Shown here: in pieces, positions 1 through 64,000 of the stretch
How the letters are laid out: each line of letters opens with the position of its first letter
How positions within the stretch are numbered: position 1 is the first letter of the stretch
Assembly (NCBI GenBank): GCA_026014735.1
Contig: JAOZHT010000004.1
Coordinates: forward strand, 93,321-157,320
DNA: 64,000 nucleotides
From: Candidatus Bathyarchaeota archaeon
GTDB lineage: Archaea > Thermoproteota > Bathyarchaeia > Bathyarchaeales > Bathycorpusculaceae
Direction of reading: 5' to 3'
Position numbers and translations under genes: made by a program
Notes under the pieces: model-generated
Database searches by the model: none
The model's input: only the letters and a program-made list of their open reading frames with translations
What the model was told of the DNA's origin: nothing

Positions 1-792
1 AGTCACTCCGATTACCCGGCCAGCATCCGCTATGGAGGCTTCAACGATTACCGAGGAGGAGGACGCTTCAGCGGAAGAGTCACGGTTTCGCTGATTATGG
101 CAGGCGTAGTCGCTAAGAAACTGTTGGGCAGATACAACATCGACGTGCTCGCTTACACCCAAGCCATCGGCCCCGTCAAGAGCCACAAAGACTTCACACC
201 GGCAGAAATCCGGCGGAACCGCAACGCCGCAGCCACACGCTGCCCGGATTTGGATTGCGCTGAGAAAATGCAGCAAGCCATCATCGCGGCTAAGGAAGCA
301 GGAGACAGCCTTGGTGGAGTCGTCGAATGCATAGCGCTTAATATGCCCCCCGGAGTAGGGGAACCGCTGTTTGATGCGTTGGATGCGGATTTGGCGAAGG
401 CACTGTTCTGTGTACCCGCGGTGAAGGGCGTTGAGTTCGGCGCTGGCTTTCACGCCACGGAGATAAGGGGCTCCGAGAATAACGATGCTTTTTTGGTTAA
501 AGGCGGCAAAGTGGTGACAGCAACCGGGAACGCAGGCGGCATACTTGGCGGCTTATCCAGCGGCATGCCGATTGTGGTACGCGTAGCCATCAAACCCACA
601 CCCTCTATCAGTAAGGAGCAGAAAACAGTTGATTTGACTTCGATGCAAGACACCAGCATAAGCGTCAAGGGCAGACATGACCCCTGCGTAGTACCTAAAG
701 CGGTGCCAGCAGTTGAAGCCGCAGTCGCAGTCACCTTAACGGATCACCTGATACGTTCAGGCGATATCCCAAAAACCCTAAGGGAGCAATAA
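1..792 (+). CDS. aroC: Chorismate synthase, C-terminal part (5' end lies outside the window)
   Basis: Frame 1 is open from base 1 (SHSDYPASIRYGGFNDYRGGGRFSGRVT...) and continuous with the 97..792 ORF. The GGILGGLSSG and KPTPSI..EQKT stretches are typical of chorismate synthase, and other aromatic-pathway genes follow. Confidence 0.9.
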   Translation, partial: SHSDYPASIRYGGFNDYRGGGRFSGRVTVSLIMAGVVAKKLLGRYNIDVLAYTQAIGPVKSHKDFTPAEIRRNRNAAATRCPDLDCAEKMQQAIIAAKEAGDSLGGVVECIALNMPPGVGEPLFDALDADLAKALFCVPAVKGVEFGAGFHATEIRGSENNDAFLVKGGKVVTATGNAGGILGGLSSGMPIVVRVAIKPTPSISKEQKTVDLTSMQDTSISVKGRHDPCVVPKAVPAVEAAVAVTLTDHLIRSGDIPKTLREQ

Positions 793-795
793 AAA

Positions 796-1056
796 ATGAG
801 TGAAATAACAGATTTAAGAGAAAAAATCGATGCAGTCGACGACCAAATTCTACGAGATATCTTGTTGCGCGTGAAAATCTGCCGGGCCATCGGCGAATTG
901 AAGAAGCAACAGGGCAAACCAGTCCATGACATCCATCGGGAAACCGAGGTTTTCCAGCGTGTCCGCGAAAGAGCGGAGCTTCTAAAGCTTGACCCCGATA
1001 GAATTGAGCGCATTTACCACGAAATAGTTAATATGTGCAGCACCGTTCAACACTGA
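796..1056 (+). CDS. Chorismate mutase (small AroQ-type)
   Basis: 86-aa all-helical protein. LREKIDAVDDQILRDILLRVKICRAIGELKK and RETEVFQRVRE match the AroQ chorismate mutase pattern. It starts 4 nt after the aroC stop. Confidence 0.8.
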   Translation: MSEITDLREKIDAVDDQILRDILLRVKICRAIGELKKQQGKPVHDIHRETEVFQRVRERAELLKLDPDRIERIYHEIVNMCSTVQH

Positions 1057-1090
1057 AGAATCCATCGCTCTCAACGGAGAGTTAGTTCCT

Positions 1091-2170
1091 ATGCTCTATG
1101 AAATAAACGAGAAAGCCTTGAAACTTGAAAGTGAAGGAAAAAAGATAATTCGCTTAAACCTCGGCGACCCAGACATGGCTACGCCCCCTGAAATCGTGGA
1201 AGCAGCCTACGCATCGATGAAGGCAGGCAACACCAAATACTCTTCCTCATATGGCGAGCTGCGGCTGCGGCAGAAAATCGCCCAGGTACACGGCGTCAAA
1301 CCCGAAAACGTCGTCATCACCCCCGGCTCGAAATGGGCAATCTTCTCCACTATGTTTCTAATGTTGAAGGGCGGCGGCAACGTGATTATCCCTACTCCTT
1401 ACTGGACAGCCTACGACTTAATCGCCAAGAGCTTCGGCGCCAACGTCAAGTTGCTGCGCACCGAAATGGAGACCGGCTGGAAAGTTGACCTCGATAAGCT
1501 TGAGGGCTTAATCGACGGCGAAACAAAGATGATCATACTCAACAACCCCACTAACCCCACCAGCAAAGTCATGGATAGCCAGACCCTTGACGGCATCGTT
1601 GAAGTCGCAAACAGAAAAGGCGTAACCGTCCTCTCCGACGAAGTTTACGGCGCCATCGCGTTTAAGAAAACCAAAAGCATCCTTGACTACGGCACCGACA
1701 CATCCCACATCCTCTCTAACGGCTTTAGCAAAACCTTCACGATGACGGGATGGCGCGTCGGCTACATAGTCGCCAACAAAGCCTTCGTCGACAAAGTCAC
1801 CAAACTCAACCAAATCACCTTCAACAACGTACCCGTCTTCATCCAGGACGCGGCGCTCAAGGGCCTAGAGTTGCATGCGCAAATCGCCAGCGGCATCAAA
1901 GCCAAATACAAGCAACGCGCCGACCTTGCAAGCAGAAAACTTGGGGCTGCAGGCTTCGAATTCACCGAGCCAGAAGCACCCTTCTACGTGTTCCCCCGCA
2001 AGAAGGGACTGGACGGCACAAAATTCACTCTTGACCTCCTCGACAGCGGCGTCGCTGTGGCTCCCGGCTCAAGCTTCGGCGATTACCCTGAGCATTTCCG
2101 CATCAGCTTAACCGCGCCAAACGACCAAATCGAGGCTGGTTTAGATAAAATATGCGAGGCAGCCCAATGA
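1091..2170 (+). CDS. Class I/II PLP-dependent aminotransferase (aspartate/aromatic type)
   Basis: Motifs NNPTNPTS, LSDEVY and the PLP-lysine motif GFSKTFTMTGWRVGY. It sits inside the aromatic amino-acid cluster. Confidence 0.85.
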   Translation: MLYEINEKALKLESEGKKIIRLNLGDPDMATPPEIVEAAYASMKAGNTKYSSSYGELRLRQKIAQVHGVKPENVVITPGSKWAIFSTMFLMLKGGGNVIIPTPYWTAYDLIAKSFGANVKLLRTEMETGWKVDLDKLEGLIDGETKMIILNNPTNPTSKVMDSQTLDGIVEVANRKGVTVLSDEVYGAIAFKKTKSILDYGTDTSHILSNGFSKTFTMTGWRVGYIVANKAFVDKVTKLNQITFNNVPVFIQDAALKGLELHAQIASGIKAKYKQRADLASRKLGAAGFEFTEPEAPFYVFPRKKGLDGTKFTLDLLDSGVAVAPGSSFGDYPEHFRISLTAPNDQIEAGLDKICEAAQ

Positions 2171-3039
2171 GAACCGCGGTGCTTGGCGCGGGAAAAATGG
2201 GTGTTTGGTTCGCGAAGTGGTGTAGGGACAACGGCGACGTAGTTGTGGTTGCCGACCGAAAACCAGAGAAGCTGGCAAAGCTGAAAGACGAGTTGGGCGT
2301 CGAAGTTGCCGATTTCCCAGCCGCAGTTAAGGGCGCTGACCGAGTCCTCATCTGCGTATCCATCTCTTCTTTTGAGGAAATCGTCAAGAAAATCGCGTCG
2401 TCCATTCATAGGGGGCAGCCAGTTATGGATATCTGCTCCATCAAAGAATACCCCGTGGAAATAATGCACCGCTACCTCAAGGATGCCCTGGTGCTTGGGA
2501 CACACCCCGTTTTTGGCCCCGGCAGCAGCGGCGTAGCCCACAAAGCCTTCGTGCTTACCCCGACAGGTCCCCAAGAAGAAGCCTACGCTGAGGAATTTAA
2601 GAGGTGGCTGGAGAAACAGCAAGCCCACGTCTTTGTTATGCCCCCCAAAAAGCATGATGAATTAATGGCGGTTGTTTTGGGGTTCCCGCATTTTTTGGGG
2701 TTAGCTGCCTGCGAAACCCTCCTTGAGCAGCCCGCCTACGGGGAATCCAAGCAGCTTGCAGGCACCACTTACCGCATGCTCTTCACTTTGGCGGAGGCCA
2801 CAGCGCTGGAGACTCCGGATCTCTACGCTAATATCCAGACTAAGCTTGCGGGAGTGGATAAAATCGAGGAGCGCTTCATCGCCAACGCCGAGGGGTGGCT
2901 TGAGCTTATGAAAAAGAAGGATTCCGCCGCCATAATCGAGCGCATGGGCAAGCTCCGAGCTAAACTCGAGAAAGCCGACGGTGACTACGGTAAAAGTTAT
3001 GAAGTTATGTATAAGATGCTTCAATCAACTGAGGAATAA
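2167..3039 (+). CDS. tyrA: Prephenate dehydrogenase
   Basis: N-terminal Rossmann motif VLGAGKMG. The D.CS.K..P, HPVFGP and helical C-terminal domain pattern fit prephenate dehydrogenase. The ATG at 2167 overlaps the upstream stop as ATGA, so I prefer it to the 2152 start in the ORF track. Confidence 0.8.
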   Translation: MRTAVLGAGKMGVWFAKWCRDNGDVVVVADRKPEKLAKLKDELGVEVADFPAAVKGADRVLICVSISSFEEIVKKIASSIHRGQPVMDICSIKEYPVEIMHRYLKDALVLGTHPVFGPGSSGVAHKAFVLTPTGPQEEAYAEEFKRWLEKQQAHVFVMPPKKHDELMAVVLGFPHFLGLAACETLLEQPAYGESKQLAGTTYRMLFTLAEATALETPDLYANIQTKLAGVDKIEERFIANAEGWLELMKKKDSAAIIERMGKLRAKLEKADGDYGKSYEVMYKMLQSTEE

Positions 3040-3041
3040 AC

Positions 3042-3674
3042 ATGACTAAAACCCTGCTTGTAAACTGCTACCTTGACGGCAACAAAATCAACCCCTTAGC
3101 CGACGCCCTAAACAAGTTCACTGTCTGCAAAATCGTGCCCTACACCAAAATCGAGAAGGACTACCAAGTCGGCGTTGACATGGCAGCGGTGGTTATCAGC
3201 GGCTCAGAAGCCCGAATCACAAACCCCAAGGATAAAGCCAAATTCGACGGTGTAGAGGCCCTTATTGAGGGCTGCGAGGTGCCGCTGCTTGGCATCTGCT
3301 TTGGCCACCAGCTAATGTGCCGCACGTTTGGGGCGCAAACCGCCACGTTGCCCCAGCCAGTTCTTGACCGCTTCGAGCAAGTCAACATCGTCCAGACAGG
3401 CGATATCTTATCGAGGTTCCGCAGAGGCCAAAGCGTTCCCCTCGCCGAGTACCATAACGACTACGTCGTCAAAAGCAGCCTGGATGATGCAGGGCTAAAT
3501 TTGATTGCGGATTCCCATAGCTGCGAAGTCGAAGCCGTCAAACACAAAGGCAAGCTGTTCTTCGGCGTTCAGTTCCACCCCGAACGCATCGCAATCGGAA
3601 ACGAAACGCATCCTGAGGGGCACCGAATTCTTGACAACTTTTACGCCAACAACGTCAAGCGCCTAGGCATCTAA
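3042..3674 (+). CDS. Class I glutamine amidotransferase-like protein
   Basis: Catalytic triad context LLGICFGHQLM (Cys nucleophile) and VQFHPE (His/Glu). It starts 2 nt after the tyrA stop. The partner synthase is unknown. Confidence 0.75.
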   Translation: MTKTLLVNCYLDGNKINPLADALNKFTVCKIVPYTKIEKDYQVGVDMAAVVISGSEARITNPKDKAKFDGVEALIEGCEVPLLGICFGHQLMCRTFGAQTATLPQPVLDRFEQVNIVQTGDILSRFRRGQSVPLAEYHNDYVVKSSLDDAGLNLIADSHSCEVEAVKHKGKLFFGVQFHPERIAIGNETHPEGHRILDNFYANNVKRLGI

Positions 3675-3771
3675 CCTGCCCCCACTGTTTAGCAGTACCT
3701 CAAAATCTCCTGCCTTAAGTGATGATTGCTTTTTCTATAGTTGCTGTGGGGACCCCCCCTTTACACAACAA

Positions 3772-3808
3772 CAACCTGCGGGTTTGGCTTGCGGTTGCTT
3801 TTTTGTTT
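3772..3808 (+). terminator. Putative transcription terminator of the aro operon (imperfect hairpin followed by T6GTTT)
   Basis: CAACC(T)GC ... GCGGTTG imperfect stem followed by CTTTTTTGTTT, about 100 nt downstream of the GATase stop. Oligo-T tracts are the known archaeal termination signal. Confidence 0.35.
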
Positions 3809-4115
3809 CTACGTTTGCATTGGGTTGCCTGCTGGTTGTGGCGTTTTCCACAAGCAGAACCGCGAAATCCCTGAGTTACTGTTAGAGCGGGCTAAGCCGC
3901 CAAAACTCTCAAGATGAGGGAGCCGGTCAGCTGCCCGGCGCCAGCCAGCGATGGAAAGCCCCGCCAGTTTATAAGCAAACCATTTGATTAATTTTTTAAG
4001 CCATATTTTTTTGATAGTTGATCCCACATTAGCAGGTTTGCTTTCGAACTTGTCTCATTGATGCTGGCGGTTTATGCGTAATATCTAATTACCACCACGC
4101 CAGAGCATAACTAAC

Positions 4116-4571
4116 ATGTCCGAAACTGAAACCTGCGCGCGATGCGGCAAAACACTCGAATGGCACGAGCGGAAGATGGTGTTCTGGAACAAGCACCTCA
4201 AAAAAGGCTACATACGCTGGTACGTCATCGGCTCGCGTGAATGGGGGAGCCGCAAGGATTTTCCTCAGTACATGGGCAAGAAGCTCTGTCAGGTCTGCGC
4301 GCATGAAGTGTTCACGGGCGAAAACTACACATCTGCAGAACCCCAGCAGGAACCACAGGCTTCGCTGCCCTCCGACGAATCCATAGCGGATTTTACTGCG
4401 CTTTGGGCTTTGCTTGATAAGCAAGAAGTGGTGGGGTCGGCGTTTAAATGCCCCAAATGCAGCGGCATGCTTGAAATCCCCAAGAAAGGCAAGCTGCTCA
4501 TCTGCAGTCACTGCGGCGAACCCATCAAACCCGCGGACATATACGAAAAAATCAAGCCCCTCCTGGAATAG
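4116..4571 (+). CDS. Hypothetical protein with two zinc-ribbon-like CxxC pairs
   Basis: CARCGK...CQVC in the N-terminal half and CPKCSG...CSHCGE in the C-terminal half. I recognise no other family. Confidence 0.55.
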   Translation: MSETETCARCGKTLEWHERKMVFWNKHLKKGYIRWYVIGSREWGSRKDFPQYMGKKLCQVCAHEVFTGENYTSAEPQQEPQASLPSDESIADFTALWALLDKQEVVGSAFKCPKCSGMLEIPKKGKLLICSHCGEPIKPADIYEKIKPLLE

Positions 4572-4656
4572 TAGATCAAAATTGTTTGTTTTGCAATTTT
4601 GTCCTATTAAATGTGCAACTGCTTTCTTCTATAAAATTGAACTGGTTTAGGAATTT

Positions 4657-5127
4657 TTATATTAAACTCAGAAACTGCTCTCTGTAGCATCGAATTTTCT
4701 CGCTATTCATCTTTGCTATAAAATCAAAAAGGCACCTGTTATAGTCTTCCGCGGTCTCTATCACGTATTGGGCGTCATCTCTTGTTATGTTGAAATCAAC
4801 GTAGTATTGCTTGTCAATTCTCTCTTTTCTCACAAACGAAATATCCCTGTCCTCTAAGTCAAAGACCGATTTTAACAGCAATATTGCTGCGGTGTGGTTT
4901 TCGCATTTTATACCGACTTGAAACAGTAGTGCAGTCAGCATGTTATACATACTGTAGTAGGCTAAACCGACTGCTTCTTCCAACCGCTGGTTATCCAACA
5001 GAATCTTTGCGGAGATAAGATTACTCTCCGATTTTGACAGATATGACTCTTTAATGGCGTCACTTGGTGAGACAAGCTGCAACTTGCCTTCTTTGTGGAG
5101 CTTAGTCAAAAAACCGATTTTTTTCAT
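4657..5127 (-). CDS. HEPN domain protein (toxin-like partner of the adjacent nucleotidyltransferase)
   Basis: 156-aa helical protein with an HEPN-like layout (A..LL....LEEAVGLAYYSMYNMLTALLFQVGIKCENHTAAI ... RKERIDKQYY). It overlaps the upstream MNT gene by 26 nt, the classic HEPN/MNT arrangement. Confidence 0.7.
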   Translation of the reverse strand: MKKIGFLTKLHKEGKLQLVSPSDAIKESYLSKSESNLISAKILLDNQRLEEAVGLAYYSMYNMLTALLFQVGIKCENHTAAILLLKSVFDLEDRDISFVRKERIDKQYYVDFNITRDDAQYVIETAEDYNRCLFDFIAKMNSEKIRCYREQFLSLI

Positions 5128-5659
5128 AGAACTTTTCGACGCCCTTTAGCACAACATGGCTTTTTTCAATCTCCCTAATCAATGCTGACTCTTTTTGGTA
5201 GGTGCCTATTTTTAAGCTTAACCTAGAATCAGTCCTCGCCAACTCATCTCTTAGAGCCTTGTCTTGGGTTTCTATGAAAATATCAATGTCGCTTCCTTTG
5301 TCGGCAGTGTACTTTGCGTATGACCCGAAAATAACCGCTAACTGGACTCTTTGGTCATTTTCAAGTTTCTCGATGATTGCCCTTAGCGATGGATACTTCT
5401 CTATGGTTTGTAGCTTTTTGTAGTATTCAGCCATATGCACATGGCACTTTGCCTCTACGGTTTTTTTTAGGAAGTATGTTTTGTTTTTTCCTTCTTGGAG
5501 AAAGTCGACTACGTTTGAGTCAAGTAGCTCGCGCATTTTTCGTACTATGATCATGTGGTTTGTGCCCAGTTTGTTGGCGATCGCGCGTATGTGGTTTTTT
5601 TCTTGGAGGAGGGTGAGTACTATCTCGAATTTGTAATCTTTTTGTTCCATATGTAACAT
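5102..5659 (-). CDS. Minimal nucleotidyltransferase (MNT) with N-terminal winged-HTH
   Basis: Pol-beta-type NTase motif IFGSYAKYTADKGSDIDIFIE (GS...SD.D). The N-terminal HIRAIANKLGTNHMIIVRKMRELLDSNVV is HTH-like. The start could instead be the ATG at 5650. Confidence 0.8.
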   Translation of the reverse strand: MLHMEQKDYKFEIVLTLLQEKNHIRAIANKLGTNHMIIVRKMRELLDSNVVDFLQEGKNKTYFLKKTVEAKCHVHMAEYYKKLQTIEKYPSLRAIIEKLENDQRVQLAVIFGSYAKYTADKGSDIDIFIETQDKALRDELARTDSRLSLKIGTYQKESALIREIEKSHVVLKGVEKFYEKNRFFD

Positions 5660-5693
5660 TTATGTTACAATACAATTTAAGGTTACCTATAAA

Positions 5694-6506
5694 CTAGATA
5701 ACGCGAGGGTAAGAGCCAAGAATTTTCACAAACGTCGCATATTTCTCCAGCGCCGATAGCGCCTCAGCGCAGCGCTTCTCGGTTCGGTGCCCCTCGAAGT
5801 CAAGGTAAAAGTTGTATTGCCACGCGGTGGTTTTGGTGGGGCGCGATTCGATGCGGCTAAGGTTAATGTTTCGGGACGCAAACTCGCCCAGTGCATGGTA
5901 GAGGGTTCCGGGTTCATGCTTAGCACTGAAGATGATGCTGGTTTTGTCGTCTCCTGTGGGAGCTGCGTCTTCGGTTCCCAGCACAAGAAAGCGGGTGTAG
6001 TTGCTGGGGTTGTCGGCGATGTCGCGGGCGAGGATTTTCATGCCGTAGAGGTCCGCGGCTTTCTCCGATGCGATGGCTGCAGCGTCGGTTAAGTGGTCTT
6101 CCTTGATGATTTTAACTGCGCCTGCGGTGTCGTAGGCGGGGATAACTTGCCACTGCTGCTTTTCGAGGTAGCGGCGGCACTGCGCCAGCGCCTGCGGATG
6201 CGAATAAACGGTTTTTACGGCGTCAAGCCTGGTGTCGGGGTTACCGATGAGGACATGGGCAAGCTTCACGGCGACTTCCCCGCAGACTTTAAGGTCGTAG
6301 GCGAGGAAGAGATCGTAGTTCTGGTTGACGCTGCCCTCAATGGAGTTCTCGATAGGCACCACGCCATGCGGCACGGAGCCTGACTTGACAGATTCAAAGA
6401 CATCCCGAAAGTCCCTGCAGGGCACAGGCTCGGTTTTGGCGCCGAAGAACTTGTAAACCGCCATCTCGCTGTAAGCGCCGCTTTCGCCCTGATAGGTTAC
6501 CTTCAT
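5694..6506 (-). CDS. pheA: Prephenate dehydratase with C-terminal ACT domain
   Basis: YQGESGAYSE, VPIENSIEGSV, SHPQALAQC, NYTRFLVLG and the ACT-like tail (PGTLYHALGEFASRNINLSRIESRP) are characteristic. The start overlaps the leuA stop (ATGA). Confidence 0.9.
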   Translation of the reverse strand: MKVTYQGESGAYSEMAVYKFFGAKTEPVPCRDFRDVFESVKSGSVPHGVVPIENSIEGSVNQNYDLFLAYDLKVCGEVAVKLAHVLIGNPDTRLDAVKTVYSHPQALAQCRRYLEKQQWQVIPAYDTAGAVKIIKEDHLTDAAAIASEKAADLYGMKILARDIADNPSNYTRFLVLGTEDAAPTGDDKTSIIFSAKHEPGTLYHALGEFASRNINLSRIESRPTKTTAWQYNFYLDFEGHRTEKRCAEALSALEKYATFVKILGSYPRVI

Positions 6507-8020
6507 TGCTTCTTAACCTGACTACGATTCTTAAGTAGGCACTTGTTTATACCGTTTATCATTGCTTCAACCGACGCCATAACGATGTCTTCTCTGGCGG
6601 CGCGTGCAGATACGATGTTGCCTTTTTCGTCCTCGACTTTTATGATGACTTCTGCAACTGCGTTGGAGCCGCCGGTGATGGCTTCCAAGCGGTATTCGCT
6701 GAGTCGGATCTTCTCGAGGTTGCTGGTTAACTTCTGGATGGCTTTGAGCACTGCATCGACGGGGCCAACGCCGGTTTCTGCGGCAACATATTCCTTTCCG
6801 TCCAGCATCAACCGCACCGAAGCCGTCGGGATAACTTTTATGCCCGTGACAACAGCCATATCGCAGAGGTCCACGATTCTCTTTTCCCCACCCACTTCAC
6901 CCATAACCGCCGAAGTTAACGCGATGAGGTCGGCGTCGGTCACCATTTTGCCTTTGTCACCCAGTTCCTTGACGCGCTTAACGATTTCGGCAAGCTGTTC
7001 CCCGCTGGGGTTGATGCCGATTTCCGCTAGCTCCGCCTGGATGCCGCGTGTCCCCGCCAGTTTGCCCGCGACGAGTTTGCGGGTTCTGCCGACGAGTTCA
7101 GGGCTGATGGGTTCAAAGGTGAGGGGCTGCTCGGTTACGCCTCGGGTGTGGATGCCAGATTCGTGGGCGAATGCGTTTTCGCCGACTATGGCTTTGTTAA
7201 CCTGCACGTTTATGCCTGTCAACGAGGAAACCATGCGGCTGGTGCTGTAGAGCAACCTTGTGTTCACGTTGGTTTTGTAGTTGTAGACCACATGCAGGGT
7301 GGTGACGATTTCTTCCAGCGCCGCGTTGCCTGCGCGTTCGCCAAGTCCGTTGACTGCTGTGTGGATTTGATCGGCTCCTGCTTCAACTGCTGCCAGACTG
7401 TTGGCTGTTGCTAAGCCGAAGTCGTTGTGGCAGTGAGCGCTGACTGGAACCTTGATGTAGCTCTTTAGCTCCTTGAAGAACTCAAAAGTTGTTTTGGGGA
7501 TCATGCAGCCGACTGTGTCTGGCGTGTTTAGGCTGTCCATTCCTGCATCCTGTGCGGCTAAACAGATTTGGCGCAGAAAAGGCTTTTCGGTGCGTGTAGC
7601 GTCCATGGGTGAAAATTCGCATTTCACCCCATGCTTCTTGACGTATTCGATTGAGTCTACGGCGGCTGCTTGAACCTGCTCAGGCGTCATGTTGACGGCG
7701 TGCTTCATCTGAACAGGCGAGGTGGGTATGAACACGTGAATCAGGTCAACGTCACATCCTAACGCCGCGTCGATGTCTTTTCTTGTGCATCGGGATAGCG
7801 CGCAGATTTTCGAGGTTAAACCCAGCTTTGCGATTTCTTTGACGACTTTGCGTTCGCCCTCTGAGCTGCTGGGGAAACCTGCCTCGATTATGTCGACGCC
7901 CAACAGGCTGAGCTGGCGAGCGATTTCGATTTTGTCTTCAGAAGTTAAAGAAACACCGGGGGTTTGTTCCCCGTCTCGTAGTGTGGTATCCAATATGCGG
8001 ATAGTTCGGTTTTCAGTCAT
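6503..8020 (-). CDS. leuA: 2-isopropylmalate synthase / (R)-citramalate synthase family enzyme
   Basis: LDTTLRDGEQTPGV, HCHNDFGLATANSLAAVEAGA and ESGIH motifs, plus a C-terminal LeuA-dimer regulatory domain. LeuA and CimA cannot be told apart by eye. Confidence 0.85.
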   Translation of the reverse strand: MTENRTIRILDTTLRDGEQTPGVSLTSEDKIEIARQLSLLGVDIIEAGFPSSSEGERKVVKEIAKLGLTSKICALSRCTRKDIDAALGCDVDLIHVFIPTSPVQMKHAVNMTPEQVQAAAVDSIEYVKKHGVKCEFSPMDATRTEKPFLRQICLAAQDAGMDSLNTPDTVGCMIPKTTFEFFKELKSYIKVPVSAHCHNDFGLATANSLAAVEAGADQIHTAVNGLGERAGNAALEEIVTTLHVVYNYKTNVNTRLLYSTSRMVSSLTGINVQVNKAIVGENAFAHESGIHTRGVTEQPLTFEPISPELVGRTRKLVAGKLAGTRGIQAELAEIGINPSGEQLAEIVKRVKELGDKGKMVTDADLIALTSAVMGEVGGEKRIVDLCDMAVVTGIKVIPTASVRLMLDGKEYVAAETGVGPVDAVLKAIQKLTSNLEKIRLSEYRLEAITGGSNAVAEVIIKVEDEKGNIVSARAAREDIVMASVEAMINGINKCLLKNRSQVKKQ

Positions 8021-8030
8021 AGCGACACGA

Positions 8031-9065
8031 CTATTTGCCTGCAGGCATAGCTGCGGCTATAGCCTCGGCCATTCCCACGGTCGTGGCTTTTCCGCCTAAG
8101 TCTGAAACGCCCTGACGGTTTTCCAGCACATAGACTACGCCCTGTTCTATGGCGGAGGCTGCTTTAATGCATTTTTGGTCCTGGTACTTCTCGCCTAGCC
8201 AATCCAGCATCAGCTTTGCCGAAAGCACCATGGAAAGCGGGTTGGCGGTGTGTTTGCCTGCGCGGTTAGGGGCGCTGCCGTGGATGGGTTCGAATAAGCC
8301 GAAGTTGTCGCCTACGTTTGCGCCTGGAGCCATGCCTAAGCCGCCGACAAGTTGTGCAGCTTCATCGCTGAGGATGTCGCCGAACATGTTGCATGTGCAG
8401 AGCACATCGAAGCTTTCGGGTTCTTTGATGAGGCGCATCGACGCTGCGTCTACGTAAAGTTCGTTAAATGCGATGTCTGGGTAGCCTTTGGCGACTTCGC
8501 GGCATACATCACGGAACAGGCCGTCGGTGACACGCATAACATTGGCTTTGTGTATAGCAGTGACTTTCTTTTTGCCGTTGCGTAGCCTTGCAATCTCGAA
8601 GGCTTTCTTGGCAATGCGGGTGCTGTTCTGCCGCGTGATAACGCGTAGACACAGGGTGGTATCGTTGCCGATGGTGAATTCTAAGCCCTTATAGACGTCT
8701 TCGGTGTTTTCGCGTACAAACATCATGTCGATGTTTGGTCGTGCAGCCTCAACTGCAGGGTAAGTTTTGATTGGACGCAGGTTAGCATAGAGGTCAAAGA
8801 TGTAGCGGAGCTTAACGATAACGTCTGCGGCGGATTCGCCCACTGGGCCCTTCATGCAGGCGTGGCTGCCCTTGATGGTTTCCACGGTCGCTGCAGGAAG
8901 TGCGGCGCCGAGTGTTTCAAGGGCGATGTCGCCTGCTGGGCACTCCAATATTTTGAATTTTAAACCAAACTTTTTCTCAGATGCCTGTAGCACTTTCAGC
9001 GTGGCTTCGGATAGTTCAGGACCGATGCCGTCGCCGGGAATTAAGGATATTTTGTATTCGGTCAT
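8031..9065 (-). CDS. leuB: 3-isopropylmalate dehydrogenase (isocitrate/isopropylmalate DH family)
   Basis: IPGDGIGPE, RENTEDVY, NMFGDILSDEAAQLVGGLGMAPGAN and EPIHGSAP motifs. It lies in the leu gene string. Confidence 0.9.
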   Translation of the reverse strand: MTEYKISLIPGDGIGPELSEATLKVLQASEKKFGLKFKILECPAGDIALETLGAALPAATVETIKGSHACMKGPVGESAADVIVKLRYIFDLYANLRPIKTYPAVEAARPNIDMMFVRENTEDVYKGLEFTIGNDTTLCLRVITRQNSTRIAKKAFEIARLRNGKKKVTAIHKANVMRVTDGLFRDVCREVAKGYPDIAFNELYVDAASMRLIKEPESFDVLCTCNMFGDILSDEAAQLVGGLGMAPGANVGDNFGLFEPIHGSAPNRAGKHTANPLSMVLSAKLMLDWLGEKYQDQKCIKAASAIEQGVVYVLENRQGVSDLGGKATTVGMAEAIAAAMPAGK

Positions 9066-9562
9066 TTCTTCATTCTCCGTCGTAAATTCTCGATTAATCC
9101 GCCGTCCGCCAAGATTTCTAAGATGAAAGGCGGTAGTTTCTCGAACTGGAACTTTTTGCCGTTAGACAGGTTCTCTATCTTTCCAGCTTCAAAGTCCACG
9201 GCTAACGAATCGCCAGTCTTAACCGCACCTGATATGCCTTTGCATTCAATTACCGGCAAACCAATGTTGATTGCGTTGCGGAAGAAGATGCGCGCGAAGG
9301 ATTCTGCGATAACGCATTTTACGCCGCTGTACTTGAGCGCTAGTGGTGCCTGCTCTCTGCTGGAGCCGCAGCCGAAGTTTTTGCCGCCGACTAGGATAAC
9401 GCCCTCTTTGGCTTTATCCACAAAAGTGGTGTCTAAGCCTTCCAGTGCATGCTTGGCTAGGTCATAGGGGTCAACTAGGATTAGGTATTTGCCGGGCAAG
9501 ATGACGTCGGTGTCGATGTTGTTGCCGAAGACTACGGCTTTAGCTTGGATTTTGCTTTCCAT
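9062..9562 (-). CDS. leuD: 3-isopropylmalate dehydratase small subunit (archaeal short type)
   Basis: DTDVILPGKYL, GKNFGCGSSREQAPLALK and FARIFFRNAINIGLP. It overlaps leuB by 4 nt and leuC by 1 nt. Confidence 0.9.
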   Translation of the reverse strand: MESKIQAKAVVFGNNIDTDVILPGKYLILVDPYDLAKHALEGLDTTFVDKAKEGVILVGGKNFGCGSSREQAPLALKYSGVKCVIAESFARIFFRNAINIGLPVIECKGISGAVKTGDSLAVDFEAGKIENLSNGKKFQFEKLPPFILEILADGGLIENLRRRMKK

Positions 9563-10824
9563 TATGCTTTAACCTCCAGGGGACTGGTGATTTTGCCGGT
9601 TAACGCGGATGCTGCGACCGTGGCAGGTGAGGCTAAGTAGACGTTGGCTTGGGTGCTGCCCATGCGCCCGATGAAGTTACGATTCGATGTGGCCAGGCAT
9701 GTTTCTCCCGCTGCTAATAAGCCGATGTGGCCGCCTAGACAGGGACCGCATGCGCTGCCGCAGACGATGGCGCCTGCTTCAGTGAAGATTTGTAGCAATC
9801 CCTCATCGTTTGCCTGTTTCCAGACTTCCTGCGATGCGGGGATAACTAGGGCGCGGACGCCTTCTTTGACTTTTTTGCCCTTCATAACCTGCGCCGCTAA
9901 CTGCAGGTCCTCCAGTCTACCGTTGGTGCAGCTTCCGATGAAAGCCTGATCAATCGGCACGTCCCCAACTTCAGAGACGGGTTTAACGTTGTCAACTGAA
10001 CTCGGACAGGCAATCTGAGGCTCCAGTTTAGCTACGTCGAATTCAACGGTGCGCTCATAACTGGCGTCTTTGTCGCTTTGCAGTGCTTTGAAGTCAGGTA
10101 ACTCTTTAACTCTGCCTGATAGGAACTCGGCTGTTGCTTGGTCGGGGGCGATTATGCCGTTTTTGGCACCCATCTCCACCGCCATGTTGCACAGCGTCAT
10201 TCTGCCCGCTATGCTCATCGCTTTGATAGTTGCCCCCGTGAACTCGGCGGCTCTGTATATGGCGCCGTCAACGCTCAATGTGCCAATGATGTTTAATATC
10301 AGGTCTTTGGGGGAAACGAAGCGTTGGAATTTGCCCTTCACATCTACCTTGATGGTTGAGGGCACCTTGAACCAGATTTTGCCCGTCGCCATAACCGCCG
10401 CTGCCTCTGTGCTGCCGATGCCGGTGGCGAATGCGCCAAAGGCGCCATAGGTGCAGGTGTGGCTGTCTGCGCCCACGATAACGTTGCCAGGTAGAACATG
10501 TCCGTTCTCAGGCATTACTTGGTGGCAGATGCCGCCTCGGCCGACCTCGTAGAAACGGAGGTTCTGGGTTTTGGCGAAGCCGCGCATGGTTTTGTGGAGC
10601 TCCGCTGCTTTCACGGATTCCGCGGGGACCTGATGGTCCAAGATTACAACTACTTTTTTGTTATCCCAAACTTTTGGGGTTCCTATTTTTTTGAATGCCT
10701 CCACCGCTAAGGGGCCAGTTAAGTCATGCACCATAACCATGTCGACGTTGCAGTCGACTATTTCGCCTGGATGCACTTCTTTTTTGGCTGCGGCTTTAGC
10801 TAAGATTTTTTCTGTAATGTTCAT
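9562..10824 (-). CDS. leuC: 3-isopropylmalate dehydratase large subunit (aconitase family)
   Basis: VDMVMVHD, GADSHTCTYGAFGAFATGIG, GSCTNGR and Fe-S ligand context CGPCLG. A homoaconitase role cannot be excluded. Confidence 0.9.
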   Translation of the reverse strand: MNITEKILAKAAAKKEVHPGEIVDCNVDMVMVHDLTGPLAVEAFKKIGTPKVWDNKKVVVILDHQVPAESVKAAELHKTMRGFAKTQNLRFYEVGRGGICHQVMPENGHVLPGNVIVGADSHTCTYGAFGAFATGIGSTEAAAVMATGKIWFKVPSTIKVDVKGKFQRFVSPKDLILNIIGTLSVDGAIYRAAEFTGATIKAMSIAGRMTLCNMAVEMGAKNGIIAPDQATAEFLSGRVKELPDFKALQSDKDASYERTVEFDVAKLEPQIACPSSVDNVKPVSEVGDVPIDQAFIGSCTNGRLEDLQLAAQVMKGKKVKEGVRALVIPASQEVWKQANDEGLLQIFTEAGAIVCGSACGPCLGGHIGLLAAGETCLATSNRNFIGRMGSTQANVYLASPATVAASALTGKITSPLEVKA

Positions 10825-10918
10825 CTTTCTCTAGTCCTTGAATTATTCTAATCAGAGATGAGATAAGGGCAATTTCTAAAGAACAGACAATTAAGTATTT
10901 CCGCCATGGAAAGGCTGT

Positions 10919-11431
10919 TTATTCGTCGATTCTTATCGATTTTGCGCCTCGTGCCAACGCTGTTATGCCAGTGCGGGCAAGCTCAATGATGCCGAAGGTC
11001 TTCATGAGGTTAAGGAACGCGTCGATTTTGTCGGGTGTGCCAGTGATTTCCACGGTTAAGCTGTCGAAGGAGACATCGATGATTCTGCCCCGGAAGACAT
11101 CCACGAAGTTTATGGTGTCACTGCGTTCTTTAGCATCCTTAACTGCAACCTTAACCAAGGCAAGCTCACGCATGACAAAGTTACCCTGCTCAAGTTCGCC
11201 GACTTTCAGCACGTCGATTTGCTTGGCTACCTGCTTTATGACTTGGTCAACGGTTTTTTCGTCCTCGTTAACAGTGATGGTCATACGGGCAATGTCTGCT
11301 TGCTCGGTGGGTCCAACGGTTATGGATTCGATGTTGAAGTTTCGGCGCCTAAACAGGTTCGCAATCATGTGTAGGACACCGGGTTTGTTTTCGACTAGCA
11401 CAGATATGACTTTGGTTTTTCCAGCTTCCAT
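10919..11431 (-). CDS. ilvN: Acetolactate synthase small (regulatory) subunit
   Basis: ACT domain ISVLVENKPGVLHMIANLFRRRNFNIESITVGPTE and a C-terminal ACT-like repeat. The ATG at 11431 (MEAGKTKV...) lies 1 nt after the ilvB stop, so the longer 11515 start in the ORF track is unlikely. Confidence 0.85.
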   Translation of the reverse strand: MEAGKTKVISVLVENKPGVLHMIANLFRRRNFNIESITVGPTEQADIARMTITVNEDEKTVDQVIKQVAKQIDVLKVGELEQGNFVMRELALVKVAVKDAKERSDTINFVDVFRGRIIDVSFDSLTVEITGTPDKIDAFLNLMKTFGIIELARTGITALARGAKSIRIDE

Positions 11432-11432
11432 C

Positions 11433-13139
11433 TTAGTAGTCTCCTCTCTGCTGTGGTAGACCGCAGCCCGGCGGCACAAATGGCACGACGTCGGTTTCTG
11501 AGCCGATGGGCACATCGATCACCGTCGTAACATTACTAGCGAGTGCTGTCTTAACTGCTTTTTGGAACTCCTCGATGCTGCCCACGCGGAATCCCTCTGC
11601 ACCGTAGGCTTGTGCCAGCTTAACCATATCGGGGGACTTGCCTAATTTGACGGCGTTGTAGCGGCGCTCATAAAGGGTTCTCTGCCACTGCGCCACCATA
11701 CCTAACACACCGTTGTTTAGCACGATAACCACCACGGGGAGGTTCTCTGTAACACTGCATGCCAGCTCCTGCTCGGACATGATGAAGCTGCCGTCGCCTG
11801 CAATGTCCACGACGGGCTGGCTGGGACACGCGGCTTTGGCGCCTATGGCTGCGGGGAAACCAAAGCCCATGGTTCCAAGTCCGCCGCTGCTGATGAAGGT
11901 GCGGGGTTTAAGGGCATTAAAGTACAGTGCAGACCACATCTGGTTCTGCCCCACTTCAGTGGTGACGATTCCGTTTTCCGGCAGAAGCTCACGTAACGCA
12001 AACAGCAGATGCTTGGGAACAACGTCGAGGGGGCGATCCTTCAGCAGGGGGCTCAGTTGCTCCTTGGTCTCTTTAACCCGCTTTGTCCAGGCAGTGCCTT
12101 CGCCTTTTTTGAGCTTCTCTTGAGTGGCTTGCAGCAGCGCCCGCATGGCTTTCTTGGCGTCCGCCACTATGGGCACATCTATCTCGATGTTCTTGTTGAT
12201 TTCTGCATTATCGATTTCTATATGTATCTTTTTGGCGTCGGGTGCGAAGGTGTCAAGATTAGCGGTTGCGCGGTCGCTGAAGCGTGTGCCCACTGCCAGC
12301 AGCACATCTGCCTCGCCGATTAGCCTGTTGGCTGCGGGGTTACCATGCATGCCTATGCTGCCCAGCGACAGCGGATGCCCCTCGGGGAACGCTCCTTTAC
12401 CCATAAACGTAGTTGCCACCGGCGCCATCAGCAAATCAGACATCGCCACGATTTCGTCAGATGCCCCTGAAGAGATAACGCCTCCTCCTGCCAGTATGAT
12501 GGGACGCTCTGCTTTAGCCAGCAAATCTGAGGCTTCGCTGATCTTTTGCGGTTTGGGTTCGGTGACTAGTTTGTAGCCTCGTAGGCTGATTTTGTTGGTG
12601 GGTTCAACCTCTGCTATGCCTGCCTGAATGTTCTTAGGCAAATCAATTAGAACAGGCCCAGGACGCCCTGTGGAGGCCAAGTAGAAGGCGTTGTTAACCA
12701 TCTGGGGGATTTCGTCTATTCGGCGGGGCTGGTAGCTGTATTTGGTGACTGCGGTGGCTATGCCGATGATGTCGGCTTCCTGGAAGGCGTCTTTGCCAAT
12801 CATGTAGCTGGTGTTGACGCCGCTGGATGGCACCTGCCCCGTTAACGCAACAACCGGCGAAGAGTCCATGTAGGCGTTAGCGATGCCTGTGACTAGGTTG
12901 GTGGCTCCGGGGCCGCTGGTTGCCATGCAGACACCGACGCGTCCACTTGCCTTAGCGTAGCCTTCAGCTTCATGCGCCGCGCATTGTTCATGGCGTGCGA
13001 GGACGTGGCGGATTTTGGGGTGGCTGCAGAGTTCGTCGTATACTGGAAGGATAGCTCCGCCTAAGATGCCGAAGATTATGTCCACTTTTTGTCTTTCAAG
13101 GGATTCTAGTAGTGCCTGGGCACCGTTCATTTTAGTCAT
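11433..13139 (-). CDS. ilvB: Acetolactate synthase large (catalytic) subunit, ThDP-dependent
   Basis: GA.ALLESL....VD.IFG.LGGA, ATSGPGATNLVTGIANAY and ThDP motif IAGDGSF.M..QEL.....NLPV...VLNN. Confidence 0.92.
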   Translation of the reverse strand: MTKMNGAQALLESLERQKVDIIFGILGGAILPVYDELCSHPKIRHVLARHEQCAAHEAEGYAKASGRVGVCMATSGPGATNLVTGIANAYMDSSPVVALTGQVPSSGVNTSYMIGKDAFQEADIIGIATAVTKYSYQPRRIDEIPQMVNNAFYLASTGRPGPVLIDLPKNIQAGIAEVEPTNKISLRGYKLVTEPKPQKISEASDLLAKAERPIILAGGGVISSGASDEIVAMSDLLMAPVATTFMGKGAFPEGHPLSLGSIGMHGNPAANRLIGEADVLLAVGTRFSDRATANLDTFAPDAKKIHIEIDNAEINKNIEIDVPIVADAKKAMRALLQATQEKLKKGEGTAWTKRVKETKEQLSPLLKDRPLDVVPKHLLFALRELLPENGIVTTEVGQNQMWSALYFNALKPRTFISSGGLGTMGFGFPAAIGAKAACPSQPVVDIAGDGSFIMSEQELACSVTENLPVVVIVLNNGVLGMVAQWQRTLYERRYNAVKLGKSPDMVKLAQAYGAEGFRVGSIEEFQKAVKTALASNVTTVIDVPIGSETDVVPFVPPGCGLPQQRGDY

Positions 13140-13489
13140 GTCTACTCATGGTCTCCTGTTCTGTTTTATGGGATAGACTCTTGTCTGAAAAAGAAAAATG
13201 CGCTGAAAACTGTGCGGCTGATTCAGAGGGCAAGCTAGGCATATTAGAATATCTGTACCCGACGATCCCAGCTATTGAGGTGACGATCCCTCATATTCAA
13301 TCCTCACGTATCCCAAACGTAAGCCATGTTTACATAAAAAGATTGTGGTGTATGTTCCACTTGGGTTGCAGTGCACAGCGGAAAACTTGCCATCAAGTTA
13401 ATACCTGCCGCAACCAGGGAGCCAACAGGTAACCGAATCGGCTGGCTTTGGAGGCTTTCTGCGGCAAGACACAGCTGAGCGGCTACGTG

Positions 13490-14287
13490 TTACTCCTGAT
13501 GGATTTCCTTAGCGGTGGCCCATTTGGTTTCTACGTAATGAGTAAGCAAATGCAGAAGCGCATAGTTAGTGGTCCAGAGAGCAGGGGATTCTGCAGCGTC
13601 ATAGGAGGGCATAGTTGCAATACATGCCGCTTCATTATCGTACACCCCGAATCTTACGTTGGATAGGTCAGGGCTGAAACGCAGTTTAAAATTGGGATAA
13701 CCCAACAGCTCAACTGTGCTGGCGGCAAGTTTGGTTTCATTTTGCTCTTGGGAAAGACAGCGCACCTCAACGCCTCGATCCAAAGCATGCTTAACCGCTT
13801 CCTGTAACGTAAAAAGCCACTGGGTCAACTCACGCCAAGGAGCAACGAAAACCAGATCACTCTTGGTCTGCTGAACCGTTTCCTTTATTCTTTGAATACA
13901 CGTTTCCTTCCGTGGAATCATAACGAACTGATGCATTGTATCCCAATGCGCCCCTTCATCAGTTCGATAAGGCAACAGGAACGTTTTAGCTTCATTAACC
14001 AGAGCTTCTGTTTTTGTTTTTCTTCTCTGCGCTAAGATAGCGACCACTTGCATTATGGGGACTGCCCTATACAGAACTGGTTTTCCAATTACAACTTCTA
14101 CTAAACTGAGCTGTTGGAGCTCGGTTAATGTATGATAGATGTCTTGTCGAGTGATGTTTGCGGAGGCGCTTATCATTTTGGCGTCAGATGCAGTAGGTAG
14201 CCTGCAGAGTGCGATGTATGTTCTTGCTTGTACACTTGTGAGTCCTAATTCTTGGAGAATTTTTGTGCCATGGCTAAGTTGTGACAA
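13490..14287 (-). CDS. TrmB-family transcriptional regulator
   Basis: N-terminal wHTH LQELGLTSVQARTYIALCRLPTASDAKMISASANITRQDIYHTLTELQQLSLVE...GKPVLYRAVP matches the TrmB DNA-binding domain. It uses a TTG start and is divergent from the surface-protein gene. Confidence 0.75.
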   Translation of the reverse strand: MSQLSHGTKILQELGLTSVQARTYIALCRLPTASDAKMISASANITRQDIYHTLTELQQLSLVEVVIGKPVLYRAVPIMQVVAILAQRRKTKTEALVNEAKTFLLPYRTDEGAHWDTMHQFVMIPRKETCIQRIKETVQQTKSDLVFVAPWRELTQWLFTLQEAVKHALDRGVEVRCLSQEQNETKLAASTVELLGYPNFKLRFSPDLSNVRFGVYDNEAACIATMPSYDAAESPALWTTNYALLHLLTHYVETKWATAKEIHQE

Positions 14288-14544
14288 TTCGCAGTCTTCT
14301 TATTGTGTTGTAGTGACTTTTCATATATAACTGGCTCACTTCCTGTGAATACAAGAACATGTAAACAAATAGCTATCGCTAAGAGGATATATTAAATAGC
14401 TTTAACAGATTAAAATCTAAATTTGAATTTTTTTGTTCAATGTTGTAAGTGGGGGAGCCTTCTTGATACATTTTATTAAAAAATTCCCTCGATTTAATCA
14501 GAATAAAGTAAGCTCAGCTTACTCAAGAAACAGGAGAAAACAAA
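14288..14544. promoter_or_regulatory. AT-rich divergent promoter region between the TrmB regulator and the PQQ-propeller gene
   Basis: The two genes diverge from this 257-bp AT-rich spacer (e.g. GATATATTAAATAG, TTAAAATCTAAATTTGAATTTTTTT). A GGAG lies about 12 nt upstream of the ATG at 14545. Confidence 0.4.
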
Positions 14545-16941
14545 ATGGAAAAAAACAAATTAAAAAAGGCAACAGCCATAAGCATTACATTGCTATTTCT
14601 GGCATCAAGTTTACTAATAGTAGGCACAACAGCGCAGACAGAAAGAAAATTCACGCCCTACCTCAGCTTTAGACCCAACCCCGTCGGAGTAGATCAAACG
14701 GTACTGGTGAACTTTTGGACATCCCCCTCATACAACGTCCAGCTCCATGACTATACCATTACAATCACAGACCCCAACGGCAAAAAAGAAGTCATAAAAA
14801 TGGATCCAGTCAAGACAGATGCAACCGCATGGTTTGAGTTCGTACCTGAAATCGTCGGCAACTACACGCTCCAATTCACTCACCCCAAGGAAACAATCGA
14901 AAACTTCACCTATCCCGAGGTAGCCACCAAAGAGCAGCTGCTCGTAGTTCAAGAAGAACCCGTCGCAAATTGGCCTTCGACTCCACTTCCAACTGATTAT
15001 TGGACTAGACCAATATCGTTTTTGAATCGAGAATGGTGGCCTATAACAGGTGACTGGCCATGGTATGGGTCTGGAACAGTGGATCCTTTATGGTACCAGT
15101 ACAACCCTGACACGAACCCGACTTGGAACGCAATTTACCGTTTCACACCATGGGTTCAAGGACCAGAAAGCGCCCACATTGCATGGAAACGGCAGCTTAC
15201 CTTAGGCGGGTTAATGGGCGGAGACTACGCTATCGGCGTGGAAAACCTCGACATCTATTCCCAGAGCACTTCATGGGCTAGACCCGACATTATCTATGAC
15301 GGACGAGCATACCAAACCTACACTAAAGCCGGCGCAGGGCCAGCAGCAGCCTCTTACTGGGGATGCTATGACACCCGCACAGGCGCATTAATCTGGGAAC
15401 GGGCACTGGCAACCGGCGAAACCTCACCGCTATACATTGAGTACCAAGCAAAAATCAAGCCCTCAGGCGGCGGCGACGCGGAATCAGCAGGCGCACTGCT
15501 CTTAGCCATCAGCGGCGGATACATGAGAAAATATGATCCCTTCACTGGAGCCATGTCAGTTAACCGTACACTCCCCGGTAACCTAACAGGAACAGGCGGC
15601 ACCTACTACATGAATGCTCACTGCCTCTACGTACAAAACCTAGGCAACTCGATACCCGCAGACCAACGATACCGCTTAATTAACTGGACAACAAGCGGCA
15701 ACGGTGCAATCGTAAGCAACACTAGCTATGCACGAAGCGCTCTGCCAACCTACATCGACTGGAACGTAGGTAAAGGCGCAGTAGTAACAACCGGCAACGT
15801 AGAAGGCGTTAACCTGCTAACAGGCGCGTCTCTTTGGAATGCAACCTTCACCGAAACTCAATGGCAAACAGTACACATCGCTGACCACGGAAAAATTGCT
15901 GTTCTAATGTACGGCGGATACTGGAAAGCATGGAACCTAAACAGCGGACAGCTAGAATGGACAAGCGAAAAAATGGATTATCCTTGGGATGAACCTCCGT
16001 TTGGCGCTTACGCGACAATGTCTGCTTACGGTCTACTTCTGCGTCCCGGCTACTCGAAGATTTACGCATTCAACTGGTCTACAGGCGCGATACAGTGGAC
16101 ATACACGGCACCGGCGAAGTACCCATACGATTCACCCTACGTTAACTCGGAAGGCGAAAGCGTATATCCCTGGAACGTTGAAGGCTGGATCGCTGACGGA
16201 AAACTATACATGTACAACACCGAGCACTCAGCCACTGTACCCATCACCCGAGGCTGGGGACTCCACTGCATAAACATGACAACAGGCGAAGGCATATGGA
16301 ACGTAACAATATCTGGCGCAGCATCCAAACACAGTTCAGACCTGCGTGTTGTCGCTGAAGGATACCTATTCCACTTTAGCGGCGACGGCTACATGTACGT
16401 CTTCGGCAAGGGCCTAAGTGAAACAACAGTTGCTGCGCCCGCGTCGGCGGTAAAGGTAGGCGAAGCTTTCACCATAACCGGCACAGTCTTGGATATGTCA
16501 CCGGCACAGGAAGGAACCCCCGCTATATCTGACGAATACATGGGTTCGTGGATGGAGTACATACACCTGCAGCAGGCAAAACCGGCAGATGCAACAGGCG
16601 TAACTGTAACCTTAACAGCCATCGACCCCAACAACAACTACATCAACCTCGGAGAAGCCACAACCAACACCGATGGAACCTACGGCTTTTCGTGGGCTCC
16701 CGAAGTCCCCGGATTATACCGCATCACCGCAACCTTCGCAGGCACCGACAGCTATGGCAGTTCAAGTGCAACAACCTACATGTCCGCAGTTTATCCCCCC
16801 GACAACAGCACACCGGTACCAACACCTGAACCTCCATCAATGGCTGACCTGTATTTCGTACCTGCTATCGCTGGCATGATGGCGATGATTCTGATAATCG
16901 GCGCCGTACTTGCCATCTTAGTGCTGAAGAAGCGTCCATAG
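14545..16941 (+). CDS. Secreted PQQ-like beta-propeller repeat protein with C-terminal TM anchor
   Basis: N-terminal signal/TM (AISITLLFLASSLLIVG). Repeated tG..(I/L)W blades (TGALIWERA, GASLWNAT, SGQLEWTS, TGAIQWTY, TGEGIWNV). An Ig-like tail, many NxS/T sequons, and a C-terminal hydrophobic helix followed by KKRP. Confidence 0.7.
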   Translation: MEKNKLKKATAISITLLFLASSLLIVGTTAQTERKFTPYLSFRPNPVGVDQTVLVNFWTSPSYNVQLHDYTITITDPNGKKEVIKMDPVKTDATAWFEFVPEIVGNYTLQFTHPKETIENFTYPEVATKEQLLVVQEEPVANWPSTPLPTDYWTRPISFLNREWWPITGDWPWYGSGTVDPLWYQYNPDTNPTWNAIYRFTPWVQGPESAHIAWKRQLTLGGLMGGDYAIGVENLDIYSQSTSWARPDIIYDGRAYQTYTKAGAGPAAASYWGCYDTRTGALIWERALATGETSPLYIEYQAKIKPSGGGDAESAGALLLAISGGYMRKYDPFTGAMSVNRTLPGNLTGTGGTYYMNAHCLYVQNLGNSIPADQRYRLINWTTSGNGAIVSNTSYARSALPTYIDWNVGKGAVVTTGNVEGVNLLTGASLWNATFTETQWQTVHIADHGKIAVLMYGGYWKAWNLNSGQLEWTSEKMDYPWDEPPFGAYATMSAYGLLLRPGYSKIYAFNWSTGAIQWTYTAPAKYPYDSPYVNSEGESVYPWNVEGWIADGKLYMYNTEHSATVPITRGWGLHCINMTTGEGIWNVTISGAASKHSSDLRVVAEGYLFHFSGDGYMYVFGKGLSETTVAAPASAVKVGEAFTITGTVLDMSPAQEGTPAISDEYMGSWMEYIHLQQAKPADATGVTVTLTAIDPNNNYINLGEATTNTDGTYGFSWAPEVPGLYRITATFAGTDSYGSSSATTYMSAVYPPDNSTPVPTPEPPSMADLYFVPAIAGMMAMILIIGAVLAILVLKKRP

Positions 16942-17018
16942 AGAAGCAATTTCTCTTTCCCTTTTTTGGATAATTTAATTAACGAAACATAAATCAACAC
17001 ATCATATTGTGTCTGCGC

Positions 17019-18191
17019 ATGCAAAAGAAACAAAGAATGTTCATGTTCACGTTGGTTTCGCTGATGCTGCTGACGACGGCGACGTTGTTTAGCGGGCTCC
17101 AGTCAGCGGCGGGCAGCACAACAATATACATACTGACAGATGGAACAGTAACCCCTCCGGATGAATCGATACAGCGAAGCGGCAACGTCTACGTTCTTGT
17201 GGGCAACGTATCTGCCGAGATAGTGGTGGAGAAAAACAACATAATCCTAGATGGGAACGGCTATTTCTTGGGGGGCTCAGGGGATGGAACCGGAGTTTGT
17301 TTGTGTGGAAGAGAAAACGTGACGGTGAAGAACCTGCAGATATGTGATTTTGCCTTCGGCATCTTTCTGGGGGGTTTAGGCTGCTACTCCAGCTACAACA
17401 GCATAGTCAACAACAACATCACCCGATGCACCAGCGACGGCTTATACTTTGACTACTACTCAAACTATAACAACGTAACAGGCAACGTTGTGGCAGAAAA
17501 CAACAATGGCATTTACCTTTACTGCTCAAGCAGCAACAGCATCTTGCGAAACAACGTCATCGCAAACAACTATGAGGGCATCTCGCTTAGCTACTCCTCA
17601 AACGGCAACAGCATAACGGAAAACAACGTTGCAGGCAGCTGGTTTGGGGTCTCTTTGGAGCATGTAGCCGACAACAGATTCTACCTGAATAACTTTGTTG
17701 AAAACACCTATCAAACACACATATCCGCATGTCAGGGGAATGCATGGGACAACGGGTTCCGCGGCAACTACTGGAGCGGCTATAGCGGCTCAGACGCAAA
17801 CAGCGACGGCGTAGGCGACCAACCCTACATCATCGACGCAGCCAACACCGACCGTTATCCGTTAACAAGCAAAACAAGCAGTTACCCAGCGTATCTACCC
17901 CAATCAACCCCAAATCAGCCGCAGCAAAGCCCCGCCGCCACAGCCACCGCGGCTCCGCCTGACCCAACCGAGCAAACCAGCAAAGCAACCCAAGAACCCG
18001 GCAAACCCACGCCAAAACAAAGCCCAAGCAGCACCCCACCGGTCAGCGCCGAACCTACAGAAGCCTCACCGCAGGAATCGACCATAAACGAGATTTTGCC
18101 TTGGCTACTATGTTCAGTTGCTTTAGGAGTCAGCGGATTGCTTGTTTGGGGCGCTTGGAACCTATCCACTAAACATCGGGTTCACAGATAA
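17019..18191 (+). CDS. Secreted right-handed beta-helix (NosD-like) protein with P/T/Q-rich linker and C-terminal TM anchor
   Basis: Signal peptide, then repeated N.I..N..GI.L..S..N.I..N coils. GNYWSGYSGSDANSDGVGDQPYII....DRYPL is the typical NosD-type C-terminal motif. This is followed by a low-complexity PQSTPNQPQQSP...linker and a TM helix. I prefer the ATG at 17019 to the TTG at 17007. Confidence 0.7.
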   Translation: MQKKQRMFMFTLVSLMLLTTATLFSGLQSAAGSTTIYILTDGTVTPPDESIQRSGNVYVLVGNVSAEIVVEKNNIILDGNGYFLGGSGDGTGVCLCGRENVTVKNLQICDFAFGIFLGGLGCYSSYNSIVNNNITRCTSDGLYFDYYSNYNNVTGNVVAENNNGIYLYCSSSNSILRNNVIANNYEGISLSYSSNGNSITENNVAGSWFGVSLEHVADNRFYLNNFVENTYQTHISACQGNAWDNGFRGNYWSGYSGSDANSDGVGDQPYIIDAANTDRYPLTSKTSSYPAYLPQSTPNQPQQSPAATATAAPPDPTEQTSKATQEPGKPTPKQSPSSTPPVSAEPTEASPQESTINEILPWLLCSVALGVSGLLVWGAWNLSTKHRVHR

Positions 18192-18271
18192 AGCCGCAGG
18201 ACATTTCGAAAAGTATTTTTGAAAAGAAAAAATAGAGGGAAATTGGTTTTCCCGATTGTTTAGGTGACGTT

Positions 18272-18490
18272 TCAGCGTTTTCTGACTGCCATCAGGATGA
18301 CTGCGCCCACGATCGCGATTGCCGCGATTATGGCTGCGGTTGCACCCAAGATGTAGGTGTCAGTGTTTGAGGCTGGAGCTTCTGGTGCCGGTGTCGGGGT
18401 AGCTGGGGCGGGGTCGACTGCAAAGGAAGACCATATTTTAGAAATATAGAAGCAATTTTGCGCAATACACTTATAATTCGCCATTTCCAA
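18272..18490 (-). pseudogene. Possible remnant of a surface-protein gene (linker plus C-terminal anchor only)
   Basis: The 72-aa ORF ends in DPAPATPTPAPEAPAS + ILGATAAIIAAIAIVGAVILMAV + RKR. This is the same linker/TM/basic-tail layout as the C-termini of the neighbouring surface proteins, but there is no upstream ectodomain ORF. Confidence 0.3.
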
Positions 18491-18610
18491 GGCAAGGTAG
18501 ATTCATATAAAGAAAAGAGTAATCATGTTTTACAAAGAATGATACTGCCCCAATGGCTAAGTGGCAGATAGAAACAAATTTTTTCAGCAATCCAAGTTAA
18601 CTATGCCAAG

Positions 18611-18648
18611 ATATTTATGGGAGTGAAAAACTCACAGTTAAGAGGTGA
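18611..18648 (+). promoter_or_regulatory. TATA-like box (ATATTTAT) and Shine-Dalgarno-like GAGGTGA upstream of hsp20
   Basis: ATATTTAT at 18611-18618 lies about 40 nt upstream of the GTG start at 18655. GAGGTGA at 18642-18648 lies 6 nt upstream of the start. Confidence 0.4.
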
Positions 18649-18654
18649 ATAACT

Positions 18655-19251
18655 GTGTCTTCAGAAGGCGAAGATTTCCCAGATTGGTTCAAGAAGCGCC
18701 GCAGCCCATCCAAAGACCCCTTCTTCGGCGACATCGACGACATGTTCCGCGAGATGGAGAAAATGATGGATGAGGAGCTTAAAAGCTTCACAGAAAAAGT
18801 GCCCAAGGAATACGTTAAGGAACGCCAGTTACCCGACGGCAGCACCGTTAAGGAACTGGGCCCATTCGTTTACGGGTACAGCATGAAAATCGGACCCGAC
18901 GGCAAACCCGAAATCCAAGAGTTCGGCAACATCAAAAAAGGCCTCAAAGGTCCCCCGCAGGTTAAGGAGGAACGGGAGCCGCTGGTGGACACCATGGAAA
19001 CCGCAGCTGAGGTACGGGTGGTGGCTGAGTTGCCGGGCGTGGAGAAAACCGACATCAAGCTGCATGGAACCGAGGATTCGCTGGATATCTCGGTGGATAC
19101 GCCGCAGTACAAGTACTATAAGGAAGTAGCATTGCCCGTTAAGGTTAAAGTCAAAGAGGCCCGCTCCACCTACAAGAACGGGGTGCTTGAAGTGGTTTTG
19201 CCTAAAGCTGAGGGCTCTAAACCCAAAGGCGAACCCATAGATGTAGGCTAA
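18655..19251 (+). CDS. Small heat-shock protein (Hsp20/alpha-crystallin family)
   Basis: Alpha-crystallin domain VRVVAELPGVEKTDIKLHGTEDSLDISVD...YYKEVALPVKVKVKEARSTYKNGVLEVVLPK, preceded by a long acidic N-terminal arm. Confidence 0.85.
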   Translation: MSSEGEDFPDWFKKRRSPSKDPFFGDIDDMFREMEKMMDEELKSFTEKVPKEYVKERQLPDGSTVKELGPFVYGYSMKIGPDGKPEIQEFGNIKKGLKGPPQVKEEREPLVDTMETAAEVRVVAELPGVEKTDIKLHGTEDSLDISVDTPQYKYYKEVALPVKVKVKEARSTYKNGVLEVVLPKAEGSKPKGEPIDVG

Positions 19252-19282
19252 AAACCTAAATGTCTTAGCATTTCATAGTAGC

Positions 19283-19699
19283 ATGTGTATGAGCGATAAT
19301 TCCGAAGTTGAAACCCTAAACCAGGTATGCAGGGAAGCCAAGGCAGCGGGGAAACTGTCAGGCGACAACCTCACCCGGCTCTATGAACTGTTTGGGCCCC
19401 GCTTCACCAAGGCACTTGACGCCGTTAAGGAGGGCAGAGTGAAAAAATACGTGTTTAAGCCCTCGGGGCGGGTGGTCTGGATTGTGGTGGGCAGAGAACG
19501 TGATTACCTCATCATGCCGGATGCGGAGTTCTGTCCCTGCGATGACTTCTATTTCCGGGTGCTTGACAAGAAAGTGCACATGTGCTACCATCTGTTGACG
19601 CAGAAGATTGCTCAGAATCTGGGGTGGTTTGAGCTTTTTGAGGAAAACGACGAATGCTATGACATGTTGATGAAGGAGTGGAAAAAAGCTACTCCTTAA
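19283..19699 (+). CDS. SWIM zinc-finger protein
   Basis: CPCDDFYFRVLDKKVHMCYH fits the SWIM signature CxCx(n)CxH. The rest of the protein is unassigned. Confidence 0.6.
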   Translation: MCMSDNSEVETLNQVCREAKAAGKLSGDNLTRLYELFGPRFTKALDAVKEGRVKKYVFKPSGRVVWIVVGRERDYLIMPDAEFCPCDDFYFRVLDKKVHMCYHLLTQKIAQNLGWFELFEENDECYDMLMKEWKKATP

Positions 19700-19742
19700 A
19701 TATGAAGAGTTACAAGAATAGGGGTAATACAGAGGAACCTCG

Positions 19743-19874
19743 ATGGATATAGGTGCATACTTCGTAACCCTCCAGTACATCCTAATGGGCTCAACCTTCA
19801 TCGCTTTAGCCTTGATTTTCCTGTACGCTTACTACGGCAGAGGCGAAGAGGAAAAAGAAGCCGAAGAAGAGTAA
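19743..19874 (+). CDS. Possible 43-aa single-TM miniprotein
   Basis: The ATG-initiated ORF MDIGAYFVTLQYILMGSTFIALALIFLYAYYGRGEEEKEAEEE has one hydrophobic helix and an acidic tail. It falls below the ORF-track length cutoff and has no other support. Confidence 0.25.
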   Translation: MDIGAYFVTLQYILMGSTFIALALIFLYAYYGRGEEEKEAEEE

Positions 19875-19882
19875 GCATCCCT

Positions 19883-20173
19883 TTAACTTGTAGTTCTACG
19901 TGGGCGTCGGCTGAACACGTAAAACAGCACTAAACTAATTATGGTAAGGGTCACGCTGAGGCCAATTAGCCATGCCGCGTCGGGTCCTGAACCGAAAACG
20001 ATGGGGATGGGCCCAATCATGACTACGCCGCCGAAGCTGCCCAAGCCTCCCATGGCAATCGACGTCACCACAATCACGGCGACGCCGACGAAAACAAGGC
20101 TTAGCCCCAGAAACAGCAAGGTCACCAGCCGACTGGAAACCTCAATGCCCTCATCAGTCTCCTCTTCACTCAT
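19883..20173 (-). CDS. Small integral membrane protein (resembles the archaeal DUF131/TIGR00304-type family, from memory)
   Basis: Two TM helices flank the conserved loop [17 protein letters not shown]. It is a tandem paralog of the next gene. Confidence 0.6.
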   Translation of the reverse strand: MSEEETDEGIEVSSRLVTLLFLGLSLVFVGVAVIVVTSIAMGGLGSFGGVVMIGPIPIVFGSGPDAAWLIGLSVTLTIISLVLFYVFSRRPRRTTS

Positions 20174-20179
20174 ATTCCG

Positions 20180-20464
20180 TTACCTCCCAAGCCAATAAAA
20201 CAGCAAAAAAACAATCAAAACCACGACCGTAAGCGCCAACGCCAAAGCCACCACTTCCTTAACGGAGTTTTTGTCTGTCCCGAAAATTATGGGTATGGGC
20301 CCAATCATCACGACGCCTCCGCCCCGCACGCGACTTTTACCCTCTTTGCCGCCGCCCATCGATGCCTTCGCGAGGGCCACGACGATAACTATGATGCCTG
20401 CGACTACAAGTGCGATGCCCAGCATATAGAAAATCGAGAGGTCCACCATCCCCGATGCGCCCAT
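20180..20464 (-). CDS. Small integral membrane protein, tandem paralog of 19883..20173
   Basis: It shares [17 protein letters not shown] and the same two-TM topology with the downstream gene, from which it is separated by 6 nt. Confidence 0.6.
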
Positions 20465-20562
20465 TCAATGATTGAACCTGCCCGTTTAATAAATCTAGCC
20501 AAAAACGGTTAGCTGGCGCAAAAATTAAAAGCGCCAAGCTGCTTTAGCTGTGTCGGCGCACC

Positions 20563-21399
20563 ATGACCACCCAAGACCTCATCGCGGAGATAGCAGCCAA
20601 AAACCCCCAGCTTACCCCATCAGTAATCCTTGAGAGATTGGAGGCTGAACGCAGAAGATGCGATGGACTATTGGGGGACGAGACGCTTCTACGGTTGATT
20701 GCGGCTAAAAGCGAGGTGACGGTGCAGCAGAACCATTTCCAGAACAGCAACGTGCTTTCCTCTGAGCGTCTCTTCAGCGGCCTCTACGATGTAACGGTTG
20801 CGGGGCGGCTGATAGCGGTTTTTCCGGCGAAGACCTTTCAGGGACAGGAGAAATCAGGCAAATTCGCAACTTTGATGTTGGCGGATGAGGCGGGGCTGCT
20901 GCGGGTGGTTCTATGGAACGAGCAGGCGGAGCTTGTGGAACGCGGCGAGTTAAAGTCGGGGCAGGCGCTTCGGCTGCTGCATGGCTACACCCGCCAGGAC
21001 CGCTACGGCAAAGTCGAATTGCACATGGGCGTCAAAAGCCAAATAGAAATCCAGCCCCATGACAGCAGCGCCCCCAGCATCGAGAGGTTCACCGCGAAAA
21101 TCGGCGACCTCACTGCAGGCTCGGGCAGCGTGCATCTGCTGGGTGCGGTGAAGGCGGTTTATAGCAAGTCAAGTTTTCCCAGAGGCAGCGACGGCGATGG
21201 GGTGGTGCTGCGGTTGGCGCTGCGGGATGAGTCAGGCGAGGCGGTGGTGGTTGTGTGGAATGAGAAGGTGGAGGAAATCGAGCGTGTCCTCCGTGATAGC
21301 CCGCGGCTGCTTTTGGTTAACGCCCGAGTTAAAGAAGCCAAGAACGGGGCTTTTGAGGTGCATGTGGACTCCGGCACAGCCATCCAAGCCCAAAGCTAA
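20563..21399 (+). CDS. Replication protein A-like ssDNA-binding protein with two OB folds
   Basis: The N-terminal helical domain ending GLLGDETLLRLIAAKSEV is typical of archaeal RPA N-termini. Two OB-fold units follow (VTVAGRLIAVFP...GKFATLMLADEAGLLRVVLWNEQAE and VHLLGAVKAVYS...VLRLALRDESGEAVVVVWNEKVEE). No zinc finger is seen. Confidence 0.7.
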   Translation: MTTQDLIAEIAAKNPQLTPSVILERLEAERRRCDGLLGDETLLRLIAAKSEVTVQQNHFQNSNVLSSERLFSGLYDVTVAGRLIAVFPAKTFQGQEKSGKFATLMLADEAGLLRVVLWNEQAELVERGELKSGQALRLLHGYTRQDRYGKVELHMGVKSQIEIQPHDSSAPSIERFTAKIGDLTAGSGSVHLLGAVKAVYSKSSFPRGSDGDGVVLRLALRDESGEAVVVVWNEKVEEIERVLRDSPRLLLVNARVKEAKNGAFEVHVDSGTAIQAQS

Positions 21400-21472
21400 A
21401 GAAAAGCCCGTTAAGATTAGTTTCTATCAAAGAAGGGAAAAAAGGTGCCCTTTACTGCCTTGGGGGCTTAAG

Positions 21473-24400
21473 TCACCATTGCTTCCAGGGGATATCATCC
21501 ATGTACTCGTTGAGGCTGCGGATGCTGTTGCCGTTCTTATCCTTGTTCTTGAGCACATCCACCAGCGCCTCTGCCAACTGAAGGTTAGTGATGACGGGCA
21601 CGTTGAATTCTACGGCTTGGCGGCGGATGATGTAGCCGTCGGTGATGATGTCAGTCATGTTGCTGCGGCGGTTCGCCATGGGCACGTTGATGACGAGGTC
21701 GATTTTGCGTTCCTGCAGGTAATCAAGGATGTTGGGGGTTACGTCGGGGTCTTTGACTTTATGCAGCACCACCGTGGACACGCCGTTGTCGATGAGGACT
21801 TTGGCTGTGTTGGAGGTCGAGTAGATTCTAAAGCCCAGCTCGGCAAGCGCCAACGCAATGGGCACCACGCGGGTTTTGCGTTCCACATCGCCGCCGACGC
21901 TGATAAGCACCGAGCCGCCTTTGGGGGGAATACTGAACTCGGCTGCCTGCAGCGCCTTGAAGAATGCGTCGCTGAAGTTCTCGCCCAAACATGCCACCTC
22001 GCCGGTGCTAAGCATCTCAACGCCCAAAACGGGGTCGGCGCCGCTGAGCCGCATGAAGCTAAACTGGGGCACCTTGACGCCCACATGAGGCGCCACCTGC
22101 ATGGGAGAAAGCAGTTTGGATTGGTCGATTTTTTTGCCCAGCATCGCCAGCGTAGCGAGGTCTATCATGTTTATGCCGCGGGTCTTGCTGACAAAGGGCA
22201 TACTGCGTGAGGCCCGAAGGTTGCATTCGATGACGTTGACGACGTCGTCTTTGACTAGGTACTGGATGTTGTAGGGCCCGTGGATTTTGAGGGCTTTAAC
22301 GATTTTCTGGGTTGCCTCTTCGATGTCTTTCTGCACCTCGGGCTTTAGCGCCTGAGGCGGAATAGTCATGGTTGCGTCGCCGCTGTGTACGCCCGCGTTT
22401 TCAACGTGCTCCATGATGGCGCCGATGAGGACGTTGTCGCCGTCGGAGACGCCGTCGACTTCGACTTCTTTGGCGCGCGTGATGAATTTGCTGATTACCA
22501 CGGGGTGGTCGCGGGAGACTTTGGCGGCTAAGTTAAGGAAGTTCTCTAGGGCAACCTCGTTGAAGGCAACCCGCATAGCGGAGCCCGACAGCACATAGCT
22601 GGGACGCACCAGCACGGGGTAGCCGATTTTGGTGGCGAACCGCTTGGCTTCCTCGATGGATTGCAGTTTGCTCCAGCTGGGCTGATGGATCCCAAGCTGA
22701 TCGAGCAATGCGCTAAATTTACTTCGGTCCTCGGCGAGGTCCACGTCCTGCGCTGAAGTGCCCAGTATGTTGGCGCCTGCATCGCAGAGGGGCATGGAGA
22801 GGTTGTTGGGGATTTGTCCGCCGACGCTGGTTATAACGCCCAGCGGTTTTTCTTTATCGTAGATGTCAAGGATGCGTTCTGTGGTGAGTTCTTCGAAGTA
22901 GAGTTTGTCGGAGACATCGTAGTCTGTGCTGACGGTTTCGGGGTTGTAGTTAACCATGATGGCTTCTTGGATGCCGTTCTTTTTCAGCGCCCAAATCGTG
23001 TTGACGCCGCACCAGTCAAACTCTACGCTGCTGCCGATGCGGAAGACGCCGGCGCCTAAAACGATGACTTTGCTTTGGGTGCCGCTGAATTCTATGTCGT
23101 CTTGGTCTCCGCCGTAGGTGAGGTAGAGATAGTTGGTTTTAGCTGGCCACTCCGCCGCTAAAGTGTCAATCTGCTTAACCGCGGGGATGATGCCGGCTTT
23201 TTTGCGGTAGCTCCGGATAGCGGCCTCGGTGGTTTTCTGGCACACCGCAATTTGCTCATCGCTAAAGCCCAGTCGCTTGGCTTCACGGATAACTTCGGCT
23301 GCGTTGGCTTCGGCAAGGTTGAGGCTGCGAAGCTGGGTTTCCATGTTAAGGATGTTTTGTATTTTGTATAGGAAGAAGGGGTCAACGCCGCTTATGCGGT
23401 AAATCTCCATGACGGAGATGCCGAGTTTGAGGGCTTTGCCGATTTTGTAGAGACGCTCATCGGTTGGATGAGCCATTTCGTCGCGGAGGCGCTCTTCGGA
23501 TTCGGGTTCGTTATCTTCGGGGTTGCAGACTAAACCGATTTTGCCCGTGTCGAGCATGCGTACGGCTTTCTGCAGTGCCTCCTCGAAGCATCTGCCAATC
23601 GCCATAACTTCGCCGACGCTGCGCATCTGTGGACCAACATGGCGGTCGGCGTTCTTGAATTTCTGCAGGTCCCAGCGGGGGATTTTTACGGTGATGTAGT
23701 CGAGTGCGGGCTCGAAGCATGCGGTGGTGACTTCGGTGACTTTGTTGATGAGTTCCGGCAGCGTATAGCCCAATGTAAGTTTGGTGGCGATGTAGGCAAG
23801 GGGGTAGCCTGTGACTTTGCTGGCAAGTGCGCTGCTGCGGCTCATGCGGCTGTTGACTTCGATGACGCGGCATTCCTCTGATTTGGGGTGCAGCGCCCAC
23901 TGGATGTTGCATTCGCCGACTATTCCGAGGCAACGGATGGCGTTTATCGATATGCTGCGGATTTGGTGGTACTCGCGGTTAGTCATGGTCTGCGAGGGCG
24001 CGACCACAATTGAGTCGCCTGTGTGGATGCCCATGGGGTCAAAGTTTTCCATGTTGCAGACGGTGAGGCAGTTATCGGCGTAGTCACGCATAACCTCGTA
24101 TTCGACTTCTTTCCAGTGTCCCACGTATTCCTCGACGAGAACTTGGCTGATGCGGCTCTGCGCGATGCCGATGGTGACGATTTCCTTGAGTTCCTTATCG
24201 TTATGTGCTACGCCTGCGCCTTTGCCGCCTAAAGTGTAGGCAACGCGGACCATAACGGGGAAACCGATTTCATCCGCGATTTCCTGTGCCTGTTTGACGC
24301 TGGTTGCGGCGCGGCTTTTAAGGTAGGGGACGCCTGCTTTCTGCATGGCTTGGCGGAAACGTTCACGGTCGCCTGTGTCCTCGATGGCCTGCACGGGGGT

Positions 24401-24751
24401 ACCCAGAACTTTAACGTTGTATTTCTGCAGGATACCGCTTTTCTCCAGTTCCAAGCCGCAGTTAAGCGCGGTTTGGCCGCCGAAGCCCAGAAGGATACCG
24501 TCGGGGCGTTCTTTAGCGATAACTTTCTCCACGTACTCGGGCGTAACAGGCAACAGGTACACTTTGCCTGAGAGCCTCGGGTCAGTTTGGATGGTGGCTA
24601 TGTTGGGGTTAATCAGGACGGTTTCGATGCCTTCCTCACGCAGCGCTTTTAGGCATTGGCTGCCGCTGTAATCGAATTCTGCGGCTTCGCCGATTTTGAT
24701 GGCGCCGCTGCCCAGCACCATGACTTTTTTGATCCAGTCAAACTTGGGCAT
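21473..24751 (-). CDS. carB: Carbamoyl-phosphate synthase large subunit
   Basis: 1092 aa with duplicated ATP-grasp halves (VMVLGSGAIKIGEAAEFDYSG... and VIVLGAGVFRIGSSVEFDWCG...) and a C-terminal MGS-like domain. Confidence 0.95.
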   Translation of the reverse strand: MPKFDWIKKVMVLGSGAIKIGEAAEFDYSGSQCLKALREEGIETVLINPNIATIQTDPRLSGKVYLLPVTPEYVEKVIAKERPDGILLGFGGQTALNCGLELEKSGILQKYNVKVLGTPVQAIEDTGDRERFRQAMQKAGVPYLKSRAATSVKQAQEIADEIGFPVMVRVAYTLGGKGAGVAHNDKELKEIVTIGIAQSRISQVLVEEYVGHWKEVEYEVMRDYADNCLTVCNMENFDPMGIHTGDSIVVAPSQTMTNREYHQIRSISINAIRCLGIVGECNIQWALHPKSEECRVIEVNSRMSRSSALASKVTGYPLAYIATKLTLGYTLPELINKVTEVTTACFEPALDYITVKIPRWDLQKFKNADRHVGPQMRSVGEVMAIGRCFEEALQKAVRMLDTGKIGLVCNPEDNEPESEERLRDEMAHPTDERLYKIGKALKLGISVMEIYRISGVDPFFLYKIQNILNMETQLRSLNLAEANAAEVIREAKRLGFSDEQIAVCQKTTEAAIRSYRKKAGIIPAVKQIDTLAAEWPAKTNYLYLTYGGDQDDIEFSGTQSKVIVLGAGVFRIGSSVEFDWCGVNTIWALKKNGIQEAIMVNYNPETVSTDYDVSDKLYFEELTTERILDIYDKEKPLGVITSVGGQIPNNLSMPLCDAGANILGTSAQDVDLAEDRSKFSALLDQLGIHQPSWSKLQSIEEAKRFATKIGYPVLVRPSYVLSGSAMRVAFNEVALENFLNLAAKVSRDHPVVISKFITRAKEVEVDGVSDGDNVLIGAIMEHVENAGVHSGDATMTIPPQALKPEVQKDIEEATQKIVKALKIHGPYNIQYLVKDDVVNVIECNLRASRSMPFVSKTRGINMIDLATLAMLGKKIDQSKLLSPMQVAPHVGVKVPQFSFMRLSGADPVLGVEMLSTGEVACLGENFSDAFFKALQAAEFSIPPKGGSVLISVGGDVERKTRVVPIALALAELGFRIYSTSNTAKVLIDNGVSTVVLHKVKDPDVTPNILDYLQERKIDLVINVPMANRRSNMTDIITDGYIIRRQAVEFNVPVITNLQLAEALVDVLKNKDKNGNSIRSLNEYMDDIPWKQW

Positions 24752-24753
24752 CT

Positions 24754-25911
24754 CTACGGGGCCTCCAGTGACTTAACGAATTTATCAAACAGCAACTCGG
24801 TGTCGTAGGGTCCAGGCGAAGCTTCAGGATGCCACTGAACCGCAAAGACAGGCTTGCTTCTGTGATGGACTCCCTCAGCGGTTTTATCATTAGGATTAAC
24901 AAACCAGGGCATAAGCGGGGTGTTCTTGAGTGACTCCATGTTTATGGCGTAGCCGTGGTTCTGCGTTGTGATGTAGCATCGGCGACTCTCCAAATCCAGG
25001 GCAGGCTGGTTTTGGGCGCGGTGGCCGAATTTAAGTTTGTAGGTGTCTCCGCCCAGCGCCAAAGCCAGGATTTGTGCCCCCAAACAGATGCCCATCAGCG
25101 GGGTTTTCTCGCTGAGTTCACGGATGGCCTCGATGGTTCTGACGCATTTCTTGGGGTCGCCGGGTCCGTTGCTGAGAAAGACGCCGTTGGGGTTGTAAGC
25201 GAGGATGTCGGCGGCGGAGGTGTCGTAGGGGACACGCACAACGTTGATGCCGCGTTTAAGCAGGTTGCGGATGATGCTGAATTTGACGCCGCAGTCGATG
25301 AGCACCACGGTTTTTTGGCCCTCAACGCTGTATGTGACGGGTTTTTTAACGGAGACTTCCTTAACGAGGTCGGTTTGGTTGGGATCAGCGATGCTTTTGC
25401 CGTTTTTAAGCAGCGCGTCTAGGTCGGGTTCCTCGTTTTCGCCGAAGACCTGCAGGATGCCCAGCATGACGCCGTGGGTGCGGAGTTTCTTGGTGAGTTT
25501 GCGTGTGTCGAGCCCGTAGATGCCCGGGACGCCTTCGTCTGTTAGCCACTGGTCGAGTGTGCGGGTGGATGCCCAATGGAAGGGTTCATGGCAGAGCTCA
25601 TGGATGATTAAGCCCTGCACTTGGATGTGGTCGCTTTCGAAGTAAAGCGGCAGTCCCAGATCCTGGGTGTTGTCTGGTACACCATAGTTGCCTACCATCG
25701 GGTAGGTGAATGTGAGAATCTGCCCCTTATAGGACGGGTCAGTTAAGGCTTCGGGGTAGCCGACCATCTGGGTTGAGAAAACAACTTCGCCAGAAATCTT
25801 GCCTGTTGCACCGAAACCTTTACCGATAAATGACGTTCCGTCTTCAAGAAGCAGAACAGCTTTTTTACTTTTTTTGAACGTGCTATCTTGTGAGGCCAAA
25901 GCCCTATTCAA
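24754..25911 (-). CDS. carA: Carbamoyl-phosphate synthase small (glutaminase) subunit
   Basis: The N-terminal CPSase small-chain domain (LLLEDGTSFIGKGFGA, FTYPMVGNYG) plus a GATase domain (GICLGAQILA, VQWHPEASPGP). Confidence 0.95.
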   Translation of the reverse strand: MNRALASQDSTFKKSKKAVLLLEDGTSFIGKGFGATGKISGEVVFSTQMVGYPEALTDPSYKGQILTFTYPMVGNYGVPDNTQDLGLPLYFESDHIQVQGLIIHELCHEPFHWASTRTLDQWLTDEGVPGIYGLDTRKLTKKLRTHGVMLGILQVFGENEEPDLDALLKNGKSIADPNQTDLVKEVSVKKPVTYSVEGQKTVVLIDCGVKFSIIRNLLKRGINVVRVPYDTSAADILAYNPNGVFLSNGPGDPKKCVRTIEAIRELSEKTPLMGICLGAQILALALGGDTYKLKFGHRAQNQPALDLESRRCYITTQNHGYAINMESLKNTPLMPWFVNPNDKTAEGVHHRSKPVFAVQWHPEASPGPYDTELLFDKFVKSLEAP

Positions 25912-25935
25912 CCTATCAGTTTGAATTTTTAAGTT

Positions 25936-27432
25936 TTACGGTTTATTGAGAGTTGAAGGAGACAGCGTTTTGATGGCTGTTTTAAGCTTGATTTCGGCGT
26001 CGGAGAGGTTTCCGCGGAGTTTATCGATGGCTTGCTTGTTGCCTGCGGCGAGTCTGGCTCTTGCTTTGAGGGTTCTTTCAACTTCCGCCCGTGAAGGTCC
26101 CCCTTGGACTTTATATGTTTCGATTAGTTTACGCAGGTTCGTGCATGAAACTATGTCTTGGCTTTTAACTGCCAAGCGGATGTTTGCCGCTTCCAAAGCA
26201 ACCTTTTCCAGCATTTGCGGCGTTGCATCAGTTAAAGTTTTCTTTTCATCCACCAACGCTTTGACGAGTGCACCCACGATTTTATGCGACGTGCGGAAAG
26301 CCACGCCGTAACTGCGCACCAGCATGTTAGCAAGCTCTGTTGCGCCCACAAACCCCGCTGCTGCTTTAGCTTCAACCTCGCCGGTTTTCACTTTTATGTT
26401 GGGAACCAGCGCTGCGAATATGTGCAGGGATGCCTGCAGGTTGTCGGTTGCAGCCCACAGTTTAGGCGTGACCTCCTGGAGGTCAAGGTTGTAGGTGGTG
26501 GGCAAGCTCTTGATGATTGCAGCTGCCGCAACAAAGTCGCCTATCACGTAGCTGGCGCGGGCGCGGATAACCTCGAGCACCTCAGGGTTTTTCTTCTGGG
26601 GCATGATGCTACTGGTCGAGGTGAATTCGTCAGGCAACTCAACAGTGCCAAACTCCGCAGAACTCCACACGATGAGGTCTTCAGCAAAGCGGCTTAGATT
26701 CACCGCCAGAAGCGCCAGCGCCGCCTGGGTTTCCAGGGTGAAGTCGCGGCTGCCCACGGCGTCGAGTGAATTCTCCACCAAACCCTCAAAGCCCAGAAGA
26801 GCTGCGGTTGCATTGCGGTTTATGGGGAAACTGGTGGTTGCCAACGCACAGGCGCCCAGCGGGGACAGGTTAACGTGGCAGTAGACGTTTTGGAGCCGCT
26901 CTAGGTCACGTTGCAGCGCGTCATGGTGCATGAGCAGATAGTGGGCGTAGGTGACGGGTTGGGCTGCCTGCAGATGGGTGTACTCGAGGATTATGGTTTC
27001 TGCGTGCTCCGCGGCGGAGTCGAGGAGTGCCTGCTGCATCTCGGCGACCTGCGTCATGATGCTGAGCAGTTGGGTTCGTAGCGTCATGCGGATAGCCGTG
27101 GCGACCTGGTCGTTTCGGCTCTTGGCAATGTGCAGGTTGCCGCCGACCTCCGCGCCGGTCTCTGCCAGAACCGCCTCCTCCACCGCCATATGCACGTCCT
27201 CGGCGTCTGGGTCAAGGCTTTGGCTGTCAAGTTTCTGCAGTGCCGCGAGGATTTTTGCTCCGTCAGCTGCCTCGATGATTTTTTCCTCTGTAAGCATGGC
27301 AACGTGGGCTTTGTTGATGGCTAAGACAGCGTCGGCTAAGCGTGCATCGTCCTTGCGGCTGGAGCAGAATTTGGCTACGTCGGATCGGACATCGCCGAGG
27401 CGACCGCCATGCAGCATCTTCGACACGCCCAA
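25936..27432 (-). CDS. argH: Argininosuccinate lyase
   Basis: Fumarate-lyase superfamily signature SSIMPQKKNPEVLE, plus HIAKSRNDQVATA and TSFPINR. The start may instead be the ATG at 27417 (MLHGGRL). Confidence 0.92.
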   Translation of the reverse strand: MGVSKMLHGGRLGDVRSDVAKFCSSRKDDARLADAVLAINKAHVAMLTEEKIIEAADGAKILAALQKLDSQSLDPDAEDVHMAVEEAVLAETGAEVGGNLHIAKSRNDQVATAIRMTLRTQLLSIMTQVAEMQQALLDSAAEHAETIILEYTHLQAAQPVTYAHYLLMHHDALQRDLERLQNVYCHVNLSPLGACALATTSFPINRNATAALLGFEGLVENSLDAVGSRDFTLETQAALALLAVNLSRFAEDLIVWSSAEFGTVELPDEFTSTSSIMPQKKNPEVLEVIRARASYVIGDFVAAAAIIKSLPTTYNLDLQEVTPKLWAATDNLQASLHIFAALVPNIKVKTGEVEAKAAAGFVGATELANMLVRSYGVAFRTSHKIVGALVKALVDEKKTLTDATPQMLEKVALEAANIRLAVKSQDIVSCTNLRKLIETYKVQGGPSRAEVERTLKARARLAAGNKQAIDKLRGNLSDAEIKLKTAIKTLSPSTLNKP

Positions 27433-27444
27433 GCCCCCTGCGTG

Positions 27445-28671
27445 TTAGGCTTTTTTGCCCTTTTTGTTTGCGGCCCGCAGCGAATTGTACATCCGCGTCT
27501 GCAAACCCCACAGTTCAATGAAGCCTTTGCTGTAGCCCTGGTTGAAGCTGGTTTTGATGTTGTAGTTAGCCAGGTTCTTGTCGTAGAGGCTCAACGGTGA
27601 GCTGCGTCCGACTACGAGCATGCTGCCCTTGTAGAGTTTAAGTTTAACTTCGCCCGTCACGTTTTCCTGGGAGCGGTTAATGTAGGCGTCCAAATCGTCC
27701 TTTAATGGATCCACCCAGAGGCCAGCGTAGGCGAGGAACACCCATTCCGCGTCGATCTGCTGCTTAAACAGCACCTGATGCCGCGTCATAACCATCTTCT
27801 CAAGGTCCTTGTGAGCCTCCAAAATCACCAGCGCCGCGGGGCACTCGTAAACCTCGCGAGATTTCAGGCCGACGATGCGGTCTTCGATGTGGTCGATTCT
27901 GCCGACTCCGTTGCGGCCTGCGATTTTGTTAACTTCCTCGATGAGTGCGAGTGGCGAGAGTTTTTTGCCGTTAACCGACACGGGGACGCCCTGCTCGAAT
28001 CCGATGGTGACGATTTCGGGTTTGTCAGGGGCTTTTTCGGGTGCCACTGTCCATTCGTAGGCGTCGTCTGGCGGGGATTGGCTGGCGTCCTCGAGCAAGC
28101 CGCATTCGATGGCGCGTCCCCAAACCGAGGCGTCGATGCTGTATTTTTTGGCGGCTTCAGAAACATGGATGCCTTTCTCTTTTGCATAGGCTATTTCTTC
28201 CTCGCGGGTCAAACCCCACTCCCGCACCGGCGCAAGAATTTGTTTGCCCGGAGCCAACGCACCCAAGGTTACGTCAAAGCGGACCTGGTCGTTGCCGCGT
28301 CCCGTGCAGCCATGCGCCAATCCAGTGGCACCTTCCCGCTCGGCGATCTCCACCATCTTTTTGGCGATTAATGGCCGAGAGAGGCTGGTGCTGATGGGAT
28401 ATTTGCCTTCGTAGAGGGCATTGGCTTTGATGGCTGGATAAATGTAGTCTTTGCAGAATTCCTCTTTGGCGTCGATGCTGAAATGCTTAACTACGCCGAG
28501 TTTTTTGGCTTTCTCCTCCGCAGCCTTAAGGTCCTCGCCCTGCCCCACATCCACTGTGACCGTGATTACTTCTGCGCCAAGCTTCTCCTGCAGATACTTA
28601 ATTAGCACGGACGTATCCAATCCGCCGCTGTAAGCCAACACAAACTTATCCGCCATACCATGCTTCCCCAA
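27445..28671 (-). CDS. argG: Argininosuccinate synthase
   Basis: AYSGGLDTS ATP-binding motif, GATGLAHGCTGRGNDQVRF and SIDASVWGR. Confidence 0.95.
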   Translation of the reverse strand: MGKHGMADKFVLAYSGGLDTSVLIKYLQEKLGAEVITVTVDVGQGEDLKAAEEKAKKLGVVKHFSIDAKEEFCKDYIYPAIKANALYEGKYPISTSLSRPLIAKKMVEIAEREGATGLAHGCTGRGNDQVRFDVTLGALAPGKQILAPVREWGLTREEEIAYAKEKGIHVSEAAKKYSIDASVWGRAIECGLLEDASQSPPDDAYEWTVAPEKAPDKPEIVTIGFEQGVPVSVNGKKLSPLALIEEVNKIAGRNGVGRIDHIEDRIVGLKSREVYECPAALVILEAHKDLEKMVMTRHQVLFKQQIDAEWVFLAYAGLWVDPLKDDLDAYINRSQENVTGEVKLKLYKGSMLVVGRSSPLSLYDKNLANYNIKTSFNQGYSKGFIELWGLQTRMYNSLRAANKKGKKA

Positions 28672-28859
28672 ATTATGTTTTGAATCTTCCCACTACCTTT
28701 AAGGCTGTATTTTTAAAGGTTGCGACTTTTCTGTAACACAACAAGCACAATGTGTACCAATTGAGACATTTCTATTAAAAGAAAATCAGGGTTCAGAGCC
28801 TCAGTTCACGGTTTTCTTGATTGGTAAGGGCTTCTTTTCAGCGTACTTTTCAAGATGTT

Positions 28860-30110
28860 TCAGGAGCCGAATGCTGTTTTTCGATGTTGTCTACAGACCA
28901 ATAAGGAAACGATAACTAACGCTATTATGACGGCGACAATTATTAGTGGTTGCATCCACGAGTCAGTCAGGGCAAAGTTTGACGCTGAAGTCTCTGATGA
29001 AATATCTGCTGGTTGAGTTAACGGATGATAGTCAATGTTGTTTTCGTCAATAATGTAAGATCCCTTTCCAGTATAATCAGACCAGTAGTTACCAACCGCA
29101 CCGTTATACCATGTGACTGCATCGGTTCCGTTAAGTGTAGAAGTATCGGATTCTGCTTGCATATGCTCGTATGCTTCTGGAAATGGATATTGATGCTCTA
29201 CCTCTACAGCGTAGCCATTATCTATGAAATTGTTGCCGTACACTCGATTACCTGACCCTTGACCGTAACGTAACAAATAGTTCGGAAGGTAAACGCCAAC
29301 ATCATTCTTTTCAATAAGGTTGTTATGTATGGCTGAATTGTTGACATAGGATAACTCTATGCCGTAACCTTTCCTGTTAAAACCCATATTTTGCGCTATT
29401 GCATTTCCGTAAACATCAACATTTGATATCGATTGAAGATTAATCCCAATTTGATTATTATTTATAAAATTATTTTCTATTGTCAAGTTACAGGCATTAT
29501 AGCTACCGTGAGCAGTTATTGCAGCACGATTGCCTGATAGGGTGTTATTGGAGATAATGCTGTTTCTAAAATAACCATTGATACCAAAGGTACTATTGAT
29601 AATTACGTTCTTAGAAATTTCCGAATCTTCAATTAGGTGCTCTGTGATAATGCCCCTAGTGCTGTCTGAGATTATGTTATTACTAATTCTAATCTCAACC
29701 GCCTTTAACCTAATTGTGATGGCGTAGAAGCTGTTTGTTATTGAGAATCCAGCTACTGTTACATTCGAAGAAGAAATCGCGATTGTTCCCCGGTCATATG
29801 GAAGAGGATATGACCCATCGTCACTACGATGTCCATTAATGGTGGTTCTTTTGCTGTCTTCCCCGATTAAATTTATGGGCTTATCTACATTGATAGCGTC
29901 CGCATAGGAATGGACCTCATAGGTTCCCTTTTTAACAAACACTGTATCTCCTGCACTTGCGTTTCCTACTGCCGATTGGATTGTCGGGTAATCGTCAGGT
30001 ACAACTATGGTTTTAGGCTGCTCATTCATGGTTGATGATTGAACGAGAACAATTACACTTAGGATAATGACCGCCACTATTGCAGCCAAGACCTTACCAG
30101 CTTTTCGCAT
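28860..30110 (-). CDS. Secreted right-handed beta-helix (NosD-like) protein with C-terminal TM anchor
   Basis: Signal/TM at the N-terminus, then many N.I..N..GI coils (NNIISDSTRGI, NVIINSTFGI, NNFINNNQIGI, NNLIEKNDVGV). GNYWSDYTGKGSYIIDENNIDYHPL matches the motif in 17019..18191. It ends in a C-terminal TM helix and basic tail. The gene looks AT-richer than its neighbours. Confidence 0.7.
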   Translation of the reverse strand: MRKAGKVLAAIVAVIILSVIVLVQSSTMNEQPKTIVVPDDYPTIQSAVGNASAGDTVFVKKGTYEVHSYADAINVDKPINLIGEDSKRTTINGHRSDDGSYPLPYDRGTIAISSSNVTVAGFSITNSFYAITIRLKAVEIRISNNIISDSTRGIITEHLIEDSEISKNVIINSTFGINGYFRNSIISNNTLSGNRAAITAHGSYNACNLTIENNFINNNQIGINLQSISNVDVYGNAIAQNMGFNRKGYGIELSYVNNSAIHNNLIEKNDVGVYLPNYLLRYGQGSGNRVYGNNFIDNGYAVEVEHQYPFPEAYEHMQAESDTSTLNGTDAVTWYNGAVGNYWSDYTGKGSYIIDENNIDYHPLTQPADISSETSASNFALTDSWMQPLIIVAVIIALVIVSLLVCRQHRKTAFGS

Positions 30111-30288
30111 AATCAATTTTTGGGTTGACTCTGGTTAAAAGCATTCTTGTCTACGTTTCTTGACAATGTTTGTCAAGGTTTTTAGACTAAACTGCTTGGA
30201 GTGGATGCAACCGCAACTATCATTGATTAACCAGGCGCTGTCCTTCACATTTTTTAAGCATCCGACCTTTGCTCTAAACAAGCTTTAA

Positions 30289-30903
30289 ATGTCCCATTTG
30301 ATACATGCAGAATCGGAATCAGCCATGACAGTCGCCCAGAACGTCCGCAACCACCTAAAAAACAAACCCTACCTCCTCGAAGCCCTAGAAAAAGGCATCG
30401 TCAACCTCAGCGAACTCTCCAGACAAATCCAAAAAGAACTCGACAGCAGCGACACCAGCGCCATCAAAGCCGCCCTCCGCCGCTACAGCGAAGAACTCCA
30501 AAAGCACCGCCAGAAACGCGAAGAAAAAGTCCTCGCCCTCCTCAAACGCAGCGGCATAGCCGTGTATGACCGCAAATCCGTCATGATAACCGCCAAGGAG
30601 CTGCCGGGCAACGCAGGCATGAAAGTGGATTTACTCGACAAATTCGTGTATCTGATGGACCGCAACGACCTCCCCGAACGCATTGCCTCGCTGGTGAAGC
30701 ATGAGAACTGCACCATGATTGTGGTTCACTCCCCCGAGGAACTGGAAACCATCCCCGGCGTCGTCGCGTTCCTCGCTACGCTGCTGGCGGAGCAGAACGT
30801 CAACATCGTCGAATTCATCTCGTGCTGGACAGAAACCATCATGGTGGTGGAGAAGAAAGACAGCCTCAAAGCGTATGAGGTTCTCTCAAACCTGGTTGGC
30901 TGA
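30289..30903 (+). CDS. ACT-domain protein, probable regulator of amino-acid metabolism (COG2150-like, from memory)
   Basis: The N-terminal helical/HTH-like part (LEKGIVNLSELSRQIQKEL) and a C-terminal ACT-like fold (IPGVVAFLATLLAEQNVNIVEFISCWTETIMVVEKKD). It is located between the arg and thr/lys operons. Confidence 0.6.
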   Translation: MSHLIHAESESAMTVAQNVRNHLKNKPYLLEALEKGIVNLSELSRQIQKELDSSDTSAIKAALRRYSEELQKHRQKREEKVLALLKRSGIAVYDRKSVMITAKELPGNAGMKVDLLDKFVYLMDRNDLPERIASLVKHENCTMIVVHSPEELETIPGVVAFLATLLAEQNVNIVEFISCWTETIMVVEKKDSLKAYEVLSNLVG

Positions 30904-30907
30904 GCTT

Positions 30908-31315
30908 TTAGTGGATTCTTTGGGTTAACCCATCGAAACCGCGATCAAAGCTCATTATCTGTTTTATGCCTCGAGTCTCCATCAACGCCAGAGAATTACA
31001 GTCGGTGAAGCTCAGGGAGTTATCTTTTAGGGTCCTAAATTTTTTCCAGGTTTGATGGAATGCATCCTCTGTTACCCATATTTTGGTAATGCGTGGGGAT
31101 TCAATGATGTATTTTCCTAAGTCGATGGCTAAATCTTTCCGTTTCGTGCGTGCATAGGCGGTCGTAACTGCTTCATCGATGATGTAGTCGGAGGTGAATA
31201 CTGCGCCAAAATCGCCCTTTAGGGCTTGCCTGAAGAGTTCTCTGCCTCTTTGGTGATTGTTGTCAACGCCGTTGTTTAATGCAACAAAAATGCCTGTGTC
31301 AACAAAAACAGCCAT
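30908..31315 (-). CDS. vapC: PIN-domain toxin (VapC-like)
   Basis: MAVFVDTGIFVAL (first acidic residue), IIDEAVT, and SFTDCNSLALM...IMSFD give the PIN acidic quartet spacing. It lies directly downstream of a small antitoxin-like ORF. Confidence 0.8.
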   Translation of the reverse strand: MAVFVDTGIFVALNNGVDNNHQRGRELFRQALKGDFGAVFTSDYIIDEAVTTAYARTKRKDLAIDLGKYIIESPRITKIWVTEDAFHQTWKKFRTLKDNSLSFTDCNSLALMETRGIKQIMSFDRGFDGLTQRIH

Positions 31316-31324
31316 AACCGTCCC

Positions 31325-31597
31325 TCAACCGTAGAGTGTTTCGTCGATTTTTTGCGACGCGTCTTTTACGCCCCAGTTTTTGGGTTTTTCAAGTAATTGC
31401 CAGGCGGGGTCTTCTTCTAGGGGTGGGAGCTCTTGGAAATGCGTCATGAACTGTTCTTCGTCTTCGAGAGCGTGGTCGATCATTGCGCCGACGGCTTCTT
31501 GGATGGTTACTTTTTTGCCGGAGTGGAGTAGGAGTTTGGCGAGGAAGCGGTCGAGTTTTTGTTTTTTGGATTCGTCAATTTTGATTGTAAGTGTCAT
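31325..31597 (-). CDS. VapB-like antitoxin (small DNA-binding protein)
   Basis: 90-aa ORF from the ATG at 31597 (MTLTIKIDESKKQKLDRFLAKLLL...) with a beta-strand-then-helix start like RHH/AbrB antitoxins. It ends 9 nt before vapC. The longer N-terminus in the ORF track (31675) is hydrophobic and unlikely. Confidence 0.55.
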   Translation of the reverse strand: MTLTIKIDESKKQKLDRFLAKLLLHSGKKVTIQEAVGAMIDHALEDEEQFMTHFQELPPLEEDPAWQLLEKPKNWGVKDASQKIDETLYG

Positions 31598-32020
31598 AGT
31601 AGAAAAGTGTAATATTACACTAAAAAATTTTGTGGCGAAATCGCCCAACAACACCGCGGCAACCAAAAAAGACAACCCAAAGCCTACAAGCCCCCCAAAA
31701 CCAGTCGGCTAACAACAGCCGCCCCAGAAGCAAAAACAGCTGCAGACGCCTCCAACCAAAAACTCCGCACCTGCGCAGCCGCCTTAACGGGTCTTCAGTG
31801 AACGCACATCCAAAAGGCAGGTTACTGTGCATCTGTGAAGCCTATAAATAGAGGGGGGTAGAGTCGCAGCAAGCAACAGACATCAGCCCTTCCCGTAATG
31901 AAGAGTCAAAATCAGCTAACATATTTGTGCAGCACACCAAAATTATTAATTCCACCGCCGACACTTCTCTGACTATAACCCAAACAGGTCTAGTCATTAA
32001 TCATTTGGAGATGCAACGGA

Positions 32021-33271
32021 TTGGTTCATCAAGAATGCATAAACTGCAAAACAGCATATGGCACAGATGAGGTTGTGTATTTCTGCAGAAAATGCGGAGA
32101 CATCCTCGAAATCAAATATGAAAGCGGCGAATTGGCAGCGGCAGCAAAAACAGGCGACTGGAAAGCAAAGCCGCTTTCGGTGTGGCGCTACCGACCCTTC
32201 ATGCCCATCCACGAAGCCACCAAACTCGTCACCCTCGGCGAAGGCGGAACAGGCTTGCACCGCAGCCAACGCCTAGGAGACGAACTCGGCGTAAACACCC
32301 TATACGTCAAAAACGAAGGCGAAAACCCCACCGGCAGCTTCAAAGACAGAGGCATGACAGTGGGCGTAACCAAAGCCGTTGAACTCGGCGCACGCCACGT
32401 AATCTGCGCCTCCACAGGCAACACCAGCGCGGCTCTGGCAGCATACGCGGCACGAGCAGGCATCCGATGCACCGTCCTGATTCCCTCGGGCAAAATCGCC
32501 TATGGCAAACTCAGCCAAGCCATGATCCACGGCGCCAAAGTGCTGCAGGTTAAAGGCAACTTTGATGAGGCACTGGAGTTTGTGCTTAAACTCGCCGAAA
32601 AACATCAAGACATTTACCTGCTTAACTCCATCAACCCCTTCCGCATCGAAGGCCAAAAATCGCTGGGATACGAAATCTGCGAGCAACTCAACAACCAAGC
32701 CCCTGACCGCATCGTCATCCCCGTTGGAAACGCAGGCAACATCAGCGCAGTCTGGAAAGGACTTAAAGAATTCCACCAGCTCGGCTACATCAAAAAGCTG
32801 CCCAAAATGACCGGCATCCAAGCCGCAGGCAGCGCACCCATCGCACAAGCCATCAAAGCAGGCAGCGACAAAATCGTCCCCGTCGAGCACCCCGAAACCG
32901 TCGCAACCGCCATCCGCATCGGCGCACCAGTCAGCTGGAAAAAAGCAGTCAACGCCATCCGCGAATCAGGCGGAACAGCCGAAACCGTCACCGACGAAGA
33001 AATCCTCGACGCCCAAAAAACTTTGGCGCGAATAGAAGGAATCTTTGTGGAACCCGCCTCTGCCTCATCGATTGCTGGCCTCAAAAAACTCGTGAAGCGT
33101 GGAGTTATCCTTTCAGACGAGAAGGTGGTCTGCATCACCACTGGGCATGGCCTCAAAGACCCTGACACCGCCATTAAGCAATGCGAGAAACCCGTTGAGG
33201 TAGATGCAGAGATGTCAGCGATTGAGGATGCCTTGGGCTTAAAGAGAAACGAGGCTGTTGTGGCTCGGTGA
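32021..33271 (+). CDS. thrC: Threonine synthase (archaeal type with N-terminal zinc ribbon)
   Basis: CINCKTAY...FCRKCG zinc ribbon and PLP-lysine motif NPTGSFKDRG, plus ASTGNTSAALAAYAA. TTG start with a GGAG 11 nt upstream. Confidence 0.9.
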   Translation: MVHQECINCKTAYGTDEVVYFCRKCGDILEIKYESGELAAAAKTGDWKAKPLSVWRYRPFMPIHEATKLVTLGEGGTGLHRSQRLGDELGVNTLYVKNEGENPTGSFKDRGMTVGVTKAVELGARHVICASTGNTSAALAAYAARAGIRCTVLIPSGKIAYGKLSQAMIHGAKVLQVKGNFDEALEFVLKLAEKHQDIYLLNSINPFRIEGQKSLGYEICEQLNNQAPDRIVIPVGNAGNISAVWKGLKEFHQLGYIKKLPKMTGIQAAGSAPIAQAIKAGSDKIVPVEHPETVATAIRIGAPVSWKKAVNAIRESGGTAETVTDEEILDAQKTLARIEGIFVEPASASSIAGLKKLVKRGVILSDEKVVCITTGHGLKDPDTAIKQCEKPVEVDAEMSAIEDALGLKRNEAVVAR

Positions 33272-33278
33272 GGTATGC

Positions 33279-34310
33279 ATGAGGATTATTCTGGTCGGAT
33301 ACGGCGTTGTCGGCAAAGGCGTCACCACGATTCTTGCCAAACGCAGCGTCGAGAAAGTCAAGGACTACGGCTTTAACCCCAAAATCGTAGCCATAGCAGA
33401 CATCGATGGCGCAGTCATCAACCCCCGAGGATTCAGCCCCGAAAAACTCGAAGCCATCAAGCAACGCGGCTACCCCATCAGCGCCGACCCCCAATACGGC
33501 CACCCCGCCATGAAGGCGCAGGAAGTCATCGAGCAAGTCGAAGCCGAAGTCGTCGTTGAAGTAACCCCAGTCAACATCCAAACCGCGGAACCCGCCCTCA
33601 CACACATAACCACCGCCTTTAGAACAGGCAAACACGTCGTAACCACCAACAAAGGACCCCTAGCCCTAGCCATGCCCGCACTCACCGAACTAGCCGAATA
33701 CAACAACGTGTATTTCCGCTTCAGCGGCACTGTGGGCGGCGGCACCCCGATGCTGGAATTCGCCAAAAGATGTCTAGCAGGCGACAGAATACTGGGCATC
33801 AAAGGCATCCTTAACGGCACAACCAACTACATCCTCAGCGAGATGGGACAGAACCGCATAAGCTTCCAAGATGCCCTCCAAACCGCCCAGAAGCTAGGCT
33901 ACGCCGAGCGGGAACCCTCCATGGATATTGACGGATACGACACCGCCTGCAAAACCGTGATTTTGGCAAACTGGATTCTGGGCCAGAAAATCACCCTCAA
34001 AGACGTCGACCGCACAGGCATCCGAGACGTCACATTAGAAATGCTCGACGACGCAGCCAAACGGGGCAGCACCCTCAAACTCATCGGCTCCCTCGACGGC
34101 ACCACCAAACCCTCTGTGAAACCCACGGAAATCCCCAAAACCAACCCGCTCTGCGTCAGCGGAGTCCTCAACGCCGTCACCTACCAATGCGAATTCGCCG
34201 CGGAGCAAACCATCATCGGACGTGGTGCAGGCTCAATTGAAACGGCTGGTGCGGTTTTAAGGGACCTCTTAGACATAAGACATAAGTTAGCAACTAAACT
34301 ACTAACGTAG
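33279..34310 (+). CDS. hom: Homoserine dehydrogenase
   Basis: MRIILVGYGVVGKG Rossmann start, VVTTNKGPLA, GTVGGGTPM, ILNGTTNYIL and GYAE.EPS.DIDG.D.A.K motifs. Confidence 0.9.
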   Translation: MRIILVGYGVVGKGVTTILAKRSVEKVKDYGFNPKIVAIADIDGAVINPRGFSPEKLEAIKQRGYPISADPQYGHPAMKAQEVIEQVEAEVVVEVTPVNIQTAEPALTHITTAFRTGKHVVTTNKGPLALAMPALTELAEYNNVYFRFSGTVGGGTPMLEFAKRCLAGDRILGIKGILNGTTNYILSEMGQNRISFQDALQTAQKLGYAEREPSMDIDGYDTACKTVILANWILGQKITLKDVDRTGIRDVTLEMLDDAAKRGSTLKLIGSLDGTTKPSVKPTEIPKTNPLCVSGVLNAVTYQCEFAAEQTIIGRGAGSIETAGAVLRDLLDIRHKLATKLLT

Positions 34311-34327
34311 AGAAAACGTGAATCGCC

Positions 34328-35737
34328 ATGAAAATAGTGATGAAGTTCGGTGGAACAAGCGTCGGCACAGGCAAAAACATACGTCACGTAGCCGACTTAG
34401 TTACCCAATACGCCAAAAAAGACAACAAAGTAGCCGTGGTTGTTTCGGCGCTGGCAGGAGTCACTAACGAGTTAATCGAAACCGGATGCAAAGCCAAAAA
34501 AAGCGACGAAAAACACATCCAAGCCTTCACAGCCGACCTGCTCAAAAAACACACAGACGCCATCGAGGCAGCCATCACCAGCAAGGCAATCCAGAAAGAA
34601 GTCAAGTTAGCCACCCAGAAAACCATCGTGGAACTCGAAAAAGTCCTCACCGGCATCTGCTACGTCGGCGAACTCACCCCCAAATCTAAGGATTACGTGA
34701 TGTCCTTTGGCGAACGCCTCAGCGCCCCCATCGTCTCCGGCGCCATAAGAGACTACCAAGCACAAAGTCAGGCGCTCACAGGCAAAGACGCTGGCATAGT
34801 CACCGACAGCAACTTCGGCGAAGCCGACCCCCTGATGAACTACACCACCCACCTCATCCGCGAACGCCTCAGCCCCCTGATTGAAAAAGGCACCATCCCC
34901 GTGGTCACCGGCTTCATAGCCGCTAACCAAGATGGCGTTGTCACCACGGTTGGTCGTGGAGGTTCAGACTACACCGCCACTATCCTGGGCGTGGCTTTGG
35001 AGGCAGATGAAGTGTGGATTTGGACTGACGTCGACGGCATCATGACCACGGACCCCAAACTGGTGCCAGCCGCCCGCATGCTTCCGCAGCTAACCTACCA
35101 GGAAGCTTCGGAGATGGCGATTTTCGGAGCCAAAGCCATGCATCCACGCGCGCTTGGCCCAGTGAGCAAAGTGGGGATTCCGGTTCGTATCCGCAACACC
35201 GCATGTCCCGAAAACAGCGGCACCCTAATCACCACTGAACCAGCCAAAAACGAAACTAAACCCGTCAAAGCCGTTGCCATGATCAAAGACGTAGCGATGC
35301 TAAACGTCTACGGAGCCGCCATGGTCGGGGCACCCGGCAGCTACGCTAAAGTCTTCGAGGTTCTCGGCAGAAACGGCATAAACGTCATGATGACCTCCGC
35401 CGCAGTCTCCGAAGCCAACATCTCACTGATAATCAAGCGTGGACTGCTCGGCAGAGCCATCAGCAACCTTGAAATCGCATTGCAGGAACGCGGAGGAATA
35501 GTCAGCGAGGTCACCGCCGAAGACGACGTGGCAGTCATCGCGGTTATGGGCGCCTACATGAAGGGCACCTTGGGGATTGCCTCAAAAATCTTCGAGATAG
35601 TCGCCAAAAAAGGCATCAACATCCGCATGATCGCGCAGGGCAGCTCGGAACTCAACATCAGCTTCGTTGTGAAGGAGAAGGATGGCGCCGCGGTTGTGCG
35701 GGCGATTCATGACGAATTTGGCCTCGACAAGCCTTAG
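34328..35737 (+). CDS. lysC: Aspartate kinase with two C-terminal ACT domains
   Basis: VMKFGGTSVG, VVVSA..GVTN.L, GRGGSDYTA, WTDVDGIMTTDP and tandem ACT repeats at the C-terminus. Confidence 0.92.
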   Translation: MKIVMKFGGTSVGTGKNIRHVADLVTQYAKKDNKVAVVVSALAGVTNELIETGCKAKKSDEKHIQAFTADLLKKHTDAIEAAITSKAIQKEVKLATQKTIVELEKVLTGICYVGELTPKSKDYVMSFGERLSAPIVSGAIRDYQAQSQALTGKDAGIVTDSNFGEADPLMNYTTHLIRERLSPLIEKGTIPVVTGFIAANQDGVVTTVGRGGSDYTATILGVALEADEVWIWTDVDGIMTTDPKLVPAARMLPQLTYQEASEMAIFGAKAMHPRALGPVSKVGIPVRIRNTACPENSGTLITTEPAKNETKPVKAVAMIKDVAMLNVYGAAMVGAPGSYAKVFEVLGRNGINVMMTSAAVSEANISLIIKRGLLGRAISNLEIALQERGGIVSEVTAEDDVAVIAVMGAYMKGTLGIASKIFEIVAKKGINIRMIAQGSSELNISFVVKEKDGAAVVRAIHDEFGLDKP

Positions 35738-35837
35738 CGGCCAGATGAGCCTGTAGGGTTGCAGGCACAACTCTTTTTATTTTTCTGCTGAGTTTCTAGT
35801 AGTGATTTTGGGCGTTAATTTGTGAGTTCTGAGTTCT

Positions 35838-36323
35838 ATGATGCTTAAACTGCGGTCCAACAGGAAAGGCTCACTTAAACTAGTCGCCGCCATAGTCGCA
35901 GTGATAGTTCTGGTTGCCCTGGTCGCTTTAGCCGTCTACTACTACAGCGCCTACCACAACCTTGGCTTCCAGCTAAACAGCGTATCTTTAGGCAGCGTAA
36001 GCACATCGGTTTTAACCCTTAACTTCGCCATCGACGTAAACAACACGAATTTGCTGCCCATCTACATTCCAAGCGGAAGCTTCGACATATACGTAAACGA
36101 TCAATACCTGGGAAAAGGCACGTTTAATTCACTAACCGTGGAAGGAAGCAGCGTCGGCCAAATTAAAGCCCCTGTGACCTTTAACGTTTCAGACGTGCCC
36201 GCAGTCGCCGCTGGAATTCTGGGCGGCGGCGGAACCGTAACAGTGACCATCGAGGGATCAGCTGACCTGTGGCTTTTACGTGTCCCCTTCTCCTCTACAC
36301 TCTACGATGCAAAACTCATCTAA
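35838..36323 (+). CDS. Membrane-anchored LEA_2/LEA14-like beta-sandwich protein
   Basis: N-terminal TM (LVAAIVAVIVLVALVALAVYYY), then the pattern LTLNFAIDVNNTNLLPIYIPSGSFDIYVNDQYLGKGTF...VEGSS...KAPVTFNV, typical of LEA type-2 (NDR1/HIN1-like) domains. Confidence 0.5.
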   Translation: MMLKLRSNRKGSLKLVAAIVAVIVLVALVALAVYYYSAYHNLGFQLNSVSLGSVSTSVLTLNFAIDVNNTNLLPIYIPSGSFDIYVNDQYLGKGTFNSLTVEGSSVGQIKAPVTFNVSDVPAVAAGILGGGGTVTVTIEGSADLWLLRVPFSSTLYDAKLI

Positions 36324-36383
36324 GCACCCCGCTTTGCCAGACAACCATTTAGCCAGCAAAGACTTATAGTTTAAAGAGCAGGT

Positions 36384-36935
36384 ATGGCCAAAATTAACCT
36401 CGCCGCAGACATCGCAGAGAAACTTGAGCAGCTTCTCGGCGCATCCTATGATTTTTTAGGATTCACCTTAAAACTGAAATCAGCCACCATAACCGACAAC
36501 CTCCAAAGCACCAACATAGCAGAGTTGCACTACAGGTTAATCGCGCCGATGCTTAGCCACTATGCAATCGGCAAGCATACACCGTTAACGGGTAAACTGC
36601 TTAAATTCAAAGATATCCCAGGTGGTTACGCCTATGAGGATGCCTTCATTAACCGAGCAATCAAACCCATAGAAGATGTCTTCGGCGAGGACCCCAAGGA
36701 ACTGTTAGATGCGGCAGGTCGTTTAGGCGGCAAACCATTAGCTTTTGGCGACGCTTCTGCAGAGATAAACACGCTTAAAGGCATCCCCTTAACCTACATT
36801 CTCTACGAGGCAGACGAGTTCCCAGCCTCCGCCAGCATACTTTATGATTCATCCGCAAGCGACTATTTGCCCACGGAAGATTTGGCGGTTCTGGGTGAAT
36901 TCGCATCGATGCGCTTAATAGAAGCAAAAAGATAA
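36384..36935 (+). CDS. Hypothetical cytoplasmic protein
   Basis: Clean 183-aa ORF with an ATG start and coding-like composition. I recognised no motif with confidence. Confidence 0.45.
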   Translation: MAKINLAADIAEKLEQLLGASYDFLGFTLKLKSATITDNLQSTNIAELHYRLIAPMLSHYAIGKHTPLTGKLLKFKDIPGGYAYEDAFINRAIKPIEDVFGEDPKELLDAAGRLGGKPLAFGDASAEINTLKGIPLTYILYEADEFPASASILYDSSASDYLPTEDLAVLGEFASMRLIEAKR

Positions 36936-36968
36936 AAAGAAAAAAATGGCTGGTTGAACTTGTCTTCC

Positions 36969-37340
36969 TTATAGGAGGAATTGAAGTTCAGTGCTTGCAC
37001 CTTGCTGGTCGACATTTTCGTCTTTGGGTTTCTGCAGGCGTAATTTAGTGGCTAATTTTGTGAATTTACTACCTTGGGCGGGTTGGAAGCCATATTTCGC
37101 TTTTAAGCCCAAGATTGCTACGGTTTGTGCCAGCACCACGGAGTTGGATGCCATAAGTGGCGTGTCAGCGGCTAGCAAACCGTATGTTAGCCATAGCACG
37201 ACTGATGTGCACATGATGCTGCACATTGCTGTGGATAGGTCTTTAACTGATTTTGTTTTCCAGACTCTTATTAGCTGTGGAAGCAAAGAAATGGTGCTTA
37301 ACGCAGCGGCTACTAATCCTATCATGGAAATAATGTCCAT
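36969..37340 (-). CDS. SemiSWEET / PQ-loop family 3-TM sugar transporter-like protein with extended C-terminal tail
   Basis: Three TM helices with the diagnostic PQ motif in TM1 (ISLLPQLIRVWKTKSVKDLS) and a length/topology typical of SemiSWEETs. There is an extra ~35-aa hydrophilic tail. Confidence 0.75.
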   Translation of the reverse strand: MDIISMIGLVAAALSTISLLPQLIRVWKTKSVKDLSTAMCSIMCTSVVLWLTYGLLAADTPLMASNSVVLAQTVAILGLKAKYGFQPAQGSKFTKLATKLRLQKPKDENVDQQGASTELQFLL

Positions 37341-37771
37341 GTGTTTCCCCTCTCAATTCCACTGTGTATGAAACGATCATTTATTTAATTTTCGATTTTA
37401 TACAGCAAAAACGTTTCTTCATCGAATCATACAAGAACATAATTGGATGCAAATGAACACGGTGAAACGACAGCCCAGTTAATTGCCGTTAAACCAGCAA
37501 CTCAAAACAAACCAATCCACCCTGCCACCTCACCCCTCAACAGATAAAAATTTGCGGCGGCTTAACATCTAAAACCGCTCACACACAACCCAAACAAAAA
37601 ATTAACCATCAAACAGCAAAGCGGTTATCCATGAGAGAGGACTCTGCAAAGCGCAGTTAACAAGAACAAAAAATCCCCTACAGTGAAGCGAACGCTGTTT
37701 TGCTATTAGGCAAAATAGGCTTGATAAGAACAGTTATTTTTTGTGAAGCACCATGCGGGTTTGTGATCGAT

Positions 37772-38005
37772 ATGGACATTGCATACCAAGAGGGCATCCG
37801 GAAAAGCAAGCTAAAAAGCACCAGTGAAGAAAACATGCAACCTCAAATGCCCGAGATCCGATGTAGCTGCGGAAAAAAAATCCTAATCGTGCCAGATTTA
37901 GCCGCGATGAGCCTCGCGATAAAGAGACATAAAGAGGAACATCAAGATGTCGACGAAGAATTACTCGTAGAGGAAATCCTCAAAACCCTAGCAGAAACCA
38001 AGTGA
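37772..38005 (+). CDS. Hypothetical small protein
   Basis: ATG-initiated part of the 37700..38005 ORF (MDIAYQEG...IRCSCGKKILIVPD...KRHKEEHQD). The start is uncertain and no family was recognised. Confidence 0.3.
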   Translation: MDIAYQEGIRKSKLKSTSEENMQPQMPEIRCSCGKKILIVPDLAAMSLAIKRHKEEHQDVDEELLVEEILKTLAETK

Positions 38006-38011
38006 AATTTC

Positions 38012-38470
38012 GTGGGCATCATCGGAGTATTAGCGCTTTTTACATCAGCTAAACTACCACAAGAGGCTATATTGGGGGCACCTTATAGTTTTGTGGGGAT
38101 TTTTAATTTGATAACACAAGAAAACGAAACAAAGGATAGTTCAACCATCCTTAGGACCGTTCCGTTTGAAAGCGGCTTCCATTTTAGAACCGAGCAGGGA
38201 ACCTACACGGGATTAACCGCTACCAGCCTTCAAGACTTCGCCTCTAAACTAAATGATGTGGAGGATGAATCGGTCAGCTACCACTATTACCGCGGCGACT
38301 TTCAACGCTGGATAGAGGACACCTTAGGCGACAAAGAATTCGCTGATAGCCTATGCTTCATAGACAGAGACATCAGCGTAAGCGAACTTAAAGCGGAACT
38401 GCTCAAGCTGCTGGATAAAAGAATCACCGAGCTTGAAGGGCTAAAGTGGGTTGAAACCGAGGGCATTTAG
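38012..38470 (+). CDS. Hypothetical protein
   Basis: 152-aa ORF (GTG start) with a conserved-looking C-terminal half (FHFRTEQGTYTGLTATSLQDFASKL...YHYYRGDFQRWIEDTLGDKEFADSL). The family is not confidently recognised. Confidence 0.4.
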   Translation: MGIIGVLALFTSAKLPQEAILGAPYSFVGIFNLITQENETKDSSTILRTVPFESGFHFRTEQGTYTGLTATSLQDFASKLNDVEDESVSYHYYRGDFQRWIEDTLGDKEFADSLCFIDRDISVSELKAELLKLLDKRITELEGLKWVETEGI

Positions 38471-38568
38471 CAGAAATTCAGGGCACAAAGTGCTTACCGC
38501 GTCATGCCAGTGGAATCTGGAGACAGGCCTTTAAAATAAACTCTTAACTGCCTCGTTCCCGCATTTGT

Positions 38569-38739
38569 TTACCGTATGGCTTCGGTGAGCCGCGAGTCTC
38601 GTCTTGTGCTGGTGACCTCTTTGAAAAGCTCCAGACATTCCTCTTTGGTTGGCGCTTCGATGGCTATGCTGCCGTAGGCGCCAATGTCTATTCTATAGTT
38701 TTTAGGTTCTTTTCGTGCTCTCTCTTCAAATTCACTCAT
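38569..38739 (-). CDS. Possible 56-aa miniprotein
   Basis: ATG ORF MSEFEERARKEPKNYRIDIGAYGSIAIEAPTKEECLELFKEVTSTRRDSRLTEAIR, below the ORF-track cutoff. It is preceded by GAGAGGGG (SD-like) and GGATATAATACC (TATA-like) on the same strand. Confidence 0.3.
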   Translation of the reverse strand: MSEFEERARKEPKNYRIDIGAYGSIAIEAPTKEECLELFKEVTSTRRDSRLTEAIR

Positions 38740-38826
38740 ATTTTCCCCTCTCTGTGAGAATAGAAAATGATATGCTTCGCGGTATTATATCCTTAATGTC
38801 GTCTCAGCGTTCAGCGACTTTAGCGG

Positions 38827-41214
38827 CTAACAGCATAACCTCAGACGAATAAATGACAAAAACAGGAATTTTCTTTGGTTAAACTGGATGAACTGCTCTA
38901 TAGATGACCAGCAGCTCTCTAAATACACCTGAACTCCATCGACTTGAACCTGAAAAATGGCTACCTCTTGATTAGCAAACACCAAGCTAAACATTGGGTC
39001 GCTGATGAAGCGTTCAAGCTCAGAGAAGTCACGTAGGACAATGTAGGAAGCGTTTAGGTTCAATATTGCTTGACGGTAATCAAAGAGGTCAAGCGGAGAA
39101 TCAATTGTTTTTTCAGCGCAGGTTATCGAATTGTTGGCTAACAGCGTTAAGAGACCTGCCTGTGTAGCGGATGCCGAGTCAAGCTGGGGGTACTCGAAAA
39201 CCGCGACGGAAAAACTAACCTCCTGATAGTGACCTGTAAGCGAGAAGAGCATATCAAAAGAACCCTCAGATGCCTGCGCCACAGTGGGGTATAAAACAGC
39301 GAAAATCAGTTGCCCCGCCGCATCCACATACGGATCCTTTAGCCCAATGTATGAGTTGTTTTCAACGATAATTTCACTGTTAGTCTGCACCCCAAAGCTG
39401 ATGCTGATAAAGTCGACAGCGGAGTCACCACTGGATATGGTTTGGGTCATATTGACAAAGCCCATGCCTTGGTTAACTGTGGCTTTTTGAGTCAGATTAA
39501 AAAACGCATTTTCCCATGTAACACAGATAGCTGCCGAGTTAGACGAGTTCTCAAGATGCATTTCCTTAAGCGTAAGCTCTGAAACCTTAACCATGCGTAC
39601 TTCTCCACCGACGCTATAGGTGATGACGGTTTGGCTGTTGTTGAAGTTGAGGAAGGGATAGGGATAATACTGGTTGCTTAATTTGACAAGGAACTGAGGG
39701 TTACAAGCTGCCAGATAGCCTCCGTCCTCTCTAATTTGGAGCAACCCGTTATCAACCAGATAGTCGGTGTCAAGAAGCCGAATCGCCAACTGGGCAGGCA
39801 CAAATTCTCGTGCGTTGGTAAGAAAAATCGGCTCCACGCCACCCACAGTTTTCCGCTGGGCGCCTCCAAGCCACCAGCCATACAAGGCATCAGATACCAA
39901 AACGGAATCCGGCGGCGTGTTGGTTTTGATCCACTGCATCGCCTCGTAGCCCGGCTGAGTCATAACTTGAAGTCCTTTCTGCAAGCGGAAGCCTTCAGGG
40001 GGAGTCATGGAGAAGTGGGGCAGCCAGAAAAAGGCGGCAAGAATCAAGATAGCCGCGAAAAACGCTGTGAGTGCACGGTTGGATGGATGGGAAATGCCGC
40101 GAGTCTGGATACAGGCAAGTCTTGTTTGAAGCAGCCGCATCGGAGCGGATAGCAGTTGCTTGCTGTTTTTCGCTAATAGCTGAGCGCCGAAAAAGATGCC
40201 GGCTCCCACCAGAATGGTCAGTGGCAAGGCAGCGAAGTAGAGGAAGCGTTCGTAGTCCATGTATAAGCCCACGAGGTAGGATTGAGTTAGGACAGTTGGG
40301 ATAATCAGCCATGAGGCAAAGAGAAGGGTGGTGAATCGCATATTTACTTGGGTGTACTTGAGGAGTGCAGGGTACAGTAGGGAAATGGCGAAGAAGGGCA
40401 TAACAAACTGCACAGGGATAAGCCTCATGGGAAGCAGCAGGCTTTGAATATCCGGTGAGCCACCAGTGTACAGGGGCGAGTTCAGGTTCAGATAGAAAGG
40501 AGCGGCCTGAACTAGGAAGGGCAAGACCACCAAGGCGCCGACGAAGGGGGGAATAAGCCATTCCAAAACCTCTTTCCTCCCAACGCCCACCTGATGCGGA
40601 AAACACAGACCCATCAGAACCACAGCAGAAACTATCGCCATAAACAGGACGGCGCTAAGAGAATGCGTAAGAAATATAGTTGCTGAAAGCAGTGAAGCCA
40701 CCGCTAAACGCGGCATCCTTGAAAACCGGTTTTTCTCTAGCAGCAGATAGAATACCAGTGGAATAAGCGTCAGAGTGACAGTGTTTGGGTAGCCTGACCA
40801 CAGCAACATGAAGATGTCATAGTATGAAACCCCCACTAGGAAAGCAACGATTAACGCTGCGGATTCATTGAAGACCCGACGAGTCATCAAGAAGGCAACA
40901 AGCACCAGCAGCGAAGAGAAAAGCACCGCGGCAAGCGCCTGCGCTAAATAATCGGGCAGCGCCGTGAAAAACATGATGCTTGAAACGAATATGTGGAAGC
41001 CGGGAAACGTGTTTGAGGTGCCGCCGCCCATATGGTAGTAGTTCCACATATAGTCTGTGCCGCCGCCCTGCGTTATAGAGTAGATGAGGCTGTTGTGGAG
41101 TCCGATGTCGGCTCCGGGCGGGAATCCTGTGTCCAAAACGAGGACGACGCGGTAGATGGCGGCAAACAAAGCGATGAGGAGGAGTAAAACATAGCTTTTT
41201 TTGGTCCCCAGCAT
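38827..41214 (-). CDS. GT-C-fold membrane glycosyltransferase-like protein (STT3/AglB- or AglS/PMT-like), paralog 1
   Basis: About 13 predicted TM helices, then a ~370-aa extracytoplasmic domain. The junction YEAMQWIKTNTPPDSVLVSDALYGWWLGG resembles the WWDYG region of oligosaccharyltransferases but lacks WWD. It is strongly similar to 45612..47912. Confidence 0.65.
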   Translation of the reverse strand: MLGTKKSYVLLLLIALFAAIYRVVLVLDTGFPPGADIGLHNSLIYSITQGGGTDYMWNYYHMGGGTSNTFPGFHIFVSSIMFFTALPDYLAQALAAVLFSSLLVLVAFLMTRRVFNESAALIVAFLVGVSYYDIFMLLWSGYPNTVTLTLIPLVFYLLLEKNRFSRMPRLAVASLLSATIFLTHSLSAVLFMAIVSAVVLMGLCFPHQVGVGRKEVLEWLIPPFVGALVVLPFLVQAAPFYLNLNSPLYTGGSPDIQSLLLPMRLIPVQFVMPFFAISLLYPALLKYTQVNMRFTTLLFASWLIIPTVLTQSYLVGLYMDYERFLYFAALPLTILVGAGIFFGAQLLAKNSKQLLSAPMRLLQTRLACIQTRGISHPSNRALTAFFAAILILAAFFWLPHFSMTPPEGFRLQKGLQVMTQPGYEAMQWIKTNTPPDSVLVSDALYGWWLGGAQRKTVGGVEPIFLTNAREFVPAQLAIRLLDTDYLVDNGLLQIREDGGYLAACNPQFLVKLSNQYYPYPFLNFNNSQTVITYSVGGEVRMVKVSELTLKEMHLENSSNSAAICVTWENAFFNLTQKATVNQGMGFVNMTQTISSGDSAVDFISISFGVQTNSEIIVENNSYIGLKDPYVDAAGQLIFAVLYPTVAQASEGSFDMLFSLTGHYQEVSFSVAVFEYPQLDSASATQAGLLTLLANNSITCAEKTIDSPLDLFDYRQAILNLNASYIVLRDFSELERFISDPMFSLVFANQEVAIFQVQVDGVQVYLESCWSSIEQFIQFNQRKFLFLSFIRLRLCC

Positions 41215-41319
41215 TCCTGCCTTTTCCCCAGTGCTCAGATAGCAGGTTGCCAGTTAAATGGTTTCCTAACATAGAGGGAATGGAATTAGAGAATTTGTGG
41301 CAGGTGGGTTTTCTAAAAC

Positions 41320-41327
41320 TTTATAAT
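41320..41327 (+). promoter_or_regulatory. TATA-like box (TTTATAAT) upstream of the deacetylase/radical-SAM pair
   Basis: Located about 35 nt upstream of the TTG start at 41360, in the 145-bp divergent spacer between paralog 1 and the CE4 gene. Confidence 0.35.
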
Positions 41328-41359
41328 TCCCCACGGTCAAGTGACATTCGGCGATTTGC

Positions 41360-42106
41360 TTGATTGCTTTGCCTGAGCTGATTTCAAACGTGAACTGGCT
41401 GCTTTCAAACCCCATCGACTTAAAGGGGCTAACAGGGGATATTTGGGCTTGGGCATCGGTTCCCCATGTAAAGGGGGTTTTGAGTGAGCTACTGGCAGTT
41501 CTTAAAAAACACGATGTTTCTGCAACTTTTTTTATTTCAGGGGTCTGCGCCCGGCAGAACAGAGAGGAGGTGCGTGGGATAGCTGAGGCTGGACACGAGA
41601 TAGGGCTCCATGGCTATAGACACGTCCCCTATGATATGCCCAAAGCCGAAATGCTCCGGGACATGGCGGAAGCAGTTTCGGTTTTCCGGGAAATGAGCAT
41701 CGGCGTCACCGGTTTTAGGGCGCCATGGCTAATTTCCAACGAAGACACCTACCGCACAGCTCAACGGTTCGGCTTAACGTATGTGTCTAATTACAGCGCC
41801 AAAAAAGGTCCCCAAAAACTCGAAAAGTACAATCTGGTGGAGCTGCCGATTTACCTTGAAGACCAGTCGCTGCTGAAAAGCAACGCCGTGCAGATTCTGC
41901 TGGACTCGGCCCAAGCAGGAAGAGTGTTCGAGTTTCATCTGCTGTATGTGCGGCGCAGCATGCAGATCCTCGATGAATTTCTAGGCAAACTGGAAATCGA
42001 TGCAACAACCCTCTCTGAAGTTGCCGCTGGACAAGGTGGTGTGGGATTGTCGTTTGATATTGCGTATTTGAATCGGATGGAGTTAATTAAAAAGCTGCTT
42101 TCCTGA
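41360..42106 (+). CDS. Polysaccharide deacetylase (NodB homology / CE4 family)
   Basis: VSATFFISGVCA....EEVR.IAEAGHEIGLHGYRHVPY and FRAPW motifs are typical of NodB-domain deacetylases. TTG start. Confidence 0.8.
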   Translation: MIALPELISNVNWLLSNPIDLKGLTGDIWAWASVPHVKGVLSELLAVLKKHDVSATFFISGVCARQNREEVRGIAEAGHEIGLHGYRHVPYDMPKAEMLRDMAEAVSVFREMSIGVTGFRAPWLISNEDTYRTAQRFGLTYVSNYSAKKGPQKLEKYNLVELPIYLEDQSLLKSNAVQILLDSAQAGRVFEFHLLYVRRSMQILDEFLGKLEIDATTLSEVAAGQGGVGLSFDIAYLNRMELIKKLLS

Positions 42107-42107
42107 A

Positions 42108-43241
42108 GTGAAATGCTTGAGTGAACTCTTCCTGAACCTTAAAGACGTAGATTTCCAGTATAAATCAAAGGTTTTCTTTGGAATACTATCAAAAAGAGCC
42201 ATGGCTGGCCCATACTTAGTTGTGGTGGCAAGCCAGTACCGATGCAACCACCAATGTATATTCTGCAAGTGGTTCTCACCGATGGCAAAAAAGACAAACC
42301 CGGCTAATTCAAGCATAAACATGGACGTTTACAGGCAGCTTATAGATGAGTTAGCCGCGTTAGGCACCAAGGTCATCCTAATCGGCAACAATGAAGAACC
42401 ATTCATGGATAACCAGTTGACCGAGAAGATTCAATACGCCAAGCAACATGGCTTAGGCTGCTTCGTGATAACCAACGGTTCCCTGCTGACCCAAGAGAAA
42501 GCAGAGAAACTCGTGGACTACCGGCTTGATTACCTTAACGTGAGTTTAAACGCGGCGACACCCCAAACTTACCCGCGAATAAACACAACTGCAACCGACA
42601 AAACCTTCAGCCAGATAGTCTCGACGGTTTCTTTTATCGAGAAACTAAAAGAAGAAAAAGAGTCACTATTTCCCCGCATCCGTTTATCGATGGTGGTTTG
42701 CAACCGTAACTATCAGGACATCGGAGAATTCGTTGAGTTATGCAAGCGGGCTGGGGTGAGAAGCGCGCGGATAAAGCGGCTGATTTGCTCCTCAAAAGAA
42801 ATGGAAGATGAGCTTGAGCTTTCCGCTAGGCAGGAGCAGGAAACCAAAGACCAACTGACTTCGGCCCTAAAATCCGCGGAAAAATACGGCGTCAGCATAG
42901 ATATGGAATGGTCAGAATGGGATAACTCACAGGAAACAGAGCTTAAAGAGAGCCTGCCATGCTATTACGGTTGGCTCTTCAGTGTGGTGGATGCAGATGG
43001 CAGCGTGTATCCCTGCTGCTTCCCAGCGAACGGCGCATCATGCGGTTTTGGCAACATCAACCAAACGGGTTTCCGCAACATCTGGTTCTCCGAGAAATAT
43101 CGACAATTCCGAAAGAAAAGCAGTGACATCGAGGGACGAAGACAAATGGGATATCAGTGTAATCAGCCCTCATGCTTCTTTAACAACATGCAGGTTCATG
43201 AAATTCTGCATAAACCCCACCGCTTCCTAACACAGCTATAA
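42108..43241 (+). CDS. Radical SAM enzyme with C-terminal SPASM/twitch-type Cys-rich domain
   Basis: CNHQCIFC = the CxxxCxxC radical-SAM cluster motif. The C-terminal CYYGW...DADGSVYPCCF....CGFGNI......W......F....CNQPSCFFN has SPASM-like cysteine spacing. It starts 1 nt after the CE4 stop. Confidence 0.8.
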   Translation: MKCLSELFLNLKDVDFQYKSKVFFGILSKRAMAGPYLVVVASQYRCNHQCIFCKWFSPMAKKTNPANSSINMDVYRQLIDELAALGTKVILIGNNEEPFMDNQLTEKIQYAKQHGLGCFVITNGSLLTQEKAEKLVDYRLDYLNVSLNAATPQTYPRINTTATDKTFSQIVSTVSFIEKLKEEKESLFPRIRLSMVVCNRNYQDIGEFVELCKRAGVRSARIKRLICSSKEMEDELELSARQEQETKDQLTSALKSAEKYGVSIDMEWSEWDNSQETELKESLPCYYGWLFSVVDADGSVYPCCFPANGASCGFGNINQTGFRNIWFSEKYRQFRKKSSDIEGRRQMGYQCNQPSCFFNNMQVHEILHKPHRFLTQL

Positions 43242-44650
43242 TTTCCCAGATTCAGGGTTTTTCCAAATGTGAGTTGGTTGTAATTTCCCAAGACTTCAAA
43301 GATGTCGTATCGGCTGTTTTGGTAAACTAAGTGCAGAAACGGGCTCTTTGCTAGTTCAGGCAGAAAAGCTGTGCCTAGAGCCGCGTTGGTCTGATAATCA
43401 AATTGGCTTTGGTCATAGACAATGAAGCGGATGTTGTTTTCCGTTAGGTACTCTTTGTAGCTGCGTGACACCATGGGAAAGGGTGATGCTTTAAGGCTAA
43501 AGAGGCCGGGCAAGCCTTCGGGTTGGAGCGAGGGATAGGTGTCTTTTGTGAGCGCTAAAACCTGGTATTGCCGGCTGACGTTTTGGTTGGCACGGATTTG
43601 CTCAAATTGGTATTGGTAGCGGATTGCATCGATTTGGCGCGTAGCTATTGCGCCGATGTTTCCCCAAGTGGGCAAGTCCGTGAAGTTCATGGCGAAGGCG
43701 GTTTGTTTTTCTTGGTCATAAAGGCCAATGTAGTAGTCATGCATATCTGAACTGGAAAAATCAACGCTCACCCAAGATGCGCTGACAATTTTCGATGGCA
43801 TATCCCAGGGGTTAGTCCAATCCATGAATCCGGGTATCTGGGCTTTATCGAAGTGGAATTCGTGATCAAAGGAAGTCACTAAAGACAGGGTTACATTGGA
43901 GATATCAGCGGTTAAGGGAGTAACTGACCAGGAGATGTTGAGGGGGTACTGGTCATTTTGGGCAAGCAAGGTCTGGGTTAGGGCCACTTGATGGTTGAAG
44001 TAGCTGAATTCGATAGTTTTGGAGCCGTTTGCTTTTTCATTTAACAGGACGGTTCGGCTCAGCTCTGAGAGAACAACAGTGTAATCTACACCGTTTTGAG
44101 TAAACGATAGGAAGTCCCCTTCAAGCGACGAGTAGGAAACCCGGCGCCACAGCTGATTCAGCGAGACATAGGTTTCGTCGGTGACATTATCAATGGGCTC
44201 GTAGGCCCTCAGCATAGTTTGGGGCGCCTCGATTTGGTAATCAAAAGTTAAAATTGAATCGGCAACCGAGTTTGCACCTTCCCAATCGTAGGTCTGCGCG
44301 ATTACAGGTTTCTCCGAAAAAACGGCGAACCAAGCACCGGGATTTAAGGTAACCACAACGTTTGCGGCGTCAGGGTAGTTTTTGCTAAGCCACACTCCAG
44401 CCTCATAGGTGGTTATGTCGGCTCGGGAATTGTAAGCAGCATCCATCAGGACTTCCGCTGAGGTGTTGTAAATATGGAAACCGATTAATGGGCAACCCAC
44501 CAGCGCAATTAAGGCGATGGAGACTATCTTTAGTCGCCTTCTATGCAAGAGCTGCCTATTTCTGAAAAGCGCCGAGATTTTTTCAGCGGCAAAGAAAACG
44601 CAGACGCAGCAAAAATGGCAATTGGAGGCGCCAAGTAGTAGATAAACCAT
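43196..44650 (-). CDS. C-terminal (extracytoplasmic) half of a third GT-C-like paralog, split from 44530..45603 by a frameshift
   Basis: After one TM helix (IVSIALIALVGCPLIGF) it carries TTYEAGVWLSKNYPDAANVVVTLNPGAWF and ends ...SPFLHLVYQNSRYDIFEVL. This is colinear with the ectodomains of paralogs 1 and 2. The first 120 nt overlap the upstream ORF in another frame. Confidence 0.55.
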   Translation of the reverse strand: MVYLLLGASNCHFCCVCVFFAAEKISALFRNRQLLHRRRLKIVSIALIALVGCPLIGFHIYNTSAEVLMDAAYNSRADITTYEAGVWLSKNYPDAANVVVTLNPGAWFAVFSEKPVIAQTYDWEGANSVADSILTFDYQIEAPQTMLRAYEPIDNVTDETYVSLNQLWRRVSYSSLEGDFLSFTQNGVDYTVVLSELSRTVLLNEKANGSKTIEFSYFNHQVALTQTLLAQNDQYPLNISWSVTPLTADISNVTLSLVTSFDHEFHFDKAQIPGFMDWTNPWDMPSKIVSASWVSVDFSSSDMHDYYIGLYDQEKQTAFAMNFTDLPTWGNIGAIATRQIDAIRYQYQFEQIRANQNVSRQYQVLALTKDTYPSLQPEGLPGLFSLKASPFPMVSRSYKEYLTENNIRFIVYDQSQFDYQTNAALGTAFLPELAKSPFLHLVYQNSRYDIFEVLGNYNQLTFGKTLNLGNYSCVRKRWGLCRIS

Positions 44651-45603
44651 TCAAAGGGCAAAAATAACCCGACAAGATAAGATTTCGCAAAAAAGAAGGG
44701 CACTAAAAGGCTAAGCAACAGCGTAACAAAAACAAGCTGCCGTTTCTGCCGCTTAAGCAGGTAGTATCCGACACCGATCCCGCCTAATGCGAGGAACTGT
44801 ATGAAGCCAAAGTAGAGCAGAAAAGACTCAAAGCTTGTGTAGGGAATATCGACCGCATAGTTCTTGTTGCCTAGAAACATGTGGTAGATTGCTACGTCTA
44901 GGTAGCTTGAGACTGCGGGAAAGTAGAAGGCAAAAAAAGCTACAGCAGCGCCAGTGGCGGTTGCGAGGAAGGCTTTGAGGTAGGTTCCCCGAAATTTTAT
45001 CACCATCAAAAGCATAACAGGCAACATTATGATAACTGCAATGAAAGTGGTGAGTTGATGCGCGACGGCGATGGCGAAGGCAGCGAAAAAGGTCACCACC
45101 ATGTAGCCGAATTGTTTAGCTGCGAAGTAGGCGGAATACAGCAGCAGAACAAGAAAAGCCATCCCCAACGCGGTGGTGTAGCCGCCCCATGTGTTAAGAA
45201 AATAAATCGGATAACACATCGATAGAAAAACGGCGGCGAGGGCACCTGTTTTTTTGTTAAAGAATTTTCTGCCGACCAAATAAACAGAGAAAAATACAAG
45301 CCAATCCACAGCCACCGCCAACACTTTCTCCAGAAAAATCTTTTGCCCCACATCAACGATGCCGCCAAACGAAAAAGCCATTGCAAGCAAAACCTCAAAA
45401 AGAGGCGGCAGCCAGCCAACGTTGCCGAGGGAAATTTGCCCCGTCTGCAAGAACATCTGGGCTTTTGCCAGGTGAACTGCGGGGTCGTTTCCCAAAATCA
45501 GCCCGTTAGCGGATATAAGTGCATAGAAAAGGGCAGCGATAAGCAGCGAAAAACCGCCTAGAAAGGCGATTTCAAGTTTTTTTTCTCTTGATAGTTTGTC
45601 CAT
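44530..45603 (-). CDS. N-terminal multi-TM half of the third GT-C-like paralog
   Basis: It is colinear with the TM domains of paralogs 1 and 2 (GNDPAVHLA vs PPGADIGLH; TWGGYTTAL vs WSGYPNTV; AKSYLVGLFLPFEWFIYY vs TQSYLVGLYMDYERFLYF). It stops shortly after an A6 run. The ATG is at 45603. Confidence 0.6.
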   Translation of the reverse strand: MDKLSREKKLEIAFLGGFSLLIAALFYALISANGLILGNDPAVHLAKAQMFLQTGQISLGNVGWLPPLFEVLLAMAFSFGGIVDVGQKIFLEKVLAVAVDWLVFFSVYLVGRKFFNKKTGALAAVFLSMCYPIYFLNTWGGYTTALGMAFLVLLLYSAYFAAKQFGYMVVTFFAAFAIAVAHQLTTFIAVIIMLPVMLLMVIKFRGTYLKAFLATATGAAVAFFAFYFPAVSSYLDVAIYHMFLGNKNYAVDIPYTSFESFLLYFGFIQFLALGGIGVGYYLLKRQKRQLVFVTLLLSLLVPFFFAKSYLVGLFLPFEWFIYYLAPPIAIFAASAFSLPLKKSRRFSEIGSSCIEGD

Positions 45604-45611
45604 CAAAGTGC

Positions 45612-47912
45612 TCAGCTATCCTTTGGTTGCGGGGGGTTTGATTGCACTTGGAAGATGGCGACTTCTTTGTTGATAAAGGCAAGACTGAAATGGGGGTCAT
45701 CTTTGTATTTGGGGTTTAAATCGAAGTCGCGGTTCACAACATATGAGACGTTGTATTGTTGCAGGGCAGCTTTGTAGTCAAAGACGACGAGGGGCAAATC
45801 GGGAGCTGACAGGGGGTCTTCCAGGTTGCCGCTTACTGCCTCTTTGAGGGCAGCGGGGTTTTGGGTTGCCTCTTCGGTTAACGGGTATATACCCACTAAG
45901 ATTTGGATCTCCACCATGGATTTACCCTGCAGGTTATAGGAGAGTTGAGTGACACAGGGGCCCTGTGCATAAATGATGCTTACTGAGGGCTGGTTCCCCG
46001 CGAAAATAAGTTGCCCGCATAGCTGCACCTCCGAGTCAACGATGGCTAGGGTGTTGCTGAATTGCTGCTCCAGTTTACCCGGCGACGTAACAGTGAGGTT
46101 TAGCCAATCAAGAGACAGGGCAGGATTGCTGCTTTGAACATTTATGGTTAGGTTTGCAAACAAGGTGCCCTTTGTCAGGGTGGTTGCTTCGGAGAAGCTA
46201 AGGTCATCGTTCGCTTTGTTGACCACTACCGATGGGCAGTCGCTTTTTTCTCCCACCAACCGCATGTCAGTAGCCGCCAAATCAGCGATGGTGATGGAAT
46301 GCTGCGTGCCGTAGGCATCATGGGACACCAAGGTGATGGCGCTGCTGTTGAACCCGAAAAAGGGGTATGGGATGTTGGTCGTGTTTAGGTTTGCCAGAAA
46401 TTGGGGGTTGTGTCTGGCGAGGTATCCGCCGTCTTCGCGGACTTGGATGTAGCCGTTGTCCAGCAGGTAGTCGGTGTCAAGCAGATATGAGACGTTGCGG
46501 GATATGGCTACTTCGCGGCTAAGCGAAATCGCCTGAAAATCAACATCAGTTATTGTTGGCCGCTGTCCAACCCCTGCCAGCCACCACCCATACCCCATCT
46601 CCGAAGCAAACACGGAAGCCGCAGGCGTGTTCTGTTTAGCCCACTCAATCGCATGGTAGCCTTCATCGTCCATAACTTGATAAAAGCCCTGAAGCCCAAC
46701 GCCGCCACTCCAGGGATAGCTGAAGATAGGAAGACTCAAAGTTACCAGAAGCATCAAGGCTAAAAGAAAGCCGCCGTAAACTGCGCGAACGGAGGTTTTA
46801 GGCATGATTTTCACGAGTTTGCCAATGACCCCTTTTTTCCGCGCAACCCCGTGGATGACACTTAGCAGCATAGCCAGACGATTTGAGGCATAATCAAACG
46901 TTAAGGCAAACAGCATTAATATTGGATAAATCAAAAAGTAGATGAACCGAATAGAGTCCAGATACACCCCAAACAGGAAACCTAAAGTCAGCAGCAGCGG
47001 AACAAAAAGCCACATAACCACCAGAAAAGTCGGCCACAAAATAAGCTGCTTCTTATACTCCCTGGAATACAGGAAAAGCAAAGCTATGCCTGCGAAAAAC
47101 GCCAATGTCACAACAAGAGGAATCGAGCGGTACTCAAGCAGAGCCTGAGCTACTACGGGAGCGCCCAGTAGCGTCGCGCTTTCACCCATATAAATCGGCG
47201 CCGCTGAAGCCAAAAAGGGCAAGACAAGGACCGCTCCGATAACTAACGGCAATGCACAGTAGAACACGTTTTTTCGGGAGGTGCTTAAGGCTTTGGGGAA
47301 AACCAGCGCGGCGAGCAATGCGGCTGCGGTTATGCCTATGAAGACGGCGGCGCTCAAGGAATGGCTAAGCAGTATGGCTGCAGCTAAAAGGGAAGCTGCA
47401 ATTAGAAAAGCAGCATTTGTGAATTTTTCTCTTTTCAGAAACAAGTAGAAGACGGTCGGCATCAGAAAAAGCACAGTTATGTTTGGGTAACCGCCCCAGC
47501 AGAGAATCTCGATGTCCCAGCGCGAAACCGCAACCAAAAACGCCGTGACCAACGCAATAGAGTCATTCCACACCAACCGTGTAACCAAAAAAACCGAGAG
47601 CACCACAAGTGAAGAAAACAGTGCGGCAACAAGAGCCTGCGCTAAATAAACGGGCAAAGCGGTCAAAAGCATGATCTGTGAAGCTACAATGTGGAAGCCT
47701 GGGAATTCAAGCTCGACTCCTCCGCCCATCTGGTAGTAGTTGTAGAGGAAGTTGGTGTTGCCTGACTGCGTGATGGAGTTTACAACGCCGGAGTGGAAGC
47801 CTATGTCGGCTCCGGGGGGATAGGCCTGCCAAGTCACTAAGAAAACACGGTAGATAAAGGCGAAAACAAAGATTCCGAGCAACAGCGCAATCTTCCTATC
47901 CATCCTAAGCAT
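45612..47912 (-). CDS. GT-C-fold membrane glycosyltransferase-like protein, paralog 2
   Basis: It shares long identical blocks with 38827..41214 (PPGADIG, NYY.MGGG, FPGFHI, TALP.YLAQAL, GYPN, YGWWL, REDGGYLA..NPQFL, EVAIFQVQ). The junction is YHAIEWAKQNTPAASVFASEMGYGWWLAG. Confidence 0.65.
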   Translation of the reverse strand: MLRMDRKIALLLGIFVFAFIYRVFLVTWQAYPPGADIGFHSGVVNSITQSGNTNFLYNYYQMGGGVELEFPGFHIVASQIMLLTALPVYLAQALVAALFSSLVVLSVFLVTRLVWNDSIALVTAFLVAVSRWDIEILCWGGYPNITVLFLMPTVFYLFLKREKFTNAAFLIAASLLAAAILLSHSLSAAVFIGITAAALLAALVFPKALSTSRKNVFYCALPLVIGAVLVLPFLASAAPIYMGESATLLGAPVVAQALLEYRSIPLVVTLAFFAGIALLFLYSREYKKQLILWPTFLVVMWLFVPLLLTLGFLFGVYLDSIRFIYFLIYPILMLFALTFDYASNRLAMLLSVIHGVARKKGVIGKLVKIMPKTSVRAVYGGFLLALMLLVTLSLPIFSYPWSGGVGLQGFYQVMDDEGYHAIEWAKQNTPAASVFASEMGYGWWLAGVGQRPTITDVDFQAISLSREVAISRNVSYLLDTDYLLDNGYIQVREDGGYLARHNPQFLANLNTTNIPYPFFGFNSSAITLVSHDAYGTQHSITIADLAATDMRLVGEKSDCPSVVVNKANDDLSFSEATTLTKGTLFANLTINVQSSNPALSLDWLNLTVTSPGKLEQQFSNTLAIVDSEVQLCGQLIFAGNQPSVSIIYAQGPCVTQLSYNLQGKSMVEIQILVGIYPLTEEATQNPAALKEAVSGNLEDPLSAPDLPLVVFDYKAALQQYNVSYVVNRDFDLNPKYKDDPHFSLAFINKEVAIFQVQSNPPQPKDS

Positions 47913-48001
47913 GGTTTTCCCCCATAGGTTTCTGCGCTTTCACGTTTGAGGCTATCTCAACTTCTAACTTAAAGCTTGACATGGAAAGCAAGATCAGTGC
48001 C

Positions 48002-49090
48002 TCATTTTCGTCCTGCTTCCAAGGCAAATTTAAGCAACTCCTCAGCTGTACGGTCCCATGAAAACCCACGTGAGTACTTTAACGCGTTTCGGGATAGTTC
48101 TGCCCTTAAATCGCCATCCGAAAGTAAAGCGGTAAGTGCATCCGCTAAGGCCGCCACGTTTCCGCTATCCACCAGCAGCCCTGTTCGGTTATGCTGCACG
48201 GAATCCTTCAGCCCCGGCACATCATAAGCCACAGCGGGCACCCCCAGAGCATTAGCTTCAATAACGTTTAAGCCCCAGCCCTCGCGGATTCCCGGATGAA
48301 CCAGCACCCAACCCTGCGCTATCAACCTGCGGCGTTCATCGTCAGCTATTCGCCCAAGAAACCTCACGCCTTCACCCGCCAGCCTCTCTAGCTCACACCT
48401 GATGGGTCCATCGCCGATGATCCAGAGTTCTGCCTCGGGAACCTTCTGTTTTACTTTTTCGAAGGCAGCTATGGCGTGGCTTGGCCGTTTGGCTTTCTTT
48501 AGTCGCCCGGAATAAACGATTACGGGATGACTGCTTTTTTGGGGCAGCGTAGGTAGGGGCTTAAAGTTTAAGCCTTCAGGTACAACGGAAACGTGCTTGA
48601 AACCCAGAGTTGCCAGATCCATGCGGGTGCTCTCTGACACCGTGACCGTCGGCACATCGACGTATCTGCGCAGCCACCTGTCCTCGAGGCGGTAGCCCAC
48701 GGCGTTCATGGGAAAGCCTGTTTCGAGGTACCAGTACTCGCGGGCCAGCTGATGAATCAAAGCCACCACATGCTCACCGTTTTCAAGGAATTTTGGAGCA
48801 AAAAAGGGGCGCGTGTTGATTTCGTCAACTACCAAGTCAAAGTGTTCGTTCTTTAAGCTTTTTTTGAAGAACCTTTTGGCTTCATTGTAAACTGAGAAGC
48901 GACCGCCTGACCTAACAACCCTCACCCCATCGAGGGTTTCCTCGCCTTTGCAGCCGGCGAAGGCAGCGGTAAACAGGGTCACTTCGTGTCCAGCCTTAAC
49001 CCAGCGCTTGGCAACCTCACATGTGAAGACCTCAGCGCCGCCCATCTCGGGGTTTAGCCAGCAGCGCCAATTAAAAATCAGAATCCGCAT
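48002..49090 (-). CDS. Glycosyltransferase family 4 (GT-B fold, Glycos_transf_1 type)
   Basis: MRILIFNW..........GGAEV N-terminus and C-terminal EGWGLNVIEANALGVPAVAYDVPGL.DSV (E-x7-E region). The ATG at 49090 overlaps the GT2 stop (TGATG). Confidence 0.85.
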   Translation of the reverse strand: MRILIFNWRCWLNPEMGGAEVFTCEVAKRWVKAGHEVTLFTAAFAGCKGEETLDGVRVVRSGGRFSVYNEAKRFFKKSLKNEHFDLVVDEINTRPFFAPKFLENGEHVVALIHQLAREYWYLETGFPMNAVGYRLEDRWLRRYVDVPTVTVSESTRMDLATLGFKHVSVVPEGLNFKPLPTLPQKSSHPVIVYSGRLKKAKRPSHAIAAFEKVKQKVPEAELWIIGDGPIRCELERLAGEGVRFLGRIADDERRRLIAQGWVLVHPGIREGWGLNVIEANALGVPAVAYDVPGLKDSVQHNRTGLLVDSGNVAALADALTALLSDGDLRAELSRNALKYSRGFSWDRTAEELLKFALEAGRK

Positions 49091-49911
49091 CAAGCCGCCT
49101 CTGCAGGCCCTCTTTTTTTGGTATCTATTTTTCCATATATCCTAAGCACCCGTATTCGCCAGGTCATTCTAAGCAAATCAGTGAACATCTCGAAGATTTC
49201 TCTGAATTTTGGACAGGCGTTTAGCTTAAGCTGAACGGGCATCTCAACTATTTTTAACCCGTGCAGGTTAGCGGCGGCAAGCAATTCAACATCAAAAGCA
49301 AACCGCTTAACCGTTAACCATGGAATAATCCGCTCAAAAGAACTCTTCTTCATGGCTTTAAGCCCCACTTGGGTATCTCTGATGTTCACGCCAATCATTA
49401 TCTTAACCAAGACGTTGAAGGAATGGCTAAGGATTCTTCGCAGGGCCGATATCTCTACGCGGGACTGCGGATGCCACTTAGAAGCAATAACTATGTCGCT
49501 TTGGCTGAGCGCCTCGATGTAGCGTGAAATCATGCCTAAACCTATCTCTAAGTCGCTGTCAGCGAAAACCACCACGTCCCCGCTGCTTCTCATAAAACCC
49601 GCCTTAACTGCGTAGCCTTTGCCGTTGTTGGTGCTGTAACTGTGGATTTTCACGTGACCGTTCTTTTGGGCATACATAAGTGTCTTAGGCAGGGTGTTGT
49701 CTTTGCTGCCGTCGTTAACCACAACGATTTCGTAGGTTTTGTGTTCCTGACTGAAAAGCGCCTCTATGTTGATTAGGGCAGATTCGATGGAGTTTTCCTC
49801 GTTAAACGCAGGGACCACGATTGAGAGTTCAATTTGCTCCATGTCAACCGCCATCGGTTTGTTTCTTGGATACGCTGATAGCCGAGCTACCCAGTGGGAT
49901 ACAGGCATCAA
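49090..49911 (-). CDS. Glycosyltransferase family 2 (dolichyl/polyprenyl-phosphate sugar synthase-like)
   Basis: LSIVVPAFNEENSIE, VVNDGSKDNT, DSDLE (DxD-type) and FAFDVELL motifs. The real start is probably the ATG at 49854 or 49842. Confidence 0.8.
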   Translation of the reverse strand: MMPVSHWVARLSAYPRNKPMAVDMEQIELSIVVPAFNEENSIESALINIEALFSQEHKTYEIVVVNDGSKDNTLPKTLMYAQKNGHVKIHSYSTNNGKGYAVKAGFMRSSGDVVVFADSDLEIGLGMISRYIEALSQSDIVIASKWHPQSRVEISALRRILSHSFNVLVKIMIGVNIRDTQVGLKAMKKSSFERIIPWLTVKRFAFDVELLAAANLHGLKIVEMPVQLKLNACPKFREIFEMFTDLLRMTWRIRVLRIYGKIDTKKRGPAEAA

Positions 49912-50015
49912 GTCCTTATAATGTTTGAGTTTTCAGGTTAACCCGGTTATACAGCAAAAAAACAAGCTGCACTATTGAGCACTAGGCTGCCCGCACTTTC
50001 ACGAATTACATCAAG

Positions 50016-50023
50016 TTTTTAAA
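50016..50023 (+). promoter_or_regulatory. TATA-like box (TTTTTAAA) upstream of the beta-CASP gene
   Basis: About 35-40 nt upstream of the ATG at 50057, in the divergent spacer shared with the GT2 operon. Confidence 0.3.
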
Positions 50024-50056
50024 GCTAGTTTACCTGAACAAACACGGGGCAAACGT

Positions 50057-51859
50057 ATGGCAGCTACATTAACCTTCTATGGTGCAGTTGACGAAATCGG
50101 CGGAAACAAAATCCTCCTGAAAACAAGCGATGGAGCCCTCCTGCTGGATTTTGGGCGCCGCATGAACGAGTACGGAAGATTCTTCTCGGATTACATTCAG
50201 GCACGCTCCAAAAATGCCCTTCGTGACATGCTGAGGTTGGGGATTCTTCCAAAAATCGATGGAGTCTACACGCGTTACTTGGTGGATATGACCTCTTTAT
50301 TTGAAAACCCTGAGGTAAGCAAAAAAGTTCCCTTTGAAGAGGCCCGGGATTACTGGAAAACCACCGATGTCTCCCCCTGCGACCCCGCAAAGCCAGCGGT
50401 TGATGCCGTCTTTGTAACGCATGCCCATTTTGATCACATCCAAGATGTTAGTTTTCTTGACCCATGCATCCCAGTTTACTGCACAGAAAAAACCAAAGTG
50501 CTAGCAAAAGCCATGACGGATGTTTCTGTTTCAGGGGTTGATGACCAATATTACAAGCTCGCCAAGGAGTCAACCATTAAGCAGAAGCCAGCGGGGTACA
50601 AGACGCTCTGTCCAGAGGAATGCGCGTTCTGCGAGGAAAAAGAGGAGGAGCACCCAATCATTGTTGACGCAAAAACAAAATTCGCATTCACTTATGACAT
50701 AGCTCCACGATATCGAACTTTTAATACAGATATGCAGGGCCACGTGAAAGGCATAGAGTACAAGCTTATCCCCGTGGGGCACTCGGTACCTGGCGCATGC
50801 TCAATCCTGTTGACGCTGCCAGGTGGCAAACGGGTTCTCTATACAGGCGACATACGGTTCCACGGTGCAGATGAAGTTTCAATAGATGATTATGTCAAAG
50901 CCGTCGGTGGCTCAGTGGATATTATGATCACGGAGGGCACAAGGGTAGATTCGGAGAATGTCTTAACGGAGGAACAGGTCGGCAGAGACATAACCGAGGA
51001 TATCAGATGCTGTGAGGGGCTTGTGCTGATTAACTTTGGCTGGAAGGACCTAACACGCTTTAACACCGTATATGAAGCCGCCAAAAGCAACGGTCGCGTC
51101 CTTGTGGTTACGCCTAAACTTGCATATTTGCTCTATGAGATGCACTGCAACTTCCCAACCAAACATCAAGACCCAAGAACGATGGATAACCTGAAAGTTT
51201 ACCTCAAACGCGAAGGCGACCTGCTCTACTCCAAAGCAGACTATGACAAATACAAAATGGGGTACCTGCATTATCACGGCAGAAACGTAGCTAAAGACGA
51301 CCGCAACCTTGTCCGCATAGCAGAACGACTCGACGTCGGCGGCGAAGCGGGGAACCCAAAAAATCCCCTGGGGGCAACATGCGCGGGGTTACCTTATGAT
51401 TACAAAGATATCTACTCGCTGGCAACGCACCATTTAGACAACGGCGTTAGAGCCTACCAAATACGCAGAACCCCAAGGCAGTACGTCTTGATGTTCTCGT
51501 TCTGGGATGCAAATGAACTCTTCGACTTGATACCCCTTGACGGCAAACATCAAACCCGCTACATCTCGGCATCCACGGAGCCGTTTAGTGAAGAGATGGA
51601 AATTGACGAACGCAAAATGGTGCATTGGATGGACTTCTTTAGCATCGCCTGCGACTATGACGTTGACGAAAAGGGCGATAAATCGTTTAAGCGCAGGCAT
51701 GTTTCGGGGCACGCATCAAAAATGGAACTTAAAGAAGTAATAGATAGAATAAACCCAGCCAGGATTATACCCATCCACACGGAGAATTGCGGAGTATTCG
51801 AAAGCTTGTTTGCATCAAAAGTTATTTTGCCGAAATATGCTCAGCCCATAGAGATTTGA
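50057..51859 (+). CDS. Metallo-beta-lactamase fold beta-CASP nuclease (RNase J / CPSF-like) with long insertions
   Basis: Motifs in order: LLLDFG (motif 1 Asp), VTHAHFDH (HxHxDH), VGHSVPGA, YTGDIRF, ITEGT (motif A), HVSGHAS (motif B), IPIHTE (motif C). At 600 aa it has no KH domains. It carries a Cys-rich insert, CPEECAFCEE. Confidence 0.75.
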   Translation: MAATLTFYGAVDEIGGNKILLKTSDGALLLDFGRRMNEYGRFFSDYIQARSKNALRDMLRLGILPKIDGVYTRYLVDMTSLFENPEVSKKVPFEEARDYWKTTDVSPCDPAKPAVDAVFVTHAHFDHIQDVSFLDPCIPVYCTEKTKVLAKAMTDVSVSGVDDQYYKLAKESTIKQKPAGYKTLCPEECAFCEEKEEEHPIIVDAKTKFAFTYDIAPRYRTFNTDMQGHVKGIEYKLIPVGHSVPGACSILLTLPGGKRVLYTGDIRFHGADEVSIDDYVKAVGGSVDIMITEGTRVDSENVLTEEQVGRDITEDIRCCEGLVLINFGWKDLTRFNTVYEAAKSNGRVLVVTPKLAYLLYEMHCNFPTKHQDPRTMDNLKVYLKREGDLLYSKADYDKYKMGYLHYHGRNVAKDDRNLVRIAERLDVGGEAGNPKNPLGATCAGLPYDYKDIYSLATHHLDNGVRAYQIRRTPRQYVLMFSFWDANELFDLIPLDGKHQTRYISASTEPFSEEMEIDERKMVHWMDFFSIACDYDVDEKGDKSFKRRHVSGHASKMELKEVIDRINPARIIPIHTENCGVFESLFASKVILPKYAQPIEI

Positions 51860-51972
51860 CTTAACAGACTGGCTTTTCTCAGCATTTTTAAAAAACAGCT
51901 CTGCAACGTCGAAAGACCCCCCCGCTGAACCTTTAATCAATCTTTATATTTGATTGGTGCCAATAGCCTGGC

Positions 51973-52440
51973 ATGGCAGAGCCAAAAGATGGCAGACCAA
52001 TCTTCTTCCCCGAAAACCTGGTTCTCTTAGGCAACCTCGCCCTTTTTGTATGGATTGTCCTTGACACCGTTGCTTTTTTACTATATGATCTTACGGCTGG
52101 TATTGTGTTCTTTATCCTGACGCTTATCTTGATCTATGGGGTGCTGCATCTGCTGGGCTGCCTAAGACCATGCCATAAATGCATCAAATGCACCCACGGC
52201 ATGGGGCGATTGGCCGCGCTGTACTTTGGCAGACGCATCTTCAAAGACTACAAGTACAACTACAAACTGCCCACCGCAGTATTCTTCAGCCTATACATCG
52301 GGGCTTTTCCAGCGGCATTCGCCCTCTACTCCGCAGCCACAGGTTTCACAGTCGTTAAAGCAGCGGTTTCTGCGGTGCTTTTGGTTTTCACGATCTATAG
52401 CGCCACTACGTGGAGGATAGAGAAACCGAAGAAAACCTGA
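51973..52440 (+). CDS. Integral membrane protein with a Cys/His-rich loop
   Basis: Four predicted TM helices. The loop is CLRPCHKCIKCTHG between TM2 and TM3. No family recognised. Confidence 0.5.
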   Translation: MAEPKDGRPIFFPENLVLLGNLALFVWIVLDTVAFLLYDLTAGIVFFILTLILIYGVLHLLGCLRPCHKCIKCTHGMGRLAALYFGRRIFKDYKYNYKLPTAVFFSLYIGAFPAAFALYSAATGFTVVKAAVSAVLLVFTIYSATTWRIEKPKKT

Positions 52441-52581
52441 GTAGCCTCCGCAGGTTATTTTAGAGCTAAACTGAGAGAGCAAGAAAGCGGTTGAATTATA
52501 GCCGTTTTCAGGTAAAATAAGCGTTTTTAAAACAAAAATCTTTAATTGATACTGCAGAATTTTTAGACGTGAGGTGCACAA

Positions 52582-52761
52582 ATGGTAGCTGATACTTGCT
52601 CGGCAGATCAAAAATTACCGAAATGCCCAAGATGCAGGAGACAATCAACAAGACTCAAAAACGACATAGAAAACGACTATTTCTCGGTAAAATACTATAC
52701 CTGCGACCACTGCCAACACATTTTCAAGGTTGCACGCGTGAAATACCCCACGGACCAGTAA
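52582..52761 (+). CDS. 59-aa zinc-ribbon miniprotein
   Basis: ATG ORF MVADTCSADQKLPKCPRCRRQSTRLKNDIENDYFSVKYYTCDHCQHIFKVARVKYPTDQ with CPRC...CDHC pairs, and GAGGTG 6 nt upstream. It is below the ORF-track cutoff. The 52596..52793 ORF in another frame is probably spurious. Confidence 0.45.
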   Translation: MVADTCSADQKLPKCPRCRRQSTRLKNDIENDYFSVKYYTCDHCQHIFKVARVKYPTDQ

Positions 52762-52894
52762 AGTGGGGCCTCAGGCAAAGGCAATTTTGGTAGCATAAAA
52801 GTAGCTTAGACCTGGATTATGGAGAGCCATAGATTGCAGCAACCCCAAGGCGGGTATGCATGCAACAAACGTATGAGCTTATCCACAAGGTGAT

Positions 52895-55800
52895 TTATCG
52901 GCGGGTTTGGGCCAGCGTTTTTTGGGATTTAACGTAGACTTCCACCTTAACGTCTGGGTTTGCTTGCCCAAGGAACTTTGACAAGTCACCCTCCCACTGA
53001 GGCTTAGAGTCTGCAGTGAAGCCCACCGTGTCGGAGATGCCCCGCCAGAGCAACGCGCGGTCGTAGTCGCGGGCGTCTTGGGGCATGAACTCGAATATGC
53101 TGCGGCTTGCCACGATGACGAGTTTCTTTTTCATCCGCGAGATGGCGACGTTGATGCGGTTGAGGTTAAGCAGGAACTCGCTTTCGGTGCGGACATAGTC
53201 GGGGTCGCTGACGCAGCTGCTGATGATGACGAAGTCTGCTTCGCCGCCCTGATATCGCTCCACCGTATCGACGCGGGCGCCCAGGTTGGCGTCTTGGAGG
53301 CGGTTTTTAAGCAGCCCCTTCTGGGCATTGTGGGGAGTGATGACGCCTATATTTGCGGAGGACGCATTCTTAGCCAGCGCCGCCACGATGGATGCCTCCA
53401 CCAAGTTAGACTGGAAACTCTCTGCCTCATCATGCACGATGAGGACAAACACGTTCTGAGGCGCCAAAGCCACAGCTAACCCCTCCGTCTGGGCCTCAAC
53501 AGGCGCTAAAGTCTGCGTCTGCTCAGAACGGAAATCAATGTTATCCTTCTCATAGACCCATTCACGCAGAAATTCCGCGACCACCGAGTGGCAACGGTGG
53601 CTCTCGCAGAGCCGCTCCGCAGGGATGTCTGCTGGGTTTCTGCATTTTATCCGCTCCAAGCCAAGGTCTTCGTTGCGTAGCAACCGCAGAAAATCCATAG
53701 CGGAAAGAAAAGACGCCATTTCCTCAAGGGTGCGGCGGTCCTCTTTTTCCCAGTTATGCGCCACAATCGGCGGCAGCTGGCGGTGGTCGCCTGCGACGAG
53801 GATTTGGCTGTTTTTGGATAGGAAGCTTCCTGAGAGGATGAGTTCGGGGAGCCGCATCATGCTGGCTTCGTCGACGACGAGGAGGTCAAAGAAGCCTTCG
53901 CCCCAGGGCGGCTCGGATTCGCCGATTTTTTTCATCAAGCCATATAGCCCAGGCGGCGTCAGACATATCACTAACGGGGAGGAAGCCGATGTGGAGGGCG
54001 TAAGCGTGGATTGATTCATCAGGCAGCCCGTGAGTTCAGCGACGGTTTCTTGGTCCTGGTTATAGTTGACGTATTTGACTCCGTCGATGGGCGGCACAAG
54101 CGAAACCTCGCTGCTTAAGACACGGTAAAGCTGCAGATCTTTGAGGTCGCGTCCGCCGGCGGCGATGTATTCTTTCCAGCAACGGCCGAGTTTCTCGACG
54201 AATTCCTGGATGGCTTTATGGGTCGGCGCCACCATCAAAACTCGGCACCGAGACTTTGCCCTATGCGCGGCGATGTGAGCAAGCACTGCAAGCTGCAGCG
54301 TTTCGGTCTTGCCCGTGCCAGGCGGACCCTGAAGCATCACAATCGGTTCAGCTCCAAACACGCGTTCCACAAAACGTTTCTGTTCTGCTTTGGGCGGAAA
54401 CCGCCGTGCCTCCATCCAATTTAGGAAAGGCATCGCTGCAGCCCTGTCTAGTGCAGTGTGGTTGTTGCCGCCTGTCTTGCCCGCCAAGTAGTCTGCTAAG
54501 AGGCAGTAGAGGACGTTGTTGGCTGCGTAGTCGAGGCTTTTTGCGGCGCGGTCCGAGATGATGTCGTCGGCTAACTCGTCAAGGATGTAGTAGCGTCCAG
54601 CCTCGAAGAGCTGCATGTACTTGCCCTGTGCCTTCTCGGGGTCAGTGGTGGGCAGATTATGCCATGCACTGTACTTGCTGCCCCTGCCCCGCGGCCAACT
54701 CACGATTTTAACGACAACTTCCAGCTTGGGCACGTCCACGCGGTCCACGATGGCTCGGGCGGACTTCTCCACCTCCCCCGGCGAGCGCTTCTCGGTTTCC
54801 TCAAACTGCCCCGAGGCGTTGCGCCGCAGCTCAGTCACCACCATCCAGTCGCCTGAACTTGAGCCCTCCGAGCCCTTTACGCGGCAGGCGTTGGCGACGC
54901 AGTCAGCTCTGGGCAGCCCCAGATCCTCGTAGACCAGCTTGCCCCGCACCACGAATTCCCGTTCAAACTCGTCGACGCGTGTGCACTGGAAAATCACTGA
55001 TCGCCCGGAAGCCACCCGCTGATAGGGCAGCATCGCATAGTGCTGATACATCTCCTGGCGCTTCGAGAAGTACTCTAAATCCAAGAATTCTCGGCAGCTC
55101 CGCTCCAGCGTGGCGGTGCCCAGCGTGAACTCGGAGATTTTGGGGACAGCAATCGGCTTTTTGCCCAGTCGCCTGTTACGGATAGAGAGGGACCGCTCGA
55201 CCTGCTCGAGTGCCATACAGATTTTGGTGCCCATCAGGTTAAGTTCTTCGTCGGTTATGCGGCGGGTTTTAGAGGTGTAGTCGCACCATTTGCGTTTATC
55301 GAGCAGAACCTTGGAGGGGCCTTTAACTTGGCTGAAATTGTCGAGTCGACCCTTGGCGCCCCAGATGTACTCGATGGGCAATTGGTCGCCGAAGCGGGCG
55401 CGAGCGGGGTAGTAACCGTCGTTTTTGCCCTCTTTGAGGAAGGCGATGGTGCCGTCGGGGTTTCTGCGGTAGGGCAAGCTGTAGTTGAATAAGCCGTCGC
55501 GGAACACCAGCGCCAAATCCACTATGGTGCCGTCTTTGCGTTTGACGCGCCATTGGTTGCGGTCAAAGAAGCATGCCTGCTCCAGAATTGGCAGCAACCC
55601 CGAGCTGTGATAACGCAGGGCTTTGCGGTGGACCACTTCGTCTTGGAGAATGGAGAACATGGGTTGGTCGATGGCTTGCCGCAGCCCCAGCAGGTCACGC
55701 ACGGCCTGTGCACTAATCATTGAGGGCTGCCGACAGACCGCTTTCATGAGGACATCGCGTTCTTGGCGGCTGAAGAAGTACAGGTGAATCGGCGCCTCAT

Positions 55801-57259
55801 CGGGGCTGCCGGCTGCAGCTGCGGCTTTATTTATGGCCGCGGAGAGGTCAGCGAAAAAGCCCTCCAGCAGTCTGCGCTCCTCCTCTATGCATTCGTTTCG
55901 GTCGTCGGGGAGGCTGCTGATTACGCGGGAAACGAGGAGGGGTTCGCCGCGGTATCGGGTGCAGCTGACTTTGGCGCTGAGCATCGAGACGCAGTCAAGC
56001 ATGTAGTCCCATTCGATGAAGAGGTAAATGCGGATTAAGCCGTCGGGGTTATAGAGTAACGAGGCGTCGGCGCCGCCGGAGGGGCTGTCTTCGGGGAGGC
56101 TACCGTAGCCTGTTCCGGTAAGCCAGGGCATCCAGCGGCTTTTGCTGGCGTTTGGGCTGCTGGGGCGGATGCCGCCAAGCATGTACTGGGCGCGTTCAAC
56201 CAGCCAATCCAGCTTGGCGCCGATGATGGGGTCTGTTGAGAGCTCCTGAACCTTTTTTGGGTCCTTAGCGGGGATAACTCGGAAGTCGTTGGGGCGCAGA
56301 TTGCCGCCGTCCAGCACCACTTTGAGCCGCGCCAAATCCTCCAGCCCCCTGACGCCGTGATGCGAGAGAGCTTTCTGTTCGCCTCGGCTTAGATTCAGCA
56401 GCGCCACGCTTTCGTTCTCCACTGAGCAGACAATGCAGCATTCGTTGAAGCCGCAGTTGTCACATCTCCAGCAGAGCTGGTACTCGACTTCCTCGAGGGG
56501 TTTTTTGTGGATGCGGTTGAATTCCCCGTTTTTGGCGAGGAGCCGCTCGACGTCTTGGATGAGGGGGCTGAGTTTGAATTTGGGCAGGGCGTCAGCTTCG
56601 AGGCTTTCAAGGCTGGTTTCGCGGTTGATGACGCCGCCTTCCAGCTCCACCTTGGCGGATAAGCCGCCGAGTTCGCGTCCCAGCAGCAGAACGTAGATGG
56701 CGACTTGGATGCGGTGGGCGGTCTGCTCTTTCCAGGAGGATTTGAGTTCGAAGATGCGGACTTTTACTTTGCCTTCTTTAAGCGGCCATACCGCGATTAA
56801 ATCCGCGATGCCTTTGACATCCCATACGCCGATTGGGCCCTTCATAGGCACCTGATAGAGCAAAACGGGGCGGGGGTCAGCTTTTTCTCCCAGCGAGATT
56901 ATGTGCTCGATGACGTAGTGGAGGTTATTTAGGGAATCCTGGGCTTTATCCCAGCCGCGCTTACCATACTTGTTAGGGTCATAAACAGTGAAGTCAAGGT
57001 ACTCGGCGGCTCTCCCCTTGAGCTCAGCGACTTTTTTTTCTTCCAACGCTTTGCCGGTGCCGTAGAGCAGGGGACTGATGGGTTTGAAGGCTTCGGGCCA
57101 AGTGCGTTTTTTGACTTCTTTGCCTTCGAATTTAAGTTTGAAGAAGCGGGGGCAGCAGTTGAAGCGGATGTACTCGGCGATGCCTGAGGCAGTCAGGGTT
57201 TTGCCGCCTTCGGGCTCTTCGCCTGAAAGGTCATCTGCATCGATGTCGTCGTAACTCAA
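52895..57259 (-). CDS. Fe-S PD-(D/E)xK (Cas4/RecB/Dna2-type) nuclease fused to an SF1B Upf1/Dna2-like helicase, 1454 aa
   Basis: N-terminus: FNCCPRFF Cys, IADLIAVW, RIFELKSS, QVAIYVLLL (QxxxY), then CWRCDNCGFNECC, followed by an HhH-like segment. C-terminus: LQGPPGTGKT, LLVVDEASMM, VAGDHRQLPPI, VERYQGGEADFVIIS, NVAISRMKKKLVIV. TTG start with GGAGG upstream. Confidence 0.85.
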   Translation of the reverse strand: MSYDDIDADDLSGEEPEGGKTLTASGIAEYIRFNCCPRFFKLKFEGKEVKKRTWPEAFKPISPLLYGTGKALEEKKVAELKGRAAEYLDFTVYDPNKYGKRGWDKAQDSLNNLHYVIEHIISLGEKADPRPVLLYQVPMKGPIGVWDVKGIADLIAVWPLKEGKVKVRIFELKSSWKEQTAHRIQVAIYVLLLGRELGGLSAKVELEGGVINRETSLESLEADALPKFKLSPLIQDVERLLAKNGEFNRIHKKPLEEVEYQLCWRCDNCGFNECCIVCSVENESVALLNLSRGEQKALSHHGVRGLEDLARLKVVLDGGNLRPNDFRVIPAKDPKKVQELSTDPIIGAKLDWLVERAQYMLGGIRPSSPNASKSRWMPWLTGTGYGSLPEDSPSGGADASLLYNPDGLIRIYLFIEWDYMLDCVSMLSAKVSCTRYRGEPLLVSRVISSLPDDRNECIEEERRLLEGFFADLSAAINKAAAAAGSPDEAPIHLYFFSRQERDVLMKAVCRQPSMISAQAVRDLLGLRQAIDQPMFSILQDEVVHRKALRYHSSGLLPILEQACFFDRNQWRVKRKDGTIVDLALVFRDGLFNYSLPYRRNPDGTIAFLKEGKNDGYYPARARFGDQLPIEYIWGAKGRLDNFSQVKGPSKVLLDKRKWCDYTSKTRRITDEELNLMGTKICMALEQVERSLSIRNRRLGKKPIAVPKISEFTLGTATLERSCREFLDLEYFSKRQEMYQHYAMLPYQRVASGRSVIFQCTRVDEFEREFVVRGKLVYEDLGLPRADCVANACRVKGSEGSSSGDWMVVTELRRNASGQFEETEKRSPGEVEKSARAIVDRVDVPKLEVVVKIVSWPRGRGSKYSAWHNLPTTDPEKAQGKYMQLFEAGRYYILDELADDIISDRAAKSLDYAANNVLYCLLADYLAGKTGGNNHTALDRAAAMPFLNWMEARRFPPKAEQKRFVERVFGAEPIVMLQGPPGTGKTETLQLAVLAHIAAHRAKSRCRVLMVAPTHKAIQEFVEKLGRCWKEYIAAGGRDLKDLQLYRVLSSEVSLVPPIDGVKYVNYNQDQETVAELTGCLMNQSTLTPSTSASSPLVICLTPPGLYGLMKKIGESEPPWGEGFFDLLVVDEASMMRLPELILSGSFLSKNSQILVAGDHRQLPPIVAHNWEKEDRRTLEEMASFLSAMDFLRLLRNEDLGLERIKCRNPADIPAERLCESHRCHSVVAEFLREWVYEKDNIDFRSEQTQTLAPVEAQTEGLAVALAPQNVFVLIVHDEAESFQSNLVEASIVAALAKNASSANIGVITPHNAQKGLLKNRLQDANLGARVDTVERYQGGEADFVIISSCVSDPDYVRTESEFLLNLNRINVAISRMKKKLVIVASRSIFEFMPQDARDYDRALLWRGISDTVGFTADSKPQWEGDLSKFLGQANPDVKVEVYVKSQKTLAQTRR

Positions 57260-57410
57260 CCCCCACTCGCCTCCGCAACAATCACTTGCTGACAGTAACG
57301 GCGCCGGATATTATTGTATTTACCGTTAATCCCCAACCCCATCGGCGACGCCTGGCGGAAGCTGGCGAAAAACTCTTCTGTGTAGGCATTTAATGTAATG
57401 TGGAGACGGC

Positions 57411-57971
57411 ATGCGCAGAACCCAAAAACCCCACAGGCAACTAACCCTCGACAAACTCCCCACTTCGCAACCCAGCCCAGCGCAGCCTCCGCAGCTAAAG
57501 CAGATAAAAATAACGCAGTTTGCCTCCGAAACCGGCATAGACGAGTTAACCCTTAAAGTCAGCTTCGCTCTTAAGCCCTCAAAAGCCGCCTTCTCCAAGC
57601 TGAAAGCGGATTTGCGGTTTGAGGAAGAGGTTTTGTCGTCTGTGCTGATTCGGGTTCCTCAGGGGCCGCTGTCCACCGACGAGTTAGAGTACAGTTGGGT
57701 GCTGGATATGACGGGGATAGGCGAGGGCAAGTACGCGGTTGGGGTTGAGATGTATGAGGCCGGGGGCAGCGAGAAGCTAAACTGCGCCACAGATGAGTTG
57801 ACGCTGGATTATGTGCCGCAGACTCGCCGAAGCTGCTACATTCGGGTGCCATCCGTTAAGAGCGTTGCGGGGGCGGATTTGTCTGTTGCCTCCAAAACTG
57901 AGAGTGAACTCTACCGCGAACTCGAAAATACACTGCGGGAAGAGCAGAAGTGCAGAAGGGATAATTGGTGA
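57411..57971 (+). CDS. Hypothetical protein
   Basis: 186-aa ORF divergent from the nuclease-helicase gene. It has a P/Q-rich N-terminus followed by a beta-rich-looking core. No family recognised and the start is uncertain. Confidence 0.4.
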   Translation: MRRTQKPHRQLTLDKLPTSQPSPAQPPQLKQIKITQFASETGIDELTLKVSFALKPSKAAFSKLKADLRFEEEVLSSVLIRVPQGPLSTDELEYSWVLDMTGIGEGKYAVGVEMYEAGGSEKLNCATDELTLDYVPQTRRSCYIRVPSVKSVAGADLSVASKTESELYRELENTLREEQKCRRDNW

Positions 57972-57972
57972 C

Positions 57973-58107
57973 CTATTTTTTCTTTCCCTTTGCAGGAAGC
58001 TGCGAGGTCAATTGTTTCTTTTTTGCTTCTTTTTCGCGTTTAGCTTTCTTTTCCTGCTCAAGGCGAGTGTTAATGTTTTTCTTTTTCATTGTGCCCATTT
58101 TTGCCAT
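57973..58107 (-). CDS. Lysine-rich microprotein, copy 1 (38-44 aa)
   Basis: (MAKMGT)MKKKNINTRLEQEKKAKREKEAKKKQLTSQLPAKGKKK. It is conserved as a paralog at 58795..58920, with substitutions that mostly preserve charge. The alternative start is the ATG at 58089. Confidence 0.45.
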   Translation of the reverse strand: MAKMGTMKKKNINTRLEQEKKAKREKEAKKKQLTSQLPAKGKKK

Positions 58108-58190
58108 CTCAATTGAAAAACAAAAAGACCTACGCACACAAAAATGTTGCCCTTTTAACACCAAAAGAGCAAACACTTAGGTATTCAGAA

Positions 58191-58391
58191 ATGCTTATCA
58201 AAGGTGCTGACTACACTTCATCGGTGCCACATTTGCCGACGAAAACCCTTCTGTGCGGATGCGTCTACGAAGAAAACGATTGGATGCTAATCAGAGTAAA
58301 AGAATGCGAAAAGCACCATAAAGCGAGGCATAGAAAAATAGAGTACCGCCCGAAAGCTGAATGCAACCGCAACGACACTCGAGGCGAATAG
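58191..58391 (+). CDS. Possible 66-aa Cys/His-containing miniprotein
   Basis: ATG-initiated part of ORF 58089..58391 (MLIKGADYTS...LLCGCVYEENDWMLIRVKECEKHHKARH...). The longer version would overlap the lysine-rich gene. No other support. Confidence 0.25.
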   Translation: MLIKGADYTSSVPHLPTKTLLCGCVYEENDWMLIRVKECEKHHKARHRKIEYRPKAECNRNDTRGE

Positions 58392-58709
58392 TTACTTTTT
58401 GATTTCAACCCAGATTTTTCCGTCCTCAACCTTACAGCGGTAAGCGGTGAGAGCGGTCAGAGGGTTCTCGATGTATTGTCCAGTGCGGACATCAAATTTC
58501 CAGCCGTGGCAGGGACACATTAAAACGTAGCCGCTTAAGATGCCATTTTGTAGGCTGCATCCCATATGCGGGCAGCGGTTAGTAACGCCGTAGACTTGTC
58601 CACCTACTTTAGCAAGCAATATGGGATTGCCTCTTATGCGGACAGCCGCTATACCGCCTTCTTTAAGCTCAGAATCCTTGATGCTTGAATGAAAATTATC
58701 TTTAGGCAA
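58392..58709 (-). CDS. Rieske [2Fe-2S] domain protein (NirD/ferredoxin-like, stand-alone)
   Basis: Rieske ligand boxes CPHMGCSL and CPCHGWKFD with the canonical spacing. 105 aa. Confidence 0.85.
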   Translation of the reverse strand: MPKDNFHSSIKDSELKEGGIAAVRIRGNPILLAKVGGQVYGVTNRCPHMGCSLQNGILSGYVLMCPCHGWKFDVRTGQYIENPLTALTAYRCKVEDGKIWVEIKK

Positions 58710-58794
58710 AACAGACCGCCACTACATATTGAAGGAGCGGTGCTGAAAAAGTTGCCGACGGGCACACGATTTTTTACTAGAAATCAGCAGAGAA

Positions 58795-58920
58795 CTATTT
58801 TTTCTTTCCTTTTGCCGGAAGCTGAGATAGCTGTTCTTTTTTGGCTGCTTCTTTGGCTCGTTTAGCCTGTTTTTCTTGTTCTTTGCGAGTGTTTACGTTC
58901 TTCTTTTTCATGTTAACCAT
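58795..58920 (-). CDS. Lysine-rich microprotein, copy 2 (38-41 aa)
   Basis: (MVN)MKKKNVNTRKEQEKQAKRAKEAAKKEQLSQLPAKGKKK. It is below the ORF-track cutoff and colinear with copy 1 at both protein and DNA level. Confidence 0.45.
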   Translation of the reverse strand: MVNMKKKNVNTRKEQEKQAKRAKEAAKKEQLSQLPAKGKKK

Positions 58921-59091
58921 ATGATGCCACCCAGATAGGCTATGTGATGTTTCCTACACTAAAAGGTTACCCCTTCCGCGACCAAAAAAAAGAACACATG
59001 CAGGCGCCTAAATGCCGCTTTTTTCACAATCGAGCCTCAAACAAGCATTTTTTATAAAGAAAAAGAAAAAAGAGAATGATTGGCGATTCGT

Positions 59092-59931
59092 CTACGGCAC
59101 TGATGCAGGGGAATGCGTTAGCTTTGGAATCTTAGATTGTTTCCGTATCAAGACCGCGCCCGCTATGACCGCAATGGAGGACAGCAGCAAGAATGCAAAG
59201 AGGTTAAGGCTCTCTGGAACCGGACCCGTATAGGCATCGCCGGTGTAGGGTATAGCGCCCCATTCATCGGGGATACTAACTGATCCAGGTGGCCAGGCTT
59301 GTAGAGCAGCGCCTCCTGAGTGAGCATCATAGATGGCGACTCTCAAAGCGAACTGCGGCGGCAGACCCAGAGTTTGCTTTATCAAAGTTAGTTCAAGAAT
59401 GTAGTGTGCGGTAGTTGAAGTCGGGGAGGTACTTAGCGTTTCAGCCCAGCTAGCAATGGATGAGGCGGGTGCAGCCATCACAGCCCAACCTGTCCCTGTT
59501 CCTTTATACCAGGTTGCGGTAGCGGTAGCGCCATGACCCATGATGTCTAGTCTAATATCGTCAGCCTGTGGTGCTGCGCCGCCGTTGGGAGCTGTGGCGT
59601 CGGTTGCGCTGTTGCCGTCGAAGCATAAAGACCAATAGTCGCCTGCGTCGTTGGTGGTGTCGATGCTTTCAACCATTATGTTTTCGCTGACAGTTATAGG
59701 GTCAGATGAGACCATGACGTATTTGTCTTTAAAGTTTGCTTGAGTGCCCAACCAGAAAGTTGGTTCCCCATCAGTCCATTCGCTATCGGGACTCCATCGC
59801 CCATCAACCGTTATGGCAGCGCCTGAGTGGCATGTATGCGAGTAACCAGCCATAGTAGCTGTAGCTATTCCTGAAAGAATTAACGAACTTAACGCCAATA
59901 TAGAAAAAATTATAACTACACGTTTTAGCAA
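59092..59931 (-). CDS. Secreted protein with C-terminal TM anchor (possible CBM9/DOMON-like beta-sandwich)
   Basis: Signal peptide (VVIIFSILALSSLILSG), ITVDGRWSPDSEWTDG-type motif, and a C-terminal LFAFLLLSSIAVIAGAVLI + RKQSK anchor. TTG start with AGGAG upstream. Confidence 0.55.
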   Translation of the reverse strand: MLKRVVIIFSILALSSLILSGIATATMAGYSHTCHSGAAITVDGRWSPDSEWTDGEPTFWLGTQANFKDKYVMVSSDPITVSENIMVESIDTTNDAGDYWSLCFDGNSATDATAPNGGAAPQADDIRLDIMGHGATATATWYKGTGTGWAVMAAPASSIASWAETLSTSPTSTTAHYILELTLIKQTLGLPPQFALRVAIYDAHSGGAALQAWPPGSVSIPDEWGAIPYTGDAYTGPVPESLNLFAFLLLSSIAVIAGAVLIRKQSKIPKLTHSPASVP

Positions 59932-60151
59932 TGTATTCTTTTCTCCTACATTTTTTTAATAGTCCTATTCAATGGAATGCGCTTAAAAGTTTTTCCTTTA
60001 ACCAAGCCAGAAGTAACTTTTTGCAACCGAATTAGCTCTTTAAAATATCTTTTTGATGCAATATAAACACGAAAAACACTGGATAGAGAAAAACAGTCTT
60101 ACGAAGAAAAAGCTACCATACAAAAAGTAGAAGCAGACTCTTCGCCGCCGG

Positions 60152-61279
60152 TTAGTTTACGCCGTTCTTGCTATTATGCAGTTCCGATAGCCGAAGCAGC
60201 GTCTCCTTGTATACGGCGATGGCGTCAAGGTACTCTTGGATCTCGATGTGCTCATCGACGGTGTGGTCCAGATGCGAGTCGCCGGGTCCATAGGTTACGA
60301 TGGGCAAGTTCATGGCTTTGCCGAGGATGTTCATGTCGCCTGTGCCAGTCTTATGCAGCAGCGTAGCTGGTTTTCCCAGGACTTTACGCACGGAGGAAGC
60401 CATAACGTGCACAAGCGGAGAGGATTTGTTGACTTCAAAGGGCTCCACGGTGTCGAGGATTTCATGTTTAACAACAATTTCTGGGTTAGCAGCCTGGTAC
60501 TTGGCGATGATTTTGGAGAGTTGCTCGGCGACTTTGGCGGTGCTGAACTGGATGGGTATACGGATGTCAAGGTTCATTTCGGCTTCAAAGGGGATAACGG
60601 AGGTGGCTTCGCCGCCGACGAGGCGTACCAGACAGGCGGTTACGGCGTTGTAGGGGCTGACAGAGGGGTCAAGAGAAGGGTAAGAGGAGTGCGTTCGGAT
60701 GCGCTCCCAGAGTTCATAGGCTTTCTCTAAGGCGTTATCGTAGACCCATGGGGTAGATGCATGTCCAGTTTCGGTTTTAACGGTGACTTTAAGCTGGATT
60801 TGTCCCTTGTAGCCCACGGTGATGTTTTCGACGCCGCTTGGCTCGCCGAAGATGGCGTAGTCCGCTTTGATGCCCTGCGTAATGAGGTGACGAACGCCTT
60901 TGCTGGTGGCTTCCTCCTCCACGACGCTGGCGACAAGGATTTTGCCTTTGAAATGAGGCTCTTTGCTTGCCTGCAACGCAGCAATAACCATAGCTGCCAG
61001 GGGCCCTTTAGCGTCCACTGCGCCTCGAGCGTAAATTTTGCCCTCTTCAACACGCAGCGGCAAGATGCCTGCAACAGTGTCCATGTGTCCACAGAGCAAG
61101 ATGACGGGTTCGCCTTCGCCGACAACGCCTATGACGTTGCCTATGGCGTCGACGCCTACTTGAAAACCTAACTTCTTCATGCGTTGAGCTATAAAGTCAG
61201 CTATGTCCTGCTCGTGTCCGCTGGGGCTGTAAATGCCCAGCAGGTTAGTTAGAAACTGTACTGCTGTTTGCTCGCTCAT
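60152..61279 (-). CDS. lysK: M20-family deacylase: [LysW]-lysine/ornithine hydrolase or acetylornithine deacetylase
   Basis: LLCGHMDTV, ARGAVDAKG and EEE.TS.G metal-ligand motifs of the M20 peptidase/ArgE family. It is the last gene of the lysY-Z-J-K-ordered string. Confidence 0.8.
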   Translation of the reverse strand: MSEQTAVQFLTNLLGIYSPSGHEQDIADFIAQRMKKLGFQVGVDAIGNVIGVVGEGEPVILLCGHMDTVAGILPLRVEEGKIYARGAVDAKGPLAAMVIAALQASKEPHFKGKILVASVVEEEATSKGVRHLITQGIKADYAIFGEPSGVENITVGYKGQIQLKVTVKTETGHASTPWVYDNALEKAYELWERIRTHSSYPSLDPSVSPYNAVTACLVRLVGGEATSVIPFEAEMNLDIRIPIQFSTAKVAEQLSKIIAKYQAANPEIVVKHEILDTVEPFEVNKSSPLVHVMASSVRKVLGKPATLLHKTGTGDMNILGKAMNLPIVTYGPGDSHLDHTVDEHIEIQEYLDAIAVYKETLLRLSELHNSKNGVN

Positions 61280-62459
61280 TTTCTTCTTCCTCCAACACGG
61301 CGTCTAACACGGTGATGGCTCGGTCAATCTGGGGTTTAGTTATGATCAGCGGCGGCAAGATACGCACGACGGTTTTTCCTGCGTCGATAACCAGTACGCC
61401 GCGGTCAAGGGCTTTTTTGATGACGCCGTAAACGTCATAGCGCAGCTCCACACCCAACATCAGGCCTAACCCGCGGACCTCTTTGATTATGCGGTGCTTC
61501 TGAGCTAAGCCTTCCAGCTGCGTCTTGAAGTATTTGCCGTTAACCGCTGCTTTCTCAGCCAGTTTCTCCTCCAGCAAAGCATCTATGGCGGCGCATCCGG
61601 CAGCGCAAACCAGGGGTCCGCCGCTGAAGGTGGTGGAGTGCTCGCCGACTTTGAAGGCGGACATGAGGTTTTCTTTGGCGACGGTTACGCCGATGGGTAA
61701 GCCGCCTGCGAAGGGCTTAGCAAGGCACATGACATCGGGGGTTACATCCCAGTTTTCGCAGCCGAAGAGCTTGCCGGTTCGCCCAAAGCTCGACTGGACC
61801 TCGTCGAGGATTAAGAGGACGCCTCGGCGGTTGCAGATTTCCCGAACTTCCTGGAGGTAGCCGTCGGGTGGCACGCGGATGCCGCCTTCGCCTCGGACGG
61901 GTTCAAGGATAATCGCCGCGGTTTTCTCACTTATGGCTTCCCCGATTTTAGCGGAGTTGTCGGGTGCGACGTGTTTGACGTCGGGGATAAGGGGCATGAA
62001 GGGTTCACGGTACTTTTTATCCCACGTGGCGGAGAGGGCCCCCATGGTTTTGCCGTGGTAGGCGCCCATGACGGCGATGATTTCGGTTTTGCCGGTGGCT
62101 TTGCGGGCAAGTTTTAGGGCGCACTCTATGCTTTCGGCGCCGCTGTTGGAGAGAAACGCCTTATCAAGGCCCTTAGGCGTGATTTTAACGAGTTTCTCGA
62201 TGAACTCTGCACGTTTGTCGTTGTAGTAGCAACTGTGGCAGGTGATGAGTTGTTGGGCCTGCTCTTTTATGGCTTCCACGATTTTGGGGTGACCATGCCC
62301 AAGCGCCGCTACGCCGTAGCTGCTGGCGCAGTCCAGGTACTCTTTGCCGTTGATGTCCCAGAGCAGCGCGCCTTTGCCGCGGGTGAGCACAACGGGTTTT
62401 TTAGAGAACACGTTGGCTAAGTAGCGGTTTTCAGTTTCCATGATTTCGGTTTCATTCAC
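61245..62459 (-). CDS. lysJ: Class III aminotransferase: acetylornithine / [LysW]-aminoadipate semialdehyde aminotransferase
   Basis: SNSGAESIECALKLAR, LILDEVQSSFGRTGK and LAKPFAGGLPIG (PLP lysine) motifs. Confidence 0.9.
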   Translation of the reverse strand: MNETEIMETENRYLANVFSKKPVVLTRGKGALLWDINGKEYLDCASSYGVAALGHGHPKIVEAIKEQAQQLITCHSCYYNDKRAEFIEKLVKITPKGLDKAFLSNSGAESIECALKLARKATGKTEIIAVMGAYHGKTMGALSATWDKKYREPFMPLIPDVKHVAPDNSAKIGEAISEKTAAIILEPVRGEGGIRVPPDGYLQEVREICNRRGVLLILDEVQSSFGRTGKLFGCENWDVTPDVMCLAKPFAGGLPIGVTVAKENLMSAFKVGEHSTTFSGGPLVCAAGCAAIDALLEEKLAEKAAVNGKYFKTQLEGLAQKHRIIKEVRGLGLMLGVELRYDVYGVIKKALDRGVLVIDAGKTVVRILPPLIITKPQIDRAITVLDAVLEEEENERANSSTVSN

Positions 62460-63261
62460 TTGTTATCACTGTACCGACCTGATGATTAAGAGCCGATGTT
62501 ATGGGCTGCTTGGCGGTGCCTGAGGTTACAAGGACTTCCTGCACGCCCTGACTGAGCGCCTCAAGTCCCGCGTGGACTTTGGTGCTCATGCCGCCGCCGA
62601 TTTTGCTAAGGACCTCTTTAACTTCGGTGGCAGCGATTTTTGGGACCCGCTCGCCTTTAAGCATTAGGCCCTCCACGTCGGTGAGCAGGATGAGTTTGTC
62701 GGCTTTGAGCGCTCCCGCGATGATGGCTGCGGTGCGGTCGCCGTCCACGTTAAGGGGCTCGCAGTCCTGGCTAAGCGCGATGGGCGTGACGATGGGCACA
62801 TAACCCTTCTCCAGGAGGAGTTTAAGCAGCTCTGTGTTGACTGATGTGATTTTGCCGGTGTAGCCGCCGTCGATGACTTTTTTGCGTCCCCGCTCATCCA
62901 CCACGATAAGCCGCGTCTTGCGTTCCGCCTTAAGGATCGCGGCGTCTAAGCCGCTAAGACCCACCGTTGCTATGCCCTGTGCCTGCAGCGCCAACACGAT
63001 TTGCTTATTCATTTTGCCCGCCATAACCATAGTGTAGATTTCTATGGTTTCCTTATCGGTGTAGCGGCTGCGGAAACCCTCGGGGGACATGATGAATTTC
63101 TGTTCCTTACCCAGTTTGCTGGCGATTTCAGTGACTTCTGCGCCGCCGCCATGCACCAAAACCACCCTGTGCTCTCTGGTGACTTCTTTGAGGTCCGCTA
63201 CGAGGTCGGCGGCTGTGCCCTCCTTAAGGATTGACCCACCCATCTTGACTACGAGCAGCAT
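62452..63261 (-). CDS. lysZ: Amino-acid kinase: [LysW]-aminoadipate/glutamate kinase or acetylglutamate kinase
   Basis: VVKMGGS, VLVHGGG and NVDGDRTAAIIAGALKADKLILLTDVEG motifs. At 269 aa it is the short LysZ-like length. Confidence 0.9.
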   Translation of the reverse strand: MLLVVKMGGSILKEGTAADLVADLKEVTREHRVVLVHGGGAEVTEIASKLGKEQKFIMSPEGFRSRYTDKETIEIYTMVMAGKMNKQIVLALQAQGIATVGLSGLDAAILKAERKTRLIVVDERGRKKVIDGGYTGKITSVNTELLKLLLEKGYVPIVTPIALSQDCEPLNVDGDRTAAIIAGALKADKLILLTDVEGLMLKGERVPKIAATEVKEVLSKIGGGMSTKVHAGLEALSQGVQEVLVTSGTAKQPITSALNHQVGTVITSE

Positions 63262-63273
63262 AGCAGCAGTCTC

Positions 63274-64000
63274 CTAAATGGGGTGGAACCCAGTGCTCTT
63301 CAGCCCCGAGGTCTCATCTATACCCATCATTATGTTGAGGCATTGTACACCCTGACCCGCCGCGCCCTTCACCATATTATCCACTGCACTGAAGAGTATG
63401 AGGCGGTTAGCGTGCTCATCGATTTCGAAGCCTACATCACAGAAGTTGGTGCCTGTGGTGACTTTGGGGTCAGGCAACTGGTAGGGTCCCTTCTGGTACT
63501 TCACCAACCGCACAAACGGCTCAGAGCCGTACATGCCGCGCAGGGCTTTCCAGAGGTCCTTGTTTTGGATGGGCTGCTTGGGGAAAGTGTGGATGGTCGC
63601 AAGGATGCCGCGGATCATGTTGACGGCATGCGGCGTGAAGCTGATTTTTACGGGTCCGCCCAGCGGCGCAAGTTCCTGTTCAACTTCGGCTATGTGGCGG
63701 TGACCCACAACCTTGTAGGGACGCACACCTCCAGCGCGTTCGGGATGGTGACCGGCAAGGGAAGGCTTGCTACCGCCACCTGAAGACCCGACTTTAAGGT
63801 CAACAACTACGTGGTCTGTGTCGATTAAGCCAGCTTTCACAACTGGGGCTAAGCCAAGGATGGCGGCGGTGGCTTCGCAGCCCGCGCAGGCCACGAGCTT
63901 TGCGGTTTTGATTTCTTCACGGTGCAGCTCAGGCAAGCCGTAGGCGGCTGTTTTTAGCATTTCGGGGTGCGCATGCTCCCAGCCGTAGTAGGTGGGGTAA
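63274..64000 (-). CDS. lysY: N-acetyl-gamma-glutamyl-phosphate / [LysW]-aminoadipyl-phosphate reductase, C-terminal part (5' end outside the window)
   Basis: YGLPELHREEI and the active-site context ACAGCEATAAILGLAP. The reading frame stays open upstream of the listed ATG to the window edge (YPTYYGWEHAHPE-MLKTAAYGLPEL). Confidence 0.9.
   Translation of the reverse strand, partial: YPTYYGWEHAHPEMLKTAAYGLPELHREEIKTAKLVACAGCEATAAILGLAPVVKAGLIDTDHVVVDLKVGSSGGGSKPSLAGHHPERAGGVRPYKVVGHRHIAEVEQELAPLGGPVKISFTPHAVNMIRGILATIHTFPKQPIQNKDLWKALRGMYGSEPFVRLVKYQKGPYQLPDPKVTTGTNFCDVGFEIDEHANRLILFSAVDNMVKGAAGQGVQCLNIMMGIDETSGLKSTGFHPI

Follow-up and report, generated by a model that had tools for sequence, protein, structure and literature searches.

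The window, by which we mean the whole 64,000-nucleotide stretch of Candidatus Bathyarchaeota archaeon DNA analyzed, carries on its minus strand genes for P2, an intact A-type STT3-like GT-C glycosyltransferase of 766 aa (45612..47912), for P1, a second A-type paralog of 795 aa (38827..41214), and for P3, a B-type STT3-like GT-C whose gene is split by a frameshift (43196..45606; ORFs 44530-45606 and 43196-44650). Also on this strand are a GT4 glycosyltransferase gene (48002..49093, 363 aa; Pfam Glycos_transf_1, 1e-35, and Glyco_transf_4) and a GT2 glycosyltransferase gene (49090..49911, 273 aa; Pfam Glycos_transf_2, 1.7e-25). GT2, GT4, P2, and P3 form a single run in which GT2 and the start of GT4 share 4 nt, GT4 lies 89 nt upstream of P2, and 5 nt separate P2 from P3; an earlier note had described the GT2 (polyprenyl-phosphate sugar synthase-like) and the GT4 as codirectional and tightly packed with P2 and P3, and the four are indeed co-operonic. 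On the plus strand, a gene for a CE4 polysaccharide-deacetylase-family protein (41360..42106, 248 aa; Pfam Polysacc_deac_1, 6.5e-18), divergent from P1, is followed 1 nt past its stop by one for a radical-SAM/SPASM protein (42108..43241, 377 aa; Pfam Radical_SAM and SPASM), the 3′ end of which overlaps that of P3 by 46 nt. The ORF coordinates given in the earlier note were confirmed, and Pfam and NCBIfam identify the neighbors where it had placed them. The top NCBIfam matches of the GT2, none of which reached its family cut-off, were PgfS, ArnC, AglJ, a dolichyl-phosphate hexose transferase, and PpgS; the CE4 protein weakly matched the ArnD deformylase (1.6e-4), and the radical-SAM/SPASM protein reached no NCBIfam cut-off.

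P1 and P2 align end to end (39% identity, E 6e-152). All eight motif blocks that had been listed as shared occur at matching positions in these two proteins, and the peptides at the junction of membrane domain and ectodomain were placed at nt 39862-39948 for P1 and nt 46572-46658 for P2. The proposed architecture holds as well; the AF2 model of P2 (pLDDT 88.9, pTM 0.86) has about 12-13 TM helices followed by a beta-rich C-terminal domain of about 365 aa. Seven Lys/Arg residues in the loop before the last TM helix, and none in the loop after TM1, which holds Asp36, point to an N-in, C-out topology. A strongly conserved acidic motif, DTDYxxDNGxxQVREDGG, marks the A-type ectodomain. Homologs of P2 (46-61% identity) are annotated “hypothetical protein” and come from Bathyarchaeia wherever the source names the organism. 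Orthologs of P1 (55-60% identity) were found only in related loci L005, L022, L023, and L026, plus one sequence, P0244, at 60%; P1 is thus an A-type paralog limited to the window’s sub-lineage. It has Phe where Glu135 is conserved.

The three proteins had been described as paralogs sharing long identical blocks. This is true of P1 and P2, but none of the eight motifs is present in P3, and BLASTP of P3 against P2 gave E 0.26, not significant, for the TM half and a marginal E of 0.004 for the C-terminal half. The P3 family is about 18% identical to the P1/P2 type; P3 alone matched the P1/P2 profile with a probability of 97.8%, and alignments of the A-type and B-type families matched each other over 705 columns (probability 100%, E 3.9e-43). 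By these comparisons, P3 belongs to a separate, anciently diverged family whose homology to P1 and P2 is visible at the profile level only, and therefore the locus does not reflect a simple triplication. The family has its own conserved positions: Asp41, the B-type counterpart of Asp36 in P2, is found in 118/118 members and Gly424 and Trp426 in 117-118, and His45, Glu71, and His183 are also conserved. In IMG, some B-type members carry the name “asparagine N-glycosylation enzyme membrane subunit Stt3.”

The split of the third copy, noted previously, traces to an A6 run (44578..44583, minus strand), where one base fewer than in the intact frame shifts the reading. The run falls in a cytoplasmic loop, where the orthologs read straight through. 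Inserting one A restores an 803-aa P3, 97% of whose length is matched by intact homologs of 760-790 aa. Of the 171 B-type family positions with conservation of 95% or more, the joined P3 keeps 156; any decay must therefore have set in very recently, unless the frameshift is an error in sequencing the homopolymer. P3 also carries E136F, as do its seven nearest relatives, and has lost two of three family-conserved sequons. In this accessory locus, the B-type copy seems to be in decay.

That leaves the question of what the conserved unit is. Among the related Bathyarchaeia loci, 76 had enough sequence to be informative; in 74 of these, an A-type gene has a codirectional B-type gene directly after it, the gap between them having a median of 9 nt. 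The pair sits in housekeeping synteny rather than in a glycan island. It is this tandem A/B pair, and not a triplication as had been suggested, that forms the conserved unit; its presence across the class is our main new result, and the family is unnamed. Such near-universal pairing suggests, by inference, that the two proteins either join in one heteromeric enzyme or act in successive steps. Among the best 80 of 214 relatives in GTDB species genomes, the titles were those of Bathyarchaeia (or Nitrososphaerota), with three bacterial bin labels, which we take to be mis-assigned. We lean toward a family that, as judged from these 80, is so far confined to Bathyarchaeia.

The GT2, GT4, and CE4 genes, the radical-SAM gene of the window type, and the extra paralog are additions seen in just 5 of the 81 related loci, all from the window’s sub-lineage; thus, the window resembles an accessory copy, and genes that are missing from most loci say little about the function of the core pair. 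The GT4 adjoins the A-type gene in L005, L006, L008, L023, and L026; in L022 it lies on the other strand at a distance of three genes. The CE4 and radical-SAM genes are neighbors in L005, L006, L022, L023, and L026 only. A radical-SAM/SPASM gene is also found downstream of the core pair elsewhere, but its product and that of the window gene share only about 25% identity over about 106 aa. L006 contains the closest relative of P2, and its MAG also holds a separate core pair (L038) in the usual MtrH context. In both L005 and L006, the two closest related loci, the B-type gene has been lost.

The earlier assignment to the GT-C fold of the STT3/AglB/PglB lineage is borne out by structure. In Foldseek searches with P2, ranks 1-19 were all AglB, Stt3, STT3A/B, or PglB (E 3.4e-10 to 8.5e-7), followed by AftA and EmbB (2e-5 to 8e-5) and then by DPY19 and ALG12/9; TM-scores were just 0.38-0.49, and the ranking was unchanged from that of an earlier, weak model of P2. 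The sole significant PDB sequence matches were also to oligosaccharyltransferases (OSTs). P2 matched human STT3B with an E of 0.0017 (HMMER), the superfamily profile matched fungal STT3 at 4.3e-8, and the B-type profile matched AfAglB at 2.2e-4. Between TM3 and EL2, the family’s “FLVTRLVWNDS..A..VA” is nearly collinear with “FLLTRELWNQG..A..IA” of STT3B. The resemblance of the junction to the STT3 segment “..W..NTP....SWWDYGY..” was reproduced by HMMER without gaps, with WWD replaced; the family retains “W..NTP....YG..G...RPT,” and its “YGwWisGfaqRPTL” aligns ungapped with an 18-residue stretch of fungal STT3.

At the same time, the family scores below the cut-offs of Pfam STT3 and NCBIfam archaeo_STT3, and no Pfam or NCBIfam model covers it; P1 and P2 gave sub-cut-off matches only, and both P3 ORFs gave none. 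Weak Pfam matches are scattered over the GT-C clan, with PTPS_related (PF10131) hit by 12, PMT_2 (PF13231) by 9, and STT3 by 7 of 59 superfamily members, so “STT3-derived” is the best-supported placement but not an exclusive one. PTPS_related, PMT_2, DUF6541, and DUF6798 match the N-terminal TM domain sporadically (2-12 of 59), none of them consistently, and these families lack the STT3-type junction. It seems somewhat likelier than other origins that the family is a descendant or sister of the OST catalytic subunit STT3/AglB (CAZy GT66).

With those enzymes the family shares about 13 TM helices, an extracytoplasmic C-terminal domain, and a conserved Asp in the first external loop. This residue, Asp36 of P2 (codon at 47805..47807, minus strand) in the motif PPGADIGxH, is a candidate catalytic Asp; it is invariant in alignment A1 and at least 90% conserved in superfamily alignment A2. 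Across the 59 diverse superfamily members, His184 and Trp444 are invariant, and Trp139, Tyr142, and Arg322, like Asp36, are at least 90% conserved. Asp36 is a candidate equivalent of OST D47/D56 from its position only, and sequence alignment together with position makes Asp36 and Arg322 candidates for the OST catalytic residues. In alignment, the A-type Arg falls on that of “NRFAYY” in AfAglB, the lipid-phosphate-binding Arg of OSTs; the B-type has Trp there.

What sets the family apart is the loss of the motifs most typical of OSTs. STT3 SWWDYGY aligns with a variable x-x-x-YGWW, so WWD is absent, as the earlier note had claimed for the three proteins; the same is true of 41/41 full-length family representatives inspected. 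In P2, residues 438-444, E-M-G-Y-G-W-W (46581..46601, minus strand), align with W-W-D-Y-G-Y-Q of STT3 in ungapped HMMER alignment; the equivalent in P1 is D-A-L-Y-G-W-W, residues 442-448 (39871..39891, minus strand), and that in the B-type P3 is N-P-G-A-W-F (44327..44344, minus strand). The residues at the WWD position are variable, in the window EMG, DAL, or LNP. By alignment, the metal-binding D-x-D/E of EL2 is also missing, a point absent from the earlier note; STT3 “SFDNE” stands opposite family “GYPNI,” so that the D-N-E metal site becomes P-N-x. Also unlike OSTs, the family is encoded by an obligate tandem pair of genes, and Foldseek relates the C-terminal domain of the P2 model to the beta-sandwich of glycoside hydrolases and phosphorylases. 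Loss of the metal site and WWD is, in itself, also compatible with lost catalysis.

One or both proteins may be noncatalytic GT-C pseudoenzymes, acting, for example, as a scaffold, a receptor, or a carrier-lipid-binding subunit, with the window’s B-type a dying gene. We consider this unlikely, although it fares best among the alternatives. The canonical metal site is missing in both types, and the B-type, with Trp in place of the phosphate-binding Arg of A-type proteins and AglB, is the stronger candidate since that Arg is missing; the frameshift, E136F, and sequon losses of P3 and the two closest loci without a B-type gene fit as well. However, the B-type retains an active-site-like pattern (its invariant Asp with His45, Glu71, His183, and Trp426), P3 itself has most of its highly conserved positions intact, and the A-type keeps Asp, His, Arg, and the acidic ectodomain motif.

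A slightly less probable view is that the three GT-C proteins are Emb/Aft-like polymerizing transferases, making a wall or sheath polysaccharide from Dol-P-monosaccharide rather than decorating a glycoconjugate. The mycobacterial EmbA-EmbB heterodimer takes its sugar from a polyprenyl-monophosphate carrier. EmbC/EmbA/EmbB and AftA (GT53/GT85) are likewise side-by-side GT-C paralogs, each with a large C-terminal extracytoplasmic domain of carbohydrate-binding type, resembling the beta-sandwich found here; AftA and EmbB are the top non-OST structural matches, the operon holds a GT2 like a polyprenyl-phosphate sugar synthase, and an outer sheath surrounds the cultivated Bathyarchaeon B. tardum. 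Nonetheless, these matches trail those to OSTs by 4-5 orders of magnitude, no sequence-level match of Emb/AftA to the family was found, TM count and junction motif differ, and the conserved neighborhood lacks genes for polysaccharide export or chain-length control. The host here is an archaeon, and this view overlaps our preferred explanation, differing only in the acceptor.

In the N-x-S/T sequon, it is the +2 Ser/Thr that the WWD triad recognizes. The least likely reading equates the pair with the N-oligosaccharyltransferase of Bathyarchaeia, a strongly diverged AglB, possibly an A/B heterodimer, with WWD-free acceptor recognition: OST catalytic subunits are its nearest relatives in both structure and sequence, the pair is class-wide in a core syntenic block as a housekeeping enzyme should be, IMG names some B-type members Stt3, and no WWD or WW[DE]xG was found in any reading frame of the window and 1.63 Mb of related Bathyarchaeia loci, but that DNA amounts to a few percent of the genomes in question, both WWD and EL2 D-x-D/E, the most conserved functional motifs of all characterized OSTs, are gone, and the C-terminal domain is unlike AglB C-terminal units. 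Conserved ectodomain sequons (two in A-type and three in B-type, compared to 0-1 for control patterns) imply a sequon-reading OST, for which the A/B proteins are not apparently equipped. AglB is reported in all sequenced archaea bar two species, making a separate canonical gene likely (PMC8993221).

On balance, we favor, with some reservation, an STT3-derived A/B pair that transfers dolichol-linked sugar to a nonsequon acceptor. The pair would have kept the core of about 13 TM helices, the first-loop Asp, the invariant His, the A-type Arg, and the strand-helix-strand STT3-type junction while losing the WWD triad and the EL2 metal site. Working at the outer membrane face, it would take a sugar or glycan off a dolichyl-phosphate-linked donor and attach it to an acceptor other than the sequon Asn.

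In the sub-lineage, a duplicated accessory copy may have recruited extra genes. Haloferax AglD/AglS is one example of an extracytoplasmic glycan-modification system; three-component ones combine a polyprenyl-phosphate GT2, a flippase, and a GT-C enzyme, e.g., ArnC/ArnD/ArnEF/ArnT and GtrA/GtrB/GtrV (PMC11127046). Similarly, the window has a GT2 akin to ArnC, PgfS, AglJ, and Dol-P-hexose transferases in the GT-C operon, and a CE4 gene with a weak ArnD match next to GT-C genes. Unlike in those systems, no flippase was recognized within the window, the GT-C is STT3-like rather than ArnT- or GtrV-like, and few related genomes have a GT2 and a CE4 gene alongside the pair. We imagine that the GT2 would supply the Dol-P-sugar donor and the GT4 a cytoplasmic glycosyltransferase step, and that the CE4 deacetylase would remodel the sugar, or its lipid-linked form, much as in ArnC/ArnD/ArnT.

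The earlier functional inference of extracytoplasmic glycosylation is plausible. B. tardum has an S-layer and an outer sheath of unknown chemistry (PMC10477458), and the acceptor would most plausibly be a glycan, whether at the surface or already on a protein, or else a polymer associated with the S-layer or sheath. The GT-C proteins of this family probably build or decorate a surface glycan.

All three open reading frames lie where the earlier note had placed them, and P1 and P2 are also as it had described them. These two A-type proteins (P1, 38827-41214, minus strand, 795 aa; P2, 45612-47912, minus strand, 766 aa) align end to end at 39% identity (E 6e-152), and each carries, at matching positions, all eight motif blocks that had been ascribed to three genes. 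P3, a B-type protein encoded by a split gene (43196-45606, minus strand), has none of the eight and is frameshifted, and the original observation is thus only partly confirmed. By BLASTP against P2, the membrane half of P3 gave no significant match and its C-terminal half a marginal one; taken alone, P3 shows kinship to P1 and P2 only at the profile level (probability 97.8%). When the two family alignments are compared with each other, they match with a probability of 100% (E 3.9e-43) over 705 columns. A-type (P1 and P2) and B-type (P3) are two ancient families with one fold. At the 3′ end of the P1 gene (38827-38930), about 33 residues extend past the C terminus of all aligned homologs; this tail is rich in Cys and Leu, ends in ...RLRLCC, and may be the outcome of a lost stop codon.

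The AF2 model of P2, made with 148 aligned sequences (pLDDT 88.9, pTM 0.86), has a helical membrane domain to about residue 395, a strand-helix-strand junction, and then a beta-rich domain; a first model, built from 18 aligned sequences, reached no more than pLDDT 61 and was set aside. The fold is GT-C, with about 13 TM helices and a C-terminal extracytoplasmic domain, and the charge distribution is consistent with an N-in, C-out topology, in which the C-terminal domain and the first loop are external. In a Foldseek search against the PDB, ranks 1 to 19 were all oligosaccharyltransferase (OST) catalytic subunits (E 3.4e-10 to 8.5e-7, TM-score 0.38-0.49), including A. fulgidus AglB, yeast Stt3, human STT3A/B, and PglB, which bears out the GT-C/STT3-like architecture proposed earlier. 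AftA and EmbB followed (~1e-5 to 1e-4), then DPY19 and ALG12/9; ArnT was not in the top 50 structural matches of this model. Searched separately, the C-terminal domain finds its matches in polysaccharide lyases and in enzymes of GH38, GH65, and GH94, in each case a beta-sandwich domain; in OSTs, a DK or MI motif in this part of the protein completes the Ser/Thr pocket.

Profile searches gave a divided answer, with distant STT3/AglB matches by HMMER and scores short of the curated STT3 and PMT_2 cut-offs. With the Pfam STT3 model (PF02516; cut-off 24.5 bits), P2 scored 16.2 bits and P1 and P3 were not matched, the NCBIfam archaeo_STT3 model (TIGR04154; cut-off 450 bits) gave about 20 bits, and none of the three proteins matched PMT_2 (PF13231) at its gathering threshold. 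Among 59 superfamily members, the STT3 model finds 7 at E<0.01 and PMT_2 finds 9, and the weak Pfam matches are spread over PTPS_related, PMT_2, STT3, and DUFs. Against human STT3B, HMMER pairs P2 'FLVTRLVWNDSIALVTAF..VSRWDIEILCWGGYPN' with 'FLLTRELWNQGAGLLAAC..VPGYISRSVAGSFDNE' without gaps, and P2 'ASEMGYGWWLAGVGQRPTITD', likewise ungapped, with a 21-residue segment. A profile of the 59 diverse members recovers both matches against fungal STT3 (E 4.3e-8), and the B-type profile matches AfAglB at E 2.2e-4.

These alignments allow the catalytic residues to be compared. The WWD of the OST motif WWDYG binds the +2 Ser/Thr of the sequon. In the family alignment, the columns of the STT3 WWD hold EMG in P2, DAL in P1, and LNP in P3, and WWD occurs in none of 41 full-length representatives; the earlier claim that it is missing was therefore correct. 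A six-frame scan of related DNA found no WW[DE]xG; it covered 1.63 Mb, or a few percent of the genomes concerned. What is kept from the WWDYG region is YG and a downstream G...RPT. The D-x-D/D-x-E of the second external loop of OSTs, D-N-E in STT3, ligates the divalent cation. STT3B 'AGSFDNEG' falls, ungapped, on P2 'WGGYPNIT', and fungal 'GSYDNE' on family 'GGYpN-', so that the metal-site D-N-E is not kept. An alternative acidic pair, D133 and E135, sits 8-10 residues upstream, and E135 is at least 90% conserved.

The first external loop carries an Asp in both types (A-type D36, at least 90% conserved; B-type D41, in 118/118), which, judging by position, would be the counterpart of the OST Asp (PglB D56 / Stt3 D47). 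The Arg of AfAglB 'NRFAYY', which is the lipid-phosphate-binding Arg of OSTs (PglB R375 / AfAglB R426), shares a column with A-type R322 ('DYxRFLYF') through the A/B family alignment; by HMMER, the Arg of AfAglB 'QNRFAYYF' falls on a B-type Trp (117/118). Across the superfamily alignment, H184 and W444 are invariant, and conservation is at least 90% for D36, W139, Y142, and R322; the Asp, the His, and the Arg of this set are putative active-site residues. In the B-type, H45, E71, H183, and W426 are nearly invariant. The ungapped OST alignments thus point to a family that retains YG, G...RPT, and the A-type Arg, with WWD and the D-N-E metal site gone.

How widespread is this family? An exhaustive profile search (E up to 1e-3) returned 721 clusters at 50% identity. 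All homologs for which the source gives an organism are from Bathyarchaeia and are labelled 'hypothetical protein'; IMG calls some B-type members 'Stt3'. Relatives are encoded in 214 stretches of GTDB species genomes, and the best 80 of these have Bathyarchaeia (or Nitrososphaerota) titles, except for three with bacterial bin labels, which are taken to be mis-assigned. Our literature search turned up neither a paper on the A/B family nor a survey of AglB that treats Bathyarchaeia. Enough downstream sequence was available for 76 loci; in 74 of them, a B-type gene follows the A-type gene on the same strand, with a median gap of 9 nt. This core pair sits in a conserved housekeeping block, with CbiZ, AsnS, and PurL/PurM nearby, and not in a glycan island. 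A dedicated glycan locus around a triplication, as first suggested, is therefore not what is conserved; the conserved unit is the A/B pair. Upstream of the A-type gene and divergent from it, 65-74 of 81 loci have genes for a corrinoid-binding protein, an MtrH-like methyltransferase subunit, and a small DUF1616 membrane protein, and a B12-binding radical-SAM gene often joins the MtrH-side flank; the corrinoid protein/MtrH/DUF1616 block is absent from the window. A functional tie to these genes was rejected, the arrangement being class-level synteny that also takes in PurL/PurM, AsnS, CbiZ, and a ribosomal protein.

To us the window looks like an accessory, lineage-specific copy of the class-wide core pair, in which A has been duplicated and B is being lost. 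Among the related loci compared, only L005, L006, L022, L023, and L026 share the layout GT4, P2, P3, radical-SAM, CE4, P1, some of them with GT2 as well, and P1 orthologs (55-60% identity) are confined to these loci. The MAG of L006 has a second core pair elsewhere, in the usual context (L038), and in both L005 and L006 the B gene has been lost from the accessory locus.

The break in P3 is a single-base frameshift in an A6 run (44578-44583, minus strand), and adding one A yields an 803-aa protein that matches intact 760-790-aa proteins across 97% of its length. Programmed frameshifting was rejected: there is no zero-frame X-XXY-YYZ heptamer, and the orthologs lack an A-run at the site and have an uninterrupted reading frame. 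Of 171 positions whose conservation in the B-type family is 95% or more, P3 still has 156, and the break is therefore either a homopolymer sequencing error or a very recent mutation. Given that the B gene is gone from L005 and L006, the closest related loci, it may be real pseudogenisation rather than a sequencing error. Residue 136 (~nt 45199-45201) is Glu in 111 of 118 B-type proteins and Phe in the window P3 and its 7 nearest relatives; the same Glu is conserved in at least 90% of the combined A/B alignment, and the P1 subfamily has Phe or Tyr there (P1 residue 135). The Glu-to-Phe substitution coincides with the lineage bearing three paralogs.

The neighbours of the accessory copy are similarly restricted. 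The GT4 (48002-49093, minus) and GT2 (49090-49911, minus) genes are co-operonic with P2 and P3. The best NCBIfam matches of GT2 are PgfS (1e-23), ArnC (3e-17), AglJ (2e-13), and a Dol-P-hexose transferase (2e-13), all far below the cut-offs. A GT2 gene is near an A-type gene in only 2 of 81 loci (L005 and L022); a 27% match in L048 is some 8 kb distant, past the A/B pair. None of the ten ORFs in 38827-52440 matched a flippase (GtrA, ArnE/F, or Wzx-like) in Pfam or NCBIfam. Divergent from GT2 is a gene for a 600-aa beta-CASP/RNase J-like metallo-beta-lactamase protein (50057-51859, plus); adjoining it, a 155-aa four-helix membrane protein with a CxxCxxC motif (51973-52440, plus) has no Pfam or NCBIfam family match and is not recognisable as a flippase. 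Further along, 52895-57259 (minus) encodes 1454 aa with an N-terminal PD-(D/E)XK/Cas4-like nuclease and a C-terminal SF1 helicase (AAA_11/AAA_12), a Dna2- or defence-like nuclease-helicase beside the glycan locus.

The CE4 (41360-42106, plus) and radical-SAM/SPASM (42108-43241, plus) genes are 1 nt apart, the 3′ end of the latter overlaps that of P3 by 46 nt, and the pair is found only in the five closest related loci. The window radical-SAM protein reaches no NCBIfam cut-off, the best being tungsten-cofactor maturase (111 bits against 380). In 51 of 81 loci, the B gene faces a convergent radical-SAM/SPASM gene, and a conserved trio with A and B was entertained and rejected: the window enzyme is only about 25% identical, over about 106 aa, to the product of that gene and belongs to a different family, the two having been merged by single-linkage clustering. 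Because the families differ and the core-pair gene travels elsewhere, with an RnfD-Fer4/HemN block in L047, L056, and L063, a functional link is unsupported.

What might the A/B proteins do? They are probably active transferases at the outer membrane face that would use a dolichyl-phosphate-linked donor. The acceptor would more likely be a glycan or glycoconjugate than a sequon Asn, because the ectodomain is a GH-like beta-sandwich, and A and B presumably work together. In this lineage, GT2 might make the Dol-P-sugar and CE4 remodel it, by analogy with the glycan-modification logic of ArnC, ArnD, and ArnT (PMC11127046). The extracytoplasmic glycosylation envisaged in the earlier note is thus partly supported and sharpened: the STT3-like GT-C fold and the GT2/GT4 operon agree with it, and the three genes are not a simple triplication. 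Both an S-layer and an outer sheath, the latter of unknown chemistry, are present in a cultivated Bathyarchaeon (PMC10477458), and a glycan of either would be a plausible product of the A/B pair. The window also encodes predicted surface proteins (14545-18191 and 28860-30116), namely, a 798-aa PQQ-like beta-propeller protein with Ig/filamin repeats and two NosD/right-handed beta-helix proteins; these are possible envelope components and candidate glycosylation targets.

An Emb-like polymerase role would be a variant of this explanation. One partner, most likely B, could be non-catalytic, although the invariant Asp, His, and Glu of the B-type argue against it. The sequons of the proteins themselves bear on a further alternative. 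N-x-S/T sites kept in at least 80% of members (A-type N522 and N587, P2 numbering; B-type N551, N571, and N674) are confined to the predicted extracytoplasmic domains, and control patterns give 0-1 such sites; the window P3 has lost two of its three. The pattern hints that the A- and B-type proteins may themselves be N-glycosylated. The A/B pair could be Bathyarchaeia's own N-OST. Two indirect arguments speak against this: nearly all archaea have AglB (PMC8993221), and the sequons kept in the ectodomains of both types suggest that another enzyme reads them.

Returning to the proposed transferase with a glycan acceptor, its fullest form is one that we hold to be rather unlikely: A and B as a class-wide, heterodimeric, STT3-derived transferase with a non-sequon acceptor, which might, for instance, attach or elongate the S-layer or sheath glycan or O-glycosylate proteins. 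With such an acceptor, it would be the first enzyme of the STT3 lineage to differ in acceptor chemistry. At the extreme, it would be the sole OST-type enzyme of the class, with WWD-free recognition.

The A/B family is an unannotated one with two sub-families, a clear offshoot of the N-glycosylation enzyme without its sequon-reading and metal-binding residues. COG-based 'Stt3' labels in Bathyarchaeia genomes should therefore not be taken to show N-glycosylation capacity. At present, the family is of practical value as a well-delimited target, both for predicting the structure of the A/B complex and for studies of the B. tardum enrichment. Bathyarchaeia are among the most abundant archaea of anoxic sediments and soils and, to our knowledge, their envelope chemistry is essentially unknown. 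If the A/B proteins are active, the OST scaffold would have been re-used for another acceptor, and the family would be a concrete candidate for the synthesis of S-layer or sheath glycan.

Follow-up and report, generated by a model that had tools for sequence, protein, structure and literature searches.

A gene in a 64,000-nucleotide stretch of DNA (the window) from a Bathy-6 (Bathyarchaeales) archaeon encodes a 1454-residue enzyme of Bathyarchaeia whose single chain combines an iron-sulfur nuclease, a middle domain resembling an exonuclease, and a DNA motor. On balance we regard it as probably an enzyme for processing DNA ends that belongs to the core genome of Bathy-6 Bathyarchaeia and is inherited vertically, with the layout of DNA2 and Bad and a housekeeping role. 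An earlier sequence-only reading had placed the open reading frame at 52895-57259, which the ORF list and translation confirmed on the minus strand, and all the nuclease and helicase motifs it had named were found, with positions agreeing within 2-3 nt. The start codon is TTG, a plausible start given that homologs open with 'MSxxD' at the same position. The parts of the gene are as follows.

52895..57259, minus strand: entire gene, from the TTG start to the stop codon (52895-52897), encoding a 1454-aa nuclease / RNase-H-like / SF1B helicase protein (ORF list, translation, homologs)
56405..57199, minus strand: residues 21-285, Cas4/AddB-type 'iron-staple' PD-(D/E)xK nuclease (Pfam, invariance, profile, Foldseek)
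56108..56404, minus strand: residues 286-384, HhH-like helix pair, helical linker and conserved GTGxGxLPED loop (AF2, alignment)
54980..56107, minus strand: residues 385-760, predicted RNase-H-fold (PF13482/PolB-exonuclease-like) with a helical/beta extension (AF2, hhalign, Foldseek)
54410..54979, minus strand: residues 761-950, beta-barrel and stalk helices, corresponding to the accessory 1B-type module found in Upf1-like helicases (AF2, Foldseek)
53075..54409, minus strand: residues 951-1395, SF1B (Upf1-like) helicase with every motif intact (Pfam, PDB sequence matches)
52898..53074, minus strand: residues 1396-1454, conserved C-terminal tail (LLWRGI...)

Conservation is even across all domains (0.74-0.81 mean identity). 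The C-terminal tail, for which Pfam gave no family match, averages 61% identity within the Bathyarchaeia clade.

The chain opens with a Cas4-type Fe-S nuclease that has a complete active site. Its key residues are E73, D153 (in IADLIAVW), E171-x-K173 (in RIFELKSS, nt 56735-56758) and Q185xxxY189 (in QVAIYVLLL). Catalytic residues that are absent or out of alignment had been considered beforehand; instead, E73, D153, K173, Q185 and Y189 are invariant in the family (55 sequences, down to 22% identity), all 55 carry E or D at position 171, and the family profile matches Cas4 SSO0001 (4IC1) at E 7e-4 with the nuclease motifs aligned. Pfam returned PDDEXK_1 at 25.2 bits (cutoff 22) and a weak Cas4 match, and Foldseek paired the region with ACE1, Cas4, EXO5 and AdnAB nuclease domains at probability 0.98-1.0. 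The 'lone Cys' once described in FNCCPRFF is in fact a CC pair (C35/C36), of which C36 is conserved and forms the N-terminal end of an iron staple, C36...C266-x2-C269-x5-C275. The C-terminal part of this staple lies in CWRCDNCGFNECC, which spans C263-C275 (nt 56435-56473). All four cysteines are kept in 54/55 family members, again down to 22% identity, in line with the Fe-S clamp proposed from the letters.

Residues 300-950 matched no Pfam, NCBIfam or PADLOC model, as expected from the previous description of a middle without nameable motifs. The accompanying guess of a degenerate RNase-H-like, TM0106-type region was borne out. Alignment by hhalign of residues 15-511 with a bona fide TM0106+helicase protein reached a probability of 94.8% (E 5.5e-8), and AF2 modelled residues 385-760 (pLDDT 89.2) in the order beta1-beta2-beta3-alpha-beta4-alpha-beta5-alpha. 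Foldseek matches of this domain were PolB exo, ESRP1 RNase-H-like, 3'hExo, Orn and PIWI at E 0.01-0.3, with PolB-exo/DEDD folds. The models thus identify residues 385-760 as a predicted RNase-H-fold, PolB-exo/PF13482-like domain. The suggested HhH element stood in part: two short AF2 helices (292-300 and 306-310, flanked in the HhH/linker segment by helices 285-288, 334-341 and 347-364) and a profile alignment to the TM0106-type protein P0345 speak for it, but the Pfam scan gave no HhH match in 286-384. Together, the Cas4-type nuclease, the HhH and the RNase-H-fold domain constitute a divergent TM0106-type module. Within the middle domain D418, E461, H492 and Y631 are invariant and D422, Y494 and E500 nearly so; the first canonical ExoI Asp is replaced by F414 and the DxE motif of beta1 is not retained. 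Owing to the loss of this motif, the domain is most likely a DNA-binding or regulatory pseudo-exonuclease, while the invariant acidic/His cluster makes a second catalytic site possible.

The C-terminal half holds an intact SF1B ATPase/helicase preceded by an Upf1-type barrel and stalk. AF2 placed strands at 755-895 and helices at 900-949. The model of residues 1-950, devoid of any RecA domain, matched Sen1/SETX/Upf1 in Foldseek, matches that would belong to the barrel/stalk segment 761-950; the SETX profile match covers 869-1039. Walker A is LQGPPGTGKT (976-985, nt 54305-54334; GPPGTGKT = 978-985), followed by DEAS (1130-1133), GDHRQLPP (1157-1164), VERYQGGE (1333-1340) and R1368/R1375, and the motifs LLVVDEASMM, VAGDHRQLPPI and VERYQGGEADFVIIS are all present. 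Pfam reported AAA_11 (63 bits), AAA_12 (75 bits), AAA_19 and AAA_30. PDB sequence matches were DNA2, IGHMBP2 and UPF1: a single-sequence search returned mouse DNA2 on top (E 6e-16), and the family profile ranked Upf1 (91 bits) over IGHMBP2 (84) and DNA2 (77). The best curated matches in PADLOC and NCBIfam were the defence helicases MkoA (156 bits), DpdJ and PLuB, restricted to the helicase core and all far below cutoffs. The DNA2-like layout first proposed, a Fe-S RecB/Cas4-type nuclease followed by a Upf1-like SF1B helicase in one chain, is therefore upheld.

We then turn to the lineage. Full-length homologs at 70-92% identity fall into more than 120 clusters, Bathyarchaeia without exception, and a genome scan gave 80 loci in 79 species-level genomes (63-86% identity; two copies in one genome), which together with L001-L004 made up the 84 loci compared. 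The conserved backbone runs from the LysWXYZJK operon through the nuclease-helicase gene and a variable island to aspartate kinase. LysZ/J/K lie directly upstream in 32-33/84 loci (28-29 by ORF clustering), aspartate kinase and homoserine dehydrogenase downstream in 15-16 loci (nearest 136 bp), and in a second subclade the gene is flanked by a different set of housekeeping genes (PheRS, PFK, Trp operon, PEBP, ABC transporter). Homologs share 73-86% identity with the window protein, compared with 82-87% for LysJ and 76-93% for LysK in the same loci; judged by these identities, the gene appears roughly to match the slow evolution of the biosynthetic genes beside it. Its GC content (0.55-0.58) equals that of the backbone and exceeds that of the downstream island. 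The 'accessory-looking stretch' in which the gene had been thought to sit is this island of ~17 kb, inserted downstream, and not the gene's own context. The downstream side is an insertion hotspot, which in L001 carries a Dcm-NgoFVII-Vsr restriction-modification system and a toxin-antitoxin pair. Near the gene in the window we found no cas gene, CRISPR array or pAgo. A beta-CASP/RMMBL gene (50057-51859) lies ~1 kb away and is kept in no other locus. Conservation and synteny across the lineage, proposed as a check for a housekeeping gene, were indeed found, but the synteny is with metabolic rather than replication or repair genes; as the latter never adjoin the gene in the Bathyarchaeia loci examined, the case for a housekeeping role comes from conservation and synteny only.

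Outside Bathyarchaeia, remote relatives with 22-45% identity and the same architecture are patchy across archaea and bacteria. Some lie beside top6B/top6A (topoisomerase VI) with RadA and primase, others beside an AddAB-like pair, Mre11/Rad50-like genes or thyA/folA/PolB, and MrfA/MrfB-like pairs accompany relatives in three haloarchaea. As for linkage of homologs to defence genes, none was seen in the Bathyarchaeia backbone, but haloarchaeal homologs adjoin BREX and integrase, restriction-endonuclease genes, an HsdR-N protein and, in one case, a Piwi/pAgo gene, and haloarchaeal relatives account for 9/10 plasmid matches. Because of these neighbours, a defence role remains conceivable for the wider family, and is less likely for Bathyarchaeia.

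[quoted passage not shown] 2020, PMC7430649). It is an Fe-S ssDNA endonuclease, 5'-3' translocase and cryptic helicase that prefers 5' overhangs; its large central domain was left unassigned by its authors, its phyletic distribution is sporadic and its physiological role is unknown (PMC7430649). Both are three-part single chains with an N-terminal iron-staple RecB-family nuclease, a big central domain and a C-terminal SF1B helicase, both families are sporadically distributed, and the nuclease motifs nearly coincide in position (D150 in Bad, D153 here). By published description, not sequence, Bad is shorter (1245 aa with Walker A lysine 815, versus 1454 aa and lysine 984) and the Bathyarchaeia central region is ~170 aa longer. 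Geobacillus and Methanomicrobia were absent among the named matches of our family profile searches. The TM0106 family (NCBIfam TIGR03491) and its mycobacterial helicase fusions, for example P0456 (Mycobacterium seoulense) and P0345, share the order Cas4-like Fe-S nuclease, HhH and PF13482-type RNase-H-fold, to which the fusions add a Upf1-like helicase, as well as the hallmark E461, H492, Y494 and E500 in alpha1-beta4-alpha2. However, our protein has no TIGR03491 match (the cutoff is 97.45 bits, and its short relatives do not exceed 48.7), lacks the beta1 DxE, and carries ~200 additional residues (561-760) and a larger barrel/stalk. Residues 21-285 find their best matches, by structure and by profile, in the solo Cas4/ACE1/EXO5 nucleases, whose D, ExK, QxxxY and Cys pattern is identical but which are stand-alone proteins of ~200-270 aa.

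Could the enzyme be a stand-alone anti-virus or anti-plasmid nuclease-helicase, degrading foreign DNA ends by Nhi-like logic and merely fixed in this clade? The fusion of a nuclease to a Upf1-like SF1 helicase with a similar core recalls Nhi and other single-protein defence enzymes, ACE1, an Argonaute-associated enzyme of the Cas4 family, is the top structural match of the nuclease, the helicase core scores highest against defence models, the gene abuts a variable island, and the haloarchaeal relatives have the plasmids and neighbours described above. Yet matches to PADLOC and NCBIfam defence models stop at the helicase core, and the Nhi model is absent among the best 25 of 27 PADLOC matches. 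Defence genes are usually patchy and fast-evolving. The Bathyarchaeia gene shows the opposite pattern, being single-copy, position-conserved behind the Lys operon and 63-92% identical over 1450 aa across dozens of species; its conserved neighbours are metabolic, a PADLOC scan of 10 window neighbours gave zero matches, and phage and IMG/VR collections yielded no relatives. The 'stand-alone immunity protein' once suggested is thus unlikely in Bathyarchaeia.

That the enzyme is the lineage's Dna2 ortholog, removing long flaps from Okazaki fragments and resecting ends like its eukaryotic counterpart, is quite improbable. Dna2 (mouse 5EAN; archaeal PF08696 proteins) does share the domain order, with the nuclease preceding a 5'-3' SF1B motor, a four-Cys staple across the nuclease domain and a barrel and stalk ahead of RecA1; mouse DNA2 heads the single-sequence search, and the clade conserves the gene as a single copy. 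But PF08696 is unmatched, whereas the canonical Dna2-like P0346 (952 aa) matches it and scores only 76 bits against our family profile. Between nuclease and barrel lies an inserted HhH and RNase-H-like module of ~470 aa, the nuclease falls in with Cas4/ACE1/EXO5 (Dna2 being absent among the structural matches listed), the helicase is not specifically Dna2-like, and the family is not universal in archaea. Lower still we place an RNA-directed enzyme for surveillance or decay, despite the nearest solved helicases by family profile being RNA helicases (Upf1/Nam7, IGHMBP2, SETX/Sen1), the RNA helicase annotation of MkoA of Mokosh and the beta-CASP/RMMBL gene as a conceivable hint: DNA is the target of Cas4/AddB-type iron-staple nucleases and of HhH motifs, relatives adjoin DNA-metabolism genes, and the beta-CASP neighbour recurs at no other locus. 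Bad and Dna2, which share the layout, are likewise DNA enzymes (PMC7430649).

For the favoured housekeeping DNA-end-processing enzyme, we infer substrate (DNA or RNA), polarity and nuclease mode from the domain families. By analogy with Dna2 and Bad, it would load at a free 5' single-stranded end or flap and translocate 5'-to-3' by its SF1B motor. Positioned on that strand in front of the motor, the nuclease would cut ssDNA endonucleolytically, which may trim 5' flaps or, at breaks and stalled forks, resect 5' strands. The Bathyarchaeia protein is one member of an uncharacterised superfamily that shares the DNA2/Bad layout and is sparsely distributed. In Bathyarchaeia the enzyme would act alone, as a monocistronic housekeeping factor for repair or replication intermediates, and in haloarchaea the same enzyme type may be an accessory gene recruited by pAgo, BREX, restriction-endonuclease and MrfAB-like modules.

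The gene is an uninterrupted open reading frame of 1454 codons at positions 52895..57259 on the minus strand, as a sequence-only reading had proposed and as the ORF list and translation confirm. Translation begins at a TTG codon, and family homologs carry an N-terminal 'MSxxD' at the same position. All the nuclease and helicase motifs quoted in that reading were recovered within 2-3 nt of where it had placed them, with one correction: the N-terminal cysteine it took to be alone has a second Cys beside it (C35/C36), and conservation falls on C36. Read by eye, GGAGG lies 10 nt 5' of the TTG and the A/T-rich AAATACAATAATAT about 45-60 nt 5' of it (57300-57330, minus strand); these are a possible Shine-Dalgarno-like site and a possible archaeal TATA box, respectively. 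A sigma-70 promoter and terminator scan is uninformative here, as the host is an archaeon.

Residues 21-285 form a Cas4-type Fe-S nuclease with a complete predicted active site. Pfam places PDDEXK_1 at 129-275 (25.2 bits, above cutoff) and returns a weak Cas4 match. Across 55 aligned family members, the most distant at 22% identity, E73, D153, K173, Q185 and Y189 never vary; position 171 is E or D throughout (55/55), and C36, C266, C269 and C275 are kept in 54, giving the iron-staple pattern C...CX2CX5C. Since a single-sequence phmmer search of residues 1-324 against the PDB gave no match, the family profile was needed to reach Cas4 SSO0001 (E 7e-4), where D, ExK, QxxxY and both cysteine regions align. 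Once modelled with AF2 (residues 1-950, pLDDT 86.5, pTM 0.83), the nuclease domain matched those of ACE1, Cas4, EXO5 and AdnAB in Foldseek with probabilities of 0.98-1.0, ACE1, an Argonaute-associated Cas4-family enzyme, being the top structural match. The surroundings are not those of a CRISPR-associated Cas4: no cas genes were found among the neighbours, and no CRISPR repeat array, tRNA or Rfam element near the gene. The HhH/linker segment that follows (286-384) is visible solely as short helices in the AF2 model and through the alignment with TM0106. Separately, about 16 full-length family representatives of 1385-1520 aa (P0130, P0137, P0138, P0141, P0148, P0170 and others) have no CX2CX5C, which suggests that the Fe-S staple may have been lost in these subgroups and the remaining architecture kept.

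The segment from 385 to 760 makes up the bulk of a core (~300 to 950) in which no motif could be named from the sequence, and Pfam is likewise empty between ~300 and ~950 of the query. The accompanying suggestion, that the middle is a degenerate RNase-H-like domain of TM0106 type, is borne out by AF2 topology, Foldseek and hhalign together. Predicted alone, the core has a pLDDT of 89.2 and runs beta1-beta2-beta3-alpha-beta4-alpha-beta5-alpha, after which comes a mixed extension. Its Foldseek matches are weak but consistent (E 0.01-0.3) and include family-B polymerase exonuclease domains (ASFV polymerase, Pol alpha), the ESRP1 RNase-H-like domain, 3'hExo, oligoribonuclease/REXO2, ExoI and PIWI. 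An independent comparison was with P0345, a fusion protein that scores 242 bits against TIGR03491 (TM0106; NCBIfam cutoff 97.45 bits) and carries Pfam PF13482 (RNase_H_2) and a C-terminal Upf1-like helicase. Full-family hhalign against P0345 found the helicase only, and sub-alignments were needed for the N-terminal half; the first 620 columns of the family then aligned over residues 15-511 with a probability of 94.8% (E 5.5e-8). The alpha1-beta4-alpha2 segment aligns alike in three TM0106-helicase proteins, with E461, H492, Y494 and E500 falling on their 'E..., HxYHY...YE' hallmarks. Judged by these alignments, TM0106-helicase fusions are demonstrably related to the family in the N-terminal half. 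The domain order of the TM0106 family, Cas4-like four-cysteine nuclease, HhH and PF13482 RNase-H fold, is also that of the query, although the query itself has no TIGR03491 match at E<=0.1, short relatives score only 21-49 bits, and PF13482 is matched directly by a single one of 32 distant relatives (E 0.003).

Whereas the TM0106 family has a canonical DxE on beta1 of its RNase-H-fold domain, the first Asp is not kept in ours: position 414 is F, H, N or Y and position 416 is E or Q, the register against the DLE of P0345 being uncertain. D418, E461, H492 and Y631 are invariant in the family alignment, however, and D422, Y494, E500 and E541 nearly so. With 36% identity, the domain is also the best-conserved N-terminal part in distant relatives, and these two features argue that it is functionally important. 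It may handle DNA as a pseudo-exonuclease or may be catalytic.

Downstream, residues 761-950 appear to be the accessory 1B barrel and stalk that Upf1-like helicases, Dna2 among them, typically carry. The RecA-free 1-950 model matches Sen1, SETX and Upf1 over ~210-235 columns in Foldseek, and the SETX match of the family profile covers 869-1039. The helicase proper (951-1395) has an intact motor with complete SF1B motifs in the translation, and Pfam assigns the Upf1-type models AAA_11, AAA_19, AAA_30 and AAA_12 over 958-1386. Against the PDB, the single sequence matches DNA2 first (60 bits), with IGHMBP2 and UPF1 also found, whereas the family profile ranks Upf1 at 91 bits, IGHMBP2 at 84, DNA2 at 77 and SETX at 66. 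The helicase is probably a generic Upf1-like motor, not one that is specifically Dna2's. An RNA-directed role appears highly improbable.

Single-chain enzymes that join an iron-staple nuclease to an SF1B helicase, such as Dna2 and Bad, cleave DNA ahead of their own motor. Dna2 shares the layout of the query, with a RecB-type iron-staple nuclease preceding an SF1B helicase on a single chain, and an archaeal Dna2-like enzyme was one of the identities originally proposed. The detailed comparison speaks against Dna2 itself. The Dna2-specific Pfam family PF08696 does not match the query at E<=0.1 but is matched by P0346, a canonical Dna2-like protein of 952 aa, and Dna2 lacks a large module between nuclease and barrel/stalk, where the query has the HhH and RNase-H-fold module (286-760). 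A true Dna2 ortholog is therefore very unlikely; the enzyme probably acts like Dna2, yet should not be filed as Dna2.

An architectural counterpart has been described in Geobacillus Bad and its relatives, including some in Methanomicrobia, as three-domain DNA2-like proteins whose central domain was unassignable (Wilkinson et al. 2020, PMC7430649). Bad was shown to be an Fe-S protein that cuts ssDNA endonucleolytically, translocates 5'-3', has a cryptic helicase, prefers 5' overhangs and loops DNA (PMC7430649). Its three-part layout of Fe-S RecB nuclease, central domain and SF1B helicase is shared with the query (PMC7430649, Supplementary Figure 1), although Bathyarchaeia family members are ~200 aa longer. 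When bacterial relatives of ~1280 aa served as seeds for a further homology search, the named matches came from Chloroflexota, Bacillota and Acidobacteria MAGs and included no Geobacillus or Methanomicrobia protein; Bad (WP_053413574) was compared by description, and the link to it is therefore architectural. The TM0106-helicase fusions are plausibly the 'second class' reported in Mycobacteria by the same study (PMC7430649). A literature search found no publication on a TM0106 nuclease joined to a helicase, and the UvrD-Cas4 fusions of a Cas4 phylogenomics paper have a different layout from the query.

Among 5.8 billion proteins searched, full-length homologs (1440-1455 aa) with 70-92% identity to the query make up more than 120 clusters, and every named one is from a Bathyarchaeia MAG. 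Similarly, scanning a single genome for each GTDB species gave 80 loci in 79 genomes at 63-86% identity, the carriers being labelled Bathyarchaeia/Bathyarchaeota, 'Bathy6', Candidatus Bathycorpusculum (a member of Bathyarchaeales) or, in a few cases, with odd bin labels. One MAG, CAWJIN01, has two full-length copies on separate contigs (L043, L047; 66-67% identity to the query), which may be paralogs or reflect a mixed bin. The carriers point to a Bathy-6-type archaeon as the source of the window, and the gene appears to belong to the core genome of Bathy-6. The features of the window that bear on its setting are as follows.

32021-35737: aspartate kinase and homoserine dehydrogenase, 17 kb from the nuclease-helicase gene
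~35800-52890: lower-GC island of ~17 kb, between the aspartate kinase/homoserine dehydrogenase/PALP block and the gene
60152-61279: LysK, upstream of the gene
61245-62459: LysJ, upstream of the gene
62452-63261: LysZ, upstream of the gene
63274-63960: LysY, upstream of the gene

The LysW-type lysine/arginine operon lies upstream in the window and in 32-33 of 84 loci (the 80 scanned loci plus L001-L004). Downstream, aspartate kinase and homoserine dehydrogenase occur in 15-16 loci, at median distances of +3.7 and +4.7 kb and a minimum of 136 bp. In the window the two are separated from the gene by the island, whose GC content is 0.45-0.50 versus 0.53-0.58 and which encodes GT2 and GT4 glycosyltransferases, a polysaccharide deacetylase, a radical-SAM/SPASM protein, a 766-aa membrane protein, a beta-CASP hydrolase and orphan ORFs. 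None of these genes is conserved beside the nuclease-helicase gene in other loci. At the same site, locus L001 carries a Dcm-NgoFVII-Vsr restriction-modification system with a PIN toxin-antitoxin pair, and locus L003 a TFB gene. Such differing insertions at one spot indicate that the gene is a conserved backbone member abutting an insertion hotspot, and the accessory-looking stretch in which it had seemed to sit is explained by the hotspot next door. The beta-CASP and glycosyltransferase neighbours were rejected as functional context, being both unconserved and part of the inserted island.

A more divergent Bathyarchaeia subclade (63-67% identity) has other, ordinary neighbours, namely PheRS, PFK, the Trp operon, PEBP, an HTH protein, beta-propeller proteins, an ABC transporter and Snf7. 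In the same loci, identity to the window copy was, for example, 86/80/73% for the nuclease-helicase, 87/84/82% for LysJ and 76/93/76% for LysK, and within Bathyarchaeia all domains are about equally conserved (0.74-0.81). Taken together, the conserved setting, the Lys-like identity and the even conservation of domains indicate vertical inheritance and strong purifying selection on the gene. A 186-aa ORF (57411-57971, plus strand) is divergently oriented, 151 bp from the nuclease-helicase start, and has no Pfam or PADLOC match. Homologs with 39-54% identity are placed and oriented alike in 14-15 further Bathyarchaeia loci. We considered it as a partner, but it is present in just these loci; it could be co-regulated or merely a conserved neighbour.

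The family extends beyond Bathyarchaeia. HMMER without filters, queried with residues 1-950, yields 469 representatives (50% clusters) with E<1e-3, of which 188 have E<1e-30. The majority have 1380-1690 aa and align across nearly the whole query, so that the architecture as a whole persists at 25-43% identity. Named members come from an MSBL1 archaeon, Halosimplex, Natronomonas, Janthinobacterium, a betaproteobacterium and Chloroflexota, Bacillota, Acidobacteria and Armatimonas MAGs, with a Chloroflexi MAG and a Ktedonobacterales MAG among further distant relatives. Members are also encoded on nine haloarchaeal plasmids and one Chlorohelix plasmid; none was found in a phage genome collection or in IMG/VR. 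Four short relatives of 750-870 aa (P0189, P0196, P0222, P0239) match residues ~125-510 only, the nuclease and RNase-H-like core; they have no helicase, an N-terminal extension of ~100-200 aa and a weak TIGR03491 match.

Genomic contexts in these lineages are varied. The Halosimplex member adjoins BREX (PglX/PglZ/SNF2) and an integrase, and on Haladaptatus and Halalkalicoccus plasmids a 'restriction endonuclease' gene follows the member on the same strand within ~100-200 bp (L092:13644-15089, L094:12461-13339). On a Salinigranum rubrum plasmid (L095:3538-14482), a Piwi-domain (pAgo) gene lies directly upstream and a metallophosphoesterase and Rad50/SbcC-like ATPase (an Mre11/Rad50-like pair) directly downstream, all on one strand. 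In three haloarchaea (Halosimplex, Salinirubellus, Haloglomus), the member adjoins a pair encoding an RNase_H_2+HhH protein and a DEAD/MZB helicase, which we take to be of the YprB/MrfB and YprA/MrfA types, the mitomycin repair factors of B. subtilis. The pair is upstream twice and downstream once, and an integrase follows the member in two cases. The three loci are as follows.

L085:5604-9631: member with the RNase_H_2+HhH and DEAD/MZB pair
L093:3855-7882: member with the RNase_H_2+HhH and DEAD/MZB pair
L096:10785-14871: member with the RNase_H_2+HhH and DEAD/MZB pair

Other contexts point to repair or replication. The member is directly upstream of top6B/top6A (topoisomerase VI) on two haloarchaeal-type contigs (L088:10001-18314, L091:8001-20392), one of which also has RadA and the primase small subunit nearby. 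The Janthinobacterium member sits beside an AddAB-like pair, and that of a Salinibaculum megaplasmid between thyA/folA and a DNA polymerase gene. The common denominator of the non-Bathyarchaeia contexts is DNA-end metabolism, in some cases within defence and in others within repair or replication.

These contexts bear on the proposal that the protein is a stand-alone defence enzyme. Adjacency to defence genes is seen in several haloarchaeal loci and absent from others, and it does not recur in the Bathyarchaeia loci; PADLOC gave no match for 10 neighbours in the window. Nor did the query produce a full-length or multi-domain match to a defence model: in PADLOC and NCBIfam its helicase core alone (950-1400) matched MkoA, DpdJ, PLuB and IGHMBP2, with every score well short of the curated cutoff. 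The PADLOC defence nuclease-helicases, such as Nhi, Mokosh MkoA, Dpd and Hhe, have only the helicase core in common with it. A stand-alone defence role in Bathyarchaeia is, in our view, rather unlikely. We lean instead, by a modest preference, towards a housekeeping function, that of a solitary DNA-end-processing enzyme of Bathyarchaeia. Such an enzyme would thread a free 5' ssDNA end or flap, its SF1B motor would move 5'-to-3', and cleavage would occur ahead of the motor, as in Dna2 and Bad. We infer that the middle domain guides or senses the DNA, or possibly cuts it. In Bathyarchaeia the enzyme would then be a solitary factor that processes repair or replication intermediates. A bolder and unlikely extension is that the central domain is still active, its conserved D418, D422, E461, H492, E500, E541 and Y631 making up an additional, non-canonical site for nuclease activity or for handling 3' ends. 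One chain would in that case combine two nucleases with a 5'-3' motor and would match AddAB/RecBCD in function within one polypeptide. It would be the main enzyme for end resection and fork processing in Bathy-6, with relatives repeatedly co-opted by haloarchaeal pAgo, BREX, restriction and MrfAB-like modules.

The DNA2/Bad-like layout was already known, and what is added here is a central domain that can be read as a TM0106/PF13482-type RNase-H fold. The family offers an archaeal example that is large, well conserved and modelled with confidence (at least 469 clusters at 50% identity; AF2 pLDDT 86-89), and its interest rests on a central domain that can now be interpreted, on how strongly it is conserved in an uncultured class and on the contrast with the defence-associated haloarchaeal relatives. 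An apparently fixed core gene in one archaeal class contrasts with a plasmid-borne partner of pAgo, BREX, restriction endonuclease or MrfAB-like genes in haloarchaea, which makes it testable whether a DNA2-like repair enzyme was borrowed by defence or the reverse. Overall, the finding bears on how DNA ends may be processed in uncultured Bathyarchaeia.
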